From NCBI RefSeq assembly GCF_056746865.1, contig NZ_CM163382.1: DNA of 64,000 nucleotides, one strand, 5' to 3'. Under the pieces are notes generated by a model, which had not been told where the DNA came from, made no database searches, and was given only the letters and a program-made list of their open reading frames with translations. This document shows positions 1 to 64,000 of this stretch, piece after piece. The translations under genes were made by a program, and so were the position numbers. The first letter of the stretch is position 1; every line of letters starts with the position of its first letter.

Positions 1-309
<309 letters not shown>

Positions 310-314
310 TTACC

Positions 315-926
315 TCATAACGCGGCGCGTAGGGCTTCGCGAATTAATGTTTCACTGCTGGCGTCAGGGCGAGCGATTTTGCTCACCATGCGGCTTGCTT
401 CTTGTGGTTTATAGCCCAGCGCCACCAGCGCGGCAACCGCTTCCTGTTCAGCATCGTCGGTCGCCGGGCTGGCAGGTGATGTGAGTACCAGGTCGGCGGC
501 TGGCGTAAAGAGATCGCCATGCAAACCTTTAAATCGGTCTTTCATTTCAACAATCAAGCGTTCGGCGGTTTTTTTGCCAATACCCGGCAGTTTCACTAGT
601 GCCCCCACTTCTTCACGCTCAACGGCATTAACGAACTGCTGCGCTGACATTCCGGAGAGGATCGCCAGCGCCAACTTCGGGCCGACGCCGTTGGTTTTGA
701 TCAACTCTTTGAACAACGTGCGCTCTTGTTTATTGTTAAAACCGTACAGCAGTTGCGCGTCTTCACGCACCACAAAGTGGGTGAAAACGATCGCTTCCTG
801 ACCCGCTTCAGGGAGTTCATAAAAACAGGTCATCGGCATATGCACTTCATAGCCTACGCCGCCCACTTCAATTAACACCAGCGGGGGTTGTTTTTCAATG
901 ATGATGCCTCTGAGTCTGCCTATCAC
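315..926 (-). CDS. ruvA: Holliday junction DNA-binding protein RuvA (203 aa)
   Basis: ORF track 315..926 (-); protein [15 protein letters not shown]... recognised as RuvA. Confidence 0.96.
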
Positions 927-977
927 ATGACGCTCCTGCGTAATGAATCAAAGATAATGCTGTATGATAAAAAAATG

Positions 978-993
978 CTGGATAGATATCCAG
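978..993. promoter_or_regulatory. LexA (SOS) operator of the ruvAB promoter, palindrome CTGGATAGATATCCAG
   Basis: Perfect 16-bp palindrome CTGG-N8-CCAG about 50 bp upstream of the ruvA start; matches the non-canonical CTGG variant reported for the ruvAB SOS box. Confidence 0.7.
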
Positions 994-1200
994 CGAAGGA
1001 TGAAGAAAACTTGCGAGGCGTCCCGATGATCTGAAAAATGGCGCAGTAGAATTTTTTCTACAGGTTATATTGGAAGCAAATATTTAAATATTACATATTC
1101 AGCGAAGAAATGCGTAATAAAAATACATATTGCGCCTCCTGAAAAAATAAATTTTTTATGCTATTACGTATATTCGTATCTATTTCAATGGAATGACAAT

Positions 1201-1803
1201 GTGAATATTAATTATCCTGCTGAATATGAAATTGGTGATATCGTCTTTACATGTATAGGTGCTGCCTTATTTGGTCAAATATCAGCTGCATCAAATTGCT
1301 GGAGTAATCACGTCGGGATCATTATCGGTCATAACGGTGAAGACTTCATGGTTGCAGAAAGCCGGGTTCCCCTTTCAACCATCACCACGCTATCTCGTTT
1401 TATTAAACGTTCTTCTAATCAACGCTATGCTATAAAGCGATTAGACGCCGGGCTTACAGAACAACAAAAACAACGAATTGTTGAACAGGTTCCCTCCCGG
1501 CTACGCAAACTTTACCACACCGGTTTTAAATACGAATCTTCGCGCCAGTTCTGTTCAAAATTTGTTTTTGATATTTATAAAAAAGCGCTATGTATTCCGG
1601 TGGGTGAAATAGAGACGTTTGGAGAATTGTTAAATAGCAATCCGAATGCAAAACTCACTTTCTGGAAATTCTGGTTCTTAGGTTCTATTCCGTGGGAGCG
1701 TAAAACCGTCACGCCAGCCAGTTTGTGGCATCATCCGGGTTTGGTGTTGATTCATGCGGAGGGAGTGGAAACGCCTCAGCCGGAACTGACCGAGGCGGTA
1801 TAA
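1201..1803 (+). CDS. yebB: YebB, uncharacterised DUF830-type protein (200 aa), GTG start
   Basis: ORF track 1201..1803; visibly AT-rich relative to flanking ruv genes; sits between ruvA and ruvC as in K-12. Confidence 0.85.
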
Positions 1804-1804
1804 C

Positions 1805-2326
1805 TTAACGCAGTCGCCCTCTCGCCAGGTTCAGCCGCGATTCGCTCATCTGCATCGCATTCTGACTGACGTGACAATGGGTAATCGCGATAGCTAACGC
1901 ATCGGCGGCGTCCGCCTGTGGATTAGCGGGCAGTTTCAGCAAGGTGCGGACCATATGCTGCACCTGGCTTTTTTCAGCACTACCAATACCTACCACCGTT
2001 TGCTTTACCTGACGTGCCGCATATTCAAATACCGGCAATTCCTGATTCACCGCCGCCACAATCGCCACGCCGCGTGCCTGCCCCAGTTTCAGGGCTGAGT
2101 CAGCGTTCTTCGCCATAAAGACTTGTTCAATGGCGAAATAATCAGGCTGGAACTGGGTAATGATTTCCGTCACGCCCGCATAGATGAGCTTCAGACGAGA
2201 CGGTAAATCATCCACTTTGGTGCGTATGCATCCGCTACCCAGGTAGGACAATTGCCTGCCTACCTGGCGGATGACGCCATAGCCGGTCACGCGCGAACCC
2301 GGGTCAATGCCGAGAATAATAGCCAT
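1805..2326 (-). CDS. ruvC: Holliday junction resolvase RuvC (173 aa)
   Basis: ORF 1805..2329 begins [18 protein letters not shown]...; second Met taken as start to match the known 173-aa length. Confidence 0.93.
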
Positions 2327-2360
2327 CACGCGTCTCCGTTTTGCTGTTTAGCAGGCCCCA

Positions 2361-3101
2361 TCAGAGAGTCGCTGCAACCTCATCAGAGATTTCACCGTTA
2401 TGGTAGACTTCCTGCACGTCGTCGCAATCTTCCAGCATATCGATCAGACGCATCAGTTTCGGTGCGGTTTCTGCATCCATATCAGCTTTGGTGGACGGGA
2501 TCATGGAAACTTCCGCGCTGTCTGCTTTCAGACCTGCCGCTTCCAGAGCGTCGCGCACTTTACCCATTTCTTCCCATGCAGTGTAGACATCAATTGCGCC
2601 GTCATCATAGGTCACAACGTCTTCAGCACCTGCTTCCAGCGCTGCTTCCATGATGGTGTCTTCATCGCCTTTCTCGAAGGAGATCACGCCTTTTTTGCTG
2701 AACAGATAAGCTACGGAACCATCAGTACCGAGGTTACCGCCACATTTACTGAATGCATGGCGCACTTCAGCAACGGTACGGTTGCGGTTGTCAGACAGAC
2801 ATTCAATCATGATTGCCGTGCCGCCAGGACCGTAACCTTCGTAGATGATGGTTTCCATGTTTGCATCATCATCACCGCCCACACCACGTGCGATTGCGCG
2901 GTTCAGAGTGTCACGGGTCATGTTGTTAGACAATGCTTTATCAATTGCTGCACGCAGACGCGGGTTAGCGTCCGGATCGCCACCGCCCAGCTTAGCCGCG
3001 GTTACCAGCTCACGAATGATTTTAGTGAAGATTTTACCGCGCTTAGCATCCTGCGCAGCTTTACGATGTCTGGTGTTGGCCCATTTACTATGACCTGCCA
3101 T
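2361..3101 (-). CDS. yebC: YebC/PmpR family transcriptional regulator (246 aa)
   Basis: ORF 2361..3101; [27 protein letters not shown]... signature of the YebC family. Confidence 0.95.
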
Positions 3102-3129
3102 AAAAATATCTCCAGATAGCCCTGCCTGT

Positions 3130-3582
3130 TCAGGCAGCGTTAATTACAAACTGTTCAATCGCCTGCCGGTTGCTCCAGGACTTAGTGAGCGCCGCCGCAG
3201 CAGGCGCATCAAGCCACTTGTAAGCCAGATGTTCAGTGAAAACGATCTGCCGCTCGTGCGGAAGCGCAAGACAGAACCATGATTCCGTATTACGCGTCAC
3301 GCCCGGCGCATAGCGATGACGTAAATGTGAAAAAATTTCAAACTCTACCGTGCGCTGACAGTCAATTAAGGTCAGTTGTTCAGCGACAACATCAATGGTG
3401 ACCTCTTCCTTTACTTCGCGCATGGCAGCTTGCGGCGCGGTTTCACCCTCTTCCACGCTGCCGGTTACCGACTGCCAGAAATCGGGATCGTCACGCCGCT
3501 GCAACATCAGCACCCGTTTCGTATCTTGTGCGTAGATGACCACTAAGATCGAAACGGGACGCTTATACACTTTATCCTTCAC
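3130..3582 (-). CDS. nudB: Dihydroneopterin triphosphate pyrophosphatase NudB (150 aa), GTG start
   Basis: ORF 3130..3639 contains a Nudix box ([20 protein letters not shown]); start placed at internal GTG (plus-strand cac at 3580-3582) giving the known 150-aa protein MKDKVYKRP... Confidence 0.88.
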
Positions 3583-3699
3583 GCTGCCTCTTCGTTGACT
3601 GCCTTCGCTCATCCCATTCACATAGTTATCTATGCTCATGGGAGTTCACTCAGTTGCCGCCTCGATGCAACGCGAATGATTTCGTGTATTTGAGTCATA

Positions 3700-5472
3700 T
3701 CAGTTATTCTCAGCCTTCTTCACAACCTGAATGCTCAGCTCAGCCAGTGCAGTCGGGTTAGCAAAGCTCGGTGCTTCAGTCATCAGACACGCTGCCGCCG
3801 TGGTTTTCGGGAAGGCGATAACGTCACGGATATTGTCGGTGCCGGTCAGCAGCATGGTCAGACGGTCAAGACCGAATGCCAGACCTGCGTGCGGCGGAGT
3901 ACCGTATTTCAGAGCGTCGAGCAGGAAGCCGAATTTCTCGCGCTGTTCCTCTTCGTTGATACCCAGAATACCAAACACCGTCTGCTGCATATCACCATTA
4001 TGGATACGTACTGAACCACCGCCCACTTCGTAACCATTGATGACCATATCGTAAGCGTTCGCCACCGCATTTTCCGGTGCAGCTTTCAGTTCTGCAGCCG
4101 TCATATCTTTCGGTGAGGTGAACGGATGGTGCATTGCCGTCAGGCCGCCTTCACCGTCGTCTTCAAACATCGGGAAGTCGATAACCCACAGCGGTGCCCA
4201 TTTGCTTTCGTCGGTCAGACCAAGGTCTTTACCCACTTTCAGGCGCAGTGCACCCATCGCGTCGGCAACAATTTTCTTGTTGTCGGCACCGAAGAAAATC
4301 ATATCGCCATCTTGCGCGGCAGTACGATCCAGGATGTCTTCGATGATTTCTGCATTAAGGAACTTCGCTACCGGGCTGTTGATACCTTCCAGACCTTTCG
4401 CGCGTTCGTTAACTTTGATGTAAGCCAGACCTTTCGCGCCGTAGATTTTAACGAAGTTACCGTATTCGTCGATCTGCTTACGGGTCAGCGATGCGCCGCC
4501 CGGAACGCGCAGAGCCGCTACGCGACCTTTCGGATCGTTCGCCGGACCTGCAAATACAGCAAACTCAACAGATTTCAGCAGATCAGCAACGTCAGTCAGT
4601 TCCATCGGGTTACGCAGATCCGGTTTATCAGAACCATAACGGCGTTCTGCTTCCGCAAAGGTCATTACCGGGAAATCGCCCAGATCCACACCCTTCACTT
4701 CCAGCCACAGATGACGCACCAGCGCTTCCATCACTTCACGCACTTGCGGCGCGGTCATGAAAGAAGTTTCCACATCGATCTGAGTAAATTCAGGCTGACG
4801 GTCAGCACGCAGGTCTTCGTCACGGAAGCATTTAACGATCTGATAGTAACGGTCAAAACCGGACATCATCAGCAGCTGTTTGAACAACTGCGGGGATTGC
4901 GGCAGTGCGTAGAATTTACCTTTGTGCACACGAGAAGGCACCAGGTAGTCACGCGCGCCTTCCGGCGTGGCTTTGGTCAGCATCGGAGTTTCGATGTCGA
5001 GGAAGCCGTGGTCATCCATAAAACGGCGCACCAGGCTGGTGATTTTAGCGCGGGTTTTCAGGCGCTGAGCCATTTCCGGACGACGCAGGTCGAGGTAGCG
5101 GTATTTCAGACGCGCTTCTTCGGTGTTGACGTGGTTAGAGTCAAGCGGCAGAACATCTGCGCGGTTGATGATAGTCAGCGAGGACGCCAGCACTTCGATT
5201 TCGCCGGTCGCCATATCGCGGTTAATATTTTTTTCGTCACGCGCACGTACGGTGCCCGTGACCTGAATGCAGAACTCATTACGCAGTTCAGAGGCCAGCT
5301 TTAACGCGTCCGCACGATCCGGATCGAAAAATACCTGCACGATACCTTCGCGGTCGCGCATATCGATGAAGATCAGGCTACCAAGATCACGACGACGGTT
5401 GACCCAACCACACAGAGTCACCTGCTGCCCCACGTGGGACAAACGGAGCTGTCCACAATATTCTGTACGCAT
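3700..5472 (-). CDS. aspS: Aspartate--tRNA ligase (590 aa)
   Basis: ORF 3700..5472; class II aaRS motifs, sequence [24 protein letters not shown]... recognised as AspRS. Confidence 0.97.
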
Positions 5473-5781
5473 GAGATATCCCTTAACTTAGCTGCCGGCG
5501 GATGCCCCCTGCTGCGCAGGTGACCAAGTCGCAGCGTTAGCTGTATGTCACAACTGAATGAAAAAAGGCGGCTATTATACTGGAAATTCTGCCGCACCGT
5601 AAGAGCCTGGCCCGCGCTGGAACGCCTCGTTACCACTTTATATCGGGCCTGAAATCAGACTCTACGCCAGTTTGCTATAAAGGTGTTGCCCGAACTCATA
5701 AAAATTAACAAAATTTGTCGTTCCGCCATCGGCTAATCGCATTAAGGTGTGAGGCACGATTTTGTTTTTTCAGGAGTCATT

Positions 5782-6348
5782 ATGCTTGAACTTAATGCTA
5801 AAACCACTGCGCTGGTGGTGATCGATTTACAAGAAGGCATCTTACCTTTTGCCGGTGGTCCACATACTGCCGATGAGGTAGTTAATCGCGCCGGGAAGCT
5901 GGCGGCGAAATTTCGCGCCAGCGGTCAGCCCGTGTTTCTGGTGCGCGTTGGCTGGTCTGCCGATTACGCTGAAGCATTAAAACAGCCGGTCGATGCGCCC
6001 TCACCGGCTAAAGTGTTGCCCGAAAATTGGTGGCAACATCCTGCTGCATTAGGTGCAACCGACAGCGATATCGAAATCATCAAACGTCAATGGGGTGCGT
6101 TTTACGGTACGGATCTGGAGTTGCAATTACGCCGCCGAGGTATCGATACAATAGTGTTATGTGGGATCTCGACCAATATCGGTGTTGAATCCACCGCCCG
6201 CAATGCCTGGGAACTTGGCTTTAATCTGGTGATTGCCGAAGACGCCTGTAGTGCCGCCAGCGCCGAGCAGCACAATAACAGTATCAACCATATCTACCCG
6301 CGCATCGCCCGTGTGCGTAGCGTGGAAGAGATCCTCAACGCGTTATGA
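5782..6348 (+). CDS. yecD: Isochorismatase-family hydrolase YecD (188 aa)
   Basis: ORF 5749..6348; start moved to ATG 5782 preceded by AGGAG; [19 protein letters not shown]... Confidence 0.9.
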
Positions 6349-7163
6349 TTTACATCGGTCTACCGCAATGGTCGCATCCTAAATGGGTGCGGTTGGGGAT
6401 CACCAGCCTTGAAGAGTATGCCCGCCACTTTAACTGCGTGGAGGGCAACACCACGCTTTACGCCCTGCCGAAACCCGAGGTTGTCCTGCGCTGGCGTGAG
6501 CAGACCACAGATGACTTCCGCTTCTGTTTTAAGTTTCCGGCGACCATTTCGCATCAGGCAGCATTACGGCATTGCGATGATTTAGTGACTGAATTTTTGA
6601 CCCGCATGTCACCGTTGGCTCCGCGCATTGGGCAATACTGGCTGCAACTGCCTGCCACATTCGGCCCACGGGAGCTGCCTGCGCTTTGGCATTTTCTCGA
6701 TTCTCTTCCTGGCGAATTTAATTATGGCGTGGAAGTCCGCCATCCACAGTTTTTCGCCAAAGGAGAAGAGGAACAAACGCTTAATCGCGGTTTACATCAG
6801 CGCGGCGTTAATCGGGTGATTTTAGACAGCCGCCCGGTTCATGCAGCACGTCCACACAGTGAAGCTATTCGCGACGCTCAACGAAAAAAACCTAAAGTTC
6901 CGGTACATGCTGTACTGACGGCGACAAATCCGCTGATCCGTTTTATCGGTAGTGATGATATGACGCAAAACCGGGAATTATTTCAGGTCTGGTTACAAAA
7001 ATTAGCGCAGTGGCATCAGACCACTACGCCTTATCTTTTTTTACATACGCCAGACATTGCCCAGGCACCGGAACTGGTACATACCCTGTGGGAAGACTTA
7101 CGTAAAACGCTTCCAGAGATCGGAGCAGTTCCGGCTATTCCACAGCAATCTTCTCTTTTCTGA
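6345..7163 (+). CDS. yecE: DUF72 family protein YecE (272 aa)
   Basis: ORF 6345..7163; 4-nt overlap with the yecD stop (ATGA) suggests translational coupling. Confidence 0.92.
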
Positions 7164-7215
7164 ATTTGCCACCTATCATAGACAGGTGCCATCGGCCATT
7201 TTAAAGGGAGTTTGT

Positions 7216-9363
<2,148 letters not shown>

Positions 9364-9377
9364 AGGTCTGGTATTAC

Positions 9378-9477
9378 TGCCGGATGCGGCGTGAACGCCT
9401 TATCCGGCCTACAAAACCTTGCTAATTCAATATATTGCAGGGACTATGTAGGCCTGATAAGCATAGCGCATCAGGCA
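9378..9477. repeat. REP/BIME element (two inverted REP units)
   Basis: tgccggatgcggcgtgaacgccttatccggcctaca ... tgtaggcctgataagcatagcgcatcaggca; classic enterobacterial REP palindromes between convergent cmoB and torZ. Confidence 0.8.
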
Positions 9478-9527
9478 GCTTTACGTTTGCATAACCTCAG
9501 CGCCCGTTTCCGGGCGCTATTCACTTC

Positions 9528-11957
9528 TTATGCCTGAATAGCTGGCTGATCAAACGCCGTTAACTTCGGCGCATTGCCCGTATATTTTTCGATATACACC
9601 AGCGCAGAGTTACCGGCACAGGCATTTGCCAGCTGCGAGCTGGGGATATCCGCCGTTAACACGTTCGCACTGCCGTTTTTACACAAGCCATTTTCCAGAT
9701 CTGGCCATGCACCTTCATGCACGCATACCACGCCTTTTTTGATCCCGTCAGTCACCACCGCGCCTGTCAGAATCTGACCACGTTTGTTCCACACACGCAC
9801 CAGATCACCATTCGCAATACCAAAGCGAGCAGCATCTTCGGTGTGAATAGTGATTGGTTCACGATCTGCAACCGCATATTTTTTACGCAGTTCCGCATAG
9901 TTAAGCTGACTATGTAAACGGTGTGCCGGATGTGCGGTCAGAAGCTGCAACTGCTTCTCGTCGGCGGTACCCTTCCACTCATCAGGCGCAAGCCAGGTTG
10001 GGTGTGCCGGGCAATCCTTATAGCCAAATTTTTCCAGCGTTTTGGAGTAAATCTCAATTTTGCCGCTTGGCGTACCCAGCGCATTTTTCACCGGATCGGC
10101 GCGGAAATCACCATAACGAACGTACTGTTCGTTCTTCTCGCTGCGGCGCATTTCGATCAGTTTATTTTGCTGCCAGAAGGCATTAAACATCGGCATAGTC
10201 ACGCGTTGCGCACGGGCACCTTTCTGAGCGGCATCATAGAAAAATTTCAGCCACGCCATTTCATCTTTACCTTCGGTATAGATCTCTTTTCCGCCAGGTT
10301 TCAGTAATTCCGCAAGATCGGCAAACACATCAAAATCGTTTCGCGCTTCAAATTGCGGAGCGACAGCCTGCTTCATCGGCACAATATGCTGGTTACTGTA
10401 ATCACCGGTCATCGTCAAGTCATTGCGCTCAAACGATGTGGTGATCGGTAATACGATATCTGCATGTTTAGCAGCTGCGGTCCAGTAGCATTCAGAAACG
10501 ACGATCATCTCCGGTTTCTGCCATGCTTTAATCAGACGATTAGTATCCTGGTGATGGGTAAAGTTACCGCCACCCGCCCACCAGATCATTTTGATATTCG
10601 GATACGTTTGCTCTTTACCGTTATGCTGATATTTGCCGCCAGGATTTTCCAGCGCATCGACGATACGGGCAACAGGAATCGCCGTCATTCCGCCATCATC
10701 AGCGGCCTCGCTGGCCTGTCCGGCAATCGCCGCAGACATTTCCGGCAGCACGCCGCCAACACGTGTCGGGTTGCCACCATTGGAGTAATGATAAGAGAAA
10801 CCAAAACCGCCGCCCGGTGTACCAATCTGCCCTAACATCGCCGCCAGCGTCACCAGCATCCAGTGTTTCTGTTCACCATATTGCTGGCGCTGAATTCCCC
10901 AGCCTGCCATCAGCATTGTGCGATTCGCCGCCATCAGTTCAGCGAGTTTGACTATCTGCGCTTCCGGTACGCCAGTAATTTCCGCCGCCCAGGCCGCGCT
11001 CTTCGGAGTATTATCGCTCTTACCTGTCAGATATTCTTCAAACTGCGGATACCCGGTGGTGTATTTTTCAAGGAACACTTTATCGTGTTTGCCTTGTGTC
11101 ATCAGGGTATGCGCAATCCCTAACATCAGTGCCACGTCGGTGCCCATATTCGGCGCGATCCAGGTGGCATTATCGCCAAAGAACTCAATGGTTTCGGAGC
11201 GGATAGGATCAATGGCAATCACTGGTTTGCCAGATTTTTTCAGCTGATGGAAGTATTCCAGCCCTTGCTCATCGGTACTGCTCCAGGCAATTTTTAAGGT
11301 ATTCAGCGGGTTCATCCCCCACAGCACCACAACCTGGCTGTTTTCCAGAATCAGCGGCCAGGAGGTCTGCTGTTCATACACCTCTACAGAACCGACCACA
11401 TGCGGCATGATCACCTGTGCTGCCCCGGTTGAATAATCGCCGCTATGCCCGGAATAACCGCCCGCGAGGTTCATATAACGTTGCAGTAAGGTTTGCGCTT
11501 TATGCAACACGCCAGAAGAGCGCCAGCCGTAAGATCCGGCAAAAATGGCCGATGGTCCGTTAGCTTTACGAATACGATCGTGTTGCTCATGAATCAGTTT
11601 TAATGCTTGTTCCCAGCTCACCTGTACATAGGTATCTTCGCCTCGACCTTTCGCCGGTTGCAGTGGATTATCGAGATAGCTTTTTCTCACCATCGGATGC
11701 TGAATACGCGCCGTGGTGTGTACCTGATCCGCCGCCGTAGACTGTAAGGAGTTCGGTATGGTTTTCGCCAGCGCGCCTGTCGAAGAAACAATCTTGCCGT
11801 CCTTCACTTCTACGTTCATCGCTCCCCAGCGTCCCGCGGTGAGGATTTTACCGCCCTTCTCTTCTGCCCATGCGGGTAGCGGTGCTGCCGATGTCACCAC
11901 CAGCGCTCCAGCGGCAATACCGCTGTGTTTAATAAATTCACGTCTTGTTAATGTCAT
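9528..11957 (-). CDS. torZ: Periplasmic TMAO/N-oxide reductase catalytic subunit TorZ (BisZ), molybdoenzyme, Tat signal (809 aa)
   Basis: ORF 9528..11975; start taken at [20 protein letters not shown] (twin-arginine motif); molybdopterin oxidoreductase family. Confidence 0.93.
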
Positions 11958-11981
11958 AACTTCCTCCCTGATCAACGAGGA

Positions 11982-13082
11982 TCACTGTTTCTCGGTAATA
12001 TCTTTGGCGTTGTACTGGAAATACCGCGTTAAAATGTCCAGTTCGTTTTCGCTCATGCTGGTTCGTGCCCCCATTCCTTTGGCAATGGACGGCCACGCAT
12101 TGACGGTGTAATGGTCGGCGGCAATAGGGGCATGACAACCAGCGCAATAGGTATCGTCAAGTTTTTCAGCGTATTGCCATAGCGGTTTACGGTCCGCTAA
12201 TGCGGGATCGGTAAGCGCACCCTGTAAAGACGCCTGACGCCATTGATTGCCGTATTCGTCAGCCTGCCATTCCCCGTTTACCGTGAGCGCCTTGATACCT
12301 TCTTCACTTAATGTGGCTAGCGCCAGCCGTTGACCTGCCGCCAGGTAGAGCGTGTTTTCACTGCCCTGCATTTGATAACCCTGCAACAGAACGATCGGCT
12401 GTTTGCCACTGGCATCAACGACGGTGAGATCGGTACCAGGATTCACGGTAGCCAGCTCGCCTATGCGAGAAGTTTTGAAAGGATAAATATGTGCGCCATT
12501 AGTCACTGAAGTAGCGGTCTGACTTTCCAGCTCATGCGCCGCGTTGTCATCCATTTTTATTTCTGGCGGAAAATGGGCAATGCCTTTATGACAATCGATA
12601 CAGGTTTCGCCGCCCTTTTGTGCTTTGTTATGCATTTTCTGCGCAGATTCACTTTGCGAGGCAATATCCATGGCATCAAAAGAATGGCAACTACGGCACG
12701 TTGCAGAGTCAGTTGCTTTTAATTCTTTCCATACTGTTTCGGCCATTTCCTGGCGATGAGTTTCGAACATATCGTCACTGTCTATTTTGCCGCTAACAAA
12801 TTCATGATAAATATCTTTAGATGCTTTTAATTTAGCAAATAAATAATCCATCCCTGACTTTGGAATATGGCAATCGGCACATTCCGCACGTATCCCTTTC
12901 TGGTTCGAAAAGTGGACAGTTCCCTGATATTCCTCAAAAGGTTTACTCATCGAGTGGCAGGAAAGGCAAAATGCTGTATCCGACGTTTTATGTAAGGCTT
13001 TTTGCGCCAGCAATAACCCGCCGCCACCAACCACAACCGCTATCAGCAAAAACAATAACCCAATGCGTTTTTTCCCTCGCAT
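11982..13082 (-). CDS. torY: NapC/NirT-type penta-haem c-type cytochrome TorY (366 aa)
   Basis: ORF 11982..13082; several CxxCH haem-binding motifs (CLSCH, CADCH, CRSCH, CIDCH, CAGCH). Confidence 0.94.
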
Positions 13083-13389
13083 AGATTCCTCTAAATAAAT
13101 TCCAGAACACCGAAATCATTGTATAATTAAATACACAACGAATTAACCGCTTGCATAACTCGGCACAACACTGCCTGAAATAATCGATAAAGAATATGAT
13201 TTATTACAATGTAATCATTAATTGCTAAGGAATAACCCAGTTGCTATTTAGAATATATATTTATCAGTTTTAGCAATTTAAATCCCATAATCAATGTGAA
13301 TATAAAAAATATTTTTAGCACAACGCTATGCGCACTGTCACCCGCTCAACAGATCACGGTTATCGTTCGTTTTTTATACTGCTCAGGGA

Positions 13390-14225
<836 letters not shown>

Positions 14226-14229
14226 TTAA

Positions 14230-14796
14230 TTACGCCGACTGCTCGCTGGCAACGATCTCTTCAATGGACCACGGATGAAACTTAATAGTTGTTTTGCCAT
14301 CGGTGACCGCCAGCGTCGGATTCGGTAATCGCTCATGCTCACCTTTTGGCGAACTGGTTTTCACTGAGATCCCCGGTAGGCTGAGTCCTTCATCAGAAAG
14401 CAATGCCAGCGCACGGGCATTCAGCGTTTCTGGATCACCCGGCAGAACGATTTCAATATGTTCCCAACCTTCGTGTGGGTAACGTTTTTCCCCGGGCCAC
14501 GGTAGCTCCACAATAGAAAACTGCCAGTGCGCAACCTGTACCGGTTCATGCAATTTAAACAGACAAATCGGTCTGCCATTGATCATATTTTCTGACAAAA
14601 GCTCGCCACACTGTTCAAACCCGCGACGCCAGCGTTCAGCAGTGGCGTTTTGATGGCAACGCAAAGAAATGTGATCGGCAGTCAGCGGAGTGATATTCAA
14701 CCCCAGACGGCGGGAAAGTTCATCTAATGCGTGGGTAAATCGCGGTAAATCCGATGCAATATCCTGCAGCTCGTCGATAGATTGCCAGTTCGCCAT
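14230..14796 (-). CDS. yecM: YecM, VOC/glyoxalase-fold protein of unknown function (188 aa)
   Basis: ORF 14230..14802 (MIMANWQ...); second Met taken as start. Confidence 0.88.
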   Translation of the reverse strand: MANWQSIDELQDIASDLPRFTHALDELSRRLGLNITPLTADHISLRCHQNATAERWRRGFEQCGELLSENMINGRPICLFKLHEPVQVAHWQFSIVELPWPGEKRYPHEGWEHIEIVLPGDPETLNARALALLSDEGLSLPGISVKTSSPKGEHERLPNPTLAVTDGKTTIKFHPWSIEEIVASEQSA

Positions 14797-15011
14797 AATC
14801 ACTCTTCGTCTTTCAGTAAAAGCGTTAATTTACCCTGTTGCCCTGTGCCAACCAACCGCTGATTTCACGCCGCTTCTGATGCAATAGTGAAAACGGCAAT
14901 ACGCCACGCGCACGTTGCTGACGAAAACAGCCATTTGCAGTATACTCCCGCCCTAATTTCTTTAACTGGTGCGGGCAATTTTTGCTCGCTTCATCAATGT
15001 AAGGTATTCCG

Positions 15012-16745
15012 GTGAATATTCAGGCTCTTCTCTCAGAAAAAGTCCGTCAGGCCATGATTGCGGCAGGCGCGCCTGCGGATTGCGAACCGCAGGTTCGTCA
15101 GTCAGCAAAAGTTCAGTTCGGCGACTATCAGGCTAACGGCATGATGGCAGTTGCTAAAAAACTGGGTATGGCACCGCGACAATTAGCAGAGCAGGTGCTG
15201 ACTCATCTGGATCTTAACGGTATCGCCAGCAAAGTTGAGATCGCCGGTCCAGGCTTTATCAACATTTTCCTTGATCCGGCATTCCTGGCTGAACATGTTC
15301 AGCAGGCGCTGGCGTCCGATCGTCTCGGTGTTGCTACGCCAGAAAAACAGACCATTGTGGTTGACTACTCTGCGCCAAACGTGGCGAAAGAGATGCACGT
15401 CGGTCACCTGCGCTCTACCATTATTGGTGACGCAGCAGTGCGTACTCTGGAGTTCCTCGGTCACAAAGTGATTCGCGCAAACCACGTCGGCGACTGGGGC
15501 ACTCAGTTCGGTATGCTGATTGCATGGCTGGAAAAGCAGCAGCAGGAAAACGCCGGTGAAATGGAGCTGGCTGACCTTGAAGGTTTCTACCGCGATGCGA
15601 AAAAGCATTACGACGAAGATGAAGAGTTTGCCGAGCGTGCACGTAACTACGTGGTAAAACTGCAAAGCGGTGACGAATATTTCCGCGAGATGTGGCGCAA
15701 ACTGGTCGACATCACCATGACGCAGAACCAGATCACTTACGATCGTCTCAACGTGACGCTGACCCGTGATGACGTGATGGGCGAAAGCCTCTACAACCCA
15801 ATGCTGCCAGGAATTGTGGCGGATCTCAAAGCCAAAGGTCTGGCAGTAGAAAGCGAAGGGGCGACCGTTGTATTCCTTGATGAGTTTAAAAACAAGGAAG
15901 GCGAACCGATGGGCGTGATCATTCAGAAGAAAGATGGCGGCTATCTCTACACCACCACTGATATCGCCTGTGCGAAATATCGTTATGAAACACTGCATGC
16001 CGATCGCGTGCTGTATTACATCGACTCCCGTCAGCATCAACACCTGATGCAGGCATGGGCGATCGTCCGTAAAGCAGGCTATGTACCGGAATCCGTACCG
16101 CTGGAACACCACATGTTCGGCATGATGCTGGGTAAAGACGGCAAACCGTTCAAAACCCGCGCGGGTGGTACAGTGAAACTGGCCGATCTGCTGGATGAAG
16201 CCCTGGAACGTGCACGCCGTCTGGTGGCAGAAAAGAACCCGGATATGCCAGCCGACGAGCTGGAAAAACTGGCTAACGCGGTTGGTATTGGTGCGGTGAA
16301 ATATGCGGATCTCTCCAAAAACCGCACCACGGACTACATCTTCGACTGGGACAACATGCTGGCGTTTGAGGGTAATACCGCGCCATACATGCAGTATGCA
16401 TACACGCGTGTATTGTCCGTGTTCCGTAAAGCAGAAATTGACGAAGAGCAACTGGCTGCAGCTCCGGTAATCATCCGTGAAGATCGTGAAGCGCAACTGG
16501 CAGCTCGCCTGCTGCAGTTTGAAGAAACCCTCACCGTGGTTGCCCGTGAAGGTACGCCGCATGTGATGTGTGCTTACCTGTACGATCTGGCCGGTCTGTT
16601 CTCTGGCTTCTACGAGCACTGCCCGATCCTCAGCGCAGAAAACGAAGAAGTGCGTAACAGCCGTCTGAAACTGGCACAACTGACGGCGAAGACGCTGAAG
16701 CTGGGTCTGGATACGCTGGGTATTGAGACTGTAGAGCGTATGTAA
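15012..16745 (+). CDS. argS: Arginine--tRNA ligase (577 aa), GTG start
   Basis: ORF 15012..16745; HVGH (HIGH-type) class I motif; GTG at 15012. Confidence 0.97.
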
Positions 16746-16764
16746 TCGATTTTTCGTGAGAGTG

Positions 16765-16800
16765 AAGCCTGATCAGGGTTACCTGATCAGGCTTTTTTAT
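16765..16800 (+). terminator. Rho-independent terminator of argS
   Basis: aagcctgatcag-ggttac-ctgatcaggctt followed by TTTTTT. Confidence 0.8.
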
Positions 16801-16921
16801 TGCCATCTAAATGTATTCTGAAAATGGACATGCCATCGTTTTCTCACTGTTGGGTAAGAAGTCAGAAGCGTAATATTCGGCCCCAGGGAAACGATAACGG
16901 TTGAATTTAAGGAATACCGCA

Positions 16922-17410
16922 GTGTTTAAATTTCTTGTATTAACATTAGGCATTATCTCTTGCCAGGTTTACGCAGAAGATACGCTTATAGTAAACGACC
17001 ATGACATTTCAGCCATCAAAGATTGTTGGCAAAAAAATTCAGATGATGATACTGACGTTAACGTGATCAAATCATGCCTGCGACAAGAATACAATCTCGT
17101 CGATGCGCAATTAAATAAAGCCTATGGTGAAGCTTATCGTTATATAGAACAAGTGCCACGCACAGGTGTAAAAAAACCTGATACCGAACAACTTAACTTG
17201 CTTAAAAAATCACAGCGAGCCTGGCTGGATTTTAGGGACAAAGAATGTGAATTAATCCTTTCAAATGAGGACGTTCAGGATTTAAGTGACCCTTATTCTG
17301 AATCAGAATGGCTCTCATGTATGATCATACAGACCAATACGCGAACTCGCCAGTTGCAGCTATACCGTAACTCTGAAGATTTTTATCCAAGCCCTTTGAC
17401 AAGAGGATAA
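16922..17410 (+). CDS. yecT: YecT, DUF1311-type secreted protein (162 aa from GTG 16922; 169 aa if TTG 16901 is used)
   Basis: ORF 16901..17410; N-terminal signal peptide (FKFLVLTLGIISCQVYA); AAGGA 8 nt upstream of GTG 16922; AT-rich. Confidence 0.8.
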   Translation: MFKFLVLTLGIISCQVYAEDTLIVNDHDISAIKDCWQKNSDDDTDVNVIKSCLRQEYNLVDAQLNKAYGEAYRYIEQVPRTGVKKPDTEQLNLLKKSQRAWLDFRDKECELILSNEDVQDLSDPYSESEWLSCMIIQTNTRTRQLQLYRNSEDFYPSPLTRG

Positions 17411-17529
17411 TTCACATATTTTTGGCATGTTTTGTTGCAAGCTATTCCTGATAAATAATTGCAACAAAACATCGAGCCTTTTTCACTGAGTTATTAAACA
17501 TACTCGCGAGCGCGTAATTTTTTTGTCCT

Positions 17530-17922
17530 TCAGCGATAATTCACAATCACTTCATTACGTTGTACTTTCAGCGGCGGAATTAACCGCCCACCGCCAGGCA
17601 CTTCCCAGATAAAGCGCAACGGTTCTGCTGCCGCTATACCGGAAAAGGCCACGGTGGTTCCGCTCTGCCCCTCTAATTCGACACAACGAGATTGCGAACA
17701 CAAGCGAACCCGCAGTCCTGAAGGTGTCGGGCCGATAAGCTGATAACGCCACGCTACCAGCGTCATCAATCCTGAAGCAGGTTGTCGCGTAGAAAGAGGC
17801 GCAGACGACATCGACTCACCGCGATGATTTAGCGTAATTCCTACACTACTTGCCTGCCACATCCCCTCCCCGGCGGCTTGCACCAGCAGCGGAAACAATA
17901 ATATTGCTAATAAGGTTCTCAT
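17530..17922 (-). CDS. flhE: Flagellar protein FlhE (130 aa)
   Basis: ORF 17530..17922; signal peptide; last gene of flhBAE; start overlaps the flhA stop by 1 nt. Confidence 0.95.
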   Translation of the reverse strand: MRTLLAILLFPLLVQAAGEGMWQASSVGITLNHRGESMSSAPLSTRQPASGLMTLVAWRYQLIGPTPSGLRVRLCSQSRCVELEGQSGTTVAFSGIAAAEPLRFIWEVPGGGRLIPPLKVQRNEVIVNYR

Positions 17923-20000
17923 TATTTGCCGCCAATTGTCGCCGTCATGCGGATATGTCGGTTATCAGACAGTTCCAGATTCGACAGGACCACTAACTGC
18001 GGCAAGCTGCGGCGCAGGAAGCGAGACAATAATGGTCGCAGCGCGTGGTTCACCAACAATACTGGCGGCGCACCCAGCATCTCCTGACGGGATAGCGCTT
18101 CCTGAGTTTGCGCCAGTAAACGATCCGCCAGCCCTGGCTCCAGTCCTCCCCCGCCCTGCAGCGCCTGTAGTAACAAACGTTCCAGCGGTGTATCGAGGCC
18201 AATAACATGGACTTCATCTTTGCCAGGAAACCACTGCTGGGTAATCGCCCGTCCCAACGCCACGCGCACGACGGCGGTTAATTCATGTGGATCGCTTTGG
18301 ATGGGCGCATGTTCCGCCAGCGTTTCGAGAATGGTGCGCATATCGCGAATCGGTACTTTTTCATCGAGGAGATTTTGCAGCACTTTATGCAGTGTGGTGA
18401 GCGTGACGACGCCAGGAACGAGATCTTCCGTCAGCTTTGGCATCTCCTGGGCGACGCGATCCAACAGCTGTTGCGCCTCCTGACGACCAAACAGCTCTGC
18501 GGCATGCTGGCTAATGAGGTGGTTAAGATGCGTTGCTACCACCGTGCTGGCCTCAACCACTGTGTACCCCTGAATCTGCGCCTGTTCTTTTAGCGCACTT
18601 TCAATCCAGATAGCATTCAGGCCAAATGCCGGATCGACGGTCGCCTCACCAGGTAACGTCCCGGCAGCGATTCCAGGGTTAATCGCCAGCCAGCGCCCCG
18701 GATAAGCATCACCACTGCCAATCTCCACGCCTTTCATCAAAATGCGATAGCGGGCAGGTTGCAGATCCATATTGTCGCGAATGTGCACCACTGGCGGCAG
18801 AAATCCCATCTCCTGGGCAAATTTCTTGCGGATACTGCGTATACGGCCCAACAACTCACCATCCTGCTGGAAATCGACCATCGGGATCAGTCGATAACCC
18901 ACTTCCATTCCCAGAGAATCTTCCAGTTGTACATCGTTCCACGTCGCTTCGACAACGGTATTATTCTCTGCCATTTTTACCGGTTTGGGTTCGGCAGGCG
19001 CTTTTTGTTCGCGTCCGCGTATCCACCAGGCCAGCCCGAGCAATCCGGCAGTGAACAGCAAAAATACCAGGTTCGGCATTCCAGGCACCAGGCCGAGTAA
19101 ACCGAGCACGGCGGCGCTTAACAACATAACGCTTGGGTTACTGAAAAGCTGATTCACCATCTGCTCGCCAACATCCTGATCGGTGCTGACACGCGTAACG
19201 ATGACCCCCGCGGCGGTAGAAATCACCAGCGCCGGAATTTGTGCCACCAGACCGTCGCCAATGGTCAATAGCGTATAACTTTCCGCCGCGTGTCCCATGC
19301 TCATGCCATGTTGCAGCACGCCGACCAGCAACCCGCCGACAACGTTAATGACCATGATGAGGATCCCGGCGATGGCATCGCCGCGAACAAACTTACTTGC
19401 CCCGTCCATTGAGCCGTAAAAATCGGCTTCCTGAGTCACTTCGGAGCGGCGTTTTTTCGCCTCATCTTCACCAATCAATCCGGCGTTAAGGTCGGCGTCA
19501 ATCGCCATCTGCTTACCCGGCATACCATCGAGAACAAAGCGCGCACCCACTTCTGCGATACGCCCGGCACCTTTGGTAATGACCATAAAGTTGATGATCA
19601 CGAGAATGACAAACACCACGATACCGATAGCGAAATTGCCACCAACGAGGAAGTGACCGAACGCTTCGACCACCTTCCCTGCCGCCGCCGCGCCGGTATG
19701 CCCTTCCATTAAAATGATACGGGTTGAAGCCACGTTAAGTGCCAGACGCAACAGCGTGGTAAACAACAGAATGGTCGGAAACGCAGCAAACTCAAGCGTG
19801 CGCTGGGTAAACATCGCCACCAGCAACACCATGATCGACAAGGCAATATTGAAGGTAAACAACAGGTCGAGTATGAATGCGGGCAGTGGCAGCACCATCA
19901 TCGACAAGATCAACAGGATCAAAATCGGTCCGGCAAGGATCTGCCATTGTGTCGATTTCAGGTTTGCGGGCAGGCGCAGCATCGCGGCCAGATTACTCAT
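17922..20000 (-). CDS. flhA: Flagellar type III export apparatus protein FlhA (692 aa)
   Basis: ORF 17922..20075; start set at MSNLAAMLRLPANLK (plus-strand cat at 19998-20000), overlapping the flhB stop by 8 nt. Confidence 0.95.
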   Translation of the reverse strand: MSNLAAMLRLPANLKSTQWQILAGPILILLILSMMVLPLPAFILDLLFTFNIALSIMVLLVAMFTQRTLEFAAFPTILLFTTLLRLALNVASTRIILMEGHTGAAAAGKVVEAFGHFLVGGNFAIGIVVFVILVIINFMVITKGAGRIAEVGARFVLDGMPGKQMAIDADLNAGLIGEDEAKKRRSEVTQEADFYGSMDGASKFVRGDAIAGILIMVINVVGGLLVGVLQHGMSMGHAAESYTLLTIGDGLVAQIPALVISTAAGVIVTRVSTDQDVGEQMVNQLFSNPSVMLLSAAVLGLLGLVPGMPNLVFLLFTAGLLGLAWWIRGREQKAPAEPKPVKMAENNTVVEATWNDVQLEDSLGMEVGYRLIPMVDFQQDGELLGRIRSIRKKFAQEMGFLPPVVHIRDNMDLQPARYRILMKGVEIGSGDAYPGRWLAINPGIAAGTLPGEATVDPAFGLNAIWIESALKEQAQIQGYTVVEASTVVATHLNHLISQHAAELFGRQEAQQLLDRVAQEMPKLTEDLVPGVVTLTTLHKVLQNLLDEKVPIRDMRTILETLAEHAPIQSDPHELTAVVRVALGRAITQQWFPGKDEVHVIGLDTPLERLLLQALQGGGGLEPGLADRLLAQTQEALSRQEMLGAPPVLLVNHALRPLLSRFLRRSLPQLVVLSNLELSDNRHIRMTATIGGK

Positions 20001-21141
20001 GGGTCGGTTTCTCGTTAATAAAATCCAGGGCTTCCGGCACCGGAAGATGAGTAGGTTGTACAGGGCGCTGTCCACCAGCCAGACGCCAGCGTTTCAGTTG
20101 CCAGACCCAGGCCAGCACTTCCGCCACCGCGGCGTACAGTTGACCCGGGATTTGTTGACCAATCTCCGCATGTCGATACAGCGCTCGCGCCAGCGGCGGC
20201 GCTTCAAGCGTCGGGACGTTATTTTCAGCGCCAATTTCACGAATGCGCAGCGCGACCAGCCCTGCACCTTTAGCGACCACTTTCGGTGCGCTCATTTTGT
20301 TTTCGTCATACTGCAACGCTACCGAATAGTGGGTCGGGTTATTGACAATGACATCCGCTTTCGGCACATCGGCCATCATCCGACGCCGTGCGGCAGCTCG
20401 CTGCATCTGACGGATCCGTCCTTTAACATGGGGGTCGCCTTCGCTTTGTTTGAACTCATCACGAATATCCTGCCGCGACATTCGCAGCTTTTTCAGGTGG
20501 CTGAAGATTTGGAAAAAGACGTCAAATCCCACCATTGGAATGACACCAAGCACCACCAGCAGTGCGCATAGCCCTACCAAATCCATCGCATTACCCATGG
20601 CGGTAATCGGAGACTCGGCCATTAAGCGCATCATCTGCGGCCAGTGATGCCAGAGAAAAAACCCCGTCACGCTGCCAACCAGGATGGTTTTCAAAATTGC
20701 TTTAAGCAACTCCGCGCCAGTCTGAGCCGAGAACATCCGTTTAATGCCCGGTAGCGGGTTGAGTTTGGAAAACTTCGGCTGCAAGGATTTGCCGCTAAAT
20801 ACCAGCCCTCCCAGCATGACCGGAGAAATGAGCGCCACCAGTACCACGCCGCTAATCAGTGGCAGCAGCGCCAGCATGGCTTCTCTGATCAGCAGAATAA
20901 TCTGCCCGAGGATCAGATTCGGGTCTTTGATAATACTGTGATCAAAATGCAGCCCAGCGGAGAGCATGCCCGACAATCGACGGGCCAGCGACACACCGCC
21001 AAACCAGATAACACTAACGCCCACCAGCAAAATCAGCAGTGAGGTCAGTTCACGGGAACGCGGGATTTGCCCCTCTTCCCGCGCTTTTTCTAGTCGGTGA
21101 GGTGTGGGGGCTTCTGTTTTGTCGTCGCTCTCGTCAGACAC
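19993..21141 (-). CDS. flhB: Flagellar export switch protein FlhB (382 aa)
   Basis: ORF 19993..21141; NPTH autocleavage motif present (VIVNNPTHYSVAL). Confidence 0.96.
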   Translation of the reverse strand: MSDESDDKTEAPTPHRLEKAREEGQIPRSRELTSLLILLVGVSVIWFGGVSLARRLSGMLSAGLHFDHSIIKDPNLILGQIILLIREAMLALLPLISGVVLVALISPVMLGGLVFSGKSLQPKFSKLNPLPGIKRMFSAQTGAELLKAILKTILVGSVTGFFLWHHWPQMMRLMAESPITAMGNAMDLVGLCALLVVLGVIPMVGFDVFFQIFSHLKKLRMSRQDIRDEFKQSEGDPHVKGRIRQMQRAAARRRMMADVPKADVIVNNPTHYSVALQYDENKMSAPKVVAKGAGLVALRIREIGAENNVPTLEAPPLARALYRHAEIGQQIPGQLYAAVAEVLAWVWQLKRWRLAGGQRPVQPTHLPVPEALDFINEKPTHE

Positions 21142-21269
21142 GTCGCCAATCCTGGAAAGAGTATTAAGCGTGAATGATGCCAGAGCGCAAAGCGTTCAAT
21201 GGTTTGAGTAAGGGGCAAAACAGGCGGGATTTAGGGCTTTTGCTGCCACACATCAAGCATAGTGTGCGT

Positions 21270-21336
21270 TTGTCGGATGCGGCGTCATCGCCTTATCAGA
21301 CCGCCTGATATGACGTGGTCACGCCACATCAGGCAA
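21270..21336. repeat. REP-like palindromic element between flhB and cheZ
   Basis: tgtcggatgcggcgtcatcgccttatcagaccgcctgatatgacgtggtcacgccacatcaggca resembles REP units. Confidence 0.6.
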
Positions 21337-21342
21337 TACAAA

Positions 21343-21987
21343 TCAAAATCCAAGACTATCCAACAAATCGTCCACCTGATCCTGACTGGCTACCACACCG
21401 GCTTTGCTGGTATCGACCTGAGGTCCATTAAGCAAACTCTGGTTTTCACGTTTTGGACGCGACTCCTGTTCCGGGATGTTTTCCAACAGCACCATCAGCA
21501 ACTGGCGTTCGATCTCCTGAATGACATCCATCATCCGCTTAATGACCTGCCCGGTGAGATCCTGAAAATCCTGCGCCATCATGATTTCCAGCAGTTGCGC
21601 GTTAGTAAAGCTGGTATGCGCGGGTACATCTGCCAGAAATTGTCGTGTATCTGTTACCAGTTCACGGGCGTCGGCAAGGTCAATCGGATCGGCAAACCAG
21701 TCATCCCAACGTTGGGTTAACGCTTTTGCTGATTTCTCCATTTGATCCTGATGCGGTTGTGACGCCTCAACACTGTTCAGCGCCCGCTCCGCAGCCTGGG
21801 CGGTCATCTGCACAACATAGTACAAACGATCGCGCGCATCGGGGATGGCTTCCGCCGCTTCGGCAATGGCCTGATCCAGCCCCAGTTCCCGCAAACTGTC
21901 GCGCAGCATACGCGTCAGGCTGCCGATGCGCGCAATGATATCGCCAGCTGAATGCTCGTCAGCAGGTTTGATTGATGGTTGCATCAT
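21343..21987 (-). CDS. cheZ: CheY-P phosphatase CheZ (214 aa)
   Basis: ORF 21343..22017; start set at [12 protein letters not shown], 10 nt after the cheY stop. Confidence 0.95.
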
Positions 21988-21997
21988 AGTCGCATCC

Positions 21998-23451
<1,454 letters not shown>

Positions 23452-23453
23452 CG

Positions 23454-24314
23454 TTAATCCTTACTTAGCGCATACACCGTCTGACCACGCAGCGTGAAGC
23501 GGCGCTCAAGGTGGCTAAAGTTTTCAGAGTGACCCGCAAACAGCAATCCGTCGGGTTTAAGGAGCGGAACAAAGCGGCGCAAAATCTCCTGCTGGGTATA
23601 TTGATCGAAGTAGATCATGACGTTACGACAGAAGATCGCATCAAACGGCCCCGGCACGGTGTACTGTTTCGCCAGTAGATTCAGCGGGGCAAAATCAACA
23701 TAGTTCGCCAGCTCCTGACGCACGCGTACCAGCCCTTCATGCGGTCCCGTCCCTCGCATGAAATACCGTTGCAGTTGCTGCGGCGTCAGGTTTTTCAACT
23801 CTTCATGGCGATAAATACCGCTTCTGGCTTTTTCCAGCACTTCGGTGTCGATATCACTGGCAAACACTTTCCAGCGTCCGGGCGCGGTGCCCAATGTGTC
23901 AGCCAGCGTCATCGCAATGCTGTACGGCTCTTCGCCGGTCGAAGCCGCCGCGCTCCATACGCGATACTCGCCAGAACGGCGACGTGCGTGATCCGCGAGC
24001 AGAGGGAAATGGTGTGCCTCACGGAAAAATGCCGTCAGATTCGTGGTCAGCGAATTGATAAACGCCTGCCACTCACCGCTGTGCTGATTAGATTCCAGCA
24101 AGTTCAGATAATGACCGAAATCCGTCAGTCCCAGCGAACGCAAACGACGAACCAGTCGGTTGTAAACCATGTCGCGTTTATGGTCAGCCAGAACGATCCC
24201 GGCTCGTTGATAGATCAATTGACTTATCCGCCGAAAATGCGCGTCGGAAAGCGCCAGGCGCTCGGTCATCTGTAACAATAAAGACGTTTGCCCACAGGGC
24301 AGAGATGAAGTCAT
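23454..24314 (-). CDS. cheR: Chemoreceptor methyltransferase CheR (286 aa)
   Basis: ORF 23454..24314. Confidence 0.97.
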
Positions 24315-24332
24315 AGCGCCTTCTCAATCACT

Positions 24333-25934
24333 TCAGGATACCACTGGCGCAATTTGTAACTGCACCGACTCATGTCGTGCTACTTCATGTTCTTCAAGGG
24401 TAAATACCGCCACACGCGACGAAAGATGGTCGGCCTGATTCGCCAGTTGTTCCGTTGCCACCGCCGCTTCTTCTACCAGCGAGGCGTTCTGCTGAGTCAC
24501 CTGATCCATCTGGCTGACAGCCTGTGCAACCTGCTCAATCCCCCGCTGTTGTTCTTCCGACGCAGAGGCAATTTCTCCCATAATGTCGTTCACGCGGGTC
24601 ACCGAACTGACAATATCGATCATGGTCGCGGCGGCGTTATTCACCAGTTTCGAACCCTGCTGGACACGATTGACTGACTCTTCGATCAGCCCTTTGATCT
24701 CTTTTGCTGCCTGCGCGCTACGGCTGGCAAGATTGCGCACTTCACCTGCCACTACCGCAAAACCACGCCCCTGCTCTCCGGCGCGAGCCGCTTCCACTGC
24801 CGCATTCAGGGCCAGAATATTGGTCTGGAAAGCAATTCCGTCGATAACGCTGATAATGTCGCCAATTTTTTGCGAGCTGGTGGCGATCTCCTGCATGGTG
24901 TGAGTCATGGTACTGACCTGAACACCGCCCGCCTGCGCCGTTGTCGCGGCATTTTTTGCCAGTTCCGACGCCTGTCGTGCGTTATCGGCGTTTTGCCCTA
25001 CCGTGGCGGTTAATTGCTCCATACTGGCGGCCGTTTGTGCCAGCGATGCCGCCTGCTGTTCGGTACGACTTGAGAGATCGTTATTGCCTGCGACAATCTC
25101 CGCGATACCAATGTGCATCTCCTGGCTTCCCTTACGCACATCACTTACCGTCCCACGCAAAGCCTGCTGCATGGTCTTCAGACTGGCAAAAATGGCGGTG
25201 ATCTCATTACGACCATATACCGCAATCGGACGCGCCAGATTACCCGCAGCAATGCTGTCAAAATGGCTACCGATAATGGCCAGTGGTTGAACAATCATCT
25301 TGCGCGTCCACCACAGCGCACTGCTGATGTAGATCGCCGCAACAATAATCATGCTGATAAACACCAGTGCCGAAATCTGATAGTTACGCTGGCTTTGCGC
25401 ACTGGCGGCTTCCAGCACATGGTTGATCTCCAGCTGCCAGGCCTCAAAGTTAACGTCAAACGCATTCTGTGATCCCTGCACCGGCGCAGTGAGGAAATCC
25501 GAAAGTTGATTACTTTCAAGCCAGGTCGCCTGATGTTCGAGATCGTTGTGCCAGCGGGCAAAACTTTTCTCCGTCTCTTTTTGCAATCCCCTGACGTGCT
25601 CGTTGCCCGCAGTCATCGCCATAAAACTTTTAAACAGCGTGGTGGATTGCGTCAGACTGGCGCGCGCCGTCGTCATCAACGTTTTAATGTCATCCGCCGG
25701 ATAGCTAAGTGCCGTCAGAGTGCCCGCTTTGTTCAGCGCGGTACTGGCCTGTAACATTACCGCCCGAGTTTGCGCTAATGCCGCACGTTGCTTATTGCTC
25801 TGCTCGACCTGATTCAGTCGTTGCAAATCGTCGCGAAATGCCCAAAAAGACATGCCGTTACTGCCAATCTGCAAGATCCCGCAGAGAATCAAAATTAAAA
25901 ACAGCGTGGTCGAAATTCGAATACGATTAAACAT
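24333..25934 (-). CDS. tap: Methyl-accepting chemotaxis protein IV Tap (dipeptide/pyrimidine receptor, 533 aa)
   Basis: ORF 24333..25937 (TTG-extended); ATG at 25934; MCP signalling domain. Confidence 0.95.
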   Translation of the reverse strand: MFNRIRISTTLFLILILCGILQIGSNGMSFWAFRDDLQRLNQVEQSNKQRAALAQTRAVMLQASTALNKAGTLTALSYPADDIKTLMTTARASLTQSTTLFKSFMAMTAGNEHVRGLQKETEKSFARWHNDLEHQATWLESNQLSDFLTAPVQGSQNAFDVNFEAWQLEINHVLEAASAQSQRNYQISALVFISMIIVAAIYISSALWWTRKMIVQPLAIIGSHFDSIAAGNLARPIAVYGRNEITAIFASLKTMQQALRGTVSDVRKGSQEMHIGIAEIVAGNNDLSSRTEQQAASLAQTAASMEQLTATVGQNADNARQASELAKNAATTAQAGGVQVSTMTHTMQEIATSSQKIGDIISVIDGIAFQTNILALNAAVEAARAGEQGRGFAVVAGEVRNLASRSAQAAKEIKGLIEESVNRVQQGSKLVNNAAATMIDIVSSVTRVNDIMGEIASASEEQQRGIEQVAQAVSQMDQVTQQNASLVEEAAVATEQLANQADHLSSRVAVFTLEEHEVARHESVQLQIAPVVS

Positions 25935-25979
25935 CAACGCTCCCCATCAGGCGGCAATGACCGCGTTAGTAAATACTCG

Positions 25980-27641
25980 TCAAAATGTTTCCCAGTTTGG
26001 ATCTTGTTCAGCAATTCGCAGTCGTGGCTGTGCCGGTGGTTGCTCACTGGCAGGACGGGATGGTGTTTGCGGTTTATTGGTGAGTGGGCTGGCTGCCAGA
26101 CGGAACGCGGAAACCGCTTGCGTTAAACGACTCGCCTGTTCTTCCAGCGCAGCGGCGGCGGCAGCTGATTCCTGCACCAGCGATGCGTTCTGTTGCGTGA
26201 CGCGATCCATTTCCGAAACCGCCAATGCGACTTGATCGATGCCACGGCTCTGTTCATCCGATGCCGATGCAATCTCGCCCATAATGTCAGTCACGCGAGT
26301 GACAGCATTGACGATATTGTTCATTGTTTCCCCGGCGCTTTCGACCAGCACCGAACCGGTATCAACGCGTGAGACGGAGTCTTCAATGAGGGCTTTGATC
26401 TCTTTTGCCGCCTGGGCGCTGCGACTGGCAAGATTACGCACTTCACCCGCCACCACGGCAAAACCACGGCCCTGTTCACCCGCACGCGCGGCTTCAACCG
26501 CGGCATTCAGCGCGAGGATATTAGTCTGGAAGGCAATACCGTCGATAACGCTGATAATGTCGGCAATTTTCTTCGAACTATCGGCGATCTCATGCATCGT
26601 TTTCACTACGCCATCCACCACTTTGCCGCCGTGCTGGGCGGTGTCGGAGGCACTTTGCGCCAGTTGCGAGGCCTGGCGGGCGTTATCGGCGTTTTGCTTC
26701 ACTGTCGCGGTGAGCTGCTCCATGCTGGCGGCAGTTTCTTCCAGCGCGGATGCCTGCTGTTCAGTACGGGAGGAAAGATCGGTGTTGCCCGCCGCAATTT
26801 CACGGGTACCGGCATAGATGGCATCTGAACCTTCGCGGACATGAGTGACGGTGTCAGTCAAAGAGCGTTGCATATGTGAAACGCTCTGCGCCAGGTCGCC
26901 CATTTCACTGCGCCCGTCAATGGTCAGGGTATTCGCCAGGTTACCACCGGCGATTTCGCGAATGTGAGCAATAATTTTTGCCAGCGGAGTAAGCAACATA
27001 CGGCGAATGCCGTACCACGCCACCAGCAGAATCAATACCACCACCAGCGCGATAACCGCCAGTTGCCACTGGGCAAATCGGTAATCATCTGCGTTGTCAG
27101 TGACGATATCGCGATACAGTTTTTCACTGCTGAGGGCGTACTGAGCAAACGCTTCGCCCATTGCATTTTGCATTCCCTGGGTTGGCTGAGCGAAATAAGC
27201 TCCAGTATTGCCATAATCTAGATAATCAATCAGTTCAGTTAACGCTGTGTAATAGTTTTTATATTTTTCATCAATATTACGACTGGTAGCGACCATTTCA
27301 GGTAACGGTGCCATGCTTTTGAATTTTTTATAATGCGTCGCTGCCTGCGCCAATGTTTTCCTGGCGCTATCGAGCAATTCAACTTTGGCGTTACTTTGTT
27401 GATTAGAGGAATCCATCATCATCCGTACCGCTGAACGACTCAGGTTAATGCGCGTTTGCAGCATTAAATCCCAGGTTGACGTCAGCTCGCCCTGCTGTTC
27501 CCGTAATTGATTGGAAACCACAAAGCTCTTCTGGCTATGGTGAAGGGAAGAAAAAAACAGACTGCCGGAAATAAGCTGTAACAGTGCGAATACCCCCAGC
27601 ACCATTACCAACAGCGTGACTACGCGGATACGGTTAATCAT
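25980..27641 (-). CDS. tar: Methyl-accepting chemotaxis protein II Tar (aspartate/maltose receptor, 553 aa)
   Basis: ORF 25980..27662; start set at [16 protein letters not shown] (plus-strand cat 27639-27641); C-terminal NWETF pentapeptide. Confidence 0.96.
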
Positions 27642-27672
27642 AAGGCACCTTCCTGAAAACAAGTTGATCTCG

Positions 27673-27699
27673 TTATCGGCAAGGAGGGGGGAAACTTTA
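27673..27699 (-). promoter_or_regulatory. Sigma-28 (FliA) class 3 promoter of the tar-tap-cheRBYZ operon
   Basis: Minus strand reads TAAAGTTT-N11-GCCGATAA, a perfect match to the sigma-28 consensus, about 30 nt upstream of the tar start. Confidence 0.85.
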
Positions 27700-27726
27700 T
27701 TGCTGATGCCACCCGCCGCGAAATTG

Positions 27727-27757
27727 AAATAAAAAACCCGATGCGCAGATCATCGGG
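27727..27757 (-). terminator. Rho-independent terminator after cheW (end of the motAB-cheAW operon)
   Basis: Minus strand: cccgatg-atctgcg-catcggg followed by TTTTTTATTTC. Confidence 0.75.
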
Positions 27758-27785
27758 TTCATTTCAATTGAGGAAATCGGGAGAA

Positions 27786-28289
27786 TTACGCCACTTCTGA
27801 CGCCGCGCTATCTAACAGCGCCATCTCTTCGCTGTTCAGCAGTTTTTCGATGTTCACCAGAATCAACATCCGGTCGCCCAGTGCGCCCAGTCCAGTGAGA
27901 TATTCTGTTGAAAGCGTCACGGCAAATTCCGGTGCCGGACGAATTTGCTCCGCCGTCAATGAAAGCACGTCTGAGACGCCGTCAACCACGATGCCGACCA
28001 CCCGCTGTCCGAGATTCAGGACGATAACTACCGTGTTGTCGTTATAGTCCACATCCACCTGGCTGAACTTAATTCGTAAGTCAACAATCGGCACAATAAC
28101 GCCGCGCAGATTCGTGACGCCTTTGATAAACGCTGGCGTGTTCGCAATCCGTGTTACCTGATCGTAGCCACGGATCTCCTGCACTTTCAGGATATCAATA
28201 CCGTACTCTTCATCACCAAGGGTAAATACCAGAAATTCCTGGCCTGACGGCTCGCTGGCCAGCTTTGTTACATTCGTCATACCGGTCAT
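27786..28289 (-). CDS. cheW: Chemotaxis coupling protein CheW (167 aa)
   Basis: ORF 27786..28289. Confidence 0.97.
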
Positions 28290-28309
28290 ATTGTTACCTT
28301 TTTACTCAT

Positions 28310-31201
<2,892 letters not shown>

Positions 31202-31205
<4 letters not shown>

Positions 31206-32089
31206 GCTTCCTCGGTTGTCGTCTGTTGTTGCGGATTTTTCACCGCACGCACATGCTCTTCCAGTTCAATAAACGACGGACGTTCGCTGGAATAGAGCGT
31301 TTTGCGACCAAACTCAACGGCGATAGGCGGTGCGTAACCGTTCAGATTAGAAAGCAGAGTGACTTTGACGCACTGCATCATTTTGCTGGTTTCGGCGCTT
31401 TTCTGACGTAAAACAGTCGCTAATGGGGAAATAAATCCGTAAGCCAATAAAATGCCGAGGAAAGTCCCCACCATCGCATGTGCGATAAGCGCACCCAGCT
31501 CGGCGGCAGGACGATCGGCTGAACCTAACGCGTGAACGACCCCCATTACAGCCGCAACAATACCAAACGCCGGAAGTGAGTCCCCGACCAGCGCCAGACT
31601 GTTCGCCGGGACTTCTGCCTCGCTTTCGTGCGTCTCAATCTCTTCATCCATCAGGGCTTCGATTTCGAAGGTGTTCATGTGACCGCTGATAATCAGGCGC
31701 AGATAATCGACGATAAAATCAAGCATGACGCTATCCGCGAGGATGCGTGGGTAGCTGGCGAAGATCTCGCTCTCACGGGGATTTTCAATATCACGTTCCA
31801 GCGAAAACATCCCCATCTGCCGCGATTTCGCCATCAACCGATAAAGCAGAGCCAGCAGATCCATATACATTGCTTTGGTGTATTTGGAGCGACGAAACAG
31901 CAACGGCAGCGCCTTCAGCGTGCCTTTAATCGCTTTGCCATTATTGCCGACGATAAACGACCCAATCCCTGCACCGGCAATAATCACCAGTTCAGCGGGT
32001 TGATAGAGTGCTCCAAGGCTTCCACCGGTCATCAAATAACCGCCGAAAACTGTACCGAGAACAACCAGGTAACCTAATAAGATAAGCAC
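31202..32089 (-). CDS. motA: Flagellar motor stator protein MotA (295 aa), GTG start
   Basis: ORF 31202..32089; 4-nt overlap with the motB start; plus-strand cac at 32087-32089. Confidence 0.97.
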
Positions 32090-32157
32090 GACATCATCCT
32101 TCCACTGTTGACCATGACAGGATGTTCAGTCGTCAGGCGTTAACGCGCGATTGGGGC

Positions 32158-32190
32158 AAAAAAAGCAGCGGTACGTCGTTACCGCTGCTG
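32158..32190 (-). terminator. Rho-independent terminator immediately after flhC (flhDC operon end; also expected MotR 3' end)
   Basis: Minus strand: gcagcggta-acgacg-taccgctgc followed by U7. Confidence 0.7.
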
Positions 32191-32252
32191 GAATGTTGCG
32201 CCTCACCGTATCAGTTAAACAGCCTGTACTCTCTGTTCATCCAGCAGTTGTG
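32158..32252 (-). ncRNA. motR: Candidate MotR sRNA (sigma-28-dependent, from the motA 5' UTR)
   Basis: Sigma-28 promoter at 32259-32285 inside the flhC 3' end and intrinsic terminator at 32158-32190 before motA delimit a roughly 95-nt transcript, as described for MotR. Ends not verified. Confidence 0.4.
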
Positions 32253-32793
32253 GGATAATATCGGCAGGATTCTGGGAAAGTTTACGTCTTTTTACTGCCC
32301 GGGATGGCGGTTGACATAAGCTGCAGGCAAAGCTGCCAACAGGCTGGTGAGCGTGGGTAATAAAATTGCCGCCGCAGCAGTTGCAGCTGGAAAGTTGCAG
32401 TAATCCACTTTCAACAAACCGCACCAATGTCCAGGCACGGGTTAATGCCAGCAGTGGTCCTTCTTCTGCTTGTGGGCACTGTTCAAGGTATAAACGGTAG
32501 GCTTTGATCACCGCATCGACGCCATTACACAAACCGGTTTTCAGTAAAAACTGCCATGCATTACAGAACATCGAAGCATGAACGTTTTGTTCCCAGGTCA
32601 TAAACCAGTCGGTTGAGAATGGCAGCATGCCTTTCGGCGGTGGGCTTCCGCGCAGTTCTTTATAAAGTTTTATCAGGCGTCCGCGACTTAACTGTGTTTC
32701 GCTTTCCAGCATCTGCAAACGAGCGCCCAGGGTGATCAATTCCATTGCCAGCTGAATATCCCGCGCTTCCTGAACAATGCTTTTTTCACTCAT
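32215..32793 (-). CDS. flhC: Flagellar master regulator subunit FlhC (192 aa)
   Basis: ORF 32215..32793; zinc-binding cysteine cluster (CNCCGG...CSLC). Confidence 0.97.
32259..32285 (-). promoter_or_regulatory. Sigma-28 promoter for motAB-cheAW (and MotR), located within the flhC 3' coding region
   Basis: Minus strand TAAACTTT-N11-GCCGATAT; 7/8 and 7/8 match to the sigma-28 -35/-10 consensus with 11-nt spacer. Confidence 0.7.
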
Positions 32794-32795
32794 GA

Positions 32796-33146
32796 TCAGG
32801 CCCTTTTCTTGCGCAGCGCTTCTTCAGGCTGATTAACATCATTCAGCAAGCGTGTTGAGAGCATGATGCCGGTATGAATTTGCTGGAGATCGTCAACGCG
32901 GGAATCTTGCGTCAACTGAGTAATCGTCTGGTGGCTGTCAAAACGGAAGTGACAAACCAGTTGATTGGTTTCTGCCAGCTTAACCATTTGCGGAAGAGTC
33001 AGTGCCGCTAACGTTGTCGCCATTTCTTCATTTATGCCGAGACGAAACATAGCGGACGCTTTGTCCTGAACAATCAAACGCTGTGCAAGTAGTAAATATG
33101 ACAAGTTGATGTCATAAATGTGTTTCAGCAACTCGGAGGTATGCAT
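32796..33146 (-). CDS. flhD: Flagellar master regulator subunit FlhD (116 aa; 119 aa if the upstream ATG is used)
   Basis: ORF 32796..33155 ([22 protein letters not shown]...); start placed at MHTSELL as in the structurally characterised protein. Confidence 0.93.
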
Positions 33147-33925
33147 TATTCCCACCCAGAATAACCAACTTTATTTTTATGCGGTTTCACCGCACCCCGT
33201 GATGTCGCCGGGAAGCCCCGGTAAAAAATAATTAGCATTAGAATAGTTGCGATAAGCTGCAATAAGCAGAACCACCTTTTTGGTTTAATATGTCCTTACA
33301 AATAGAAATGGGTCTTTACACTTATCTAAGATTTTTCCTAAATCGACGCAACTGTACTCGTCACTACACGCACATACAACGGAGGGGGGCTGCGATTTTC
33401 AATAATGTGTGATGCAGATCACACAAAACACTCAATTACTTAACATAAATGTATAAGTCATACTTTTGTTTTGGGTGTATTTCAATCTGTTAAAAAGTTT
33501 TTCGCTACGCTAGCAAGCAAAAATGAAACAGGAATAATCGAAATGGGATGTTGCGCACAGTCAAAATAACTCACCGTAAATAATCATCTGCTATAAATAA
33601 TCACTTTCATGCAATACCAGATAAGCTATTTTTAAACAGACACTTACCGCACAACAAACTAATTAAATACAAAGAAAGGCAACAATCAACTTAATGTTAA
33701 TGAAATGTTTTGCATATATTAACCACTTGTTTAATGCGGAGAATCAGTACACTATTTTCTTATAATTACATTTGAAATTATATGATCACCGGGAGTGATT
33801 GATTAATTGTCTTTACTAATAATCAGACTAATATTTACCTGTTTGACCGAGTTGGGATTGCGTCGTTTCTCCATTAGGAGTAAAGCTTTAATGTCACCTG
33901 AAGTTCACAGAATAAGGAACAGGTT
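33147..33925. promoter_or_regulatory. flhDC class 1 promoter / long 5' UTR and divergent uspC promoter region (about 780 bp, AT-rich, no ORF of 60 aa or more)
   Basis: Long AT-rich non-coding region between divergent flhD and uspC; known hub for CRP, OmpR, RcsAB, LrhA, H-NS and several sRNAs. No IS terminal repeats visible. Confidence 0.7.
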
Positions 33926-34354
33926 ATGAGCTATAGCAATATTCTTGTCGCTGTTGCAGTTACACCGGAAAGTCAGCAACTGCTGGCAAAAGCGGTATCT
34001 ATCGCCAGGCCAGTAAAGGGACACATCAGTTTAATTACTCTCGCTTCCGACCCGGAAATGTACAATCAATTAGCTGCGCCGATGCTTGAAGATTTACGCA
34101 GCGTGATGCAGGAAGAAACGCAAAGCTTTCTTGATAAGTTAATTCAGGATGCGGGGTATCCCGTTGACAAGACGTTTATTGCCTACGGTGAGTTAAGCGA
34201 ACATATTCTGGAAGTATGTCACAAGCATCATTTCGATTTGGTGATTTGCGGTAATCACAATCACAGTTTCTTTTCGCGAGCATCCTGCTCGGCGAAAAGA
34301 GTTATTGCCTCAAGTGAGGTCGATGTGCTGTTAGTTCCACTTACGGGAGATTAA
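33926..34354 (+). CDS. uspC: Universal stress protein C (142 aa)
   Basis: ORF 33926..34354; UspA-family fold. Confidence 0.95.
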   Translation: MSYSNILVAVAVTPESQQLLAKAVSIARPVKGHISLITLASDPEMYNQLAAPMLEDLRSVMQEETQSFLDKLIQDAGYPVDKTFIAYGELSEHILEVCHKHHFDLVICGNHNHSFFSRASCSAKRVIASSEVDVLLVPLTGD

Positions 34355-34360
34355 CCGCTC

Positions 34361-37713
<3,353 letters not shown>

Positions 37714-37727
37714 CATACTCTCCTTAC

Positions 37728-39242
37728 TCAGGCAACAGCCTGGCTGACTTTAGGCATCGCAAGGCTCAGTGCCTGACGCTCATCTGCCTGCTCGTGTAAC
37801 AATTCACCGGCGATTTCACCTTCCCGCATCACCACAATCCGGTCGGCAACGCCGAGGACTTCAGGTAAGTCGCTGGAGGCAAACAGCACCGCCACGCCCT
37901 GCGCCGCCAGCGCATAAATTACGTTATATATTTCGTGCTTAGCGCCAACATCAATGCCGCGCGTAGGTTCATCCAGCAAAATGACCTTCATCTCTTCCGA
38001 TAACCAGCGGCCCAGAATGGCTTTTTGCTGATTTCCGCCTGAGAGATTCATGATCAGTTGCTCCGCGCCCGGCGTTTTGATGTTGAGCGAACGAATGTGG
38101 TGATCGGCATTGTTTTCTTCCCAACCGTTGTTGATTACACAACCGCCGAGCACATGTTTACGTCTGGCACTGATGTTGATATTGTCGCGAACGGAGTGCA
38201 CGGGAATAATGCCTTCCGCTTTGCGATCTTCCGGGCAGAGCATCATGCCTGCGGCAATGGCGTGGCTCGGTTTACGAATATCGATCGGCTGTTGGTCGAT
38301 ATAAACCTGACCGGCGGTGATTTGCGTCCCGCCAAACATGCCTTTCATTAATTCGCTACGCCCCGCCCCTACCAGACCAAACAGCCCAACAATTTCACCA
38401 CTGCGAACCGCCAGACTTATTGGCGTACGCACGCCTGGTGCTTTCACAGCATCAAGACGTAGGCGCTCCTCGCCATAACTACGCGGTTGCCAGCCGTAGA
38501 TATCGCCAATGTCGCGCCCGACCATCGCCTGCACCAGCGCGTCGTGGTCAACCTGCTGCATATCGGTAAAGGTTTTGACATAACGTCCATCTTTAAAGAC
38601 AGTAATGGCATCGCTGAGGGCAAATATTTCTTCCATACGGTGAGAAACGTATAAGATTACCCGCCCCTCTTTTCGCAGTTCACGAATAACGCGGAAAAGA
38701 TTGTCGATTTCACGGGCAGAGAGGGAGCTGGTTGGCTCATCAAAGGCGATAATTTTGGCGTTACGCGCCAGCGCTTTGGCGATTTCAACCATCTGCCACT
38801 GACCAATGGAGAGATATTTCAGCGGCGTGTCCGGGTCAATATCCATACCAAGATGTTTAAGTTGTAAACCCGCCTCATAATTCAGCAATGAGCGATTCAC
38901 AATGCCGCCTTTATGCGGCAGCTGGCCGAGATAGATGTTTTCCGCGACGGTCATTTCCGGCACGAGATGCAGTTCCTGGTAAATAATCGCCACGCCCGCG
39001 TTAAGTGCTGCGGTCGTGTCGGAAAAGGACATTTCCTGCCCATTAATCACTACAGAACCCGTGGTTGGCGCATAGTTGCCGCTGAGGATTTTTAAGAGAG
39101 TTGATTTTCCTGCGCCATTTTCACCCATCAACGCATGAACCTGACCGGCATAGCAGTCAAAACTAATATCCGTCAGCGCCTTAACGCCGGGAAACGTTTT
39201 ACCGATGCCGCGAAATGAGAGATACGGGGTAGACTGTTGCAT
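37728..39242 (-). CDS. araG: L-arabinose ABC transporter ATP-binding protein AraG (504 aa)
   Basis: ORF 37728..39287; start set at [15 protein letters not shown]; two Walker A motifs ([16 protein letters not shown]). Confidence 0.93.
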
Positions 39243-39311
39243 AACGTCTCCGTGAATCACTGGTCGTTCACACCCCCTCTGCATCATGCAGAGGGGAATT
39301 TTTCCGGCAAA

Positions 39312-40301
39312 TTACTTACCGCCTAAACCTTTTTTCTCCAGTTCTTCTTTAAAGTTGTCACGCGTGATCAGTACCACGTCGGTAACTTCGGTAAATTTTG
39401 GCGGTTCAACGTCTTTTGCTACCCAGTTGTAAAGCATTTCGCTGGATTTATAGCCATGTACGTCCGGGCTTGGCAGCAGGGAACCGTAGAAGCCGGTTGC
39501 CTGTGCTTTAGACAGTTCGCTCACCGCATCCACACCGTTAATGCCAATGCCGATGATATCGGCCGCTTTAAAGCCCTGACCTTCCGTCGCGCGTACGCCG
39601 CCCAGCACGGTGCTGTCGTTCATACCGACGATCAGCCAATGTTTAACTTCCGGATGTTGAACCAGCATTGAGTTGGCAGCGTCAAATGCCCCCGGGATGT
39701 CGTTAGATTTGGTAGGTACCTGATAAATTTGTTTTTCCGGGAATCCGGCCGCTTTCAGCGCATCCATAGATCCCGTAGTACGGCGGCGGGCGGTATCCAG
39801 TTCGTTGGCGGTAATCGCCATCACCGCGCTTTCTTTGACATCCCAGCCACGTTTCTGCATCTCTTTATACAGTTCCTGGCCCTGACGTTCGCCAATTTTA
39901 GTCGCCGCCATCATCACCAGCGGAACGGTATCCATTGGCTTACCTTTGGCGTTAACAAACTGGTCATCCACGGCAATGACTTTCATATCGTAGCCACGCG
40001 CTTTCGCGACGATGGCAGAGCCGAGTTTGGGGTCCGGAGTACAAATAACGAAACCTTTTGCGCCACTGGCAGCCAGGCTGTCGATCGCGTTCAATGTTTT
40101 TTCGCCATCCGGCACGGCAATCTTAATAACCTCAAACCCTAAATCCTTCCCGGCTTTATCGGCAAACTTCCATTCGGTCTGGAACCACGGCTCTTCCGGT
40201 TGCTTCACCAGAAAACCGAGCTTCAGGTTCTCCGCCATAGCGGATTGTGACATAACGGCTGCCAGACCAATGGCTGCCAGGGCTTTAGTAAATTTGTGCA
40301 T
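39312..40301 (-). CDS. araF: L-arabinose-binding periplasmic protein AraF (329 aa)
   Basis: ORF 39312..40352; start set at MHKFTKALAAIGLAAVMSQSAMA (signal peptide). Confidence 0.95.
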   Translation of the reverse strand: MHKFTKALAAIGLAAVMSQSAMAENLKLGFLVKQPEEPWFQTEWKFADKAGKDLGFEVIKIAVPDGEKTLNAIDSLAASGAKGFVICTPDPKLGSAIVAKARGYDMKVIAVDDQFVNAKGKPMDTVPLVMMAATKIGERQGQELYKEMQKRGWDVKESAVMAITANELDTARRRTTGSMDALKAAGFPEKQIYQVPTKSNDIPGAFDAANSMLVQHPEVKHWLIVGMNDSTVLGGVRATEGQGFKAADIIGIGINGVDAVSELSKAQATGFYGSLLPSPDVHGYKSSEMLYNWVAKDVEPPKFTEVTDVVLITRDNFKEELEKKGLGGK

Positions 40302-41097
40302 GGTTCTCTCCAGCTTTAGTGTCGTTTTGTGTAGGGCAAAAACGAATGACATTCGTTAAATTAATCGGAAAACAAAGCATTACCTTTTAACTAAAAGATA
40401 AGTGACTGTGTTGACATAGTTTTAGCGAGAAATTAATTCTCCATAGGAGAGCAATATCACATCGCAGAATTACAGTGAGAACGTGCATAAATTTAGCGGG
40501 AAAAGACATAAGGGAAAGCCAATTTGTCAGACAAATTGTCGAATGCACAGCAGATTAATCCATAAGATTAGCCTGGAAATCCTTGTTGTCTTTGGTACCC
40601 ATGCGGGATGTCTTCTTTTTAACCAGTCAATAGGCCGCATTACCTGGCGTTGAGTTTTTGAAATGGTGTAATAACCGCAACTCAAAGATGTGGAAAATGC
40701 ACGTCATTCATTTCGTCATTAATTATCACTGTGCTCATTAATTAACAGAACACGTATAATGAGAGCCATCTCGCAAAAATGAAAAAACGTTTTATAAAAT
40801 CATCACTTCATCATGAATTCAAATTCATTGATTAATATCAACAAGATACAAAAAGCACTATCATTAAAATTCATTGCAGTTACATTGATTTCATCAATGA
40901 AATGTAAAAATATATAAACTTGATGATTTAAGCATTTTCTTATACCCGTTCAGACGTTATTCTTATTTCAGATCATCGTCAGAATTGACTCCACGATCAC
41001 ATTTCGGACCGGCAGAAAGGAATTATTCTGCAAACAGTAATTATGGTGTTTTGATTTATCTTGCACCTCTCCACTTCTGGATATAAGGATATTAGGT

Positions 41098-41601
41098 ATG
41101 GCAACCGCTGGAATGCTTCTCAAACTCAACTCTCAAATGAACCGCGAGTTTTACGCATCCAATCTCTACCTTCACCTGAGTAACTGGTGTTCTGAACAGA
41201 GTCTGAACGGCACCGCCACTTTCCTTCGCGCCCAGGCACAGAGTAATGTGACCCAAATGATGCGCATGTTTAACTTTATGAAGAGTGTCGGCGCTACCCC
41301 CATCGTTAAAGCCATTGATGTTCCCGGTGAAAAACTGAACTCTCTGGAAGAACTGTTCCAAAAAACGATGGAAGAATACGAGCAACGTTCTAGTACGTTG
41401 GCACAGTTAGCCGATGAAGCGAAAGAACTGAATGATGATTCAACCGTCAATTTCCTGCGCGATCTGGAAAAAGAACAGCAGCATGATGGTCTGTTGCTGC
41501 AAACCATTCTTGATGAAGTGCGCAGTGCGAAACTTGCGGGTATGTGCCCTGTGCAGACCGACCAACATGTTCTGAATGTCGTGTCACACCAGCTGCATTG
41601 A
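41098..41601 (+). CDS. ftnB: Ferritin-like protein FtnB (167 aa)
   Basis: ORF 41098..41601. Confidence 0.93.
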
Positions 41602-41605
41602 TCAT

Positions 41606-41682
41606 CATCGGCGCTAATGCATTGCGCCGATGAAGGTTTTGAGAAACCGCTGCCTCATCTGTTTGAAGCAGCGGTTTTTTTA
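41606..41682 (+). terminator. Tandem hairpins after ftnB; the second (aaaccgctgc...gcagcggtttttttt) is a likely intrinsic terminator, bidirectional with yecJ
   Basis: catcggcgc-taatgcatt-gcgccgatg, then aaaccgctgc-N14-gcagcggttt followed by T-tract. Confidence 0.6.
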
Positions 41683-41931
41683 ATGGGATTCACCCTGTGG
41701 GGTAAACTTGAGTTCAATAAGCGCGATGGCTTTTTGGATTGCCCGCATGGTGACCGGGTCTGCGGCGGCGGGATGGTTAGTAAAGTCGATATTCTTCAGC
41801 TGACTGGACATTTTTTCACGAACTTCAACGGGCGCGATTACATCGAGAACATCCAGAATTTGTTTGATAACCAACTGGCAAGCAACCACATCAGAAACCA
41901 GTTCCTGATCGGCATTCAGCGGCTGGGACAT
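41680..41931 (-). CDS. yecJ: DUF2766 family protein YecJ (83 aa)
   Basis: ORF 41680..41931. Confidence 0.85.
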
Positions 41932-42017
41932 CGTAAACTCCTGATAGCATTTTGAAAGCCGTTATAGTAGCGGCTTCACATCTTCAGCGATAGTCACATC
42001 CACCGTCATCAGGACAC

Positions 42018-42045
42018 AAAAAAACCTGCCGGAGCAGGTTTTTTG
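42018..42045 (-). terminator. Rho-independent terminator of the azuC (AzuCR/IsrB) transcript
   Basis: Minus strand: acctgc-tccg-gcaggt followed by U7, immediately after the azuC stop. Confidence 0.75.
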
Positions 42046-42132
42046 TTATCGGAACATATTGCCTGGCGGTACGTCTTTGAACGTCTTGCAATAGTTATTG
42101 AACATACTTTTCAGTATTTTGCGCAGTTTCAT
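42046..42132 (-). CDS. azuC: Small protein AzuC (28 aa), MKLRKILKSMFNNYCKTFKDVPPGNMFR; carried on the dual-function sRNA AzuCR (IsrB)
   Basis: Not in ORF track (under 60 aa). Reverse complement of 42046-42132 translates exactly to the 28-aa AzuC sequence; terminator follows directly. Confidence 0.85.
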   Translation of the reverse strand: MKLRKILKSMFNNYCKTFKDVPPGNMFR

Positions 42133-42394
42133 CGCGGCACTCCGACCATTTGTTATACAGGTGTTATTGTCTTTGCACTTATAATATGACAACCATCACA
42201 AAAATCAATCTTTATGTGATGTGAATCACATAAATACCCCTTTAATGTTATAAAAATGATAATCAAAAAGCAGCTACCCCATTTCTGACACCTACAGATG
42301 GCAAGAAATAGCGCCTGCCAGGCGTCTTTTCCGGCCATTGTCGCAGCGCTGTAACGCGTAAAATAGTGCTTTCTTTTACTCTTCTGGCTGGACC

Positions 42395-42718
42395 ATGAGA
42401 CTTCTGATTCTGACTCTTTCATTAATAACGCTGGCGGGGTGTACGGTTACTCGCCAGGCCCATGTGAGCGAAGTTGACGCGGCAACAGGTATTGTACGGT
42501 TGGTTTATGACCAGGCTTTTTTGCAGCATGCCCGTACCGATCGTTATGTCAGTCGCGGGATCGCCGATCGCGCATGCCAGCAGGAAGGCTATACCCACGC
42601 TATCCCCTTTGGTCAGCCAGTAGGCAACTGTAGCCTTTTTGCGGGTTCCTTATGTTTAAATACGGAATTCACTTTGTCATATCAGTGCCATCATTCCGCC
42701 TTCCCTGTCTTTCTCTAA
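42395..42718 (+). CDS. yecR: Lipoprotein YecR (107 aa), flagellar-regulon member
   Basis: ORF 42395..42718; lipobox LAGC in the signal peptide. Confidence 0.9.
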   Translation: MRLLILTLSLITLAGCTVTRQAHVSEVDAATGIVRLVYDQAFLQHARTDRYVSRGIADRACQQEGYTHAIPFGQPVGNCSLFAGSLCLNTEFTLSYQCHHSAFPVFL

Positions 42719-42889
42719 ATGTTTTAATCAGCGAGGGGGATCTTCGCTGATTAAATAAATAGCGGTAATGCGTTTTATTCCCATTCGTATTTTTAATAAA
42801 TGAAGTTTATATTTTACCTTTTGCAAATAATAAAATAACAAATTATAGTGACGCCACAGCAACAAATATAACCTTTGTGGAGCACTATC

Positions 42890-43387
42890 ATGCTGAAACC
42901 AGAAATGATTGAAAAACTTAATGAGCAGATGAACCTGGAACTGTACTCTTCACTGCTTTATCAGCAAATGAGCGCCTGGTGCAGCTATCATACCTTCGAA
43001 GGTGCTGCCGCGTTCCTGCGCCGCCACGCCCAGGAAGAGATGACACATATGCAGCGTCTGTTTGATTACCTGACTGATACCGGAAACTTACCACGTATTA
43101 ATACCGTTGAATCTCCGTTTGCTGAATATTCTTCACTTGATGAATTATTCCAGGAAACCTATAAACACGAACAATTAATCACGCAGAAAATTAACGAACT
43201 GGCTCATGCTGCAATGACCAATCAGGACTACCCAACATTTAATTTCCTGCAATGGTATGTTTCTGAGCAGCATGAAGAAGAGAAACTGTTCAAATCGATT
43301 ATTGATAAATTAAGCCTGGCAGGCAAAAGCGGCGAAGGTCTGTATTTTATCGACAAAGAACTCTCTACCCTCGACACACAAAACTAA
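42890..43387 (+). CDS. ftnA: Ferritin FtnA (165 aa)
   Basis: ORF 42875..43387; ATG 42890 preceded by GGAG; [19 protein letters not shown]... Confidence 0.95.
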
Positions 43388-43424
43388 TGCTCTCAGGCGG
43401 CAGGTTTTCTGCCGCCGTTTCAAA

Positions 43425-43664
43425 TCAGTGACGGCAAATCTTACTCTGATCGGTCGAAAAACCTTCTTCTGAAGGTATAAATTTGCCTTTTGCTGCCAGA
43501 AACGCCACCAGCTCTCCCGCAGTCATCCCTTCTGCCGAGCAGGTGTGAAAACGTGCCTGTTCACCAAAACGCGCTTTAATTGCTGCTTCCAGACTGGCAT
43601 GCGTATATTGCTCGCCTGATTCAATCATCATATTTAACACTTCATGACCGTGAATAGAGTCCAT
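43425..43664 (-). CDS. yecH: DUF2492 family protein YecH (79 aa)
   Basis: ORF 43425..43664. Confidence 0.85.
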   Translation of the reverse strand: MDSIHGHEVLNMMIESGEQYTHASLEAAIKARFGEQARFHTCSAEGMTAGELVAFLAAKGKFIPSEEGFSTDQSKICRH

Positions 43665-43853
43665 CGTTCCTCCTCAAAAAAAGCCTAGCGTAGCGATTGC
43701 CGCTTATGAAGACTTTGCGCCAGCGCAGAACTAAACGCTTTTATTGTACATTTATATTTACACTATATGTAACGTCGGTTTGACGAAGCAGCCGTTATGC
43801 CTTAACCTGCGCCGCAGATATCACTCATAAAGATCGTCAGGACAGAAGAAAGC

Positions 43854-45065
43854 GTGAAAAACAGAACTCTGGGAAGTGTTTTTATCGTGGCGGGAACCAC
43901 AATTGGCGCAGGCATGCTGGCAATGCCGCTGGCTGCGGCCGGTGTTGGTTTTAGCGTTACGTTAATCTTGTTGATTGGGCTTTGGGCGTTGATGTGCTAC
44001 ACGGCGCTATTACTGCTGGAGGTGTACCAGCATGTTCCGGCAGATACCGGTCTTGGCACGCTGGCAAAACGCTATCTGGGACGCTACGGTCAGTGGCTGA
44101 CGGGCTTCAGTATGATGTTCTTAATGTATGCTCTGACTGCGGCATACATCAGCGGTGCCGGTGAATTGTTGGCCTCCAGCATCAGCGACTGGACAGGTAT
44201 TTCAATGTCGGCAACCGCTGGCGTGCTGTTGTTCACTTTTGTTGCTGGTGGCGTGGTTTGTGTCGGGACATCGCTGGTCGATTTGTTTAACCGTTTTCTG
44301 TTCAGCGCCAAAATTATTTTTCTGGTGGTGATGCTGGTATTGCTGCTACCGCATATTCACAAAGTGAATCTTTTAACCCTGCCGTTGCAACAGGGGCTGG
44401 CTCTGTCCGCAATCCCGGTGATTTTTACCTCGTTTGGTTTTCACGGTAGCGTGCCGAGTATTGTCAGCTATATGGATGGCAACGTTCGTAAGCTACGCTG
44501 GGTGTTTATAACCGGTAGTGCTATCCCCCTGGTGGCATATATTTTCTGGCAGGTGGCAACGCTTGGCAGCATTGATTCAACAACCTTTATGGGATTGCTG
44601 GCTAATCATGCTGGATTAAACGGGCTGTTACAGGCGTTACGCGAAATGGTGGCCTCTCCGCATGTTGAGCTGGCAGTGCATTTATTTGCTGATTTAGCCC
44701 TCGCCACGTCATTTCTCGGCGTTGCGTTAGGCTTATTTGATTATCTGGCTGATTTGTTTCAGCGTTCAAATACCGTTGGTGGACGATTGCAAACTGGTGC
44801 AATTACCTTTCTGCCGCCGTTGGCGTTTGCACTGTTTTATCCACGAGGATTTGTGATGGCGCTGGGTTACGCCGGTGTGGCGCTGGCGGTACTGGCATTG
44901 ATTATCCCTTCACTATTGACCTGGCAAAGCAGAAAGCACAATCCTCAGGCGGGTTACCGGGTGAAAGGTGGTCGTCCGGCGCTGGTGGTGGTGTTTCTCT
45001 GTGGTATTGCTGTGATTGGCGTGCAATTTTTGATTGCGGCAGGGTTGTTACCAGAAGTGGGGTGA
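43854..45065 (+). CDS. tyrP: Tyrosine-specific transport protein TyrP (403 aa), GTG start
   Basis: ORF 43854..45065; polytopic membrane protein of the aromatic amino acid permease family. Confidence 0.95.
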
Positions 45066-45126
45066 TCAGATAGCCTCAAATTCCTTATTGGGTGCCAGAA
45101 TTAACGCTGACACCCAATTTGACTTC

Positions 45127-45792
45127 TTAATGCAGGCAGCACTGCTTAAATTTCTTACCACTGCCGCACGGACAAGGATCGTTACGCCCCGGTTTCTCTT
45201 CTGCTTTGATCGGTTGCTGAACAGCTTTTTCCTGCGGATGCGCCATCCAGTATGCATGTAAATCAAGCGCCGCCAGTCGAATGGCATCTACGCTCTCTTC
45301 AAACGCTTCTGGCGACATCTTCTCTACCCGCTCGAAGTTGTCCTCAGTACCGTGCAGCGCTATCGCCTCCAGCGCTGGTTTTAACGAATCGGGCAATGTT
45401 GACCAGTCAGAAAGTGCCACGCCCCGCATATAGCCAAAGCACCACTCCTCAACAATCGTCAGCTCGCTGCCATCAACTTCTCGCAAGCCGAATAGCGGCT
45501 CAAACTGCTCCGGGAATTCGTTCAGACGCTCTGCGGTATCGGCCATATGTTGAAAGGCCAGGTTCATAAAGCGTGTCATCTCTTTCTCAGACGCCCAGCG
45601 CGGCACATAGTCAGCCCCACCCCACACGGCAACCAGCCACTGTGCCGGTTCAATCTCTTGCGGAGAACTCAACACCGCCGTCAATAAACCGTCCAGCTCC
45701 GCCACATCAAGGATGGCGTGGTCAGTGTTGTATTTGGTCAGAATATCGTCCAGCCATTCCAACTCACTTTCGTTTAACGGTCCCGTTTTCAT
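45127..45792 (-). CDS. yecA: YecA, UPF0149 protein with C-terminal SEC-C zinc motif (221 aa)
   Basis: ORF 45127..45792; C-terminal [13 protein letters not shown]. Confidence 0.92.
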
Positions 45793-45918
45793 ACGCTTTT
45801 CCTTGTGGATCTCAACTCGCCAGCACCTATCTTACATGCCGGTCCGTATCAGAGATACTTTTTGAGTGGCTTTGCCGGTGATTAAAAATTAAGGAGGGTG
45901 TAACGACAAGTTGCAGGC

Positions 45919-45941
45919 ACAAAAAAACCACCCGAAGGTGG
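45919..45941 (-). terminator. Rho-independent terminator of the glyW-cysT-leuZ tRNA operon
   Basis: Minus strand: ccacc-ttcg-ggtgg followed by U7, about 45 nt after the leuZ 3' end. Confidence 0.75.
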
Positions 45942-45986
45942 TTTCACGACACTGCTTATTGCTTTGATTTTATTCTTATCTTTCCC

Positions 45987-46073
45987 ATGGTACCCGGAGC
46001 GGGACTTGAACCCGCACAGCGCGAACGCCGAGGGATTTTAAATCCCTTGTGTCTACCGATTCCACCATCCGGG
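45987..46073 (-). tRNA. leuZ: tRNA-Leu (anticodon UAA), 87 nt
   Basis: Reverse complement matches GCCCGGATGGTGGAATCGGTAGACACAAGGGATTTAAAATCCC...GGGTACCA with encoded CCA; coordinates within about 1 nt. Confidence 0.95.
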
Positions 46074-46085
46074 CTCGGGAAGAAA

Positions 46086-46159
46086 GTGGAGGCGCGTTCC
46101 GGAGTCGAACCGGACTAGACGGATTTGCAATCCGCTACATAACCGCTTTGTTAACGCGC
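46086..46159 (-). tRNA. cysT: tRNA-Cys (anticodon GCA), 74 nt
   Basis: Reverse complement GGCGCGTTAACAAAGCGGTTATGTAGCGGATTGCAAATCCGTCTAGTCCGGTTCGACTCCGGAACGCGCCTCCA. Confidence 0.95.
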
Positions 46160-46212
46160 CAAATTCTTCAGGCCTTTCAGCCAGACATCCGCTGACGCCG
46201 ATGTCTTTTAAA

Positions 46213-46289
<77 letters not shown>

Positions 46290-46440
46290 ATTCATCAAGC
46301 AATCAGTTAATCACTTGATTTTATTATCGTCTGGCAATCAGTGCCGCCGTTCGATGCGTTGCATTCTACTTACCTGGCGCGATGAGTCAACGATATTTTT
46401 CACCACTTTTGATCGTTTGCTGAAAATTGCGCCGAAACGA

Positions 46441-46989
46441 TCACTGATCAAGCAAATCTGCACGCGCAGCGCTCAAATATTGCAACATTGACCACAGAGT
46501 CAGTACCGCAGCCACAAAGAAAAGTGCAATACCGGCGTACTCAACCCAAATGTTCGGACGCCACAGCAGCCAGGCCAACGCCACCATCTGGGCAGTGGTT
46601 TTCACTTTCCCAATCCAGGAGACAGCCACGCTACTGCGTTTACCCAACTCCGCCATCCATTCGCGTAGCGCAGAAATAATAATTTCACGGGCGATCATCG
46701 TTGCCGCCGGTAAGGTCACCCACCAGCTGTGATAATGCTCGGTTACCAGCACCATGGCGATAGCCACGAGAACTTTATCTGCTACAGGGTCAAGGAAAGC
46801 ACCAAACCGGGTACTCTGGTTCCAGCGGCGTGCCAGAAAACCATCGAACCAGTCAGTTACCGCCGCGACGCAGAAAATGAGCGCGGCGGCAAACGGCGAC
46901 CAGGTGACAGGCAGATAAAAGACCAATACAAAGAATGGGATAAGGATGACACGGAACAGTGTAAGCAACGTAGGGATATTAAATTGCAT
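46441..46989 (-). CDS. pgsA: CDP-diacylglycerol--glycerol-3-phosphate 3-phosphatidyltransferase PgsA (182 aa)
   Basis: ORF 46441..46989; CDP-alcohol phosphatidyltransferase motif ([10 protein letters not shown]...[10 protein letters not shown]). Confidence 0.96.
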
Positions 46990-47045
46990 AATGACGGGTA
47001 ACTATCTGTTGTCAGTAAGATTACCCCTATGTTGCTACAGAGACA

Positions 47046-48878
47046 TCAATGTTTCAACGACCAGAAGATCTTTTCTGCCAGACCTTGCGAAATACCCGGC
47101 ACTTTTGCAATTTCCTCGACGCTGGCGTTACGTAAACCTTGCAAACCGCCCATATATTTCAACAACATTTGCCGGCGTTTTGGCCCGACGCCTTCAATGG
47201 TTTCCAGGGAACTGGTATTTTTGACCTTCGCCCGTTTTTTACGGTGCCCGCCAATCGCGTGATCGTGTGATTCATCGCGAATATGCTGGATAACATGCAG
47301 CGCGGGAGAATCTGGCGGCAAACTGAATCCCTCACCTTCCGGCTCAAAGAACAGCGTTTCCAGCCCAGCCTTACGATCTACTCCTTTGGCAACGCCAAGT
47401 AGCAGCGGATGATTTTTATCCCATGAGACATCCAGTTCGGCGAAGACATTTTTCGCCTGCGCAAGCTGGCCTTTGCCGCCGTCGATAAGTATCACATCCG
47501 GGATCTTACTGTCGTCGATGGCTTTACCATAACGCCGACGCAGCACCTGATTCATCGCCGCATAATCATCGCCCGGCGTGATGCCAGTAATGTTATAGCG
47601 CCGATACTCCGCACGCAGCGGGCCGTTAGCATCAAACACCACACAGGAAGCGACGGTTTGTTCACCCATGGTATGGCTGATGTCAAAGCACTCCATCCGC
47701 TTCACTTCCGGCAATTTCAACACACTGGCAAGTGCTGTAAGCCGCTGGTGAACGGTAGATTGCTGCGAAAGTTTGCTGGTTAAGGCCGTCGCCGCATTGG
47801 TGCGCGCGAGTTTCAGATAACGCGCCCGATCGCCGCGAGGTTTGGTTTGAACATTAATCTTGCGTCCCGCCAGTTCTGAAAGGGAATCGGCGAGCAGCGT
47901 TTTATCGCTAAGATTAAAATCGAGCAGGATCTCACCCGGTAAGGTGCGCATCTGGCTGCCTTGTAAATAGAACTGACCTACGAAGGTTTCTACCACCTCG
48001 CTCAGTTCCGTACCGCCAGGCACTTTCGGGAAATAGCTGCGGCTGCCGAGCACTTTGCCCTGACGAATGAACAATACGTGGACACAAGCCATGCCCGCAT
48101 CGAACGCCACACCAATAACGTCGAGGTCGTCGCCGGTATTGGAAACGAATTGTTTTTCGGTGACGCGTCGCACCGCCTGAATTTGGTCGCGAATACGTGC
48201 CGCTTCTTCAAACTCCAGATTCTGGCTGGCAGTTTCCATACGACTAATGAGTTGCGTAAGCACCTGATCATCTTTGCCAGACAAAAACAGGCGCACATAC
48301 TCGACCTGCTGAGCGTATTCTTCTTCACTCACCAGTCCTTCAACGCACGGTCCCAGACAGCGCCCTATCTGATATTGCAGACACGGACGCGAGCGATTGC
48401 GATAAACACTATTTTCGCACTGGCGAATGGGGAAAATCTTTTGCAGTAGCGCCAGTGTTTCACGTACGGCATAGCCATTCGGGAACGGGCCGAAATATTC
48501 ACCTTTGGCATGCTTCGCACCACGATGCATCGCCAGACGCGGGTGGGTATCGCCACTCAGGAAGATAAAAGGATAAGATTTATCATCGCGTAGCAAAACG
48601 TTGTAACGCGGCTGATAGAGTTTGATGTAGTTGTGTTCCAGCAACAGCGCTTCGGTTTCTGTATGAGTAACCGTTACATCAATTTGCTGGATCTGGGCGA
48701 CCAGCGCTTCGGTTTTGCGCGAAGCGAGGTTGCTACGGAAATAGCTGGAAAGCCGTTTTTTCAGGTCTTTCGCTTTGCCGACATAGATAACCGTACCACC
48801 AGCATCGTACATGCGATAAACGCCTGGCTGGCTGGTTACGGTTTTTAAAAACGCTTTTGCGTCAAACTGATCACTCAC
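47046..48878 (-). CDS. uvrC: Excinuclease ABC subunit C UvrC (610 aa)
   Basis: ORF 47046..48878; GIY-YIG N-terminus ([18 protein letters not shown]). Confidence 0.97.
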
Positions 48879-49531
48879 TGACTTGATAATGTCTCCGCAT
48901 TACACAGACCATGGCGAATTGCCAGGTGAGTCAGCTCAACATCGCCATGAATGTTTAGTTTACTGAACATACGATAGCGGTAGCTGTTCACCGTTTTCGG
49001 ACTGAGATTGAGCTGTTCTGAGATCTCATTGACCTTCTGGCCCTTGGTGATCATCAGCATAATCTGCAATTCACGTTCAGACAAACTGGCAAATGGGCTT
49101 TCTGTTTTTTCTGGTTCGATCTGGCTTAACGCCATTTGTTGAGCGATGTCAGAAGCAATGTAACGCTGCCCTGAATAGACAGAACGAATCGCACTCACGA
49201 CTTCCTGCGGAGCCGCGCCTTTGCTGAGGTAGCCCGCAGCACCGGCCTGCATGACTTTCGCTGGTAAAGGGTTTTCTGTATGGACGGTAAGCATGATGAT
49301 TTTGACATCAGCTGTGGAACGCGCGATTTTACGCGTCGCCTCAAGACCGCCAATGCCCGGCATACTCATGTCCATTAGCACCACGTCAACGGCATTTGCC
49401 CGACACCACTTAACGGCGTCTTCACCGCACGATGCCTCACCGACGACTTTTATACCCTTTATATCTTCCAGAATGCGTCGTATCCCTGCGCGCACCAGTT
49501 CGTGGTCATCAACAAGTAGAACGTTGATCAA
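48875..49531 (-). CDS. uvrY: Two-component response regulator UvrY (BarA partner; 218 aa)
   Basis: ORF 48875..49531; receiver domain plus LuxR-type HTH; stop overlaps the uvrC start. Confidence 0.97.
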
Positions 49532-49989
49532 AGGAATATCTCCAGAAATAGGGATAACGCTACTGATAGTTAGTCATTCGTATATTAGCGGTTTTTATTG
49601 CAACTTTGAAACGTTAAAAATGGTGGGTATTCGATTTTTCTCTCGTTTTTGTCAATTCGATTGTCCACAGTTATGGTCACGCCCGTCACCAACGGCTTAC
49701 CGGATCGTTTCACAGTAAGCCCTGCGACGAAATGTGACAAAAATTACCTTTATTCAGCAAAAATGAAAATCAGCCCGCTGAATATGTAACATTAATTAAC
49801 CCGAACAATACGGGCAAAAAACATTCATGATAAAAATATTTATTGGTCATTATATTAACGCATTTAATAGCACCGTTGACGATACGCTCAAAAAACAACC
49901 ACTGCTATTTTTAGCAAAGCTTATGGTATACTCCGCCGCCTTAACATTTTTCACCGCAAATTTTCATTGCAACATGACGAGGAAAATAA

Positions 49990-50214
49990 ATGAGTACGCC
50001 TGATTTTTCTACTGCCGAGAATAATCAAGAACTGGCAAATGAAGTCTCCTGCCTGAAAGCGATGCTGACGCTGATGCTGCAGGCGATGGGACAAGCTGAC
50101 GCGGGCCGCGTGATGTTAAAGATGGAAAAACAGCTTGCGCTGATCGAAGACGAAACCCAGGCTGCAGTATTTTCCAAAACGGTTAAGCAAATTAAACAAG
50201 CCTACCGTCAGTAA
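49990..50214 (+). CDS. yecF: DUF2594 family protein YecF (74 aa)
   Basis: ORF 49990..50214. Confidence 0.85.
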
Positions 50215-50217
50215 TAT

Positions 50218-50255
50218 AAAACCGGCTGATAGCGTGCCTTTCAGCCGGTTTTTGC
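50218..50255 (+). terminator. Rho-independent terminator between convergent yecF and sdiA
   Basis: aaaccggctga-N12-tcagccggttt followed by TT. Confidence 0.7.
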
Positions 50256-50281
50256 ATCTGGCACGCAGGACAGAAAAGAGA

Positions 50282-51004
50282 TCAAATTAAGCCAGTAGCG
50301 GCCGCGTAACAGGCAACCTGGGTCTTATTCGGTGCATTGATTTTTTTCTGCATGTTTTTCTGATGGAAATTGACCGTATTCTCAGAGATTGACAAAATCA
50401 TCGCTATCTCTGCTGATGTCTTCCCTTCCGCCGTCCATTTCAAAATTTCTTTTTCGCGCTTGCTGAAATTCATCTCTGGCGTCATCACTATTTCATCATT
50501 TAAACGCATCAGAGCCATCAGACTTTCGCGCACCAGTAACTGCATTTTTAATTGCAGTTCATCACTAAGAATGGGTATTTCGCGCGCGCTGCTACGGGAA
50601 AAGGACAAAAAGCCCAGCGCCCGGTTTGGCAGCATTAAATACTGAGTGACACCGCGGCGTAAACCATGTGCGCGCGCGGCTTCCCATAACGGCTGTGCTT
50701 CGCTGAATAAGTCATCATTCCACATTAAATGGCCCTGACTAAAGTTTTCAGGGTTCAGCACCGGATCAATTGCGAGAAAGTTTTTTGCCTGATAATAACT
50801 AACCCACGCCTCAGGGTAATTGGTGTAGAAAGCCACTTTAGGTCGCGTGAATGGTACCGGGTGGCGAACACATAACGAATAGTAATCGTACTCCAGCTGC
50901 TGAGCCTGAAGCTCTATTTCATGGTAGACCTCTTCTGCGGCCTCCATCCTCTGAAAACGCAACAGCATCGTGCGACGCCAGCTGAAAAAATCCGTATCCT
51001 GCAT
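50282..51004 (-). CDS. sdiA: LuxR-family quorum-sensing (AHL-responsive) regulator SdiA (240 aa)
   Basis: ORF 50282..51016; start set at MQDTDFFSWRRTMLLRFQ. Confidence 0.95.
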   Translation of the reverse strand: MQDTDFFSWRRTMLLRFQRMEAAEEVYHEIELQAQQLEYDYYSLCVRHPVPFTRPKVAFYTNYPEAWVSYYQAKNFLAIDPVLNPENFSQGHLMWNDDLFSEAQPLWEAARAHGLRRGVTQYLMLPNRALGFLSFSRSSAREIPILSDELQLKMQLLVRESLMALMRLNDEIVMTPEMNFSKREKEILKWTAEGKTSAEIAMILSISENTVNFHQKNMQKKINAPNKTQVACYAAATGLI

Positions 51005-51233
51005 AGTAAACCGCAACGCCCCTGAGAGTGAGTATCATTTATAATGATAATTCAAACTATCACATAAATAAGATTTATATATAATTTATATTATTCAGGC
51101 AATGAATTACTTTTGCAAGCCATCGCATTCTCTTATGTTATTAATGAGTTATGCTGATTTGTTAAGCTGTTTTATCACGCTTGAAATGGCGTCCCGCCCC
51201 GACAGGTGAATCGTCGGGGCTGATTTTTTCTTA

Positions 51234-51986
51234 TTATTGCAGCAGAAACTTCTCGAGGAACTGGCGGGTGCGAGGCTGCTGGGGATCGGCAAATAACGCT
51301 TTTGCTGCCCCCTGCTCGACTATCCGCCCCTGGTCCATAAAAATCGCCCGGTCCGCAACATCCCGGGCAAAGCTCATTTCGTGCGTCACAATCACCATCG
51401 TGCGCTTTTCCTGCGCCAGCTGACGGATGGTGTTCAGGACTTCGCCCACCAGCTCTGGATCCAGCGCCGACGTTGGCTCGTCAAACAAAATCACCTCAGG
51501 ACGCATTGCCAGCGCACGTGCAATCGCAACACGTTGCTGTTGACCGCCAGACAAACGACGTGGATAGCTGGTTTCTTTACCGGCCAGCCCAACTTTCGCC
51601 AACAGCTCGCGAGCGCGCGCCGTGGCCTCTTCTTTCGGTTCGCCTTTGACGATCACCGGCCCTTCAATAATGTTTTCCAGCACCGTACGATGCGGAAACA
51701 AATTAAAGTTCTGGAAGACAAACCCGACGTGCTGACGCAACTGGCGAATCAGCGATTTTTGCTGACTTAATGAACGTGCAGTATCAATAGTGATATCGCC
51801 AACGGTGATAGTTCCCGCTTCCGGTTGTTCCAGCAGATTTATGCTGCGTAGCAACGTGGTTTTGCCGGAACCACTCGGACCGATAATTGCCACCACTTCG
51901 CCAGGCTTTACCTCAAGGTCGATACCGTGCAGCACCGTCTGACCGTGAAATTTTTTCACCAGGTTCTTAACTTCAATGGCACTCAT
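51234..51986 (-). CDS. tcyN: L-cystine ABC transporter ATP-binding protein TcyN (YecC; 250 aa)
   Basis: ORF 51234..51986; Walker A GPSGSGKTT, signature LSGGQQQR. Confidence 0.94.
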   Translation of the reverse strand: MSAIEVKNLVKKFHGQTVLHGIDLEVKPGEVVAIIGPSGSGKTTLLRSINLLEQPEAGTITVGDITIDTARSLSQQKSLIRQLRQHVGFVFQNFNLFPHRTVLENIIEGPVIVKGEPKEEATARARELLAKVGLAGKETSYPRRLSGGQQQRVAIARALAMRPEVILFDEPTSALDPELVGEVLNTIRQLAQEKRTMVIVTHEMSFARDVADRAIFMDQGRIVEQGAAKALFADPQQPRTRQFLEKFLLQ

Positions 51987-52651
51987 TTTGGTTCTCTCTC
52001 CTGGCGATTAAGTTGATTCTCAAAATGGTTCTGCAACGTCGATAATACTGTCGCCATGATCCAGTAGATGAGCGAAGCCGCCAGGTACATGGTGAACACC
52101 TCCAGCGTGCGCGAGGTAATCAACTGCGCCTGACGGAACAGCTCCGGCACCTGGATTGTCGCGGCCAGCGACGTATCTTTTACCAGGCTGATAAAGCTGT
52201 TCGACAGCGGCGGCAACGCCACCCGCGCCGCCTGTGGCAAAATCGCGCGACGCATGGTCTGCCACGGCGTCATACCAATACTGGCAGCTGCTTCCCACTG
52301 ACCTTTATCAATAGAAGAAATGGCGGCGCGAAGCGTTTCGGCAGCATAGGCGGCAGTGTTGAGCGACAGACCAATCATTGCTGACGGAATGGGATCTAAT
52401 TCGATACCAAACTGCGGCAGGCCGTAATAAATCATAAACAGTTGTGCGATGAGCGGCGTACCACGAAAAATAGAGATATAAAAACGCGCCAGCCAGCGCA
52501 CGGGCCAGATCGGCGACAGGCGCATCAGCGCGAGAATAAACCCGAGCAGTAAGCCAAAAAACATGCCGCCGATACTGAGTTGCAGCGTATACCCAGCACC
52601 TTTCAGCAGGAACGGCAAGGAATCAATAACCAGTTGTATACTTTCTTGCAT
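51983..52651 (-). CDS. tcyL: L-cystine ABC transporter permease TcyL (YecS; 222 aa)
   Basis: ORF 51983..52651; overlaps the tcyN start. Confidence 0.94.
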   Translation of the reverse strand: MQESIQLVIDSLPFLLKGAGYTLQLSIGGMFFGLLLGFILALMRLSPIWPVRWLARFYISIFRGTPLIAQLFMIYYGLPQFGIELDPIPSAMIGLSLNTAAYAAETLRAAISSIDKGQWEAAASIGMTPWQTMRRAILPQAARVALPPLSNSFISLVKDTSLAATIQVPELFRQAQLITSRTLEVFTMYLAASLIYWIMATVLSTLQNHFENQLNRQEREPK

Positions 52652-52665
52652 GAGCGTTTCCGGAG

Positions 52666-54557
<1,892 letters not shown>

Positions 54558-54644
54558 ATTCACCCCGAATGTTGTTATGTCTGTTTGCAGTGTAGAGCCA
54601 TTGTTTGTAAACACAAAAACAACTCCGCTACATCTTATTCTTAT

Positions 54645-55196
54645 TTAATATATATCAGAAGCAGGCAGGCTGGAGGATTTCTGCACAAGTCCGGTACAGG
54701 TTTGGCGCTGATAGTGTTGATACTTCCGTAATGCGATGCGGTAATTGTTGGTGCTGGTGGTGGGCAGCCACGGGGCGAGGATTTCATCAAGGAAACCGTC
54801 CTGCAGCTGATCGAGGGAAATATTTTGCTCGTGTAGATGATTACCCAAACGGCGCAGACGAACGACATATTCACGCACCGTACCTGGGCTCATTTCAGTT
54901 TGCTCAAAAAGAAATTGCTTAAAGCCGATAATATCGAAAAAATCACTCTGCGTTTTGCAGTGTAAATCACCGCAAAATCGGCACAATGCCGCCCATGACT
55001 GTTGTTCCACTTGCCAGCCATTTTCATCAAGCAGCGTGTCCAGGCGGGTAATCTCGATTTTATTCACTATTTTGCCGTCGCGAACTAAGGTAATGCGATC
55101 GAGTAATTTACGGCAATGCGCGCAATGGGTCTGGCTGTGTTTAAAGTCTTTAAGATAGCGGCTTAATGGCCGTCTTTTCAGGTGCTGCACCATCAT
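54645..55196 (-). CDS. fliZ: Flagellar/RpoS-antagonist regulator FliZ (183 aa)
   Basis: ORF 54645..55232; start set at MMVQHLKRRPLSRYLKDF. Confidence 0.93.
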   Translation of the reverse strand: MMVQHLKRRPLSRYLKDFKHSQTHCAHCRKLLDRITLVRDGKIVNKIEITRLDTLLDENGWQVEQQSWAALCRFCGDLHCKTQSDFFDIIGFKQFLFEQTEMSPGTVREYVVRLRRLGNHLHEQNISLDQLQDGFLDEILAPWLPTTSTNNYRIALRKYQHYQRQTCTGLVQKSSSLPASDIY

Positions 55197-55241
55197 TAAG
55201 AACTCCTGGTAGTCAAAGTTAAAATGCGGCATTTACTGACG

Positions 55242-55961
55242 TTATAACTTACCCAGTTTAGTGCGTAACCGTTTAATGGCCTGGCTGTGTAACTGACTGA
55301 CCCGCGATTCCCCGACCTCCAGCACTGCACCAATCTCTTTGAGATTCAGCTCTTCCTGGTAATAGAGGGTTAATACCAGTTTTTCGCGCTCCGGCAACAT
55401 TTCGATGGCTTCCATCACCCGCTGGCGCAGATTACTGTCCAGCAGTTGTTGTAGCGGGTTTTCTCGCTGATGATCATCAGTAACCAGTTCGATGCTATCG
55501 CCGTGCTCTTCGCGCCACTCATCGTAGGAGAAGAGCTGGCTGTTATTGGTGTCGAGCAACATTTGGCGATAATCGGCTATATCGATCCCTAAACGTTCCG
55601 CTACCTCAGTTTCCGTGGCGTTGCGGCCAAGTTCCTGCTCCAGTTGCCCTATTGCCTGTGCCACTTCACGCGCGTTGCGTCGCACGCTGCGCGGCACCCA
55701 GTCACGGCTGCGAAGTTCATCCAGCATAGCGCCACGGATACGCTGCACTGCGTAAGTTGTAAATGCCGTTCCTTGTAGGGCGTCATAGCGTTCGACGGCA
55801 TTAAGTAACCCAATGCCGCCCGCCTGTAGCAGATCGTCAAGTTCCACGCTCGCGGGCAGTCGAACCTGCAGGCGCAATGCTTCGTGACGCACCAGCGGGA
55901 CATAACGCTGCCACAGCGAGTGTTTATCCATTACACCTTCAGCGGTATAGAGTGAATTCAC
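55242..55961 (-). CDS. fliA: Flagellar sigma factor FliA (sigma-28; 239 aa)
   Basis: ORF 55242..55961; sigma-70 family regions 2 and 4. Confidence 0.97.
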   Translation of the reverse strand: MNSLYTAEGVMDKHSLWQRYVPLVRHEALRLQVRLPASVELDDLLQAGGIGLLNAVERYDALQGTAFTTYAVQRIRGAMLDELRSRDWVPRSVRRNAREVAQAIGQLEQELGRNATETEVAERLGIDIADYRQMLLDTNNSQLFSYDEWREEHGDSIELVTDDHQRENPLQQLLDSNLRQRVMEAIEMLPEREKLVLTLYYQEELNLKEIGAVLEVGESRVSQLHSQAIKRLRTKLGKL

Positions 55962-56083
55962 GATAAACAGCCCTGCGTTATATGAGTTATCGGCATGATT
56001 ATCCGTTTCTGCAGGGTTTTTAATCGGACGATTAGTGGGTGAAATGAGGGGTTATTTGGGGGTTACCGGTAAATTTCATGCAG

Positions 56084-56106
56084 AAAAAACCCCGCCGGTG
56101 GCGGGG
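56084..56106 (-). terminator. Rho-independent terminator of fliC
   Basis: Minus strand: ccccgcc-acc-ggcgggg followed by U6; lies after the REP element in the fliC 3' UTR. Confidence 0.7.
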
Positions 56107-56137
56107 AAGCACCTTGCTGACAAATTGCGCTTTATGT

Positions 56138-56238
56138 TGCCGGATGCGGCGTAAACGCCTTATCTGGCCTACAAAAATGTGCAAATTCAATAAATTGCAA
56201 TTCAACTTGTAGGCCTGATAAGCGCAGCGCATCAGGCA
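56138..56238. repeat. REP/BIME element (two inverted REP units) in the fliC-fliA intergenic region
   Basis: tgccggatgcggcgtaaacgccttatctggcctaca ... tgtaggcctgataagcgcagcgcatcaggca. Confidence 0.8.
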
Positions 56239-56280
56239 ATTTGGCGTTGCCGTCAGTCTCAGTTAATCAGGTTACAACGA

Positions 56281-57624
56281 TTAACCCTGCAGCAGAGACA
56301 GAACCTGCTGCGGTACCTGGTTAGCTTTAGACAGCACAGAGTTACCCGCCTGCTGGATGATCTGCGCTTTCGACATGTTGGACACTTCGGTCGCATAGTC
56401 GGCGTCCTGAATACGGGACTGCGCTTCAGACAGGTTGGTGGTGGTGTTATTCAGGTTGGTGACCGCAGAATCCAGACGGTTTTGTACGGCACCGAGGGAG
56501 GAGCGGAAAGTATCAACTTGCGAGATAGCTTTGTCTAAAAGTGCCAGCGGATCGTTGGTTGCAGTACCAGAAAATGTTGCTGTTGCCGCTGTTTTTACAG
56601 AACCATCAACATCGAGTTCATCGGTAAGTTGGATTTTTGTGTCTTCATTTGTTGCAGCGTCACCACCGTTTTCAATTGCATCCTTACCGTCTGCACCAGC
56701 AAGGTAATCTTTGCCTTGAATAGTAACATAGCCAACAGCCGCGCCAGCACTATTCGTCGTGACCTTGATAGGCTGACCTGTCTGTGTTGCTGTGGTAACA
56801 CCGTTCGCAGGATCAGTGAAAGTAACATTGGTGGTATTAAGCGTAACAACGCCACCAGCATTAACGGAAGCCGAATAGAAGTCATTACCAGATTGAACAA
56901 CATAGGTTCCTGTCGCTTTACCATCCGCGCTTTGTACGTTATGTAGGGACAAGCCTGATGTATCACTTATTCCCAATGTTTTAGCCATTGCGGCAGCAGC
57001 GGTATCGTTCGCACCAAATTTAACCGTAACCGGGGCATCGCCAGCATTAGCACCAGGAACTGTAGTTATCGCATCGCTAACTTTTAATGCGTTCCCTGAT
57101 ACCGAGAAACCTTTCAATCCCAGCGTTGAAGAATCAATTTTCTGCAAATCGATAGAGATGGTCTGCCCGTCATTCGCGCCAACCTGAATCTTCATCGAAC
57201 CGTCTTTCGCCAGCACGTTCACGCCGTTGAACTGGGTCTGACCGGAAACGCGGTCAATTTCGTCGAGACGGGATTTGATTTCGTCCTGAATGGAGTCCAG
57301 ATCCGAATCAGAGTTAGTCCCGGTAGAAGCCTGAACCGTCAGTTCACGAATACGCTGTAAGTTGTTGTTGATTTCGGACAGCGCGCCTTCAGTGGTCTGT
57401 GCAACAGAAATACCGTCGTTGGCGTTACGTGCAGCCTGAGTCAGGCCTTTAATGTTAGAAGTAAAACGGTTAGCAATCGCCTGACCTGCGGCGTCATCCT
57501 TCGCGCTGTTAATACGCAAGCCAGAAGACAGACGCTCGATAGAACTCGACAGCGCAGACTGGTTCTTGTTGATATTATTTTGAGTGATCAGCGAGAGGCT
57601 GTTGGTATTAATGACTTGTGCCAT
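56281..57624 (-). CDS. fliC: Flagellin FliC (447 aa); conserved N/C termini with a central variable (H-antigen) domain that is not K-12 H48
   Basis: ORF 56281..57624; MAQVINTNSLSLITQNNINKNQSALSSSIERLSSGLRINSAKDDAAGQAIANRF... and C-terminal ...QVPQQVLSLLQG; length 447 aa versus 498 aa for K-12. Confidence 0.97.
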   Translation of the reverse strand: MAQVINTNSLSLITQNNINKNQSALSSSIERLSSGLRINSAKDDAAGQAIANRFTSNIKGLTQAARNANDGISVAQTTEGALSEINNNLQRIRELTVQASTGTNSDSDLDSIQDEIKSRLDEIDRVSGQTQFNGVNVLAKDGSMKIQVGANDGQTISIDLQKIDSSTLGLKGFSVSGNALKVSDAITTVPGANAGDAPVTVKFGANDTAAAAMAKTLGISDTSGLSLHNVQSADGKATGTYVVQSGNDFYSASVNAGGVVTLNTTNVTFTDPANGVTTATQTGQPIKVTTNSAGAAVGYVTIQGKDYLAGADGKDAIENGGDAATNEDTKIQLTDELDVDGSVKTAATATFSGTATNDPLALLDKAISQVDTFRSSLGAVQNRLDSAVTNLNNTTTNLSEAQSRIQDADYATEVSNMSKAQIIQQAGNSVLSKANQVPQQVLSLLQG

Positions 57625-57700
57625 GATTCGTTATCCTATATTGCAAGTCGTTGATTACGTATTGGGTTTCCACCCGTCGGCTCAATCGCCGTCAACCCTG

Positions 57701-57727
57701 TTATCGTCTGTCGTAAAACAACCTTTA
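57701..57727 (-). promoter_or_regulatory. Sigma-28 class 3 promoter of fliC
   Basis: Minus strand TAAAGGTT-N11-GACGATAA, about 75 nt upstream of the fliC start. Confidence 0.85.
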
Positions 57728-57819
57728 GAATTTTTTTCACAAACAGCCATTTTTTGTTAGTCGCCGAAATACTCTTTTCTCTGCCCCTTATTCCCGCTAT
57801 TAAAAAAAACAATTAAACG

Positions 57820-57846
57820 TAAACTTTGCGCAATTCAGGCCGATAA
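57820..57846 (+). promoter_or_regulatory. Sigma-28 promoter of fliDST
   Basis: TAAACTTT-N11-GCCGATAA, 44 nt upstream of the fliD start. Confidence 0.85.
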
Positions 57847-57889
57847 CCCCGGTATTCGTTTTACGTGTCGAAAGATAAAAGGAAATCGC

Positions 57890-59296
57890 ATGGCAAGTAT
57901 TTCATCGCTGGGAGTCGGGTCAGGTCTGGATTTAAGTTCAATCCTTGATAGCCTCACCGCCGCGCAAAAAGCGACGCTAACCCCTATTTCAAATCAGCAA
58001 TCGTCGTTTACCGCTAAACTTAGCGCCTACGGTACGCTGAAAAGCGCGCTGACGACTTTCCAGACCGCCAATACTGCATTGTCTAAAGCCGATCTTTTTT
58101 CCGCCACCAGCACTACCAGCAGCACCACCGCGTTCAGTGCCACCACCGCGGGTAACGCCATCGCCGGGAAATACACCATCAGTGTCACCCATCTGGCGCA
58201 GGCGCAAACCCTGACCACGCGCACCACCAGAGACGATACGAAAACGGCGATCGCCACCAGCGACAGTAAACTCACCATTCAACAAGGCGGCGACAAAGAT
58301 CCGATTACCATTGATATCAGCGCGGCTAACTCGTCGTTAAGCGGGATCCGTGATGCCATCAACAATGCAAAAGCAGGCGTAAGCGCAAGCATCATTAACG
58401 TGGGTAACGGTGAATATCGTCTGTCAGTCACATCAAATGACACCGGCCTTGATAATGCGATGACACTCTCGGTCAGCGGTGATGATGCGCTACAAAGTTT
58501 TATGGGCTATGACGCCAGTGCCAGCAGCAACGGTATGGAAGTCTCGGTCGCCGCCCAGAATGCGCAGCTGACGGTCAACAACGTCGCCATTGAGAACAGC
58601 AGCAACACCATCAGCGACGCGCTGGAAAACATCACCCTGAACCTGAACGATGTCACCACGGGCAACCAGACGCTAACCATCACTCAGGACACCTCCAAAG
58701 CGCAAACAGCGATTAAAGACTGGGTGAATGCTTATAACTCGCTAATAGATACCTTCAGCAGCCTGACCAAATACACCGCCGTAGATGCGGGAGCTGATAG
58801 CCAGAGTTCTAGCAATGGCGCACTGCTCGGCGACTCCACGTTGCGGACGATTCAGACGCAGTTGAAGTCGATGCTGAGTAATACCGTCAGTTCTTCCAAC
58901 TATAAAACGCTGGCGCAGATTGGTATCACGACCGATCCCAGCGATGGCAAACTGGAACTGGATGCCGACAAACTCACCGCTGCACTGAAAAAAGATGCCA
59001 GCGGCGTAGGTGCATTGATTGTTGGCGATGGTAAAAAAACCGGCATCACGACCACCATCGGCAGCAACCTGACCAGTTGGCTTTCGACAACGGGCATTAT
59101 TAAAGCCGCTACCGATGGCGTTAGTAAGACCCTGAATAAATTAACTAAAGACTACAACGCCGCCAGCGATCGCATTGATGCGCAGGTCGCGCGCTATAAA
59201 GAACAATTTACCCAACTGGACGTTTTAATGACCTCGTTAAACAGCACCAGCAGCTACTTAACGCAGCAGTTCGAAAACAACAGTAATTCCAAGTAA
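57890..59296 (+). CDS. fliD: Flagellar filament cap protein FliD (468 aa)
   Basis: ORF 57890..59296. Confidence 0.96.
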   Translation: MASISSLGVGSGLDLSSILDSLTAAQKATLTPISNQQSSFTAKLSAYGTLKSALTTFQTANTALSKADLFSATSTTSSTTAFSATTAGNAIAGKYTISVTHLAQAQTLTTRTTRDDTKTAIATSDSKLTIQQGGDKDPITIDISAANSSLSGIRDAINNAKAGVSASIINVGNGEYRLSVTSNDTGLDNAMTLSVSGDDALQSFMGYDASASSNGMEVSVAAQNAQLTVNNVAIENSSNTISDALENITLNLNDVTTGNQTLTITQDTSKAQTAIKDWVNAYNSLIDTFSSLTKYTAVDAGADSQSSSNGALLGDSTLRTIQTQLKSMLSNTVSSSNYKTLAQIGITTDPSDGKLELDADKLTAALKKDASGVGALIVGDGKKTGITTTIGSNLTSWLSTTGIIKAATDGVSKTLNKLTKDYNAASDRIDAQVARYKEQFTQLDVLMTSLNSTSSYLTQQFENNSNSK

Positions 59297-59320
59297 TCAA
59301 TATTCATCGGGAGACAGGTC

Positions 59321-59731
59321 ATGTACGCGGCAAAAGGCACCCAGGCCTATGCACAAATTGGCGTCGAAAGCGCCGTAATGAGCGCCAGCCAGCAGCAGCT
59401 GGTCACCATGCTATTTGATGGAGTGCTAAGCGCACTGGTTAGAGCGCGCCTGTTTATGCAGGACAACAATCAGCAAGGCAAAGGCGTCTCTTTGTCAAAA
59501 GCGATCAACATCATTGAGAACGGACTGCGGGTGAGTCTTGATGAAGAGAGCAAAGACGAACTAACCCAAAACTTGATTGCTCTTTATAGCTATATGGTCA
59601 GGCGTTTGCTGCAAGCCAATTTACGCAACGATGTCTCCGCAGTCGAAGAAGTGGAAGCATTAATGCGCAATATTGCCGATGCCTGGAAAGAGTCGTTACT
59701 CTCCCCTTCTTTGATTCAGGACCCAGTCTGA
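59321..59731 (+). CDS. fliS: Flagellin-specific chaperone FliS (136 aa)
   Basis: ORF 59321..59731. Confidence 0.96.
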
Positions 59732-60096
59732 TGAACCACGCACCGCATTTGTATTTCGCCTGGCAACAACTCGTCGAAAAAAGCCAGCTCATGTTACGCC
59801 TGGCAACAGAAGAACAATGGGACGAACTCATCGCCAGCGAGATGGCGTATGTGAATGCGGTGCAGGAGATTGCACATCTGACTGAAGAGATTGACCCGTC
59901 CACCACGATGCAGGAGCAGCTCCGCCCGATGCTGCGCCTGATTCTCGACAACGAAAGCAAGGTAAAGCAGTTATTACAGATTCGGATGGATGAACTGGCG
60001 AAACTGGTCGGTCAGTCATCGGTGCAAAAATCGGTGTTAAGTGCCTATGGCGATCAGGGCGGCTTTGTGCTGGCTCCGCAGGATAACCTCTTTTGA
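59731..60096 (+). CDS. fliT: FliD chaperone / anti-FlhDC factor FliT (121 aa)
   Basis: ORF 59731..60096; start overlaps the fliS stop. Confidence 0.95.
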
Positions 60097-60173
60097 ATCT
60101 GAACGAGTCGATGGCTCGCGAATAATCCGATTACGGCTACGCTTCTAATGTTCCCCTTGAATGGAGTCGAAGA

Positions 60174-61661
60174 ATGCGTAATCCCACGCTGTTACAATGT
60201 TTTCACTGGTATTACCCGGAAGGCGGTAAGCTCTGGCCTGAACTGGCCGAGCGCGCCGACGGTTTTAATGATATTGGTATCAATATGGTCTGGTTGCCGC
60301 CCGCCTATAAAGGCGCATCGGGCGGGTATTCGGTCGGCTACGACTCCTATGATTTATTTGATTTAGGCGAGTTTGATCAGAAAGGCAGCATCCCCACTAA
60401 ATATGGCGATAAAGCACAACTGCTGGCCGCCATTGATGCTCTGAAACGTAATGACATTGCGGTGCTGTTGGACGTGGTAGTCAACCACAAAATGGGCGCG
60501 GATGAAAAAGAAGCTATTCGCGTGCAGCGTGTAAATGCTGATGACCGTACGCAAATTGACGAAGAAATCATTGAGTGTGAAGGCTGGACGCGTTACACCT
60601 TCCCCGCTCGTGCCGGGCAATACTCGCAGTTTATCTGGGATTTCAAATGTTTTAGCGGTATCGACCATATCGAAAACCCTGATGAAGATGGCATATTTAA
60701 AATTGTTAACGACTACACCGGCGAAGGCTGGAACGATCAGGTTGATGATGAATTAGGTAATTTCGATTATCTGATGGGCGAGAATATCGATTTCCGCAAT
60801 CATGCCGTGACGGAAGAGATTAAATACTGGGCGCGCTGGGTGATGGAACAAACGCAATGCGACGGTTTTCGTCTTGATGCGGTCAAACATATACCGGCAT
60901 GGTTTTATAAAGAGTGGATCGAACACGTACAAGAAGTTGCGCCAAAGCCGCTGTTTATTGTGGCGGAATACTGGTCGCATGAAGTTGATAAGCTGCAAAC
61001 GTATATTGATCAGGTGGAAGGCAAAACCATGCTGTTTGATGCGCCGCTGCAGATGAAATTCCATGAAGCATCGCGCATGGGGCGCGACTACGACATGACG
61101 CAGATTTTCACGGGTACATTAGTGGAAGCCGATCCTTTCCACGCCGTGACGCTCGTTGCCAATCACGACACCCAACCGTTGCAAGCCCTCGAAGCGCCGG
61201 TCGAACCGTGGTTTAAACCGCTGGCGTATGCTCTAATTTTGTTGCGGGAAAATGGCGTTCCTTCGGTGTTCTATCCGGACCTCTACGGTGCGCATTACGA
61301 AGATGTCGGTGGTGACGGGCAAACCTATCCAATAGATATGCCAATAATCGAACAGCTTGATGAGTTAATTCTCGCCCGTCAGCGTTTCGCCCACGGTGTA
61401 CAGACGTTATTTTTCGACCATCCGAACTGCATTGCCTTTAGCCGCAGTGGCACCGACGAATATCCCGGCTGCGTGGTGGTCATGTCGAACGGGGATGATG
61501 GCGAAAAAACCATTCATCTGGGAGAGAATTACGGCAATAAAACCTGGCGTGATTTTCTGGGGAACCGGCAAGAGAGCGTAGTAACCGACGAAAACGGCGA
61601 AGCGACCTTCTTTTGCAACGGCGGCAGCGTCAGCGTGTGGGTTATCGAAGAGGTGATTTAA
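60174..61661 (+). CDS. amyA: Cytoplasmic alpha-amylase AmyA (495 aa)
   Basis: ORF 60174..61661; GH13 motifs ([15 protein letters not shown]). Confidence 0.96.
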
Positions 61662-61694
61662 ATTCATCCCCGGCGGCAAGCCGGGGAGATTTCA

Positions 61695-62108
61695 TTACGG
61701 CAGTGGCGTCGGTAACGGCGCTTTATCCAGCGCAGCGGCACACTCTGCCGTCGGGCGATCCACACGCTCCATCGTCATACCATCGTACTCAATGGTGTTA
61801 CCGTCACGCTCAACCTCGTACAGCTCACGTTTTACGGTAACGTTAGTGAGATCATCTGACATCAATGTCAACTTGCCCGGCACGGCAATCACCCGCTGCC
61901 ACTGACGGCAATCCAGGGTATCGCCCTCTTTAGTGACAATCAGGCTGCCTATCGCTTCCGGACTGACCAGCGCACGTTGCGGCCCTTTGGTCTGCCAGTA
62001 GCCCGCCAGCCAGTCCGGCGCGGGGGTTTTCACGACATTGTTATAGTTTTCGACTTCGGCACAGCCCGCCAGCAACATGAGCGCGCCTGCAATTGCGAGT
62101 TTTTTCAT
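61695..62108 (-). CDS. yedD: Lipoprotein YedD (137 aa)
   Basis: ORF 61695..62111 (MMKKLAIAGALMLLAGC...); lipobox LAGC. Confidence 0.9.
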   Translation of the reverse strand: MKKLAIAGALMLLAGCAEVENYNNVVKTPAPDWLAGYWQTKGPQRALVSPEAIGSLIVTKEGDTLDCRQWQRVIAVPGKLTLMSDDLTNVTVKRELYEVERDGNTIEYDGMTMERVDRPTAECAAALDKAPLPTPLP

Positions 62109-62294
62109 CATTCGTCCTGCATGAGAAGAAAAGAGGATTGTGGCATTAAAGCCCTGATGTCGCCAGCCTTTCCAGGTTCAGAGAGAAATTTGATCTAACT
62201 ATTATTTTTGTGAATTATTACCCCGAAAATAAATTTGCATGATGTATGATTCGCGACTCTTGTTTCAAACCTTCTGAGTTCAGAGGCTACATTC

Positions 62295-63500
62295 ATGTCA
62301 TGGCAGCAATTCAAACACGCCTGGTTGATTAAATTCTGGGCACCCATCCCTGCGGTCATCGCGGCGGGTATTCTCTCCACTTACTATTTTGGCATTACTG
62401 GCACCTTTTGGGCTGTCACGGGTGAATTTACCCGTTGGGGCGGCCAGCTCCTGCAGCTGTTTGGCGTCCATGCTGAAGAGTGGGGTTATTTTAAAATTAT
62501 CCATCTGGAAGGATCGCCATTAACCCGCATCGACGGGATGATGATCATCGGCATGTTTGGCGGCTGCTTTGCCGCAGCGCTGTGGGCCAACAATGTCAAA
62601 CTGCGCATGCCACGCAGCCGTATCCGCATTATGCAGGCCATTATTGGCGGTATTATCGCTGGTTTTGGCGCGCGTCTGGCAATGGGCTGTAACCTGGCGG
62701 CGTTCTTTACCGGTATTCCTCAGTTCTCGCTGCATGCCTGGTTCTTTGCCATCGCCACTGCCATTGGTTCATGGTTTGGCGCACGCTTTACCCTGCTGCC
62801 CATCTTCCGTATTCCCGTGAAAATGCAGAAAGTTTCTGCCGCCTCACCGCTGACGCAAAAACCGGATCAGGCGCGGCGTCGTTTTCGTCTCGGGATGCTG
62901 GTCTTTTTCGGTATGCTGGGCTGGGCGCTGCTCACGGCGATGAACCAACCAAAACTGGGGCTGGCAATGCTGTTTGGCGTCGGCTTTGGTTTACTGATTG
63001 AACGTGCGCAAATCTGCTTTACTTCGGCGTTCCGCGATATGTGGATCACCGGACGTACCCATATGGCGAAAGCAATCATTATCGGTATGGCGGTGAGTGC
63101 CATCGGGATCTTCAGTTACGTACAGTTAGGCGTTGAACCCAAAATCATGTGGGCGGGACCAAACGCGGTAATTGGTGGTTTACTGTTTGGTTTTGGCATC
63201 GTGCTGGCAGGCGGCTGCGAAACCGGTTGGATGTACCGCGCGGTAGAAGGTCAGGTGCACTACTGGTGGGTCGGTCTGGGCAATGTGATCGGCTCAACCA
63301 TTCTGGCGTATTACTGGGATGATTTCGCTCCGGCGCTGGCCACCGACTGGGACAAAATCAACCTGCTGAAAACCTTTGGCCCGATGGGTGGCCTGCTGGT
63401 GACATATTTGCTGTTGTTTACTGCGCTGATGTTGATTATCGGCTGGGAAAAACGCTTCTTCCGCCGTGCGGCACCGCAGACTGCAAAGGAAATCGCATGA
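62295..63500 (+). CDS. yedE: YedE/YeeE family inner membrane transporter (putative selenium/thiosulfate uptake; 401 aa)
   Basis: ORF 62295..63500; polytopic membrane protein. Confidence 0.93.
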   Translation: MSWQQFKHAWLIKFWAPIPAVIAAGILSTYYFGITGTFWAVTGEFTRWGGQLLQLFGVHAEEWGYFKIIHLEGSPLTRIDGMMIIGMFGGCFAAALWANNVKLRMPRSRIRIMQAIIGGIIAGFGARLAMGCNLAAFFTGIPQFSLHAWFFAIATAIGSWFGARFTLLPIFRIPVKMQKVSAASPLTQKPDQARRRFRLGMLVFFGMLGWALLTAMNQPKLGLAMLFGVGFGLLIERAQICFTSAFRDMWITGRTHMAKAIIIGMAVSAIGIFSYVQLGVEPKIMWAGPNAVIGGLLFGFGIVLAGGCETGWMYRAVEGQVHYWWVGLGNVIGSTILAYYWDDFAPALATDWDKINLLKTFGPMGGLLVTYLLLFTALMLIIGWEKRFFRRAAPQTAKEIA

Positions 63501-63730
63501 AAAATATCATTCCTGATTACCGTCTTGATATGGTGGGTGAACCCTGCCCTTATCCGGCAGTCGCAACCCTTGAGGCGATGCCGCAGTTAAAAAAAGGTGA
63601 GATCCTGGAAGTGGTGAGCGACTGTCCGCAGTCGATCAATAATATTCCACTGGATGCTCGTAATCACGGCTATACGGTGCTGGATATTCAGCAAGACGGG
63701 CCGACCATTCGTTATTTAATTCAGAAGTAA
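63497..63730 (+). CDS. yedF: TusA-like sulfurtransferase-fold protein YedF (77 aa)
   Basis: ORF 63497..63730; CPxP motif (GEPCPYP); start overlaps the yedE stop. Confidence 0.93.
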   Translation: MKNIIPDYRLDMVGEPCPYPAVATLEAMPQLKKGEILEVVSDCPQSINNIPLDARNHGYTVLDIQQDGPTIRYLIQK

Positions 63731-63838
63731 TCCCTCATTCCCGCTGTGGCCAACAGCGGGAATATCGTTGCCTCTGTACCACATAGATTTTACCCGCCCC
63801 CTCTCCTATTCTTTTCAGTGTGCTCTCAGGAGGTTGCT

Positions 63839-64000
63839 ATGTGTGGACGCTTTGCCCAATCCCAAACGCGTGAAGATTACCTTGCGCTTCTCGCGGAAGA
63901 TATTGAACGCGATATTCCCTATGATCCCGAACCCATTGGCAGATACAACGTCGCGCCGGGAACCAAAGTTCTTCTGCTCAGTGAACGTGATGAACACCTT
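63839..64000 (+). CDS. yedK: SOS-response-associated peptidase (SRAP) YedK, N-terminal fragment (continues beyond window end)
   Basis: ATG at 63839 preceded by AGGAGG; translation MCGRFAQSQTREDYLALLAEDIERD... with catalytic Cys2. Confidence 0.85.
   Translation, partial: MCGRFAQSQTREDYLALLAEDIERDIPYDPEPIGRYNVAPGTKVLLLSERDEHL

Follow-up and report, generated by a model that had tools for sequence, protein, structure and literature searches.

The window analysed here is a stretch of 64,000 nucleotides from an E. coli strain other than K-12, and one short interval on its minus strand raises a question: does it hold a gene that is too small for the usual listing of open reading frames (ORFs), and if so, does the transcript act as a messenger, as a regulatory RNA, or as both? 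A first-pass annotation, made from the letters alone, had placed the small protein AzuC and its RNA, AzuCR, at 42018-42200.

Identity of the locus

The reverse complement of 42046-42132 translates exactly to MKLRKILKSMFNNYCKTFKDVPPGNMFR followed by a stop, which bears out the proposal that the segment encodes the 28-residue AzuC. On the homologous bases, the K-12 record carries both a CDS, azuC (b4663, “small regulatory membrane protein AzuC”), and an ncRNA, azuR (b4434), and genomes 100% identical to the window carry the RefSeq label “azuC: stress response protein AzuC” at this place. The azuC segment is found in 5419 of 5426 complete E. coli genomes, and this presence, together with the near-complete identity to the K-12 RNA (Table 1), excludes a chance match. 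It is very probable that the locus is the orthologue of the K-12 azuC/AzuCR gene (b4663/b4434; earlier names IS092/IsrB) and represents practically the same allele. The call of azuC/AzuCR at 42016-42174 is thus correct, and it concerns an already characterised gene, not a new one.

Over 281 aligned columns (42270-41990), the window differs from K-12 by five substitutions and by one more at the far upstream edge (42270). The protein is identical, and the promoter, the CRP and FNR operators, the FnrS site, the Shine-Dalgarno (SD) sequence and the terminator are shared. Between K-12 and the window, the single change within the RNA is synonymous (Ile6, ATA vs. ATC, 42115), one base differs in the promoter at -3 (42177), and three spacer bases differ in the distal CRP/FNR palindrome (42221-42223; TGTGATTCACATCACA in the window, TGTGATTTGTATCACA in K-12), the half-sites being intact. 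The functional effect of these differences is probably nil. The neighbours are also those of K-12, with yecJ and ftnB on one side and yecR, ftnA and yecH on the other, and the gene order in the window (ftnB, yecJ, azuC, yecR, ftnA, yecH, tyrP) is the same. By virtue of this near-identity, what experiments in K-12 have established about the translation of AzuC, its association with the membrane and with GlpD, the lowering of cadA and galE expression, and control by FnrS and transcription factors would be expected to hold here as well.

The discovery value is therefore small: the gene, its RNA, protein partner, targets and regulators were published between 2002 and 2025 and are annotated in RefSeq. 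The case is of more use for calibration, in that a reading of the raw sequence recovered, with base-exact coordinates, a 28-codon gene below the 60-aa cut-off. As had been pointed out, this cut-off hides azuC, which is absent from the default ORF list (at least 60 aa). The suspicion that other small genes in the window might be missed in the same way was also justified, since yecV (14 aa) and yecU (58 aa) are both intact and both shorter than 60 aa. K-12 positions were converted to window positions by an offset of 1,945,827.

Table 1. Features of the azuC/AzuCR locus in window coordinates
Feature	Position	Strand	Basis and remarks
AzuCR (IsrB/IS092/azuR) transcript	42016..42174	-	K-12 azuR 1987843-1988001, 159 nt; 158/159 identity
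Rho-independent terminator	42018..42044	-	A6, stem CCUGC/GCAGG, loop UCCG, U7
azuC CDS	42046..42132	-	28 codons + TAA; translation, NF033642, RefSeq annotation, open frame, codon-position entropy
Shine-Dalgarno GGAG	42140..42143	-	7 nt before ATG; read from sequence; conserved at 90% or more
-35 hexamer TTGATT	42203..42208	-	Promoter scan; conserved at 90% or more across species
-10 hexamer TATTAT	42181..42186	-	Promoter scan, 16-nt spacer; 7 nt upstream of mapped start
Distal CRP-type palindrome TGTGA-N6-TCACA	42215..42230		Centred at -48.5; perfect consensus match
FNR repressor site	42212-42231		K-12 1,988,039-1,988,058, published (PMC12266141); overlaps distal CRP palindrome
Proximal CRP-type site TGTGA-N6-TCATA	42185..42200		Centred at -18.5; one consensus mismatch
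NarP repressor site	42233..42249	-	K-12 1,988,060-1,988,076, published (PMC12266141); mapped by coordinates
FnrS target CACCUGU	42157..42163	-	RNA +12 to +18; 25-31 nt upstream of ATG
Putative AzuR base-pairing region	42061..42104	-	Inside CDS; RNA about +71 to +114, codons about 10-24

Distribution among the Enterobacteriaceae

Homologues were sought with a mechanical 48-aa ORF of the listing as the protein query and with a degenerate DNA pattern, designed by hand to encode YCKTFKDVPP, which was run against genome contigs. Since the pattern constrains codons 14-23 at their first two positions, a second set of codon statistics leaves these codons out. The DNA pattern search found azuC in 85 DNA stretches, representing about 80-85 species of Enterobacteriaceae in more than 20 genera. 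Homologues are named AzuC in Citrobacter, Klebsiella, Raoultella, Leclercia, Enterobacter, Buttiauxella and Pluralibacter, and the Cronobacter homologue is annotated as a “hypothetical protein”. The range of azuC appears to be wider than the “limited number of enteric bacteria” of the published account (Raina 2022).

Sequence conservation forms one block, bounded by the distal CRP site (42230) on one side and by the last base of the U-tract (42018) on the other, and collapses directly 3' of the U-tract. Within the block, the peptide, the operators of the promoter, the FnrS site and the terminator all bear clear marks of selection, which is not the case for synonymous positions in the putative seed.

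Promoter and transcriptional control

The transcription start of AzuCR has been mapped in K-12 to 1988001 (PMC8915982), which corresponds to the A at 42174, and a sigma-70 promoter with the -35 and -10 hexamers of Table 1 would direct initiation there. The sequence TCATATTAT of the -10 region is present in 79/85 species. The first-pass annotation had expected a transcript of about 160 nt within 42018-42200; the length agrees with the 159 nt of K-12 azuR, whereas the upper limit is too high, as 42200 takes in the untranscribed -10 box and part of the spacer.

Two CRP-type operators are predicted over the promoter. The distal one is among only two perfect matches to the CRP consensus in the 64-kb window, and in about 85 species its spacer varies while conservation of the two half-sites reaches 80-90% or more. 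The proximal one lies between the -35 and -10 boxes, overlapping the latter, and is found together with the -35 box in 71/85 species. When imperfect matches are included, the predicted sites in the 64 kb number three, two of them in the azuC promoter. The CRP sites of this promoter have been highlighted before (Fig. 1A of PMC8915982). The position of the proximal site would block RNA polymerase, in agreement with the published repression of the azuCR promoter by CRP (PMC8915982). The role of CRP here is thus repression and not activation, a point absent from the first-pass annotation. The published repressors of azuCR are CRP, FNR, NarP and PhoP (Raina 2022 and others). With one operator inside the core promoter, a second that would also be bound by FNR, and a NarP site just upstream of it, the layout implies that transcription would be shut down at high cAMP-CRP (no glucose) and under anaerobiosis.

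A further layer of anaerobic control would act on the message. The sRNA FnrS, whose control of azuC has been published for K-12, would pair with CACCUGU in the 5' UTR and block AzuC synthesis; this heptamer can form six Watson-Crick pairs and one G-U pair with the 5' end of FnrS, GCAGGUG (K-12 sequence), and the motif CACCTGY or CATCTGC occurs in 75/86 species. In a naive scan of duplex energies, the FnrS seed was not the top-scoring duplex.

Messenger and base-pairing RNA

The annotation had further described a transcript known as IsrB that serves both as the mRNA of a membrane-associated protein and as a base-pairing sRNA, and both activities are documented for K-12 (PMC8915982, PMC12612679). 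As a riboregulator, AzuR would use a segment inside the CDS to pair with the translation-initiation region of cadA and with the early coding sequence of galE, lowering the expression of both. Because this segment is translated, ribosomes and targets would compete for the same RNA. The limits of the pairing region in Table 1 are approximate, drawn from calculated duplexes and from the literature, which places the region within the ORF and the target sites close to the RBS of cadA and in the coding part of galE (PMC8915982, PMC12612679).

Duplexes were calculated by a 30 x 30-nt sliding scan with 40 dinucleotide shuffles and no accessibility term, which is a weak test. The best local duplex with cadA joins AzuCR +86..+114 to cadA -15..+15 (-27.9 kcal/mol; z = -1.9, 2/40 shuffles as good), and the best one with galE joins AzuCR +90..+114 to galE +16..+44 (-20.7 kcal/mol; z = +0.6, not better than shuffles). 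The cadA-pairing segment is identical to that of K-12, and the location of its duplex agrees with the literature (PMC12612679). The sliding scan replaced unconstrained duplexes of the full-length RNAs, which extended over more than 100 nt and were meaningless; three short helices between AzuCR about +71..+98 and the cadA start region were read by eye from such a duplex.

These results bear on whether the RNA is an mRNA for a small protein and nothing else, in which case selection would act on the peptide and on its translational control, and pairing by AzuR would be an effect of overexpression with little physiological role. Third-position variability over codons 15-24, within the putative pairing region, averages about 0.81 and is not lower than elsewhere, which means that no extra nucleotide-level constraint marks a conserved seed across genera. 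The duplex with cadA is only marginally better than shuffles and that with galE is no better, and RNAalifold on 86 sequences detected no conserved structure in the body of AzuCR, leaving the terminator as the only one. An SD-sequestering helix in the single-sequence fold of AzuCR (z = -2.5) found no comparative support by RNAalifold and is not claimed. Furthermore, repression of cadA and galE was seen mainly with AzuCR overexpressed from a plasmid (PMC8915982). With duplex calculations that are weak for cadA and give nothing for galE, the case for a regulatory RNA comes from the experiments in K-12, and these argue against a messenger-only RNA: compensatory mutations restored the regulation of both cadA and galE, deletion of azuCR raised the expression of cadA-gfp, the galactose growth defect persisted with a stop-codon mutant, and the RNA bound ProQ and Hfq in K-12 co-immunoprecipitation (all PMC8915982). 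We consider a purely messenger function unlikely and retain the dual-function reading.

Terminator and linkage to yecJ

Transcription of the dual-function RNA, at about 159 nt, would end at a strong intrinsic terminator. A terminator directly after azuC had been proposed from the sequence, and the hairpin at 42018-42044 indeed begins one base past the stop codon (TAA, 42048-42046), forming 11 pairs with a dG of -18 kcal/mol (z = -5.3; 0/200 shuffles as good). Depending on whether the 3' end falls in or just past the U-tract, the RNA measures 157-159 nt by sequence, compared with a published length of 164 nt (PMC8915982). The hairpin was seen by direct folding, and a consensus terminator scan of the locus did not list it, probably because the extension of the stem through A/T pairs consumes the T tail that the scan looks for. 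At the gathering score, Rfam 15 returned no family at AzuCR; the sub-threshold matches to STnc370 (33.4 vs. 54 bits, on the opposite strand) and rsmX (23.4 vs. 56) are driven by the generic terminator hairpin. AzuCR is without an Rfam model.

The terminator stem is present in every species examined; a strict pattern matched 84/86, the remaining two sequences showing a one-base difference or a truncation. Across about 86 species, CCUGC/GCAGG shows neither substitutions nor compensatory changes, and the loop takes 20 different forms. The ACCUGC that forms part of the FnrS target in the 5' UTR recurs in the 5' arm of the stem.

Downstream of azuC on the same strand lies yecJ (DUF2766), in 68/85 Enterobacteriaceae loci, and where its start can be placed, it begins about 50-90 nt past the azuC terminator. 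This tight and conserved linkage is an addition of the comparative survey. Such an arrangement would suit a leader or attenuator, that is, an AzuCR whose main task is to let terminator read-through place yecJ under the CRP/FNR-controlled promoter. Against this stand the strength of the terminator and its conserved stem, a conserved -10-like element, C-TACTAT (TACTAT at 41969-41964), which the spacer carries about 25-30 nt ahead of the start codon of yecJ, and the accumulation of the 160-nt RNA as a discrete species (PMC8915982). In addition, a literature search for an azuC-yecJ link found no paper connecting the two genes; it returned only an internal start-stop site of yecJ, and the 3'-end mapping paper held nothing on such a link. 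A role chiefly as a yecJ leader is therefore very unlikely.

A further idea, of low probability, is that azuCR and yecJ form a conserved two-gene module in which the terminator hairpin has a sequence-specific second job. The hairpin could belong to the yecJ promoter or to an upstream element, provide a second site for FnrS or ProQ, or act as a leaky terminator. If so, yecJ expression, and hence YecJ function, would be coupled to the CRP/FNR/FnrS circuit that controls AzuC.

The AzuC reading frame

As an mRNA, the transcript would be translated from the SD sequence GGAG and the ATG into a protein of 28 residues with a charge of +6 and an amphipathic helix. The product matches the NCBIfam equivalog NF033642 with 75.9 bits (cutoff 30; E = 1.3e-21; profile positions 1-26 of 26), and PF28150 is precomputed for AzuC homologues. 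The computed helical hydrophobic moment of residues 1-21 is 0.55, against 0.23 +/- 0.12 in shuffles, of which 0.44% reach 0.55, and the net charge of +6 completes the picture of a basic amphipathic peptide, compatible with peripheral membrane association. In K-12, SPA tagging, fractionation, co-purification with GlpD and dehydrogenase assays have demonstrated that AzuC is made, is membrane-localised, and binds and stimulates GlpD (PMC8915982). Ribosome profiling and Northern blotting had been named as checks, and both are in print: azuC is among the small ORFs most strongly induced by acid stress in Ribo-seq (PMC10746267), and Northern blots and SPA-tag immunoblots have been published (PMC8915982).

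The peptide is under purifying selection. Codon-position entropies are 0.20/0.21/0.81 over all codons and 0.32/0.33/0.79 when those of the search pattern are left out, so that third positions are 2.4-4 times more variable than first and second ones. The sense frame is open in 86/86 species, and coding indels are multiples of three, with a 2-nt frameshift as the one exception; in-frame 6-nt inserts occur in Kluyvera, Pseudocitrobacter and Mangrovibacter. Could the ORF nevertheless be an accident in an untranslated, non-coding sRNA? The locus was first catalogued as the sRNA IS092/IsrB, and short ORFs arise readily by chance (74 of at least 20 aa in 4.5 kb). The frame open in 86/86 species, its three-base periodicity and in-frame indels, the conservation of the SD sequence at the right spacing and the match to NF033642 all contradict a non-coding locus, which the SPA-tagged protein (PMC8915982) and ribosome footprints (PMC10746267) had already refuted; it can be given practically no credence.

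Equally improbable is a longer product of 48 aa starting at TTG 42192. This is the mechanical ORF inside which, and only inside which, azuC appears when ORFs are listed at a minimum of 20 aa, and some automated gene calls in databases carry N-terminal extensions. The TTG, however, lies in the promoter spacer, upstream of the mapped start at 42174; the TTG-to-ATG segment is poorly conserved, with indels that are not multiples of three, and the SD sequence precedes the ATG at 42132. Least credible of all is that the conserved signal comes from a plus-strand ORF (e.g., 42043-42189 or 42098-42184), since, although the exact-antisense frame is open across the CDS in 81/86 species, the variable positions are its first codon positions (the wrong periodicity), the plus-strand ORFs cross the variable 5' UTR with its frame-breaking indels, and they start with TTG and have no SD sequence or promoter. 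On this evidence, the non-coding, 48-aa and antisense readings were all rejected in favour of the 28-codon azuC.

Comparison with other dual-function RNAs

SgrS/SgrT of enteric bacteria resembles AzuC/AzuCR in its dual function: the RNA serves carbon metabolism as an sRNA, and the small protein that it also encodes targets a membrane protein. The ORF of SgrS is physically separate from its seed and both arms serve one pathway, whereas the AzuCR seed lies inside the ORF, so that the two activities of AzuCR compete. SgrS is Hfq-dependent and activated by SgrR, and AzuCR is more dependent on ProQ and repressed by CRP; the two share no sequence similarity. Spot 42/SpfP of E. coli and VcdRP of Vibrio cholerae are likewise CRP-repressed dual-function RNAs linking glucose availability to metabolism, although their sequences, targets and partners are unrelated to those of AzuCR: SpfP acts with CRP, VcdP with citrate synthase and AzuC with GlpD.

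The azuC gene and its terminator

The first-pass annotation had read azuC, a gene for a 28-aa small protein, from the raw sequence at 42046-42132, with coordinates that are correct to the base. The reverse complement translates exactly to MKLRKILKSMFNNYCKTFKDVPPGNMFR, followed by TAA. The claimed terminator, A6-CCTGC-TCCG-GCAGG-T7 (42044-42018), begins one base past the stop and folds as an 11-pair hairpin of -18 kcal/mol (z = -5.3), which none of 200 dinucleotide shuffles equaled. It is absent from the output of a simple terminator scan, probably because the T tail is consumed when the stem extends through A/T pairs. Since an A-run and a T-run flank the hairpin on both sides, the element resembles a bidirectional terminator in its predicted shape. 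Over AzuCR, the RNA of this locus, every Rfam 15 family stays below threshold; the two sub-threshold matches, to rsmX and, on the opposite strand, to STnc370 (33.4 bits vs 54, 41986-42050 (+), the hairpin read backwards), are driven by the terminator hairpin. As had been said, azuC is hidden from the ORF list at the default 60-aa limit; at 20 aa it appears only within a mechanical 48-aa ORF from TTG 42192. The peptide has a net charge of +6 and a helical hydrophobic moment of 0.55 over residues 1-21, a value reached by 0.44% of shuffles, which agrees with the membrane-associated, amphipathic nature published for the protein.

The interval 41950-42400 was matched by megablast in 5,419 of 5,426 complete E. 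coli genomes, 483 records being at least 99% identical; the matches listed are 100% identical (ATCC 8739, C and B/BL21-type strains), and the features beneath them are yecR and "azuC: stress response protein AzuC". The annotated gene order, araF, ftnB, yecJ, azuC, yecR, ftnA, yecH, tyrP, comprises the same genes as the ORFs in the window. The corresponding stretch of K-12 MG1655 is annotated with the CDS azuC (b4663, 1987873-1987959) and the ncRNA azuR (b4434, 1987843-1988001). The alignment is ungapped (constant offset 1,945,827) and places azuR at window 42016-42174, in agreement with the transcript of about 160 nt that had been proposed. Over 42270-41990, five differences from K-12 matter (Table), in addition to one base at the upstream edge, 42270. 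The peptide scores 75.9 bits against the cutoff of 30 for the NCBIfam equivalog NF033642 (stress_AzuC). The locus is AzuCR itself, already known, and not a relative.

Table. Features of the azuC region and other small genes and RNAs in the window. Positions with a minus sign count from the start A 42174.
Feature	Position	Strand	Description
yecJ (DUF2766)	41680-41931	-	same strand as azuC, downstream
azuC-yecJ spacer	41932-42017		
Substitution vs K-12	42115		synonymous, azuC codon 6, ATA vs K-12 ATC
Shine-Dalgarno GGAG	42143-42140	-	7 nt before azuC ATG
Substitution vs K-12	42177		position -3
Promoter TTGATT-16 nt-TATTAT	ends 42181	-	promoter scan; 7 nt upstream of A 42174
Proximal CRP-type site TGTGA...TCATA	centred -18.5		one mismatch; between -35 and -10 boxes
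Distal CRP-type palindrome	42230-42215, centred -48.5		perfect consensus
Three adjacent substitutions vs K-12	42221-42223		spacer of distal CRP/FNR palindrome; CAC here, TGT in K-12
Published FNR site	42212-42231		mapped from K-12 (PMC12266141)
Published NarP site	42233-42249		mapped from K-12 (PMC12266141)
MicL	13391-13697	-	K-12 sRNA match
yecV	16787-16831	-	14 aa, 100% identical to K-12
MotR	32158-32251	-	K-12 sRNA match
AsflhD	33125-33344	+	K-12 sRNA match
3'ETS-leuZ	45921-45987	-	K-12 sRNA match
yecU	49827-50003	+	58 aa, 95% DNA identity to K-12, ORF open
SdsN	51093-51229	+	K-12 sRNA match
FliX	56084-56277	-	K-12 sRNA match

Transcriptional and FnrS control

The mapped AzuCR start in K-12, 1988001, is equal to the A at window 42174 (PMC8915982). 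When the CRP consensus TGTGA-N6-TCACA was sought with at most one mismatch, three matches were found in the 64-kb window, two of them at the azuC promoter. The other, a perfect consensus, lies upstream of flhD (33408-33423). The proximal site is so positioned that it is predicted to occlude RNA polymerase, which fits the published repression of azuC by CRP, AzuC being abundant with glucose and when crp is mutated (PMC8915982). FNR, NarP and PhoP were reported in 2025 as further direct repressors (PMC12266141), and the mapped coordinates of the FNR site fall on the distal palindrome. The bases 42221-42223, at which this strain departs from K-12, are confined to the spacer of that palindrome, and its half-sites are intact.

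The 5' end of the sRNA FnrS, GCAGGUG, is complementary to CACCUGU at AzuCR +12..+18 (42163-42157). This falls exactly on the published FnrS site, "25 to 31 nt upstream of the ORF," where pairing was proved by compensatory mutations (PMC8915982). Most other species carry CACCUGC, giving seven Watson-Crick pairs with FnrS. Escherichia albertii has AACAGATATATAAC where the target AACACCTGYATAAC would stand and may therefore have lost the control of azuC by FnrS.

Messenger and riboregulator functions

The proposed dual function, as mRNA for a small membrane protein and as base-pairing sRNA, is documented in the K-12 literature (PMC8915982, PMC12612679). AzuC of K-12 co-purifies with GlpD and increases its dehydrogenase activity (PMC8915982). 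Expression over azuC, on which the first-pass annotation had made its claim depend, is on record: at pH 4.4, ribosome profiling puts azuC with the most strongly induced small ORFs, alongside glpD (PMC10746267). The sRNA seed lies inside the ORF and pairs near the cadA RBS and within the galE coding sequence, and translation competes with target pairing (PMC8915982, PMC12612679). In a sliding 30 x 30-nt duplex scan, the top cadA duplex joined AzuCR +86..+114 to cadA -15..+15 at -27.9 kcal/mol, which is marginal against 40 shuffles (z -1.9, 2/40), and the top galE duplex joined +90..+114 to galE +16..+44 at -20.7 kcal/mol, statistically no better than chance. Both lie at the locations expected from the literature. 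Among the homologous sequences, no synonymous-site constraint is visible on the proposed seed, codons 15-24 varying as much as elsewhere. The comparative and duplex data thus neither contradict nor independently establish the sRNA role, which is transferred from K-12 on the strength of an identical segment. The lone K-12 difference in the RNA, +60, is outside both duplexes. That AzuCR is an mRNA only, with no real sRNA role, is improbable, being contradicted by the published compensatory mutants.

Linkage to yecJ

azuC is tightly linked to yecJ: in 68 of 85 Enterobacteriaceae loci yecJ follows it in the same orientation, usually starting ~50-90 nt past the azuC terminator (60 loci with a heuristically placed start, some of the shorter values being heuristic miscalls). 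This conserved adjacency and the short spacer would suit AzuCR as a leader of yecJ. However, the azuC terminator is strong, and the spacer contains its own conserved -10-like motif, C-TACTAT (41969-41964), ~25-30 nt upstream of the yecJ ATG; we regard a leader as highly implausible. The promoter scan listed these bases solely on the + strand, as TATAGT. Given the position of the motif, a yecJ promoter would have a -35 region that overlaps the azuC terminator in species where the spacer is short.

Conservation across Enterobacteriaceae

Used as a protein query, the mechanical 48-aa ORF retrieved entries called AzuC from Escherichia, Shigella, Citrobacter, Klebsiella, Raoultella, Leclercia, Enterobacter, Buttiauxella and Pluralibacter, and an unnamed homologue, annotated "hypothetical protein," from Cronobacter. 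A degenerate DNA pattern encoding YCKTFKDVPP, run against a single genome of each species, yielded 85 stretches from more than 20 genera, all Enterobacteriaceae except one MAG labelled only "Proteobacteria." The range appears wider than the published "limited number of enteric bacteria."

The frame is open across 27 codons in all 86 sequences. Column entropy by codon position is 0.20/0.21/0.81 over all codons and 0.32/0.33/0.79 in the 17 codons free of search-pattern constraint. Length changes within the ORF come as insertions of 6 nt, giving MKQRMRKILK... in Kluyvera and Pseudocitrobacter and MKLRLRRILK... in one Mangrovibacter. These features point to a translated gene. The sole frame-breaking change is a 2-nt insertion near the 3' end in Enterobacter sp. 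EA-1 (L077:9941-10099; …DVPPRALCSDDKKTC), either a pseudogene or an assembly error. A non-coding-only RNA is excluded by the 3-base periodicity, the in-frame indels and published protein detection. The 48-aa ORF is excluded as the true product by frame-breaking 5' UTR indels and by the start site at 42174, which leaves its TTG untranscribed. Antisense ORFs have the wrong periodicity and run across the indel-rich UTR; the exact-antisense frame is also open in 81/86 sequences, and the gene is assigned to the - strand because that frame would make first codon positions the variable ones.

A position-by-position profile reveals a sharply bounded conserved block from the distal CRP half-sites to the U-tract, directly 3' of which conservation collapses. 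It comprises the TGTGA/TCACA half-sites, the -35 box TTGATT, TGTGA...TCATA running into the -10 box TCATATTAT, a start region that varies, the nearly invariant AACACCTGYATAAC in the 5' UTR, GGAG, the ORF and the terminator. Pattern counts gave the -10 box in 79/85 sequences, the -35 box with the proximal CRP-type site in 71/85, CACCTGY/CATCTGC in 75/86, and the strict terminator pattern (A-run, CCTGC, loop, GCAGG, T-run) in 84/86, the exceptions being one base off in the A-run and a truncated locus. Across ~86 species the loop has 20 forms but the terminator stem CCUGC/GCAGG has no substitutions or compensatory changes, which looks like constraint on sequence, not structure. The ACCUGC within the FnrS target recurs in the 5' arm of this stem (42157-42163 vs 42018-42044).

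AzuCR is grouped with SgrS/SgrT, Spot 42/SpfP and VcdRP in a small class of bacterial dual-function RNAs. Like Spot 42/SpfP and VcdRP, it is repressed by CRP; unlike in SgrS, its seed is embedded within the ORF (PMC8915982, PMC12612679). The apparently broader taxonomic range, the lack of visible synonymous constraint on the proposed seed, the invariant stem with variable loop and the yecJ linkage are small additions to this picture.

Other features in the window

Other genes below 60 aa had been anticipated, and yecV and yecU are present and intact. In this strain the yobI locus (1065-1130 (-); 21 aa in K-12) has ATATGTATT for K-12 ATGTATATT; the ATG is displaced two bases out of frame, so that the annotated frame begins with ATA (ICIFITHFF...), and the small ORF is unlikely to be made in its annotated form. 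Six further K-12-annotated sRNAs map to the window at 98-100% identity (Table). The MG1655 IS1H, upstream of flhDC, has no match in the 64-kb window, where the flhD upstream region is ~33345-33900. The flagellin allele appears different from that of K-12, as just 455 nt at the 5' end of a K-12 fliC query align (92% identity, 57170-57624 (-)); this would be ordinary H-antigen variation.

Follow-up and report, generated by a model that had tools for sequence, protein, structure and literature searches.

FliX of E. coli K-12 is a processed, sigma-28-dependent RNA of about 200 nt that derives from the fliC 3' UTR and co-precipitates with Hfq (Melamed 2023, eLife; PMC10578931). In MG1655 it spans 2,001,912-2,002,106, i.e., 195 nt (PMC8175672). 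According to the eLife report, a shorter form of about 100 nt (FliX-S) includes one REP, both forms yield abundant RIL-seq chimeras, and the effects of FliX-S are stronger than those of FliX (PMC10578931). In the same report, FliX reduces fliC mRNA, flagellin and the number of flagella, and rplC, rpsS-rplV and rpsQ fusions are repressed through pairing within the coding sequences. Direct pairing is supported there by the M1 and the compensatory rpsS-M1 mutants, with compensatory rescue in vitro, and the phenotypes of a chromosomal seed mutant are modest, i.e., more flagella late in growth and unchanged motility (PMC10578931). The FliX locus itself is therefore already known, and since the sRNA is published, little is gained from recognising it in one more E. 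coli strain. The analysis adds three modest points: the seed stems from the repeat, FliX is an accessory, allele-linked RNA across E. coli, and the strain at hand has a rare allele.

The second system to compare with is the BIME-1 element, in which a Y and a Z1 REP flank a long conserved L linker, in many cases with an IHF site; such elements are located at transcription-unit 3' ends (PMC3333891) and differ in presence or absence among isolates (PMC1187871). REPs have been described as mRNA stabilisers and terminators (PMC3333891, PMC7038943). The nearest analogue of FliX is GlnZ class III from the K-12 glnA 3' UTR (bioRxiv 10.1101/2022.04.01.486790), which, like the REP-inserted MgrR of E. 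fergusonii, is Hfq-dependent as FliX is. In these RNAs, too, a REP insertion changes sRNA length and structure between lineages and the REP forms a long stem. In contrast, GlnZ has an ancestral seed that is located outside the REP and retained without the insertion, while the FliX seed is repeat sequence and is lost in strains with a short UTR.

We analysed a stretch of 64,000 nt (assembly GCF_056746865.1, contig NZ_CM163382.1), in the following called the window. The features of the locus are collected in Table 1.

Table 1. Features in and around the fliC 3' UTR, in positions of the 64,000-nt window
Feature	Position	Strand	Remarks
fliA	55242-55961	minus	from ORF list
fliC/FliX intrinsic terminator	56084-56106	minus	7-bp stem, 3-nt loop, U6 tract
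Full-length FliX orthologue, 194 nt	56084-56277	minus	begins 3 nt past the fliC stop, ends at U6
FliX-S orthologue, 105 nt	56084-56188	minus	half of the linker, REP-Z, seed and terminator
Complete BIME-1, ~150 bp	56110-56262		left flank, REP-Y, L linker, REP-Z1, right flank
SNP just 3' of the seed	56113	minus	RNA G; C in K-12 and six other alleles
FliX seed UUGUCAGCAA	56114-56123	minus	within the conserved right flank of BIME-1; M1 triplet GCA at 56116-56118
REP-Z1 GCCGGATGCGGCGTAAACGCCTTATCTGGCCTAC (plus strand)	56139-56172		SNP at 56165; partial Rfam naRNA4 match
L linker, 36 nt, AU-rich	56173-56208		IHF-like site and FliX-S 5' end inside
IHF-like site ATTCAATAAATTG	56185-56197		1 mismatch to consensus WATCAANNNNTTR
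REP-Y GTAGGCCTGATAAGCGCAGCGCATCAGGC (plus strand)	56209-56237		from sequence, inverted repeats and alignment of copies
Left BIME-1 flank (RNA CUGAGACUGACGGCAACGCCAAAUU)	56238-56262	minus	imperfect inverted repeat of the right flank
fliC (flagellin, 447 aa)	56281-57624	minus	from ORF list and translation; parent mRNA of the 3' UTR RNA
Sigma-28-type promoter-like site TAAAGGTT-N11-GACGATAA	57701-57727	minus	upstream of fliC; pattern match with 2 mismatches

The fliC product has the ends that are typical of flagellin (MAQVINTNSL... at the N-terminus, ...VLSLLQG at the C-terminus), and the reading frame ends in TAA (complement of 56281-56283). The promoter-like site upstream of the gene was scored against the sigma-28 consensus TAAAGTTT-N11-GCCGATAA. 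Downstream, the stem-loop CCCCGCCACCGGCGGGG (56106-56090) pairs exclusively by G-C and is directly followed by TTTTTT (56089-56084). The stem starts 174 nt after the fliC stop and the U tract ends 197 nt after it, so that the sequence-only reading, which had described a long UTR of about 195 nt ending in this terminator, was correct on both points. The terminator scan reports one strong terminator on the minus strand. Because the terminator consensus scan is not significant by itself (3 sites vs 3.3 expected), the call rests on the strength of the stem and on its conservation, i.e., the terminator is kept in long-UTR and short-UTR genomes alike (see below). Together with its U tail it is expected, by analogy with K-12, to form the FliX 3' end that binds Hfq. 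Two small ORFs that overlap the UTR, 56078-56212 (plus, 44 aa) and 56032-56232 (minus, 66 aa), were rejected as coding, since they consist of REP and terminator sequence, and since about 35% of E. coli genomes lack this stretch. Elsewhere in the window, Rfam matches at gathering level are found at 13391-13698 (minus), 27689-27766 (plus) and 45991-46289 (minus), i.e., the MicL sRNA (370 bits), the C0465 RNA (111.6 bits) and three tRNA genes.

A comparison of the UTR with K-12, which the earlier reading had proposed as a check, gives 192 of 194 identical positions in the alignment with the K-12 fliC-fliA spacer. The two RNAs are distinguished by two substitutions, i.e., RNA G for C at 56113 and A for G at 56165, and by a U6 instead of a U7 tail (194 vs 195 nt). 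The oligonucleotides published for K-12 (SM044, SM673, SM043, SM675 and SM045; PMC10578931) can all be placed on the locus with at most one mismatch. The FliX 5' cloning primer SM044 (56277-56254) and the 3' primer (56038-56059) match perfectly, the FliX-S 5' primer SM673 (56188-56164) shows one mismatch, which is the SNP at 56165, and the Northern probe (56100-56127) also shows one. The derivation of FliX from this region, as put forward by the earlier reading, is well supported by the alignment and by the fit of these primers and probes.

The RNA lies on the same strand directly 3' of the fliC stop, ends at the fliC terminator, is homologous to the 195-nt K-12 FliX and carries an intact GCA-containing seed just 5' of the terminator; complementarity to the rpsS, rplC and fliC coding sequences is predicted by RNAduplex. 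It thus shares locus, architecture, seed core and terminator with K-12 FliX and FliX-S, and the 5' ends, probes and M1 site published for these two RNAs can all be placed on it. Given these observations, we consider it very probable that 56084-56280 (minus strand) is the fliC 3' UTR orthologous to the FliX sRNA locus of K-12. Expression, processing sites and Hfq binding in this strain we infer from K-12. Among the Rfam 15 matches at the locus there is no FliX family. Besides the sequence changes, the locus is unlike K-12 in its parent gene, which is a rare fliC allele of 447 aa vs 498 aa in K-12, and the predicted target site within fliC (nt 399-455) differs slightly from that of K-12.

Most of the RNA turns out to be repeat sequence, i.e., FliX is composed of an 18-nt unique leader, the BIME-1, three nucleotides (CUU) and the terminator. 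The REPs at 56209-56237 and 56139-56172 are inverted relative to each other (inverted repeat I1 with 16-nt arms, 94% complementary) and align to 43 copies from other genomes, where the labels Y and Z1 follow the description in the literature. In a BLAST match between fdhE and yiiF of NEBExpress, a strain without fliC, about 150 nt are aligned, from CTGAGACTGA up to TTGTCAGCAA. The copies between pfkA and sbp and between glnQ and ybiO are collinear with the fliC-UTR element in the same way, and so is the consensus of the 43 copies. From these alignments it follows that the repeat in the fliC UTR is a complete BIME-1 of about 150 bp. The sequence-only reading was right about a REP/BIME pair in the UTR, but had recognised neither the complete IHF-type BIME-1 nor that the seed lies within the repeat. 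Like the described BIME-1 (RIB/RIP, ~140 bp), the element has inverted REPs, a conserved linker with a putative IHF core (one mismatch) and both conserved flanks; it is a single copy at the 3' end of a transcription unit, and it is present in some isolates (3502 genomes) and missing in others (about 1870). It is unlike other BIME-1 in that one flank has gained a documented role as sRNA seed.

Rfam matches at the locus reflect the same repeat. The linker matches ES036 (CssrF), a REP-linker family, at 56175-56216 with 42.9 bits vs a gathering threshold of 37.6, on the plus strand, i.e., antisense to FliX. As this match is antisense and a second BIME-1 of the window gives one as well, we treat it as a generic BIME-1 linker match and rejected it as a gene call. 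REP-Z resembles naRNA4 (CssrE) in part: the match at 56129-56169 reaches 36.5 vs 59.5 bits and skips 42 of the 77 model positions, which is below membership. Beyond these two, Rfam yields one spurious mir-192 match (E = 0.16) at the locus.

A second BIME-1 is located at 9370-9480 of the window, directly after the ORF 8392-9363 (plus), with an ES036 match at 9413-9455 (45.5 bits). The TTGTCAGCAA motif is missing from its REP-Z flank, and hence not every BIME-1 has a FliX-type seed. In other genomes, 13 of 38 BIME-1 copies show the same local terminator hairpin on both sides (direct repeats of 8-22 nt), where the upstream hairpin is without and the downstream one with a T-run (e.g., loci L056, L044, L042, L022, L026, L028, L038 and L051). 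Judging from these 13 copies, BIME-1 elements seem to insert at intrinsic terminators and to duplicate them; the fliC element is without such a duplicated flanking hairpin. In strain IDR1900005638-01-02 (locus L009), the pfkA-sbp BIME-1 has a transposase gene of IS621 (IS110 family) upstream of its REP-Z, and the REP-Y half of this copy is no longer alignable with other copies.

To locate the seed, the published FliX duplexes were reconstructed from the oligonucleotide sequences of PMC10578931. The M1 primer changes GTCA(GCA)ACG to GTCA(CGT)ACG and the rpsS-M1 gBlock has the complementary TGC-to-ACG change (PMC10578931), which together place the seed core GUCAGCAA at 56121-56114. The full seed motif occurs once in the window. 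Comparing these positions with the repeat, we find that the FliX seed is the conserved outer flank of BIME-1, i.e., it is repeat-derived as judged from sequence. Downstream of REP-Z, GCGCA-NN-TTGTCAGCAA is common to all four independent E. coli BIME-1 loci.

We also scanned species-representative genomes with the pattern ATCCGGCA-N8-11-GCA-NN-TTGTCAGCAA. The scan, in which the motif is imposed by the pattern, resulted in 78 matches at 76 loci, 70 of them in REP context and up to 18 per genome. The 70 REP-context copies stem from E. albertii, E. whittamii, other Escherichia and Pseudocitrobacter. Support that is independent of the scan comes from the paralogues found by BLAST and from the conserved TCTGA just past the motif. 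Likewise, the left flank consensus TGAGACTGATGACAAACGCAAAATT, which the search did not impose, is conserved in 43 full copies. Among 45 further REP-Z copies outside the pattern, near-motif variants are present in 17 (13 bystander copies and four E. coli fliC-UTR alleles), while the remainder are mostly internal junctions of tandem arrays. None of the 76 loci from the species-representative genomes lies beside fliC or fliA. Since the BIME-flank pattern misses some E. coli FliX alleles (GGTAAT for GCGCAA), the scan says nothing on FliX conservation beyond E. coli.

By crude heuristics, 46 of the 70 copies have a same-strand ORF ending just upstream, 29 have a terminator-like hairpin with T-run, and 19 have both. 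The 3' UTR of pfkA (pfkA-sbp spacer; positions 555-800 of locus L010, also L016 and L059) has a FliX-like layout, i.e., BIME-1, TTGTCAGCAA and the terminator GGCGGATTTCTTCCGCC-TTTTT, and is a candidate for a putative sibling RNA with the FliX seed. As the seed is the terminal flank of the repeat, other units of BIME-1, same flank and terminator could release RNAs with the same seed. The RIL-seq supplement holds nothing decisive on RNAs from the pfkA, glnQ and fdhE 3' UTRs. Within the literature found, the coverage of which is incomplete such that novelty is not proven, no paper states the BIME origin of the FliX seed, and earlier accounts of REP- or BIME-derived seeds are general statements only.

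Energy-based folding was used to predict how the repeat may affect the seed. The 201-nt UTR RNA has an MFE of -72.1 kcal/mol compared to -55.9 +/- 4.5 kcal/mol in shuffled sequences (z = -3.65, 0/200 shuffles equally stable). In both minimum-energy and ensemble folds of full-length FliX, REP-Y pairs with REP-Z and the seed is base-paired to the left flank (CUGACGG:UUGUCAG). In full-length FliX, seed positions are unpaired with a mean probability of 0.22 (window allele) or 0.29 (K-12), compared to 0.50 in FliX-S. That is, single-sequence folding predicts that the seed is masked in full-length FliX and more accessible in FliX-S, which would fit the stronger effect published for FliX-S. On the other hand, RNAalifold on 44 BIME-1 copies results in local REP hairpins instead of the flank helix, with a covariation term of zero. 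Flank-to-flank pairing in register is seen for 65% of the cells, vs 26-48% when the flanks are slid against each other, but on no covariation measure does the helix exceed shuffles. A conserved flank-to-flank RNA helix was thus rejected as unproven: given in-register pairing without covariation across the 44 copies, the flanks are an inverted repeat at the level of sequence.

Next to these structural properties, we assessed how the element is distributed among 5426 complete genomes of E. coli. Of these, 3502 match the 322-bp fliC-fliA spacer with 94-100% identity (spacer coverage of at least 80%); they have the long UTR with BIME-1 and seed as in the window and include K-12 H48, O157:H7 and O2:K2:H1; O139:H28 (E24377A) and one O145 strain, which are also matched by a 61-nt seed probe, belong to this class. 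Three short classes make up most of the remainder. Class A (864 genomes, TAA-TTTACACTTATCGCTCAAA) has a fliC ending in LSLLR and includes O103:H2, O111:H8 and O26, class B (780, TAA-TGGCCTTAACCTGCCTGA) has 349-aa flagellins, among them O25b:H4-ST131, and class C (228) reads TAA-TCGCCTGAATGCCTCTCAAA. The four classes cover 5374/5426 genomes. Reading the UTRs directly, the short classes (about 1870 genomes) have a UTR of 18-20 nt with neither BIME-1 nor seed, and their match to the window is limited to the terminator and the fliA upstream region. At the level of sequence, FliX is therefore an accessory RNA of about 65% of the complete E. coli genomes that is linked to the fliC allele. The suggestion of the sequence-only reading that REP content varies between strains holds in so far as genomes either have the BIME-1 in full, seed included, or lack it altogether. 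As to the REP number, none of 40 sampled BLAST rows shows a variation at the locus, while rare variants are possible. Two genomes have disrupted neighbours: in STEC388 (locus L002) fliC is truncated beside an IS5 transposase, and in MS10711 (locus L089) fliA is annotated as pseudogene with an internal stop.

The distribution bears on two alternative readings. First, BIME-1 could act on the DNA level, i.e., as an IHF site or topological insulator between the strongly transcribed fliC and the fliA promoter region, with the RNA being incidental. The linker indeed matches the conserved L motif and carries the predicted IHF site, and L linkers often have such a site in elements at transcription-unit 3' ends (PMC3333891). 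However, the element is missing in about 35% of the genomes although these retain the fliA upstream region, which argues against a required architecture, the IHF site is a prediction by pattern match, and the seed-dependent RNA effects in K-12 are left unexplained. We regard this role as very unlikely to be the main one. Second, BIME-1 might be an insertion, neutral or selfish, that is carried along with certain fliC alleles, such that FliX activity is a by-product of the K-12 lineage without selection here. This reading fits a presence/absence polymorphism that is linked to the fliC allele, the known variation of BIME-1 among isolates (PMC1187871), a seed that is merely the conserved flank of a repeat, and the lack of covariation. 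Against it, the seed is intact in 7 of 8 long-UTR alleles, with one change in the remaining allele, and the compared alleles belong to flagellins of very different lengths; moreover, the K-12 data show function. On balance, hitch-hiking as the full explanation appears unlikely to us, and we keep to the reading of the UTR as a FliX orthologue.

Finally, we compared the allele of the window with the other long-UTR alleles. At 56165, within the REP-Z stem, the RNA has an A instead of the G of K-12 and six other alleles, and both this and the substitution at 56113 occur only in the window allele among the eight alleles compared. The U6 tail is the commoner state (6/8 alleles). The exact 61-nt seed-to-terminator stretch (56090-56150) including the change at 56113 is present in 33/5426 genomes, while the fliC variable region (56650-57150) is found in 11/5426 complete E. 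coli genomes at 99.8-100% identity, i.e., the fliC allele is rare. Strain D2 from dog (NZ_CP010137.1) matches the window best.

Duplex energies were compared for the different alleles using RNAduplex, which recovers the rpsS site deduced from M1 and the gBlock. For rpsS we obtain -23.3 kcal/mol with the K-12 allele, -21.8 with the window allele and -17.1 with M1. For the window's own fliC (nt 399-455) the values are -22.5 (K-12 allele) and -20.2 kcal/mol (window allele), and for rplC -19.8 and -21.4 kcal/mol, respectively. The change at 56113 loses a predicted C-G pair with both rpsS and fliC. The G-to-A change at 56165 breaks a pair of the REP-Z hairpin, which makes the predicted FliX-S fold 6.2 kcal/mol less stable (-38.1 vs -44.3 kcal/mol in K-12), and turns a G-U into an A-U pair of the REP-Y:REP-Z helix, where full-length FliX has -72.1 vs -69.7 kcal/mol in K-12. 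It is thus predicted that the substitutions spare the seed core, make the extended duplexes with rpsS and fliC slightly weaker and destabilise FliX-S. If the folding model is right, both changes would favour the closed full-length FliX.

A seed-adjacent SNP and a predicted weaker REP-Z hairpin are among the points in favour of a third reading, in which BIME-1 serves mainly as a REP stabiliser, i.e., in which its hairpins would stop 3'-to-5' exonucleases and shield the very abundant fliC mRNA, with FliX fragments being decay intermediates of little regulatory effect here. The strong structure of the UTR (z = -3.65), the description of REPs as mRNA stabilisers or terminators (PMC3333891, PMC7038943) and the modest phenotypes of the chromosomal fliX-M1 mutant in K-12 point in the same direction. 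Yet, K-12 FliX and FliX-S are found with Hfq and in RIL-seq chimeras, repression of reporters depends on the seed, and compensatory mutations rescue pairing in vitro. Furthermore, in the roughly 35% of genomes without BIME-1 the terminator hairpin already guards the 3' end. Stabilisation as the main role is possible but rather improbable, and the stabiliser and sRNA roles of BIME-1 are mutually compatible.

Taking the locus as a FliX orthologue, its course of action would be that known from K-12. Sigma-28 would drive fliC transcription, which would stop at the terminator as in the K-12 experiments. A cut 3 nt past the fliC stop would release the 194-nt FliX and a second cut within the linker the 105-nt FliX-S; both steps are carried over from K-12, as is the binding of Hfq by terminator and U tail. 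The seed just upstream of the terminator would then pair inside the fliC, rpsS, rplC and rpsQ coding sequences, and this pairing may result in less flagellin mRNA and fewer flagella late in flagellar assembly.

For E. coli biology, the absence of FliX means that what is known from K-12 about a link between flagella and ribosomal proteins cannot be assumed for short-UTR lineages, among them the O103:H2, O111:H8, O26 and O25b:H4-ST131 strains seen here. With about 35% of the E. coli genomes lacking the element, the contribution of FliX is dispensable. The rare allele of this strain is a natural variant for testing the effects of the extended duplex and of REP stability on FliX and FliX-S. In general, the repeat-derived FliX seed is a concrete case of a mobile-type repeat supplying the seed of an sRNA, and it predicts siblings with the same seed. 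A further-reaching idea, which we put forward tentatively and with more doubt than confidence, is that FliX is an exapted BIME-1 and part of a repeat-borne family of sRNAs or competitors, i.e., of Hfq-binding 3' UTR RNAs with the same seed, whose control is switched by allele exchange. If this is true, repeat-borne sRNAs or competitors from the pfkA copy and from those in Escherichia and Pseudocitrobacter would act on the same ribosomal-protein and flagellin mRNAs, and, as about 35% of the genomes are without the element, exchange of the fliC allele (H antigen) would toggle FliX control.

What the first reader, a model, noticed from the sequence alone, without database searches (positions are those of the whole stretch)
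56281..57624. fliC encodes a non-K-12 flagellin: 447 aa with a distinct central hypervariable domain
The N-terminal (about 175 aa) and C-terminal (about 100 aa) segments match the K-12 flagellin almost exactly, but the central segment (roughly nt 56580-57100) is unrelated to H48 as I recall it, and the protein is about 50 residues shorter (447 vs 498 aa). Every other gene in the window looks K-12-like, so this is a classic mosaic H-antigen allele under diversifying selection and recombination. It is the most strain-specific sequence in the window.
Basis: partly seen in the sequence, partly recalled or inferred. Interest (0 to 1): 0.45.

Follow-up and report, generated by a model that had tools for sequence, protein, structure and literature searches.

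The report
Known flagellin allele: fliC H52
The gene is an intact E. coli flagellin carrying the already catalogued but rare H52 surface antigen, swapped into a K-12-like chromosome by a ~1.25 kb recombination; this is ordinary serotype biology, not a new feature.

Summary
Window 56281-57624 (-) is an intact 447-aa flagellin gene. Its ends are 92-94% identical in protein to K-12 FliC (H48, 498 aa). Its centre (546 nt, window 56561-57106) is the only block of the 64 kb that does not align to K-12.

It is not a new allele. The protein is identical to UniProt Q842A8. A published panel of 53 H-type primer pairs types it as H52: primers and probe match with 0 mismatches, and every other type has 6 or more.

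H52 is rare, found in 11 of 5,426 complete E. coli genomes. Its nearest E. coli relative is H25 (~55% identity in the centre), against ~31% for H48.

Against a near-isogenic H26 strain, differences are packed into 56076-57328, with almost none on either side. This marks a ~1.25 kb cassette exchange, with one breakpoint at fliC codon ~100 and the other in the fliC-fliA spacer.

The same cassette occurs in Escherichia ruysiae at 95-96% identity, while flanking core genes are 89-92%. That indicates transfer between species.

dN/dS in the centre is 0.2-0.4, so positive selection is not shown.

The predicted outer domain is confident but has no close solved homologue.

Verdict: real, correctly read, already known. 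Low interest.

The parts
56281..57624 (-). fliC coding sequence, H52 allele (447 aa plus stop)
   Evidence: ORF found. Pfam Flagellin_N and Flagellin_C. The protein is identical to UniProt Q842A8 and found on 444 contigs. H52 primers and probe match with 0 mismatches.
57115..57624 (-). Codons 1-170: conserved N-terminal D0/D1 region (helices 7-40, 45-100, 106-128 and a beta-hairpin at 137-159 in the model)
   Evidence: 159/170 residues identical to K-12. Secondary structure from the model. dN/dS is about 0.05.
56545..57114 (-). Codons 171-360: hypervariable central (outer, surface-exposed) domain that defines H52. The block that does not align to K-12 at the DNA level is 56561-57106.
   Evidence: Identity is 54-56% to H25, 31% to H48 and 23% to H26. 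The domain model has pLDDT 88.6.
56281..56544 (-). Codons 361-447 plus stop: conserved C-terminal D1/D0 helices
   Evidence: 80/87 residues identical to K-12. Pfam Flagellin_C at 361-445.
56758..56925 (-). In-silico H52 typing amplicon (168 bp). Forward primer is gene nt 700-719, probe 777-812, reverse primer 849-867.
   Evidence: Oligos from PMC11529414 Table S8-5. All three match exactly, in the correct order and orientation.
56076..57328 (.). Exchanged tract relative to the near-isogenic H26 strain EM18-18-42, running from the fliC-fliA spacer to fliC codon ~100
   Evidence: 3 differences in 44613-56075, dense differences in 56076-57328, and none in 57329-58731. FliA, FliZ, FliD and FliS protein accessions are identical in both backgrounds.
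55962..56280 (-). fliC 3' UTR and fliC-fliA spacer: an inverted pair of REP-like repeats, an intrinsic terminator at 56106-56090, then the fliA promoter region. It corresponds to the K-12 FliX sRNA region.
   Evidence: K-12 annotation, terminator scan, four-way alignment, and an Rfam ES036 hit at 56175-56216.
57701..57727 (-). Sigma-28 (FliA) class 3 promoter of fliC: TAAAGGTT-N11-GACGATAA
   Evidence: Read directly from the sequence. There are no differences from K-12 between 57491 and 57739. The consensus TAAAGTTT-N11-GCCGATAA is from established knowledge.
57890..59296 (+). fliD (filament cap), divergently transcribed neighbour, not part of the swapped tract
   Evidence: The protein accession matches the H26 strain.
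55242..55961 (-). fliA (sigma-28), downstream neighbour, outside the swapped tract

Best explanation
This is the fliC gene of an E. coli strain with a phylogroup-A-like, K-12-like backbone, identical over 24 kb to strain F11. It encodes the flagellar filament protein of the established serological type H52.

The conserved N- and C-terminal helices (D0/D1) carry out export, chaperone binding, polymerisation into the filament core and TLR5 recognition. This step is inferred from established flagellin biology.

The ~190-residue centre folds into a beta-rich outer domain on the filament surface that carries the H52 epitopes. The fold is predicted here; the serology is inferred.

The allele sits in this chromosome because homologous recombination replaced a ~1.25 kb cassette, with crossovers in the conserved 5' part of fliC (about codon 100) and in the fliC-fliA spacer. 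This is shown by comparison with a near-isogenic H26 strain.

The same cassette circulates in Escherichia ruysiae, so it moves across species boundaries within the genus.
For: - **Intact flagellin.** The ORF is intact with both flagellin Pfam domains. The whole-chain model matches Salmonella and E. coli flagellin structures.
- **H52 assignment.** H52-F, H52-R and the H52 probe match with 0 mismatches in the proper arrangement. The 52 other H-type primer pairs have 6 or more mismatches. The panel types the controls correctly: K-12 as H48, EM18-18-42 as H26, and the 1332-bp alleles as H25.
- **Already in databases.** The protein equals UniProt Q842A8. The literature lists the H52 reference strain C2187-69 as AY250028.1.
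- **Rarity.** 11 of 5,426 complete genomes carry it. The next best centre match is 66-69% identical.
- **Recombination tract.** Differences from the H26 strain are dense in 56076-57328 and near zero on both sides.
- **Synonymous divergence from K-12.** dS is 0.19 in codons 1-100 and 2.6 in the centre.
- **Sharing between species.** fliC nt 300-1200 is 95-96% identical to E. ruysiae, while core flanks are 89-92%. dS is 0.08 in the centre and 0.21-0.52 in the ends. E. ruysiae is reported as often 'H52-like' (PMC10434276).
- **General mechanism.** Hu & Reeves describe serotype switching by recombination with ends in the conserved regions (PMC7018530).
- **Expression signals.** The sigma-28 promoter and terminator are conserved.
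Against: - No serology or expression data are available. The H52 assignment is genotypic.
- The mapping of Q842A8 to AY250028 is inferred rather than looked up.
- The donor and direction of the exchange cannot be determined from pairwise comparisons.
- Motility depends on flagellar genes outside the window.
Confidence: 0.95

Rival explanations
1. It is a novel, uncatalogued H type (a new hypervariable-region form).
For: PGAP names it only 'FliC/FljB family flagellin', whereas K-12's gets 'H48 family'. The centre alone has no sequence hit in the PDB. It is rare among complete genomes.
Against: It matches the published H52 primers and probe exactly. It is identical to the older UniProt accession Q842A8 and is seen on 444 contigs. 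H52-like alleles are already reported in E. ruysiae.
Confidence: 0.02
2. It is a derivative of the K-12 H48 allele that lost ~50 codons by internal deletion and then drifted.
For: It is 51 residues shorter than H48, with the same ends.
Against: The centre does not align to K-12 at the DNA level over all 546 nt. Protein identity there is ~31% and dS is saturated at 2.6. Even the conserved ends are only 88-89% identical in DNA. The centre is collinear with H25, not with H48.
Confidence: 0.01
3. The centre diverged in place by point mutation under positive (diversifying) selection, rather than arriving by recombination.
For: dN/dS is higher in the centre (0.2-0.4) than in the ends, which are <=0.06 for the same-form H52 and H25 comparisons and 0.06-0.16 against K-12 H48. 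Host immunity and phages plausibly select on the exposed domain (established knowledge).
Against: The boundaries against a near-isogenic strain are sharp. dN/dS is below 1 in every comparison. The centre is more similar between species than the flanks are. This pattern fits cassette exchange among old, pre-existing forms. Selection may still favour switching between forms.
Confidence: 0.1
4. The gene is silent or non-functional in this strain: a non-motile strain, or flagellin expressed from another locus such as flk, fll or flm.
For: None in the window. Alternative flagellin loci exist in some E. coli (established knowledge; the primer panel lists flkA, fllA and flmA types).
Against: The ORF is intact. 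The sigma-28 promoter shows no differences from K-12 across 57491-57739 and the terminator stem is conserved. flhDC, mot/che, flhBAE, fliAZ and fliDST are all intact in the window.
Confidence: 0.05

Closest known systems
E. coli flagellar antigen H52 (fliC-H52; reference strain C2187-69, GenBank AY250028.1)
   Same: Typing primers and probe match exactly. The protein is identical to the database entry Q842A8. It is 447 aa and sits at the fliC locus between fliD and fliA.
   Different: No difference was detected. Within the 90% cluster, a second H52 sub-family differs at six N-terminal residues (27, 74, 78, 92, 100, 110) and at D328A. This is consistent with a different 5' crossover.
E. coli H25 flagellin (1332 bp, 443 aa; PMC4441469)
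   Same: It is the nearest other E. coli type. The centre is collinear, differing by only 4 residues in length, and 54-56% identical. Shared motifs include SLHN...DGKAT..YVVQSG.DFY.ASV and QGK.Y.AG. It probably has the same outer-domain fold.
   Different: DNA identity in the centre is only 66-69% over part of it. dS is saturated at about 1.6-1.8. The H25 primers have 8 mismatches in total. It is a separate serotype.
E. coli K-12 H48 flagellin (498 aa; filament structure 8cxm)
   Same: The D0/D1 ends are 92-94% identical in protein. The locus, promoter and 3' UTR architecture are the same.
   Different: The centre is ~31% identical and 51 residues longer in H48, and it does not align at the DNA level.
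Salmonella Typhimurium FliC D2/D3 outer domains (1ucu, 1io1)
   Same: These are the only solved structures with detectable fold similarity to the modelled H52 centre: Foldseek E 6e-4 to 5e-3, ~24% identity over ~130 columns.
Escherichia ruysiae 'H52-like' flagellins (PMC10434276)
   Same: The length is the same (447 aa). Protein identity is 95.5%. The centre has dS of only 0.08.
   Different: There are 19-20 amino-acid changes, 13 of them in the centre. The flanking genome is 8-11% divergent and fliD is 23-29% divergent.

Membership tests
Bacterial flagellin (FliC/FljB family) | N-terminal Flagellin_N and C-terminal Flagellin_C helical domains | tested here: met
   PF00669 at residues 5-140 scores 159 bits (cutoff 26.6). 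PF00700 at 361-445 scores 109 bits (cutoff 23). The model has long helices at 7-128 and 359-446.
Bacterial flagellin (FliC/FljB family) | Located at the fliC locus, divergent from fliDST and upstream of fliAZ, with a sigma-28 promoter | tested here: met
   Gene order. TAAAGGTT-N11-GACGATAA at 57727-57701.
Bacterial flagellin (FliC/FljB family) | Polymerises into a functional filament | not testable with these tools
   Needs a motility assay or electron microscopy.
E. coli H52 antigen type | Sequence match to H52-specific typing targets and to no other H type | tested here: met
   H52 forward primer, reverse primer and probe have 0 mismatches and give a 168-bp amplicon. The other 52 pairs have 6 or more mismatches. 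Controls type correctly.
E. coli H52 antigen type | At least 97% identity and coverage to the reference allele AY250028 | tested here: inconclusive
The protein is identical to UniProt Q842A8, which I infer, but could not verify, derives from that submission.
E. coli H52 antigen type | Agglutination by anti-H52 serum | not testable with these tools
   This is a serological test.
E. coli H48 (K-12) antigen type | H48-type central region | tested here: not met
   H48 primers have 8 and 7 mismatches. The centre does not align at the DNA level.
E. coli H25 antigen type | 1332-bp gene matching the H25 primers and probes | tested here: not met
   The gene is 1344 bp. H25 primers have 3 and 5 mismatches. 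The PMC4441469 H25 oligos have 9, 3 and 8 mismatches.

The most novel reading that the evidence does not exclude
Probability: 0.15. Interest if true: 0.3.

Novelty: already known. Interest (0 to 1): 0.1.

Why it matters
It gives the strain's H serotype (H52), which is useful for epidemiological typing. The carrier genomes include multidrug-resistant isolates from humans, chicken meat, a dog and wastewater.

It is also a clean textbook example of serotype switching by a ~1.25 kb cassette exchange with a breakpoint inside fliC, and of the same cassette being shared between E. coli and E. ruysiae.

It opens no new question. E. coli H-antigen diversity, its mosaic structure and its horizontal transfer have been documented for decades.

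Tried and rejected
**Literature look-ups that led nowhere**
- Wang et al. 2003 (PMC154406) and Banjo et al. 2018 (PMC5971530), sought for reference allele lengths and primers, are not held.
- A full-text search for 'Q842A8' found nothing.
- I looked for published serotypes of the carrier strains EC6563 and EC17CM13. The papers give none.
- The MS-H paper lists an H52 reference strain but no peptides.

**Rejected identification**
- I first guessed H25 from motif similarity. This was rejected: H25 is 1332 bp and its primers mismatch.

**Searches with limited yield**
- The search for homologous proteins with the centre returned only 21 mostly partial hits, and neither the H52 cluster nor H25. This reflects the word-index limit.
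- phmmer of the centre against the PDB gave noise only.
- The whole-chain model has low-confidence D0/D1 packing (pTM 0.46), so global TM-scores are uninformative.
- My first sigma-28 pattern used the wrong spacer length and found nothing. The promoter was then read directly from the sequence.

Full report
**1. Observation**

The ORF listing shows an ATG-initiated ORF of 447 aa at 56281..57624 on the minus strand. It lies between fliA (55242-55961, -) and fliD (57890-59296, +). Pfam finds Flagellin_N at residues 5-140 (E 9e-47) and Flagellin_C at 361-445 (E 1e-31). phmmer against the PDB finds flagellins from E. coli and Salmonella, with E-values down to 1e-141.

I fetched the K-12 MG1655 fli region, where FliC is 498 aa. 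A pairwise alignment and a six-way alignment give these identities to K-12:
- residues 1-170: 159/170
- residues 361-447: 80/87
- residues 171-360: 59 of 171 aligned positions, with many gaps

**2. The rest of the window**

blastn of all 64 kb against K-12 1,940,001-2,012,000 gives three collinear blocks:

| Window | K-12 | Identity |
|---|---|---|
| 1-33456 | 1,945,051-1,978,507 | 99.25% |
| 33444-56560 | 1,979,271-2,002,389 | 98.8% |
| 57107-64000 | 2,003,089-2,009,982 | 97.7% |

- The break near 33.4 kb is the IS1H upstream of flhDC, which K-12 MG1655 has and the window lacks.
- The only window sequence with no K-12 counterpart is 56561-57106 (546 nt here, 699 nt in K-12).
- SNP density against K-12 is blocky. 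It is ~0 per kb at 3-8 and 24-42 kb, and 12-25 per kb from 42 kb to the end. The region around fliC is K-12-like, not K-12.
- Within fliC, the 'conserved' ends are only ~88-89% identical in DNA.
- The window is 100% identical over 40000-64000 to strain F11, CP184143.1. All genes in that strain's annotation of window 1-50000 are ordinary and intact.

**3. Which allele is it**

megablast of the gene against 5,426 complete E. coli genomes finds full-length matches at 99% or above in only 11. The centre alone, searched in distant mode, finds the same 11 and then nothing better than 66-69% over part of it.

An exact-sequence look-up shows the protein is already in public databases. It is UniProt Q842A8_ECOLX / WP_021499262.1, seen on 444 contigs. 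Its 90% cluster also contains E. ruysiae and Escherichia sp. members.

The classic reference papers are not held. I therefore took the 53 H-type primer pairs of the MeltArray assay (PMC11529414, Table S8-5) and matched them in silico:
- H52-F (gene nt 700), the H52 probe (nt 777) and H52-R (nt 849) all match with 0 mismatches, in the right order and orientation.
- The next best pairs are H56 (6 mismatches) and H25 (8).
- Controls behave correctly: K-12 types as H48, EM18-18-42 as H26, and three 1332-bp alleles as H25.

The literature lists the H52 reference strain C2187-69 with GenBank AY250028.1 (PMC4753304). The allele is therefore fliC-H52, one of the 53 recognised E. coli H antigens.

**4. 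Relatives of the centre**

- The 147 genomes with weak centre matches fall into three groups. One member of each group was fetched (L006, L007, L008). All three are 1332 bp and type as H25, matching the published H25 length (PMC4441469).
- H52 and H25 centres are collinear and 54-56% identical. H48 is at 31% and H26 at 23%.
- Outside E. coli, a centre-only protein search finds E. albertii at 65%, and Enterobacter hormaechei, Pantoea piersonii and metagenomic flagellins at 44-58%.

**5. How it got there**

Strain EM18-18-42 (H26, 557-aa flagellin) has the same FliA, FliZ, FliD and FliS protein accessions as H52 strains. Aligning it to the window shows:
- only 3 differences in 44613-56075;
- dense differences from 56076 to 57328;
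- none from 57329 to 58731.

The exchanged tract is therefore ~1.25 kb. One crossover lies inside fliC at about codon 100. The other lies in the fliC-fliA spacer, near the terminator and REP elements.

Consistent with this, a second H52 sub-family in the cluster differs from ours mainly at residues 27-110.

This is the mechanism Hu & Reeves describe: serotype switching by recombination with ends in the conserved C1/C2 regions (PMC7018530).

**6. Sharing between species**

I fetched E. ruysiae contigs encoding the 95.5%-identical protein P0003. Identity to the window along the locus is:
- core flanks: 89-92%
- fliD: 71-77%
- first 300 nt of fliC: 89%
- fliC nt 300-1200: 95-96%

Nei-Gojobori estimates give dS of 0.08 in the centre, against 0.52, 0.26 and 0.21 in codons 1-100, 101-170 and 361-447. 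The centre is thus the most recently shared part of the locus. E. ruysiae clade III is reported as often 'H52-like' (PMC10434276).

**7. Selection**

dN/dS in the centre is 0.39 (against E. ruysiae H52), 0.21-0.24 (against H25) and 0.27 (against H48). In the ends it is <=0.06 for the H52 and H25 comparisons and 0.06-0.16 against K-12 H48. Constraint is relaxed in the centre, but gene-region averages give no evidence of dN/dS above 1. 'Diversifying selection' is plausible at the level of switching between forms, but it is not shown here.

**8. Structure and function**

- The full-length model has the expected long terminal helices, but only moderate confidence (pLDDT 70, pTM 0.46). The centre is confident. 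Its best PDB matches are Salmonella FliC and E. coli H7 filaments.
- Residues 165-362, modelled alone with 15 homologues, give pLDDT 88.6 and pTM 0.82. The domain is beta-rich with one helix.
- By sequence, the centre hits nothing solved.
- By established flagellin biology, the ends build the filament core and are recognised by TLR5 and FliS, and the centre is the exposed antigenic surface. The TLR5-site motif LQRIRELTVQ is retained (sequence; interpretation from knowledge).
- Expression signals are intact. The sigma-28 promoter TAAAGGTT-N11-GACGATAA lies at 57727-57701, and a terminator lies at 56106-56090.

**9. Verdict**

The feature is the known H52 flagellin allele in a K-12-like backbone. 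Novelty: already known. Interest is low. The only mildly new points are the precise 1.25-kb exchange tract, the quantitative evidence that E. coli and E. ruysiae share the cassette, and the lack of a solved homologue for the H52/H25 outer domain.

Noticed in passing
window 33444-33456: The IS1H element that K-12 MG1655 carries upstream of flhDC is absent here. The two K-12 alignment blocks abut, with a 13-bp overlap that probably includes the target-site duplication.
   Followed up: partly
window 1-64000: Divergence from K-12 is blocky. It is ~0 SNPs per kb at 3-8 kb and 24-42 kb, but 12-34 per kb at 1-3, 9-14 and 42-64 kb. This looks like an ordinary core-genome recombination mosaic. The fliC swap sits inside a larger block of 22 kb or more that is not K-12.
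   Followed up: partly
window 56175-56216 and 9413-9455: Rfam ES036 (CssrF) hits sit just above the gathering score. The one in the fliC 3' UTR overlaps an inverted pair of REP-like repeats, so both are probably REP matches rather than sRNA genes. The fliC 3' UTR corresponds to the K-12 FliX sRNA region.
   Followed up: partly
L010:4340-5755 vs window 57890-59296: fliD of E. ruysiae is only 71-77% identical to the window's fliD, while other flanking genes are ~90%. The filament cap gene is also unusually divergent between the species.
   Followed up: no
L009/L010:10152-13344: In E. ruysiae a very large ORF (1323 aa or more, no Pfam hit) lies downstream of tcyJ, where E. coli has dcyD.
   Followed up: no
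[not shown]
   Followed up: yes
window 24463-25172 and 26164-26873: tap and tar cross-match at 71.6% identity over 711 nt. This is the known paralogy of the chemoreceptor signalling domains.
   Followed up: no
protein cluster of P0001: One member of the H52 90% cluster, with a single amino-acid difference (A192V), is labelled Kluyvera georgiana in UniRef. This is either a mislabelled assembly or a further transfer between genera.
   Followed up: no
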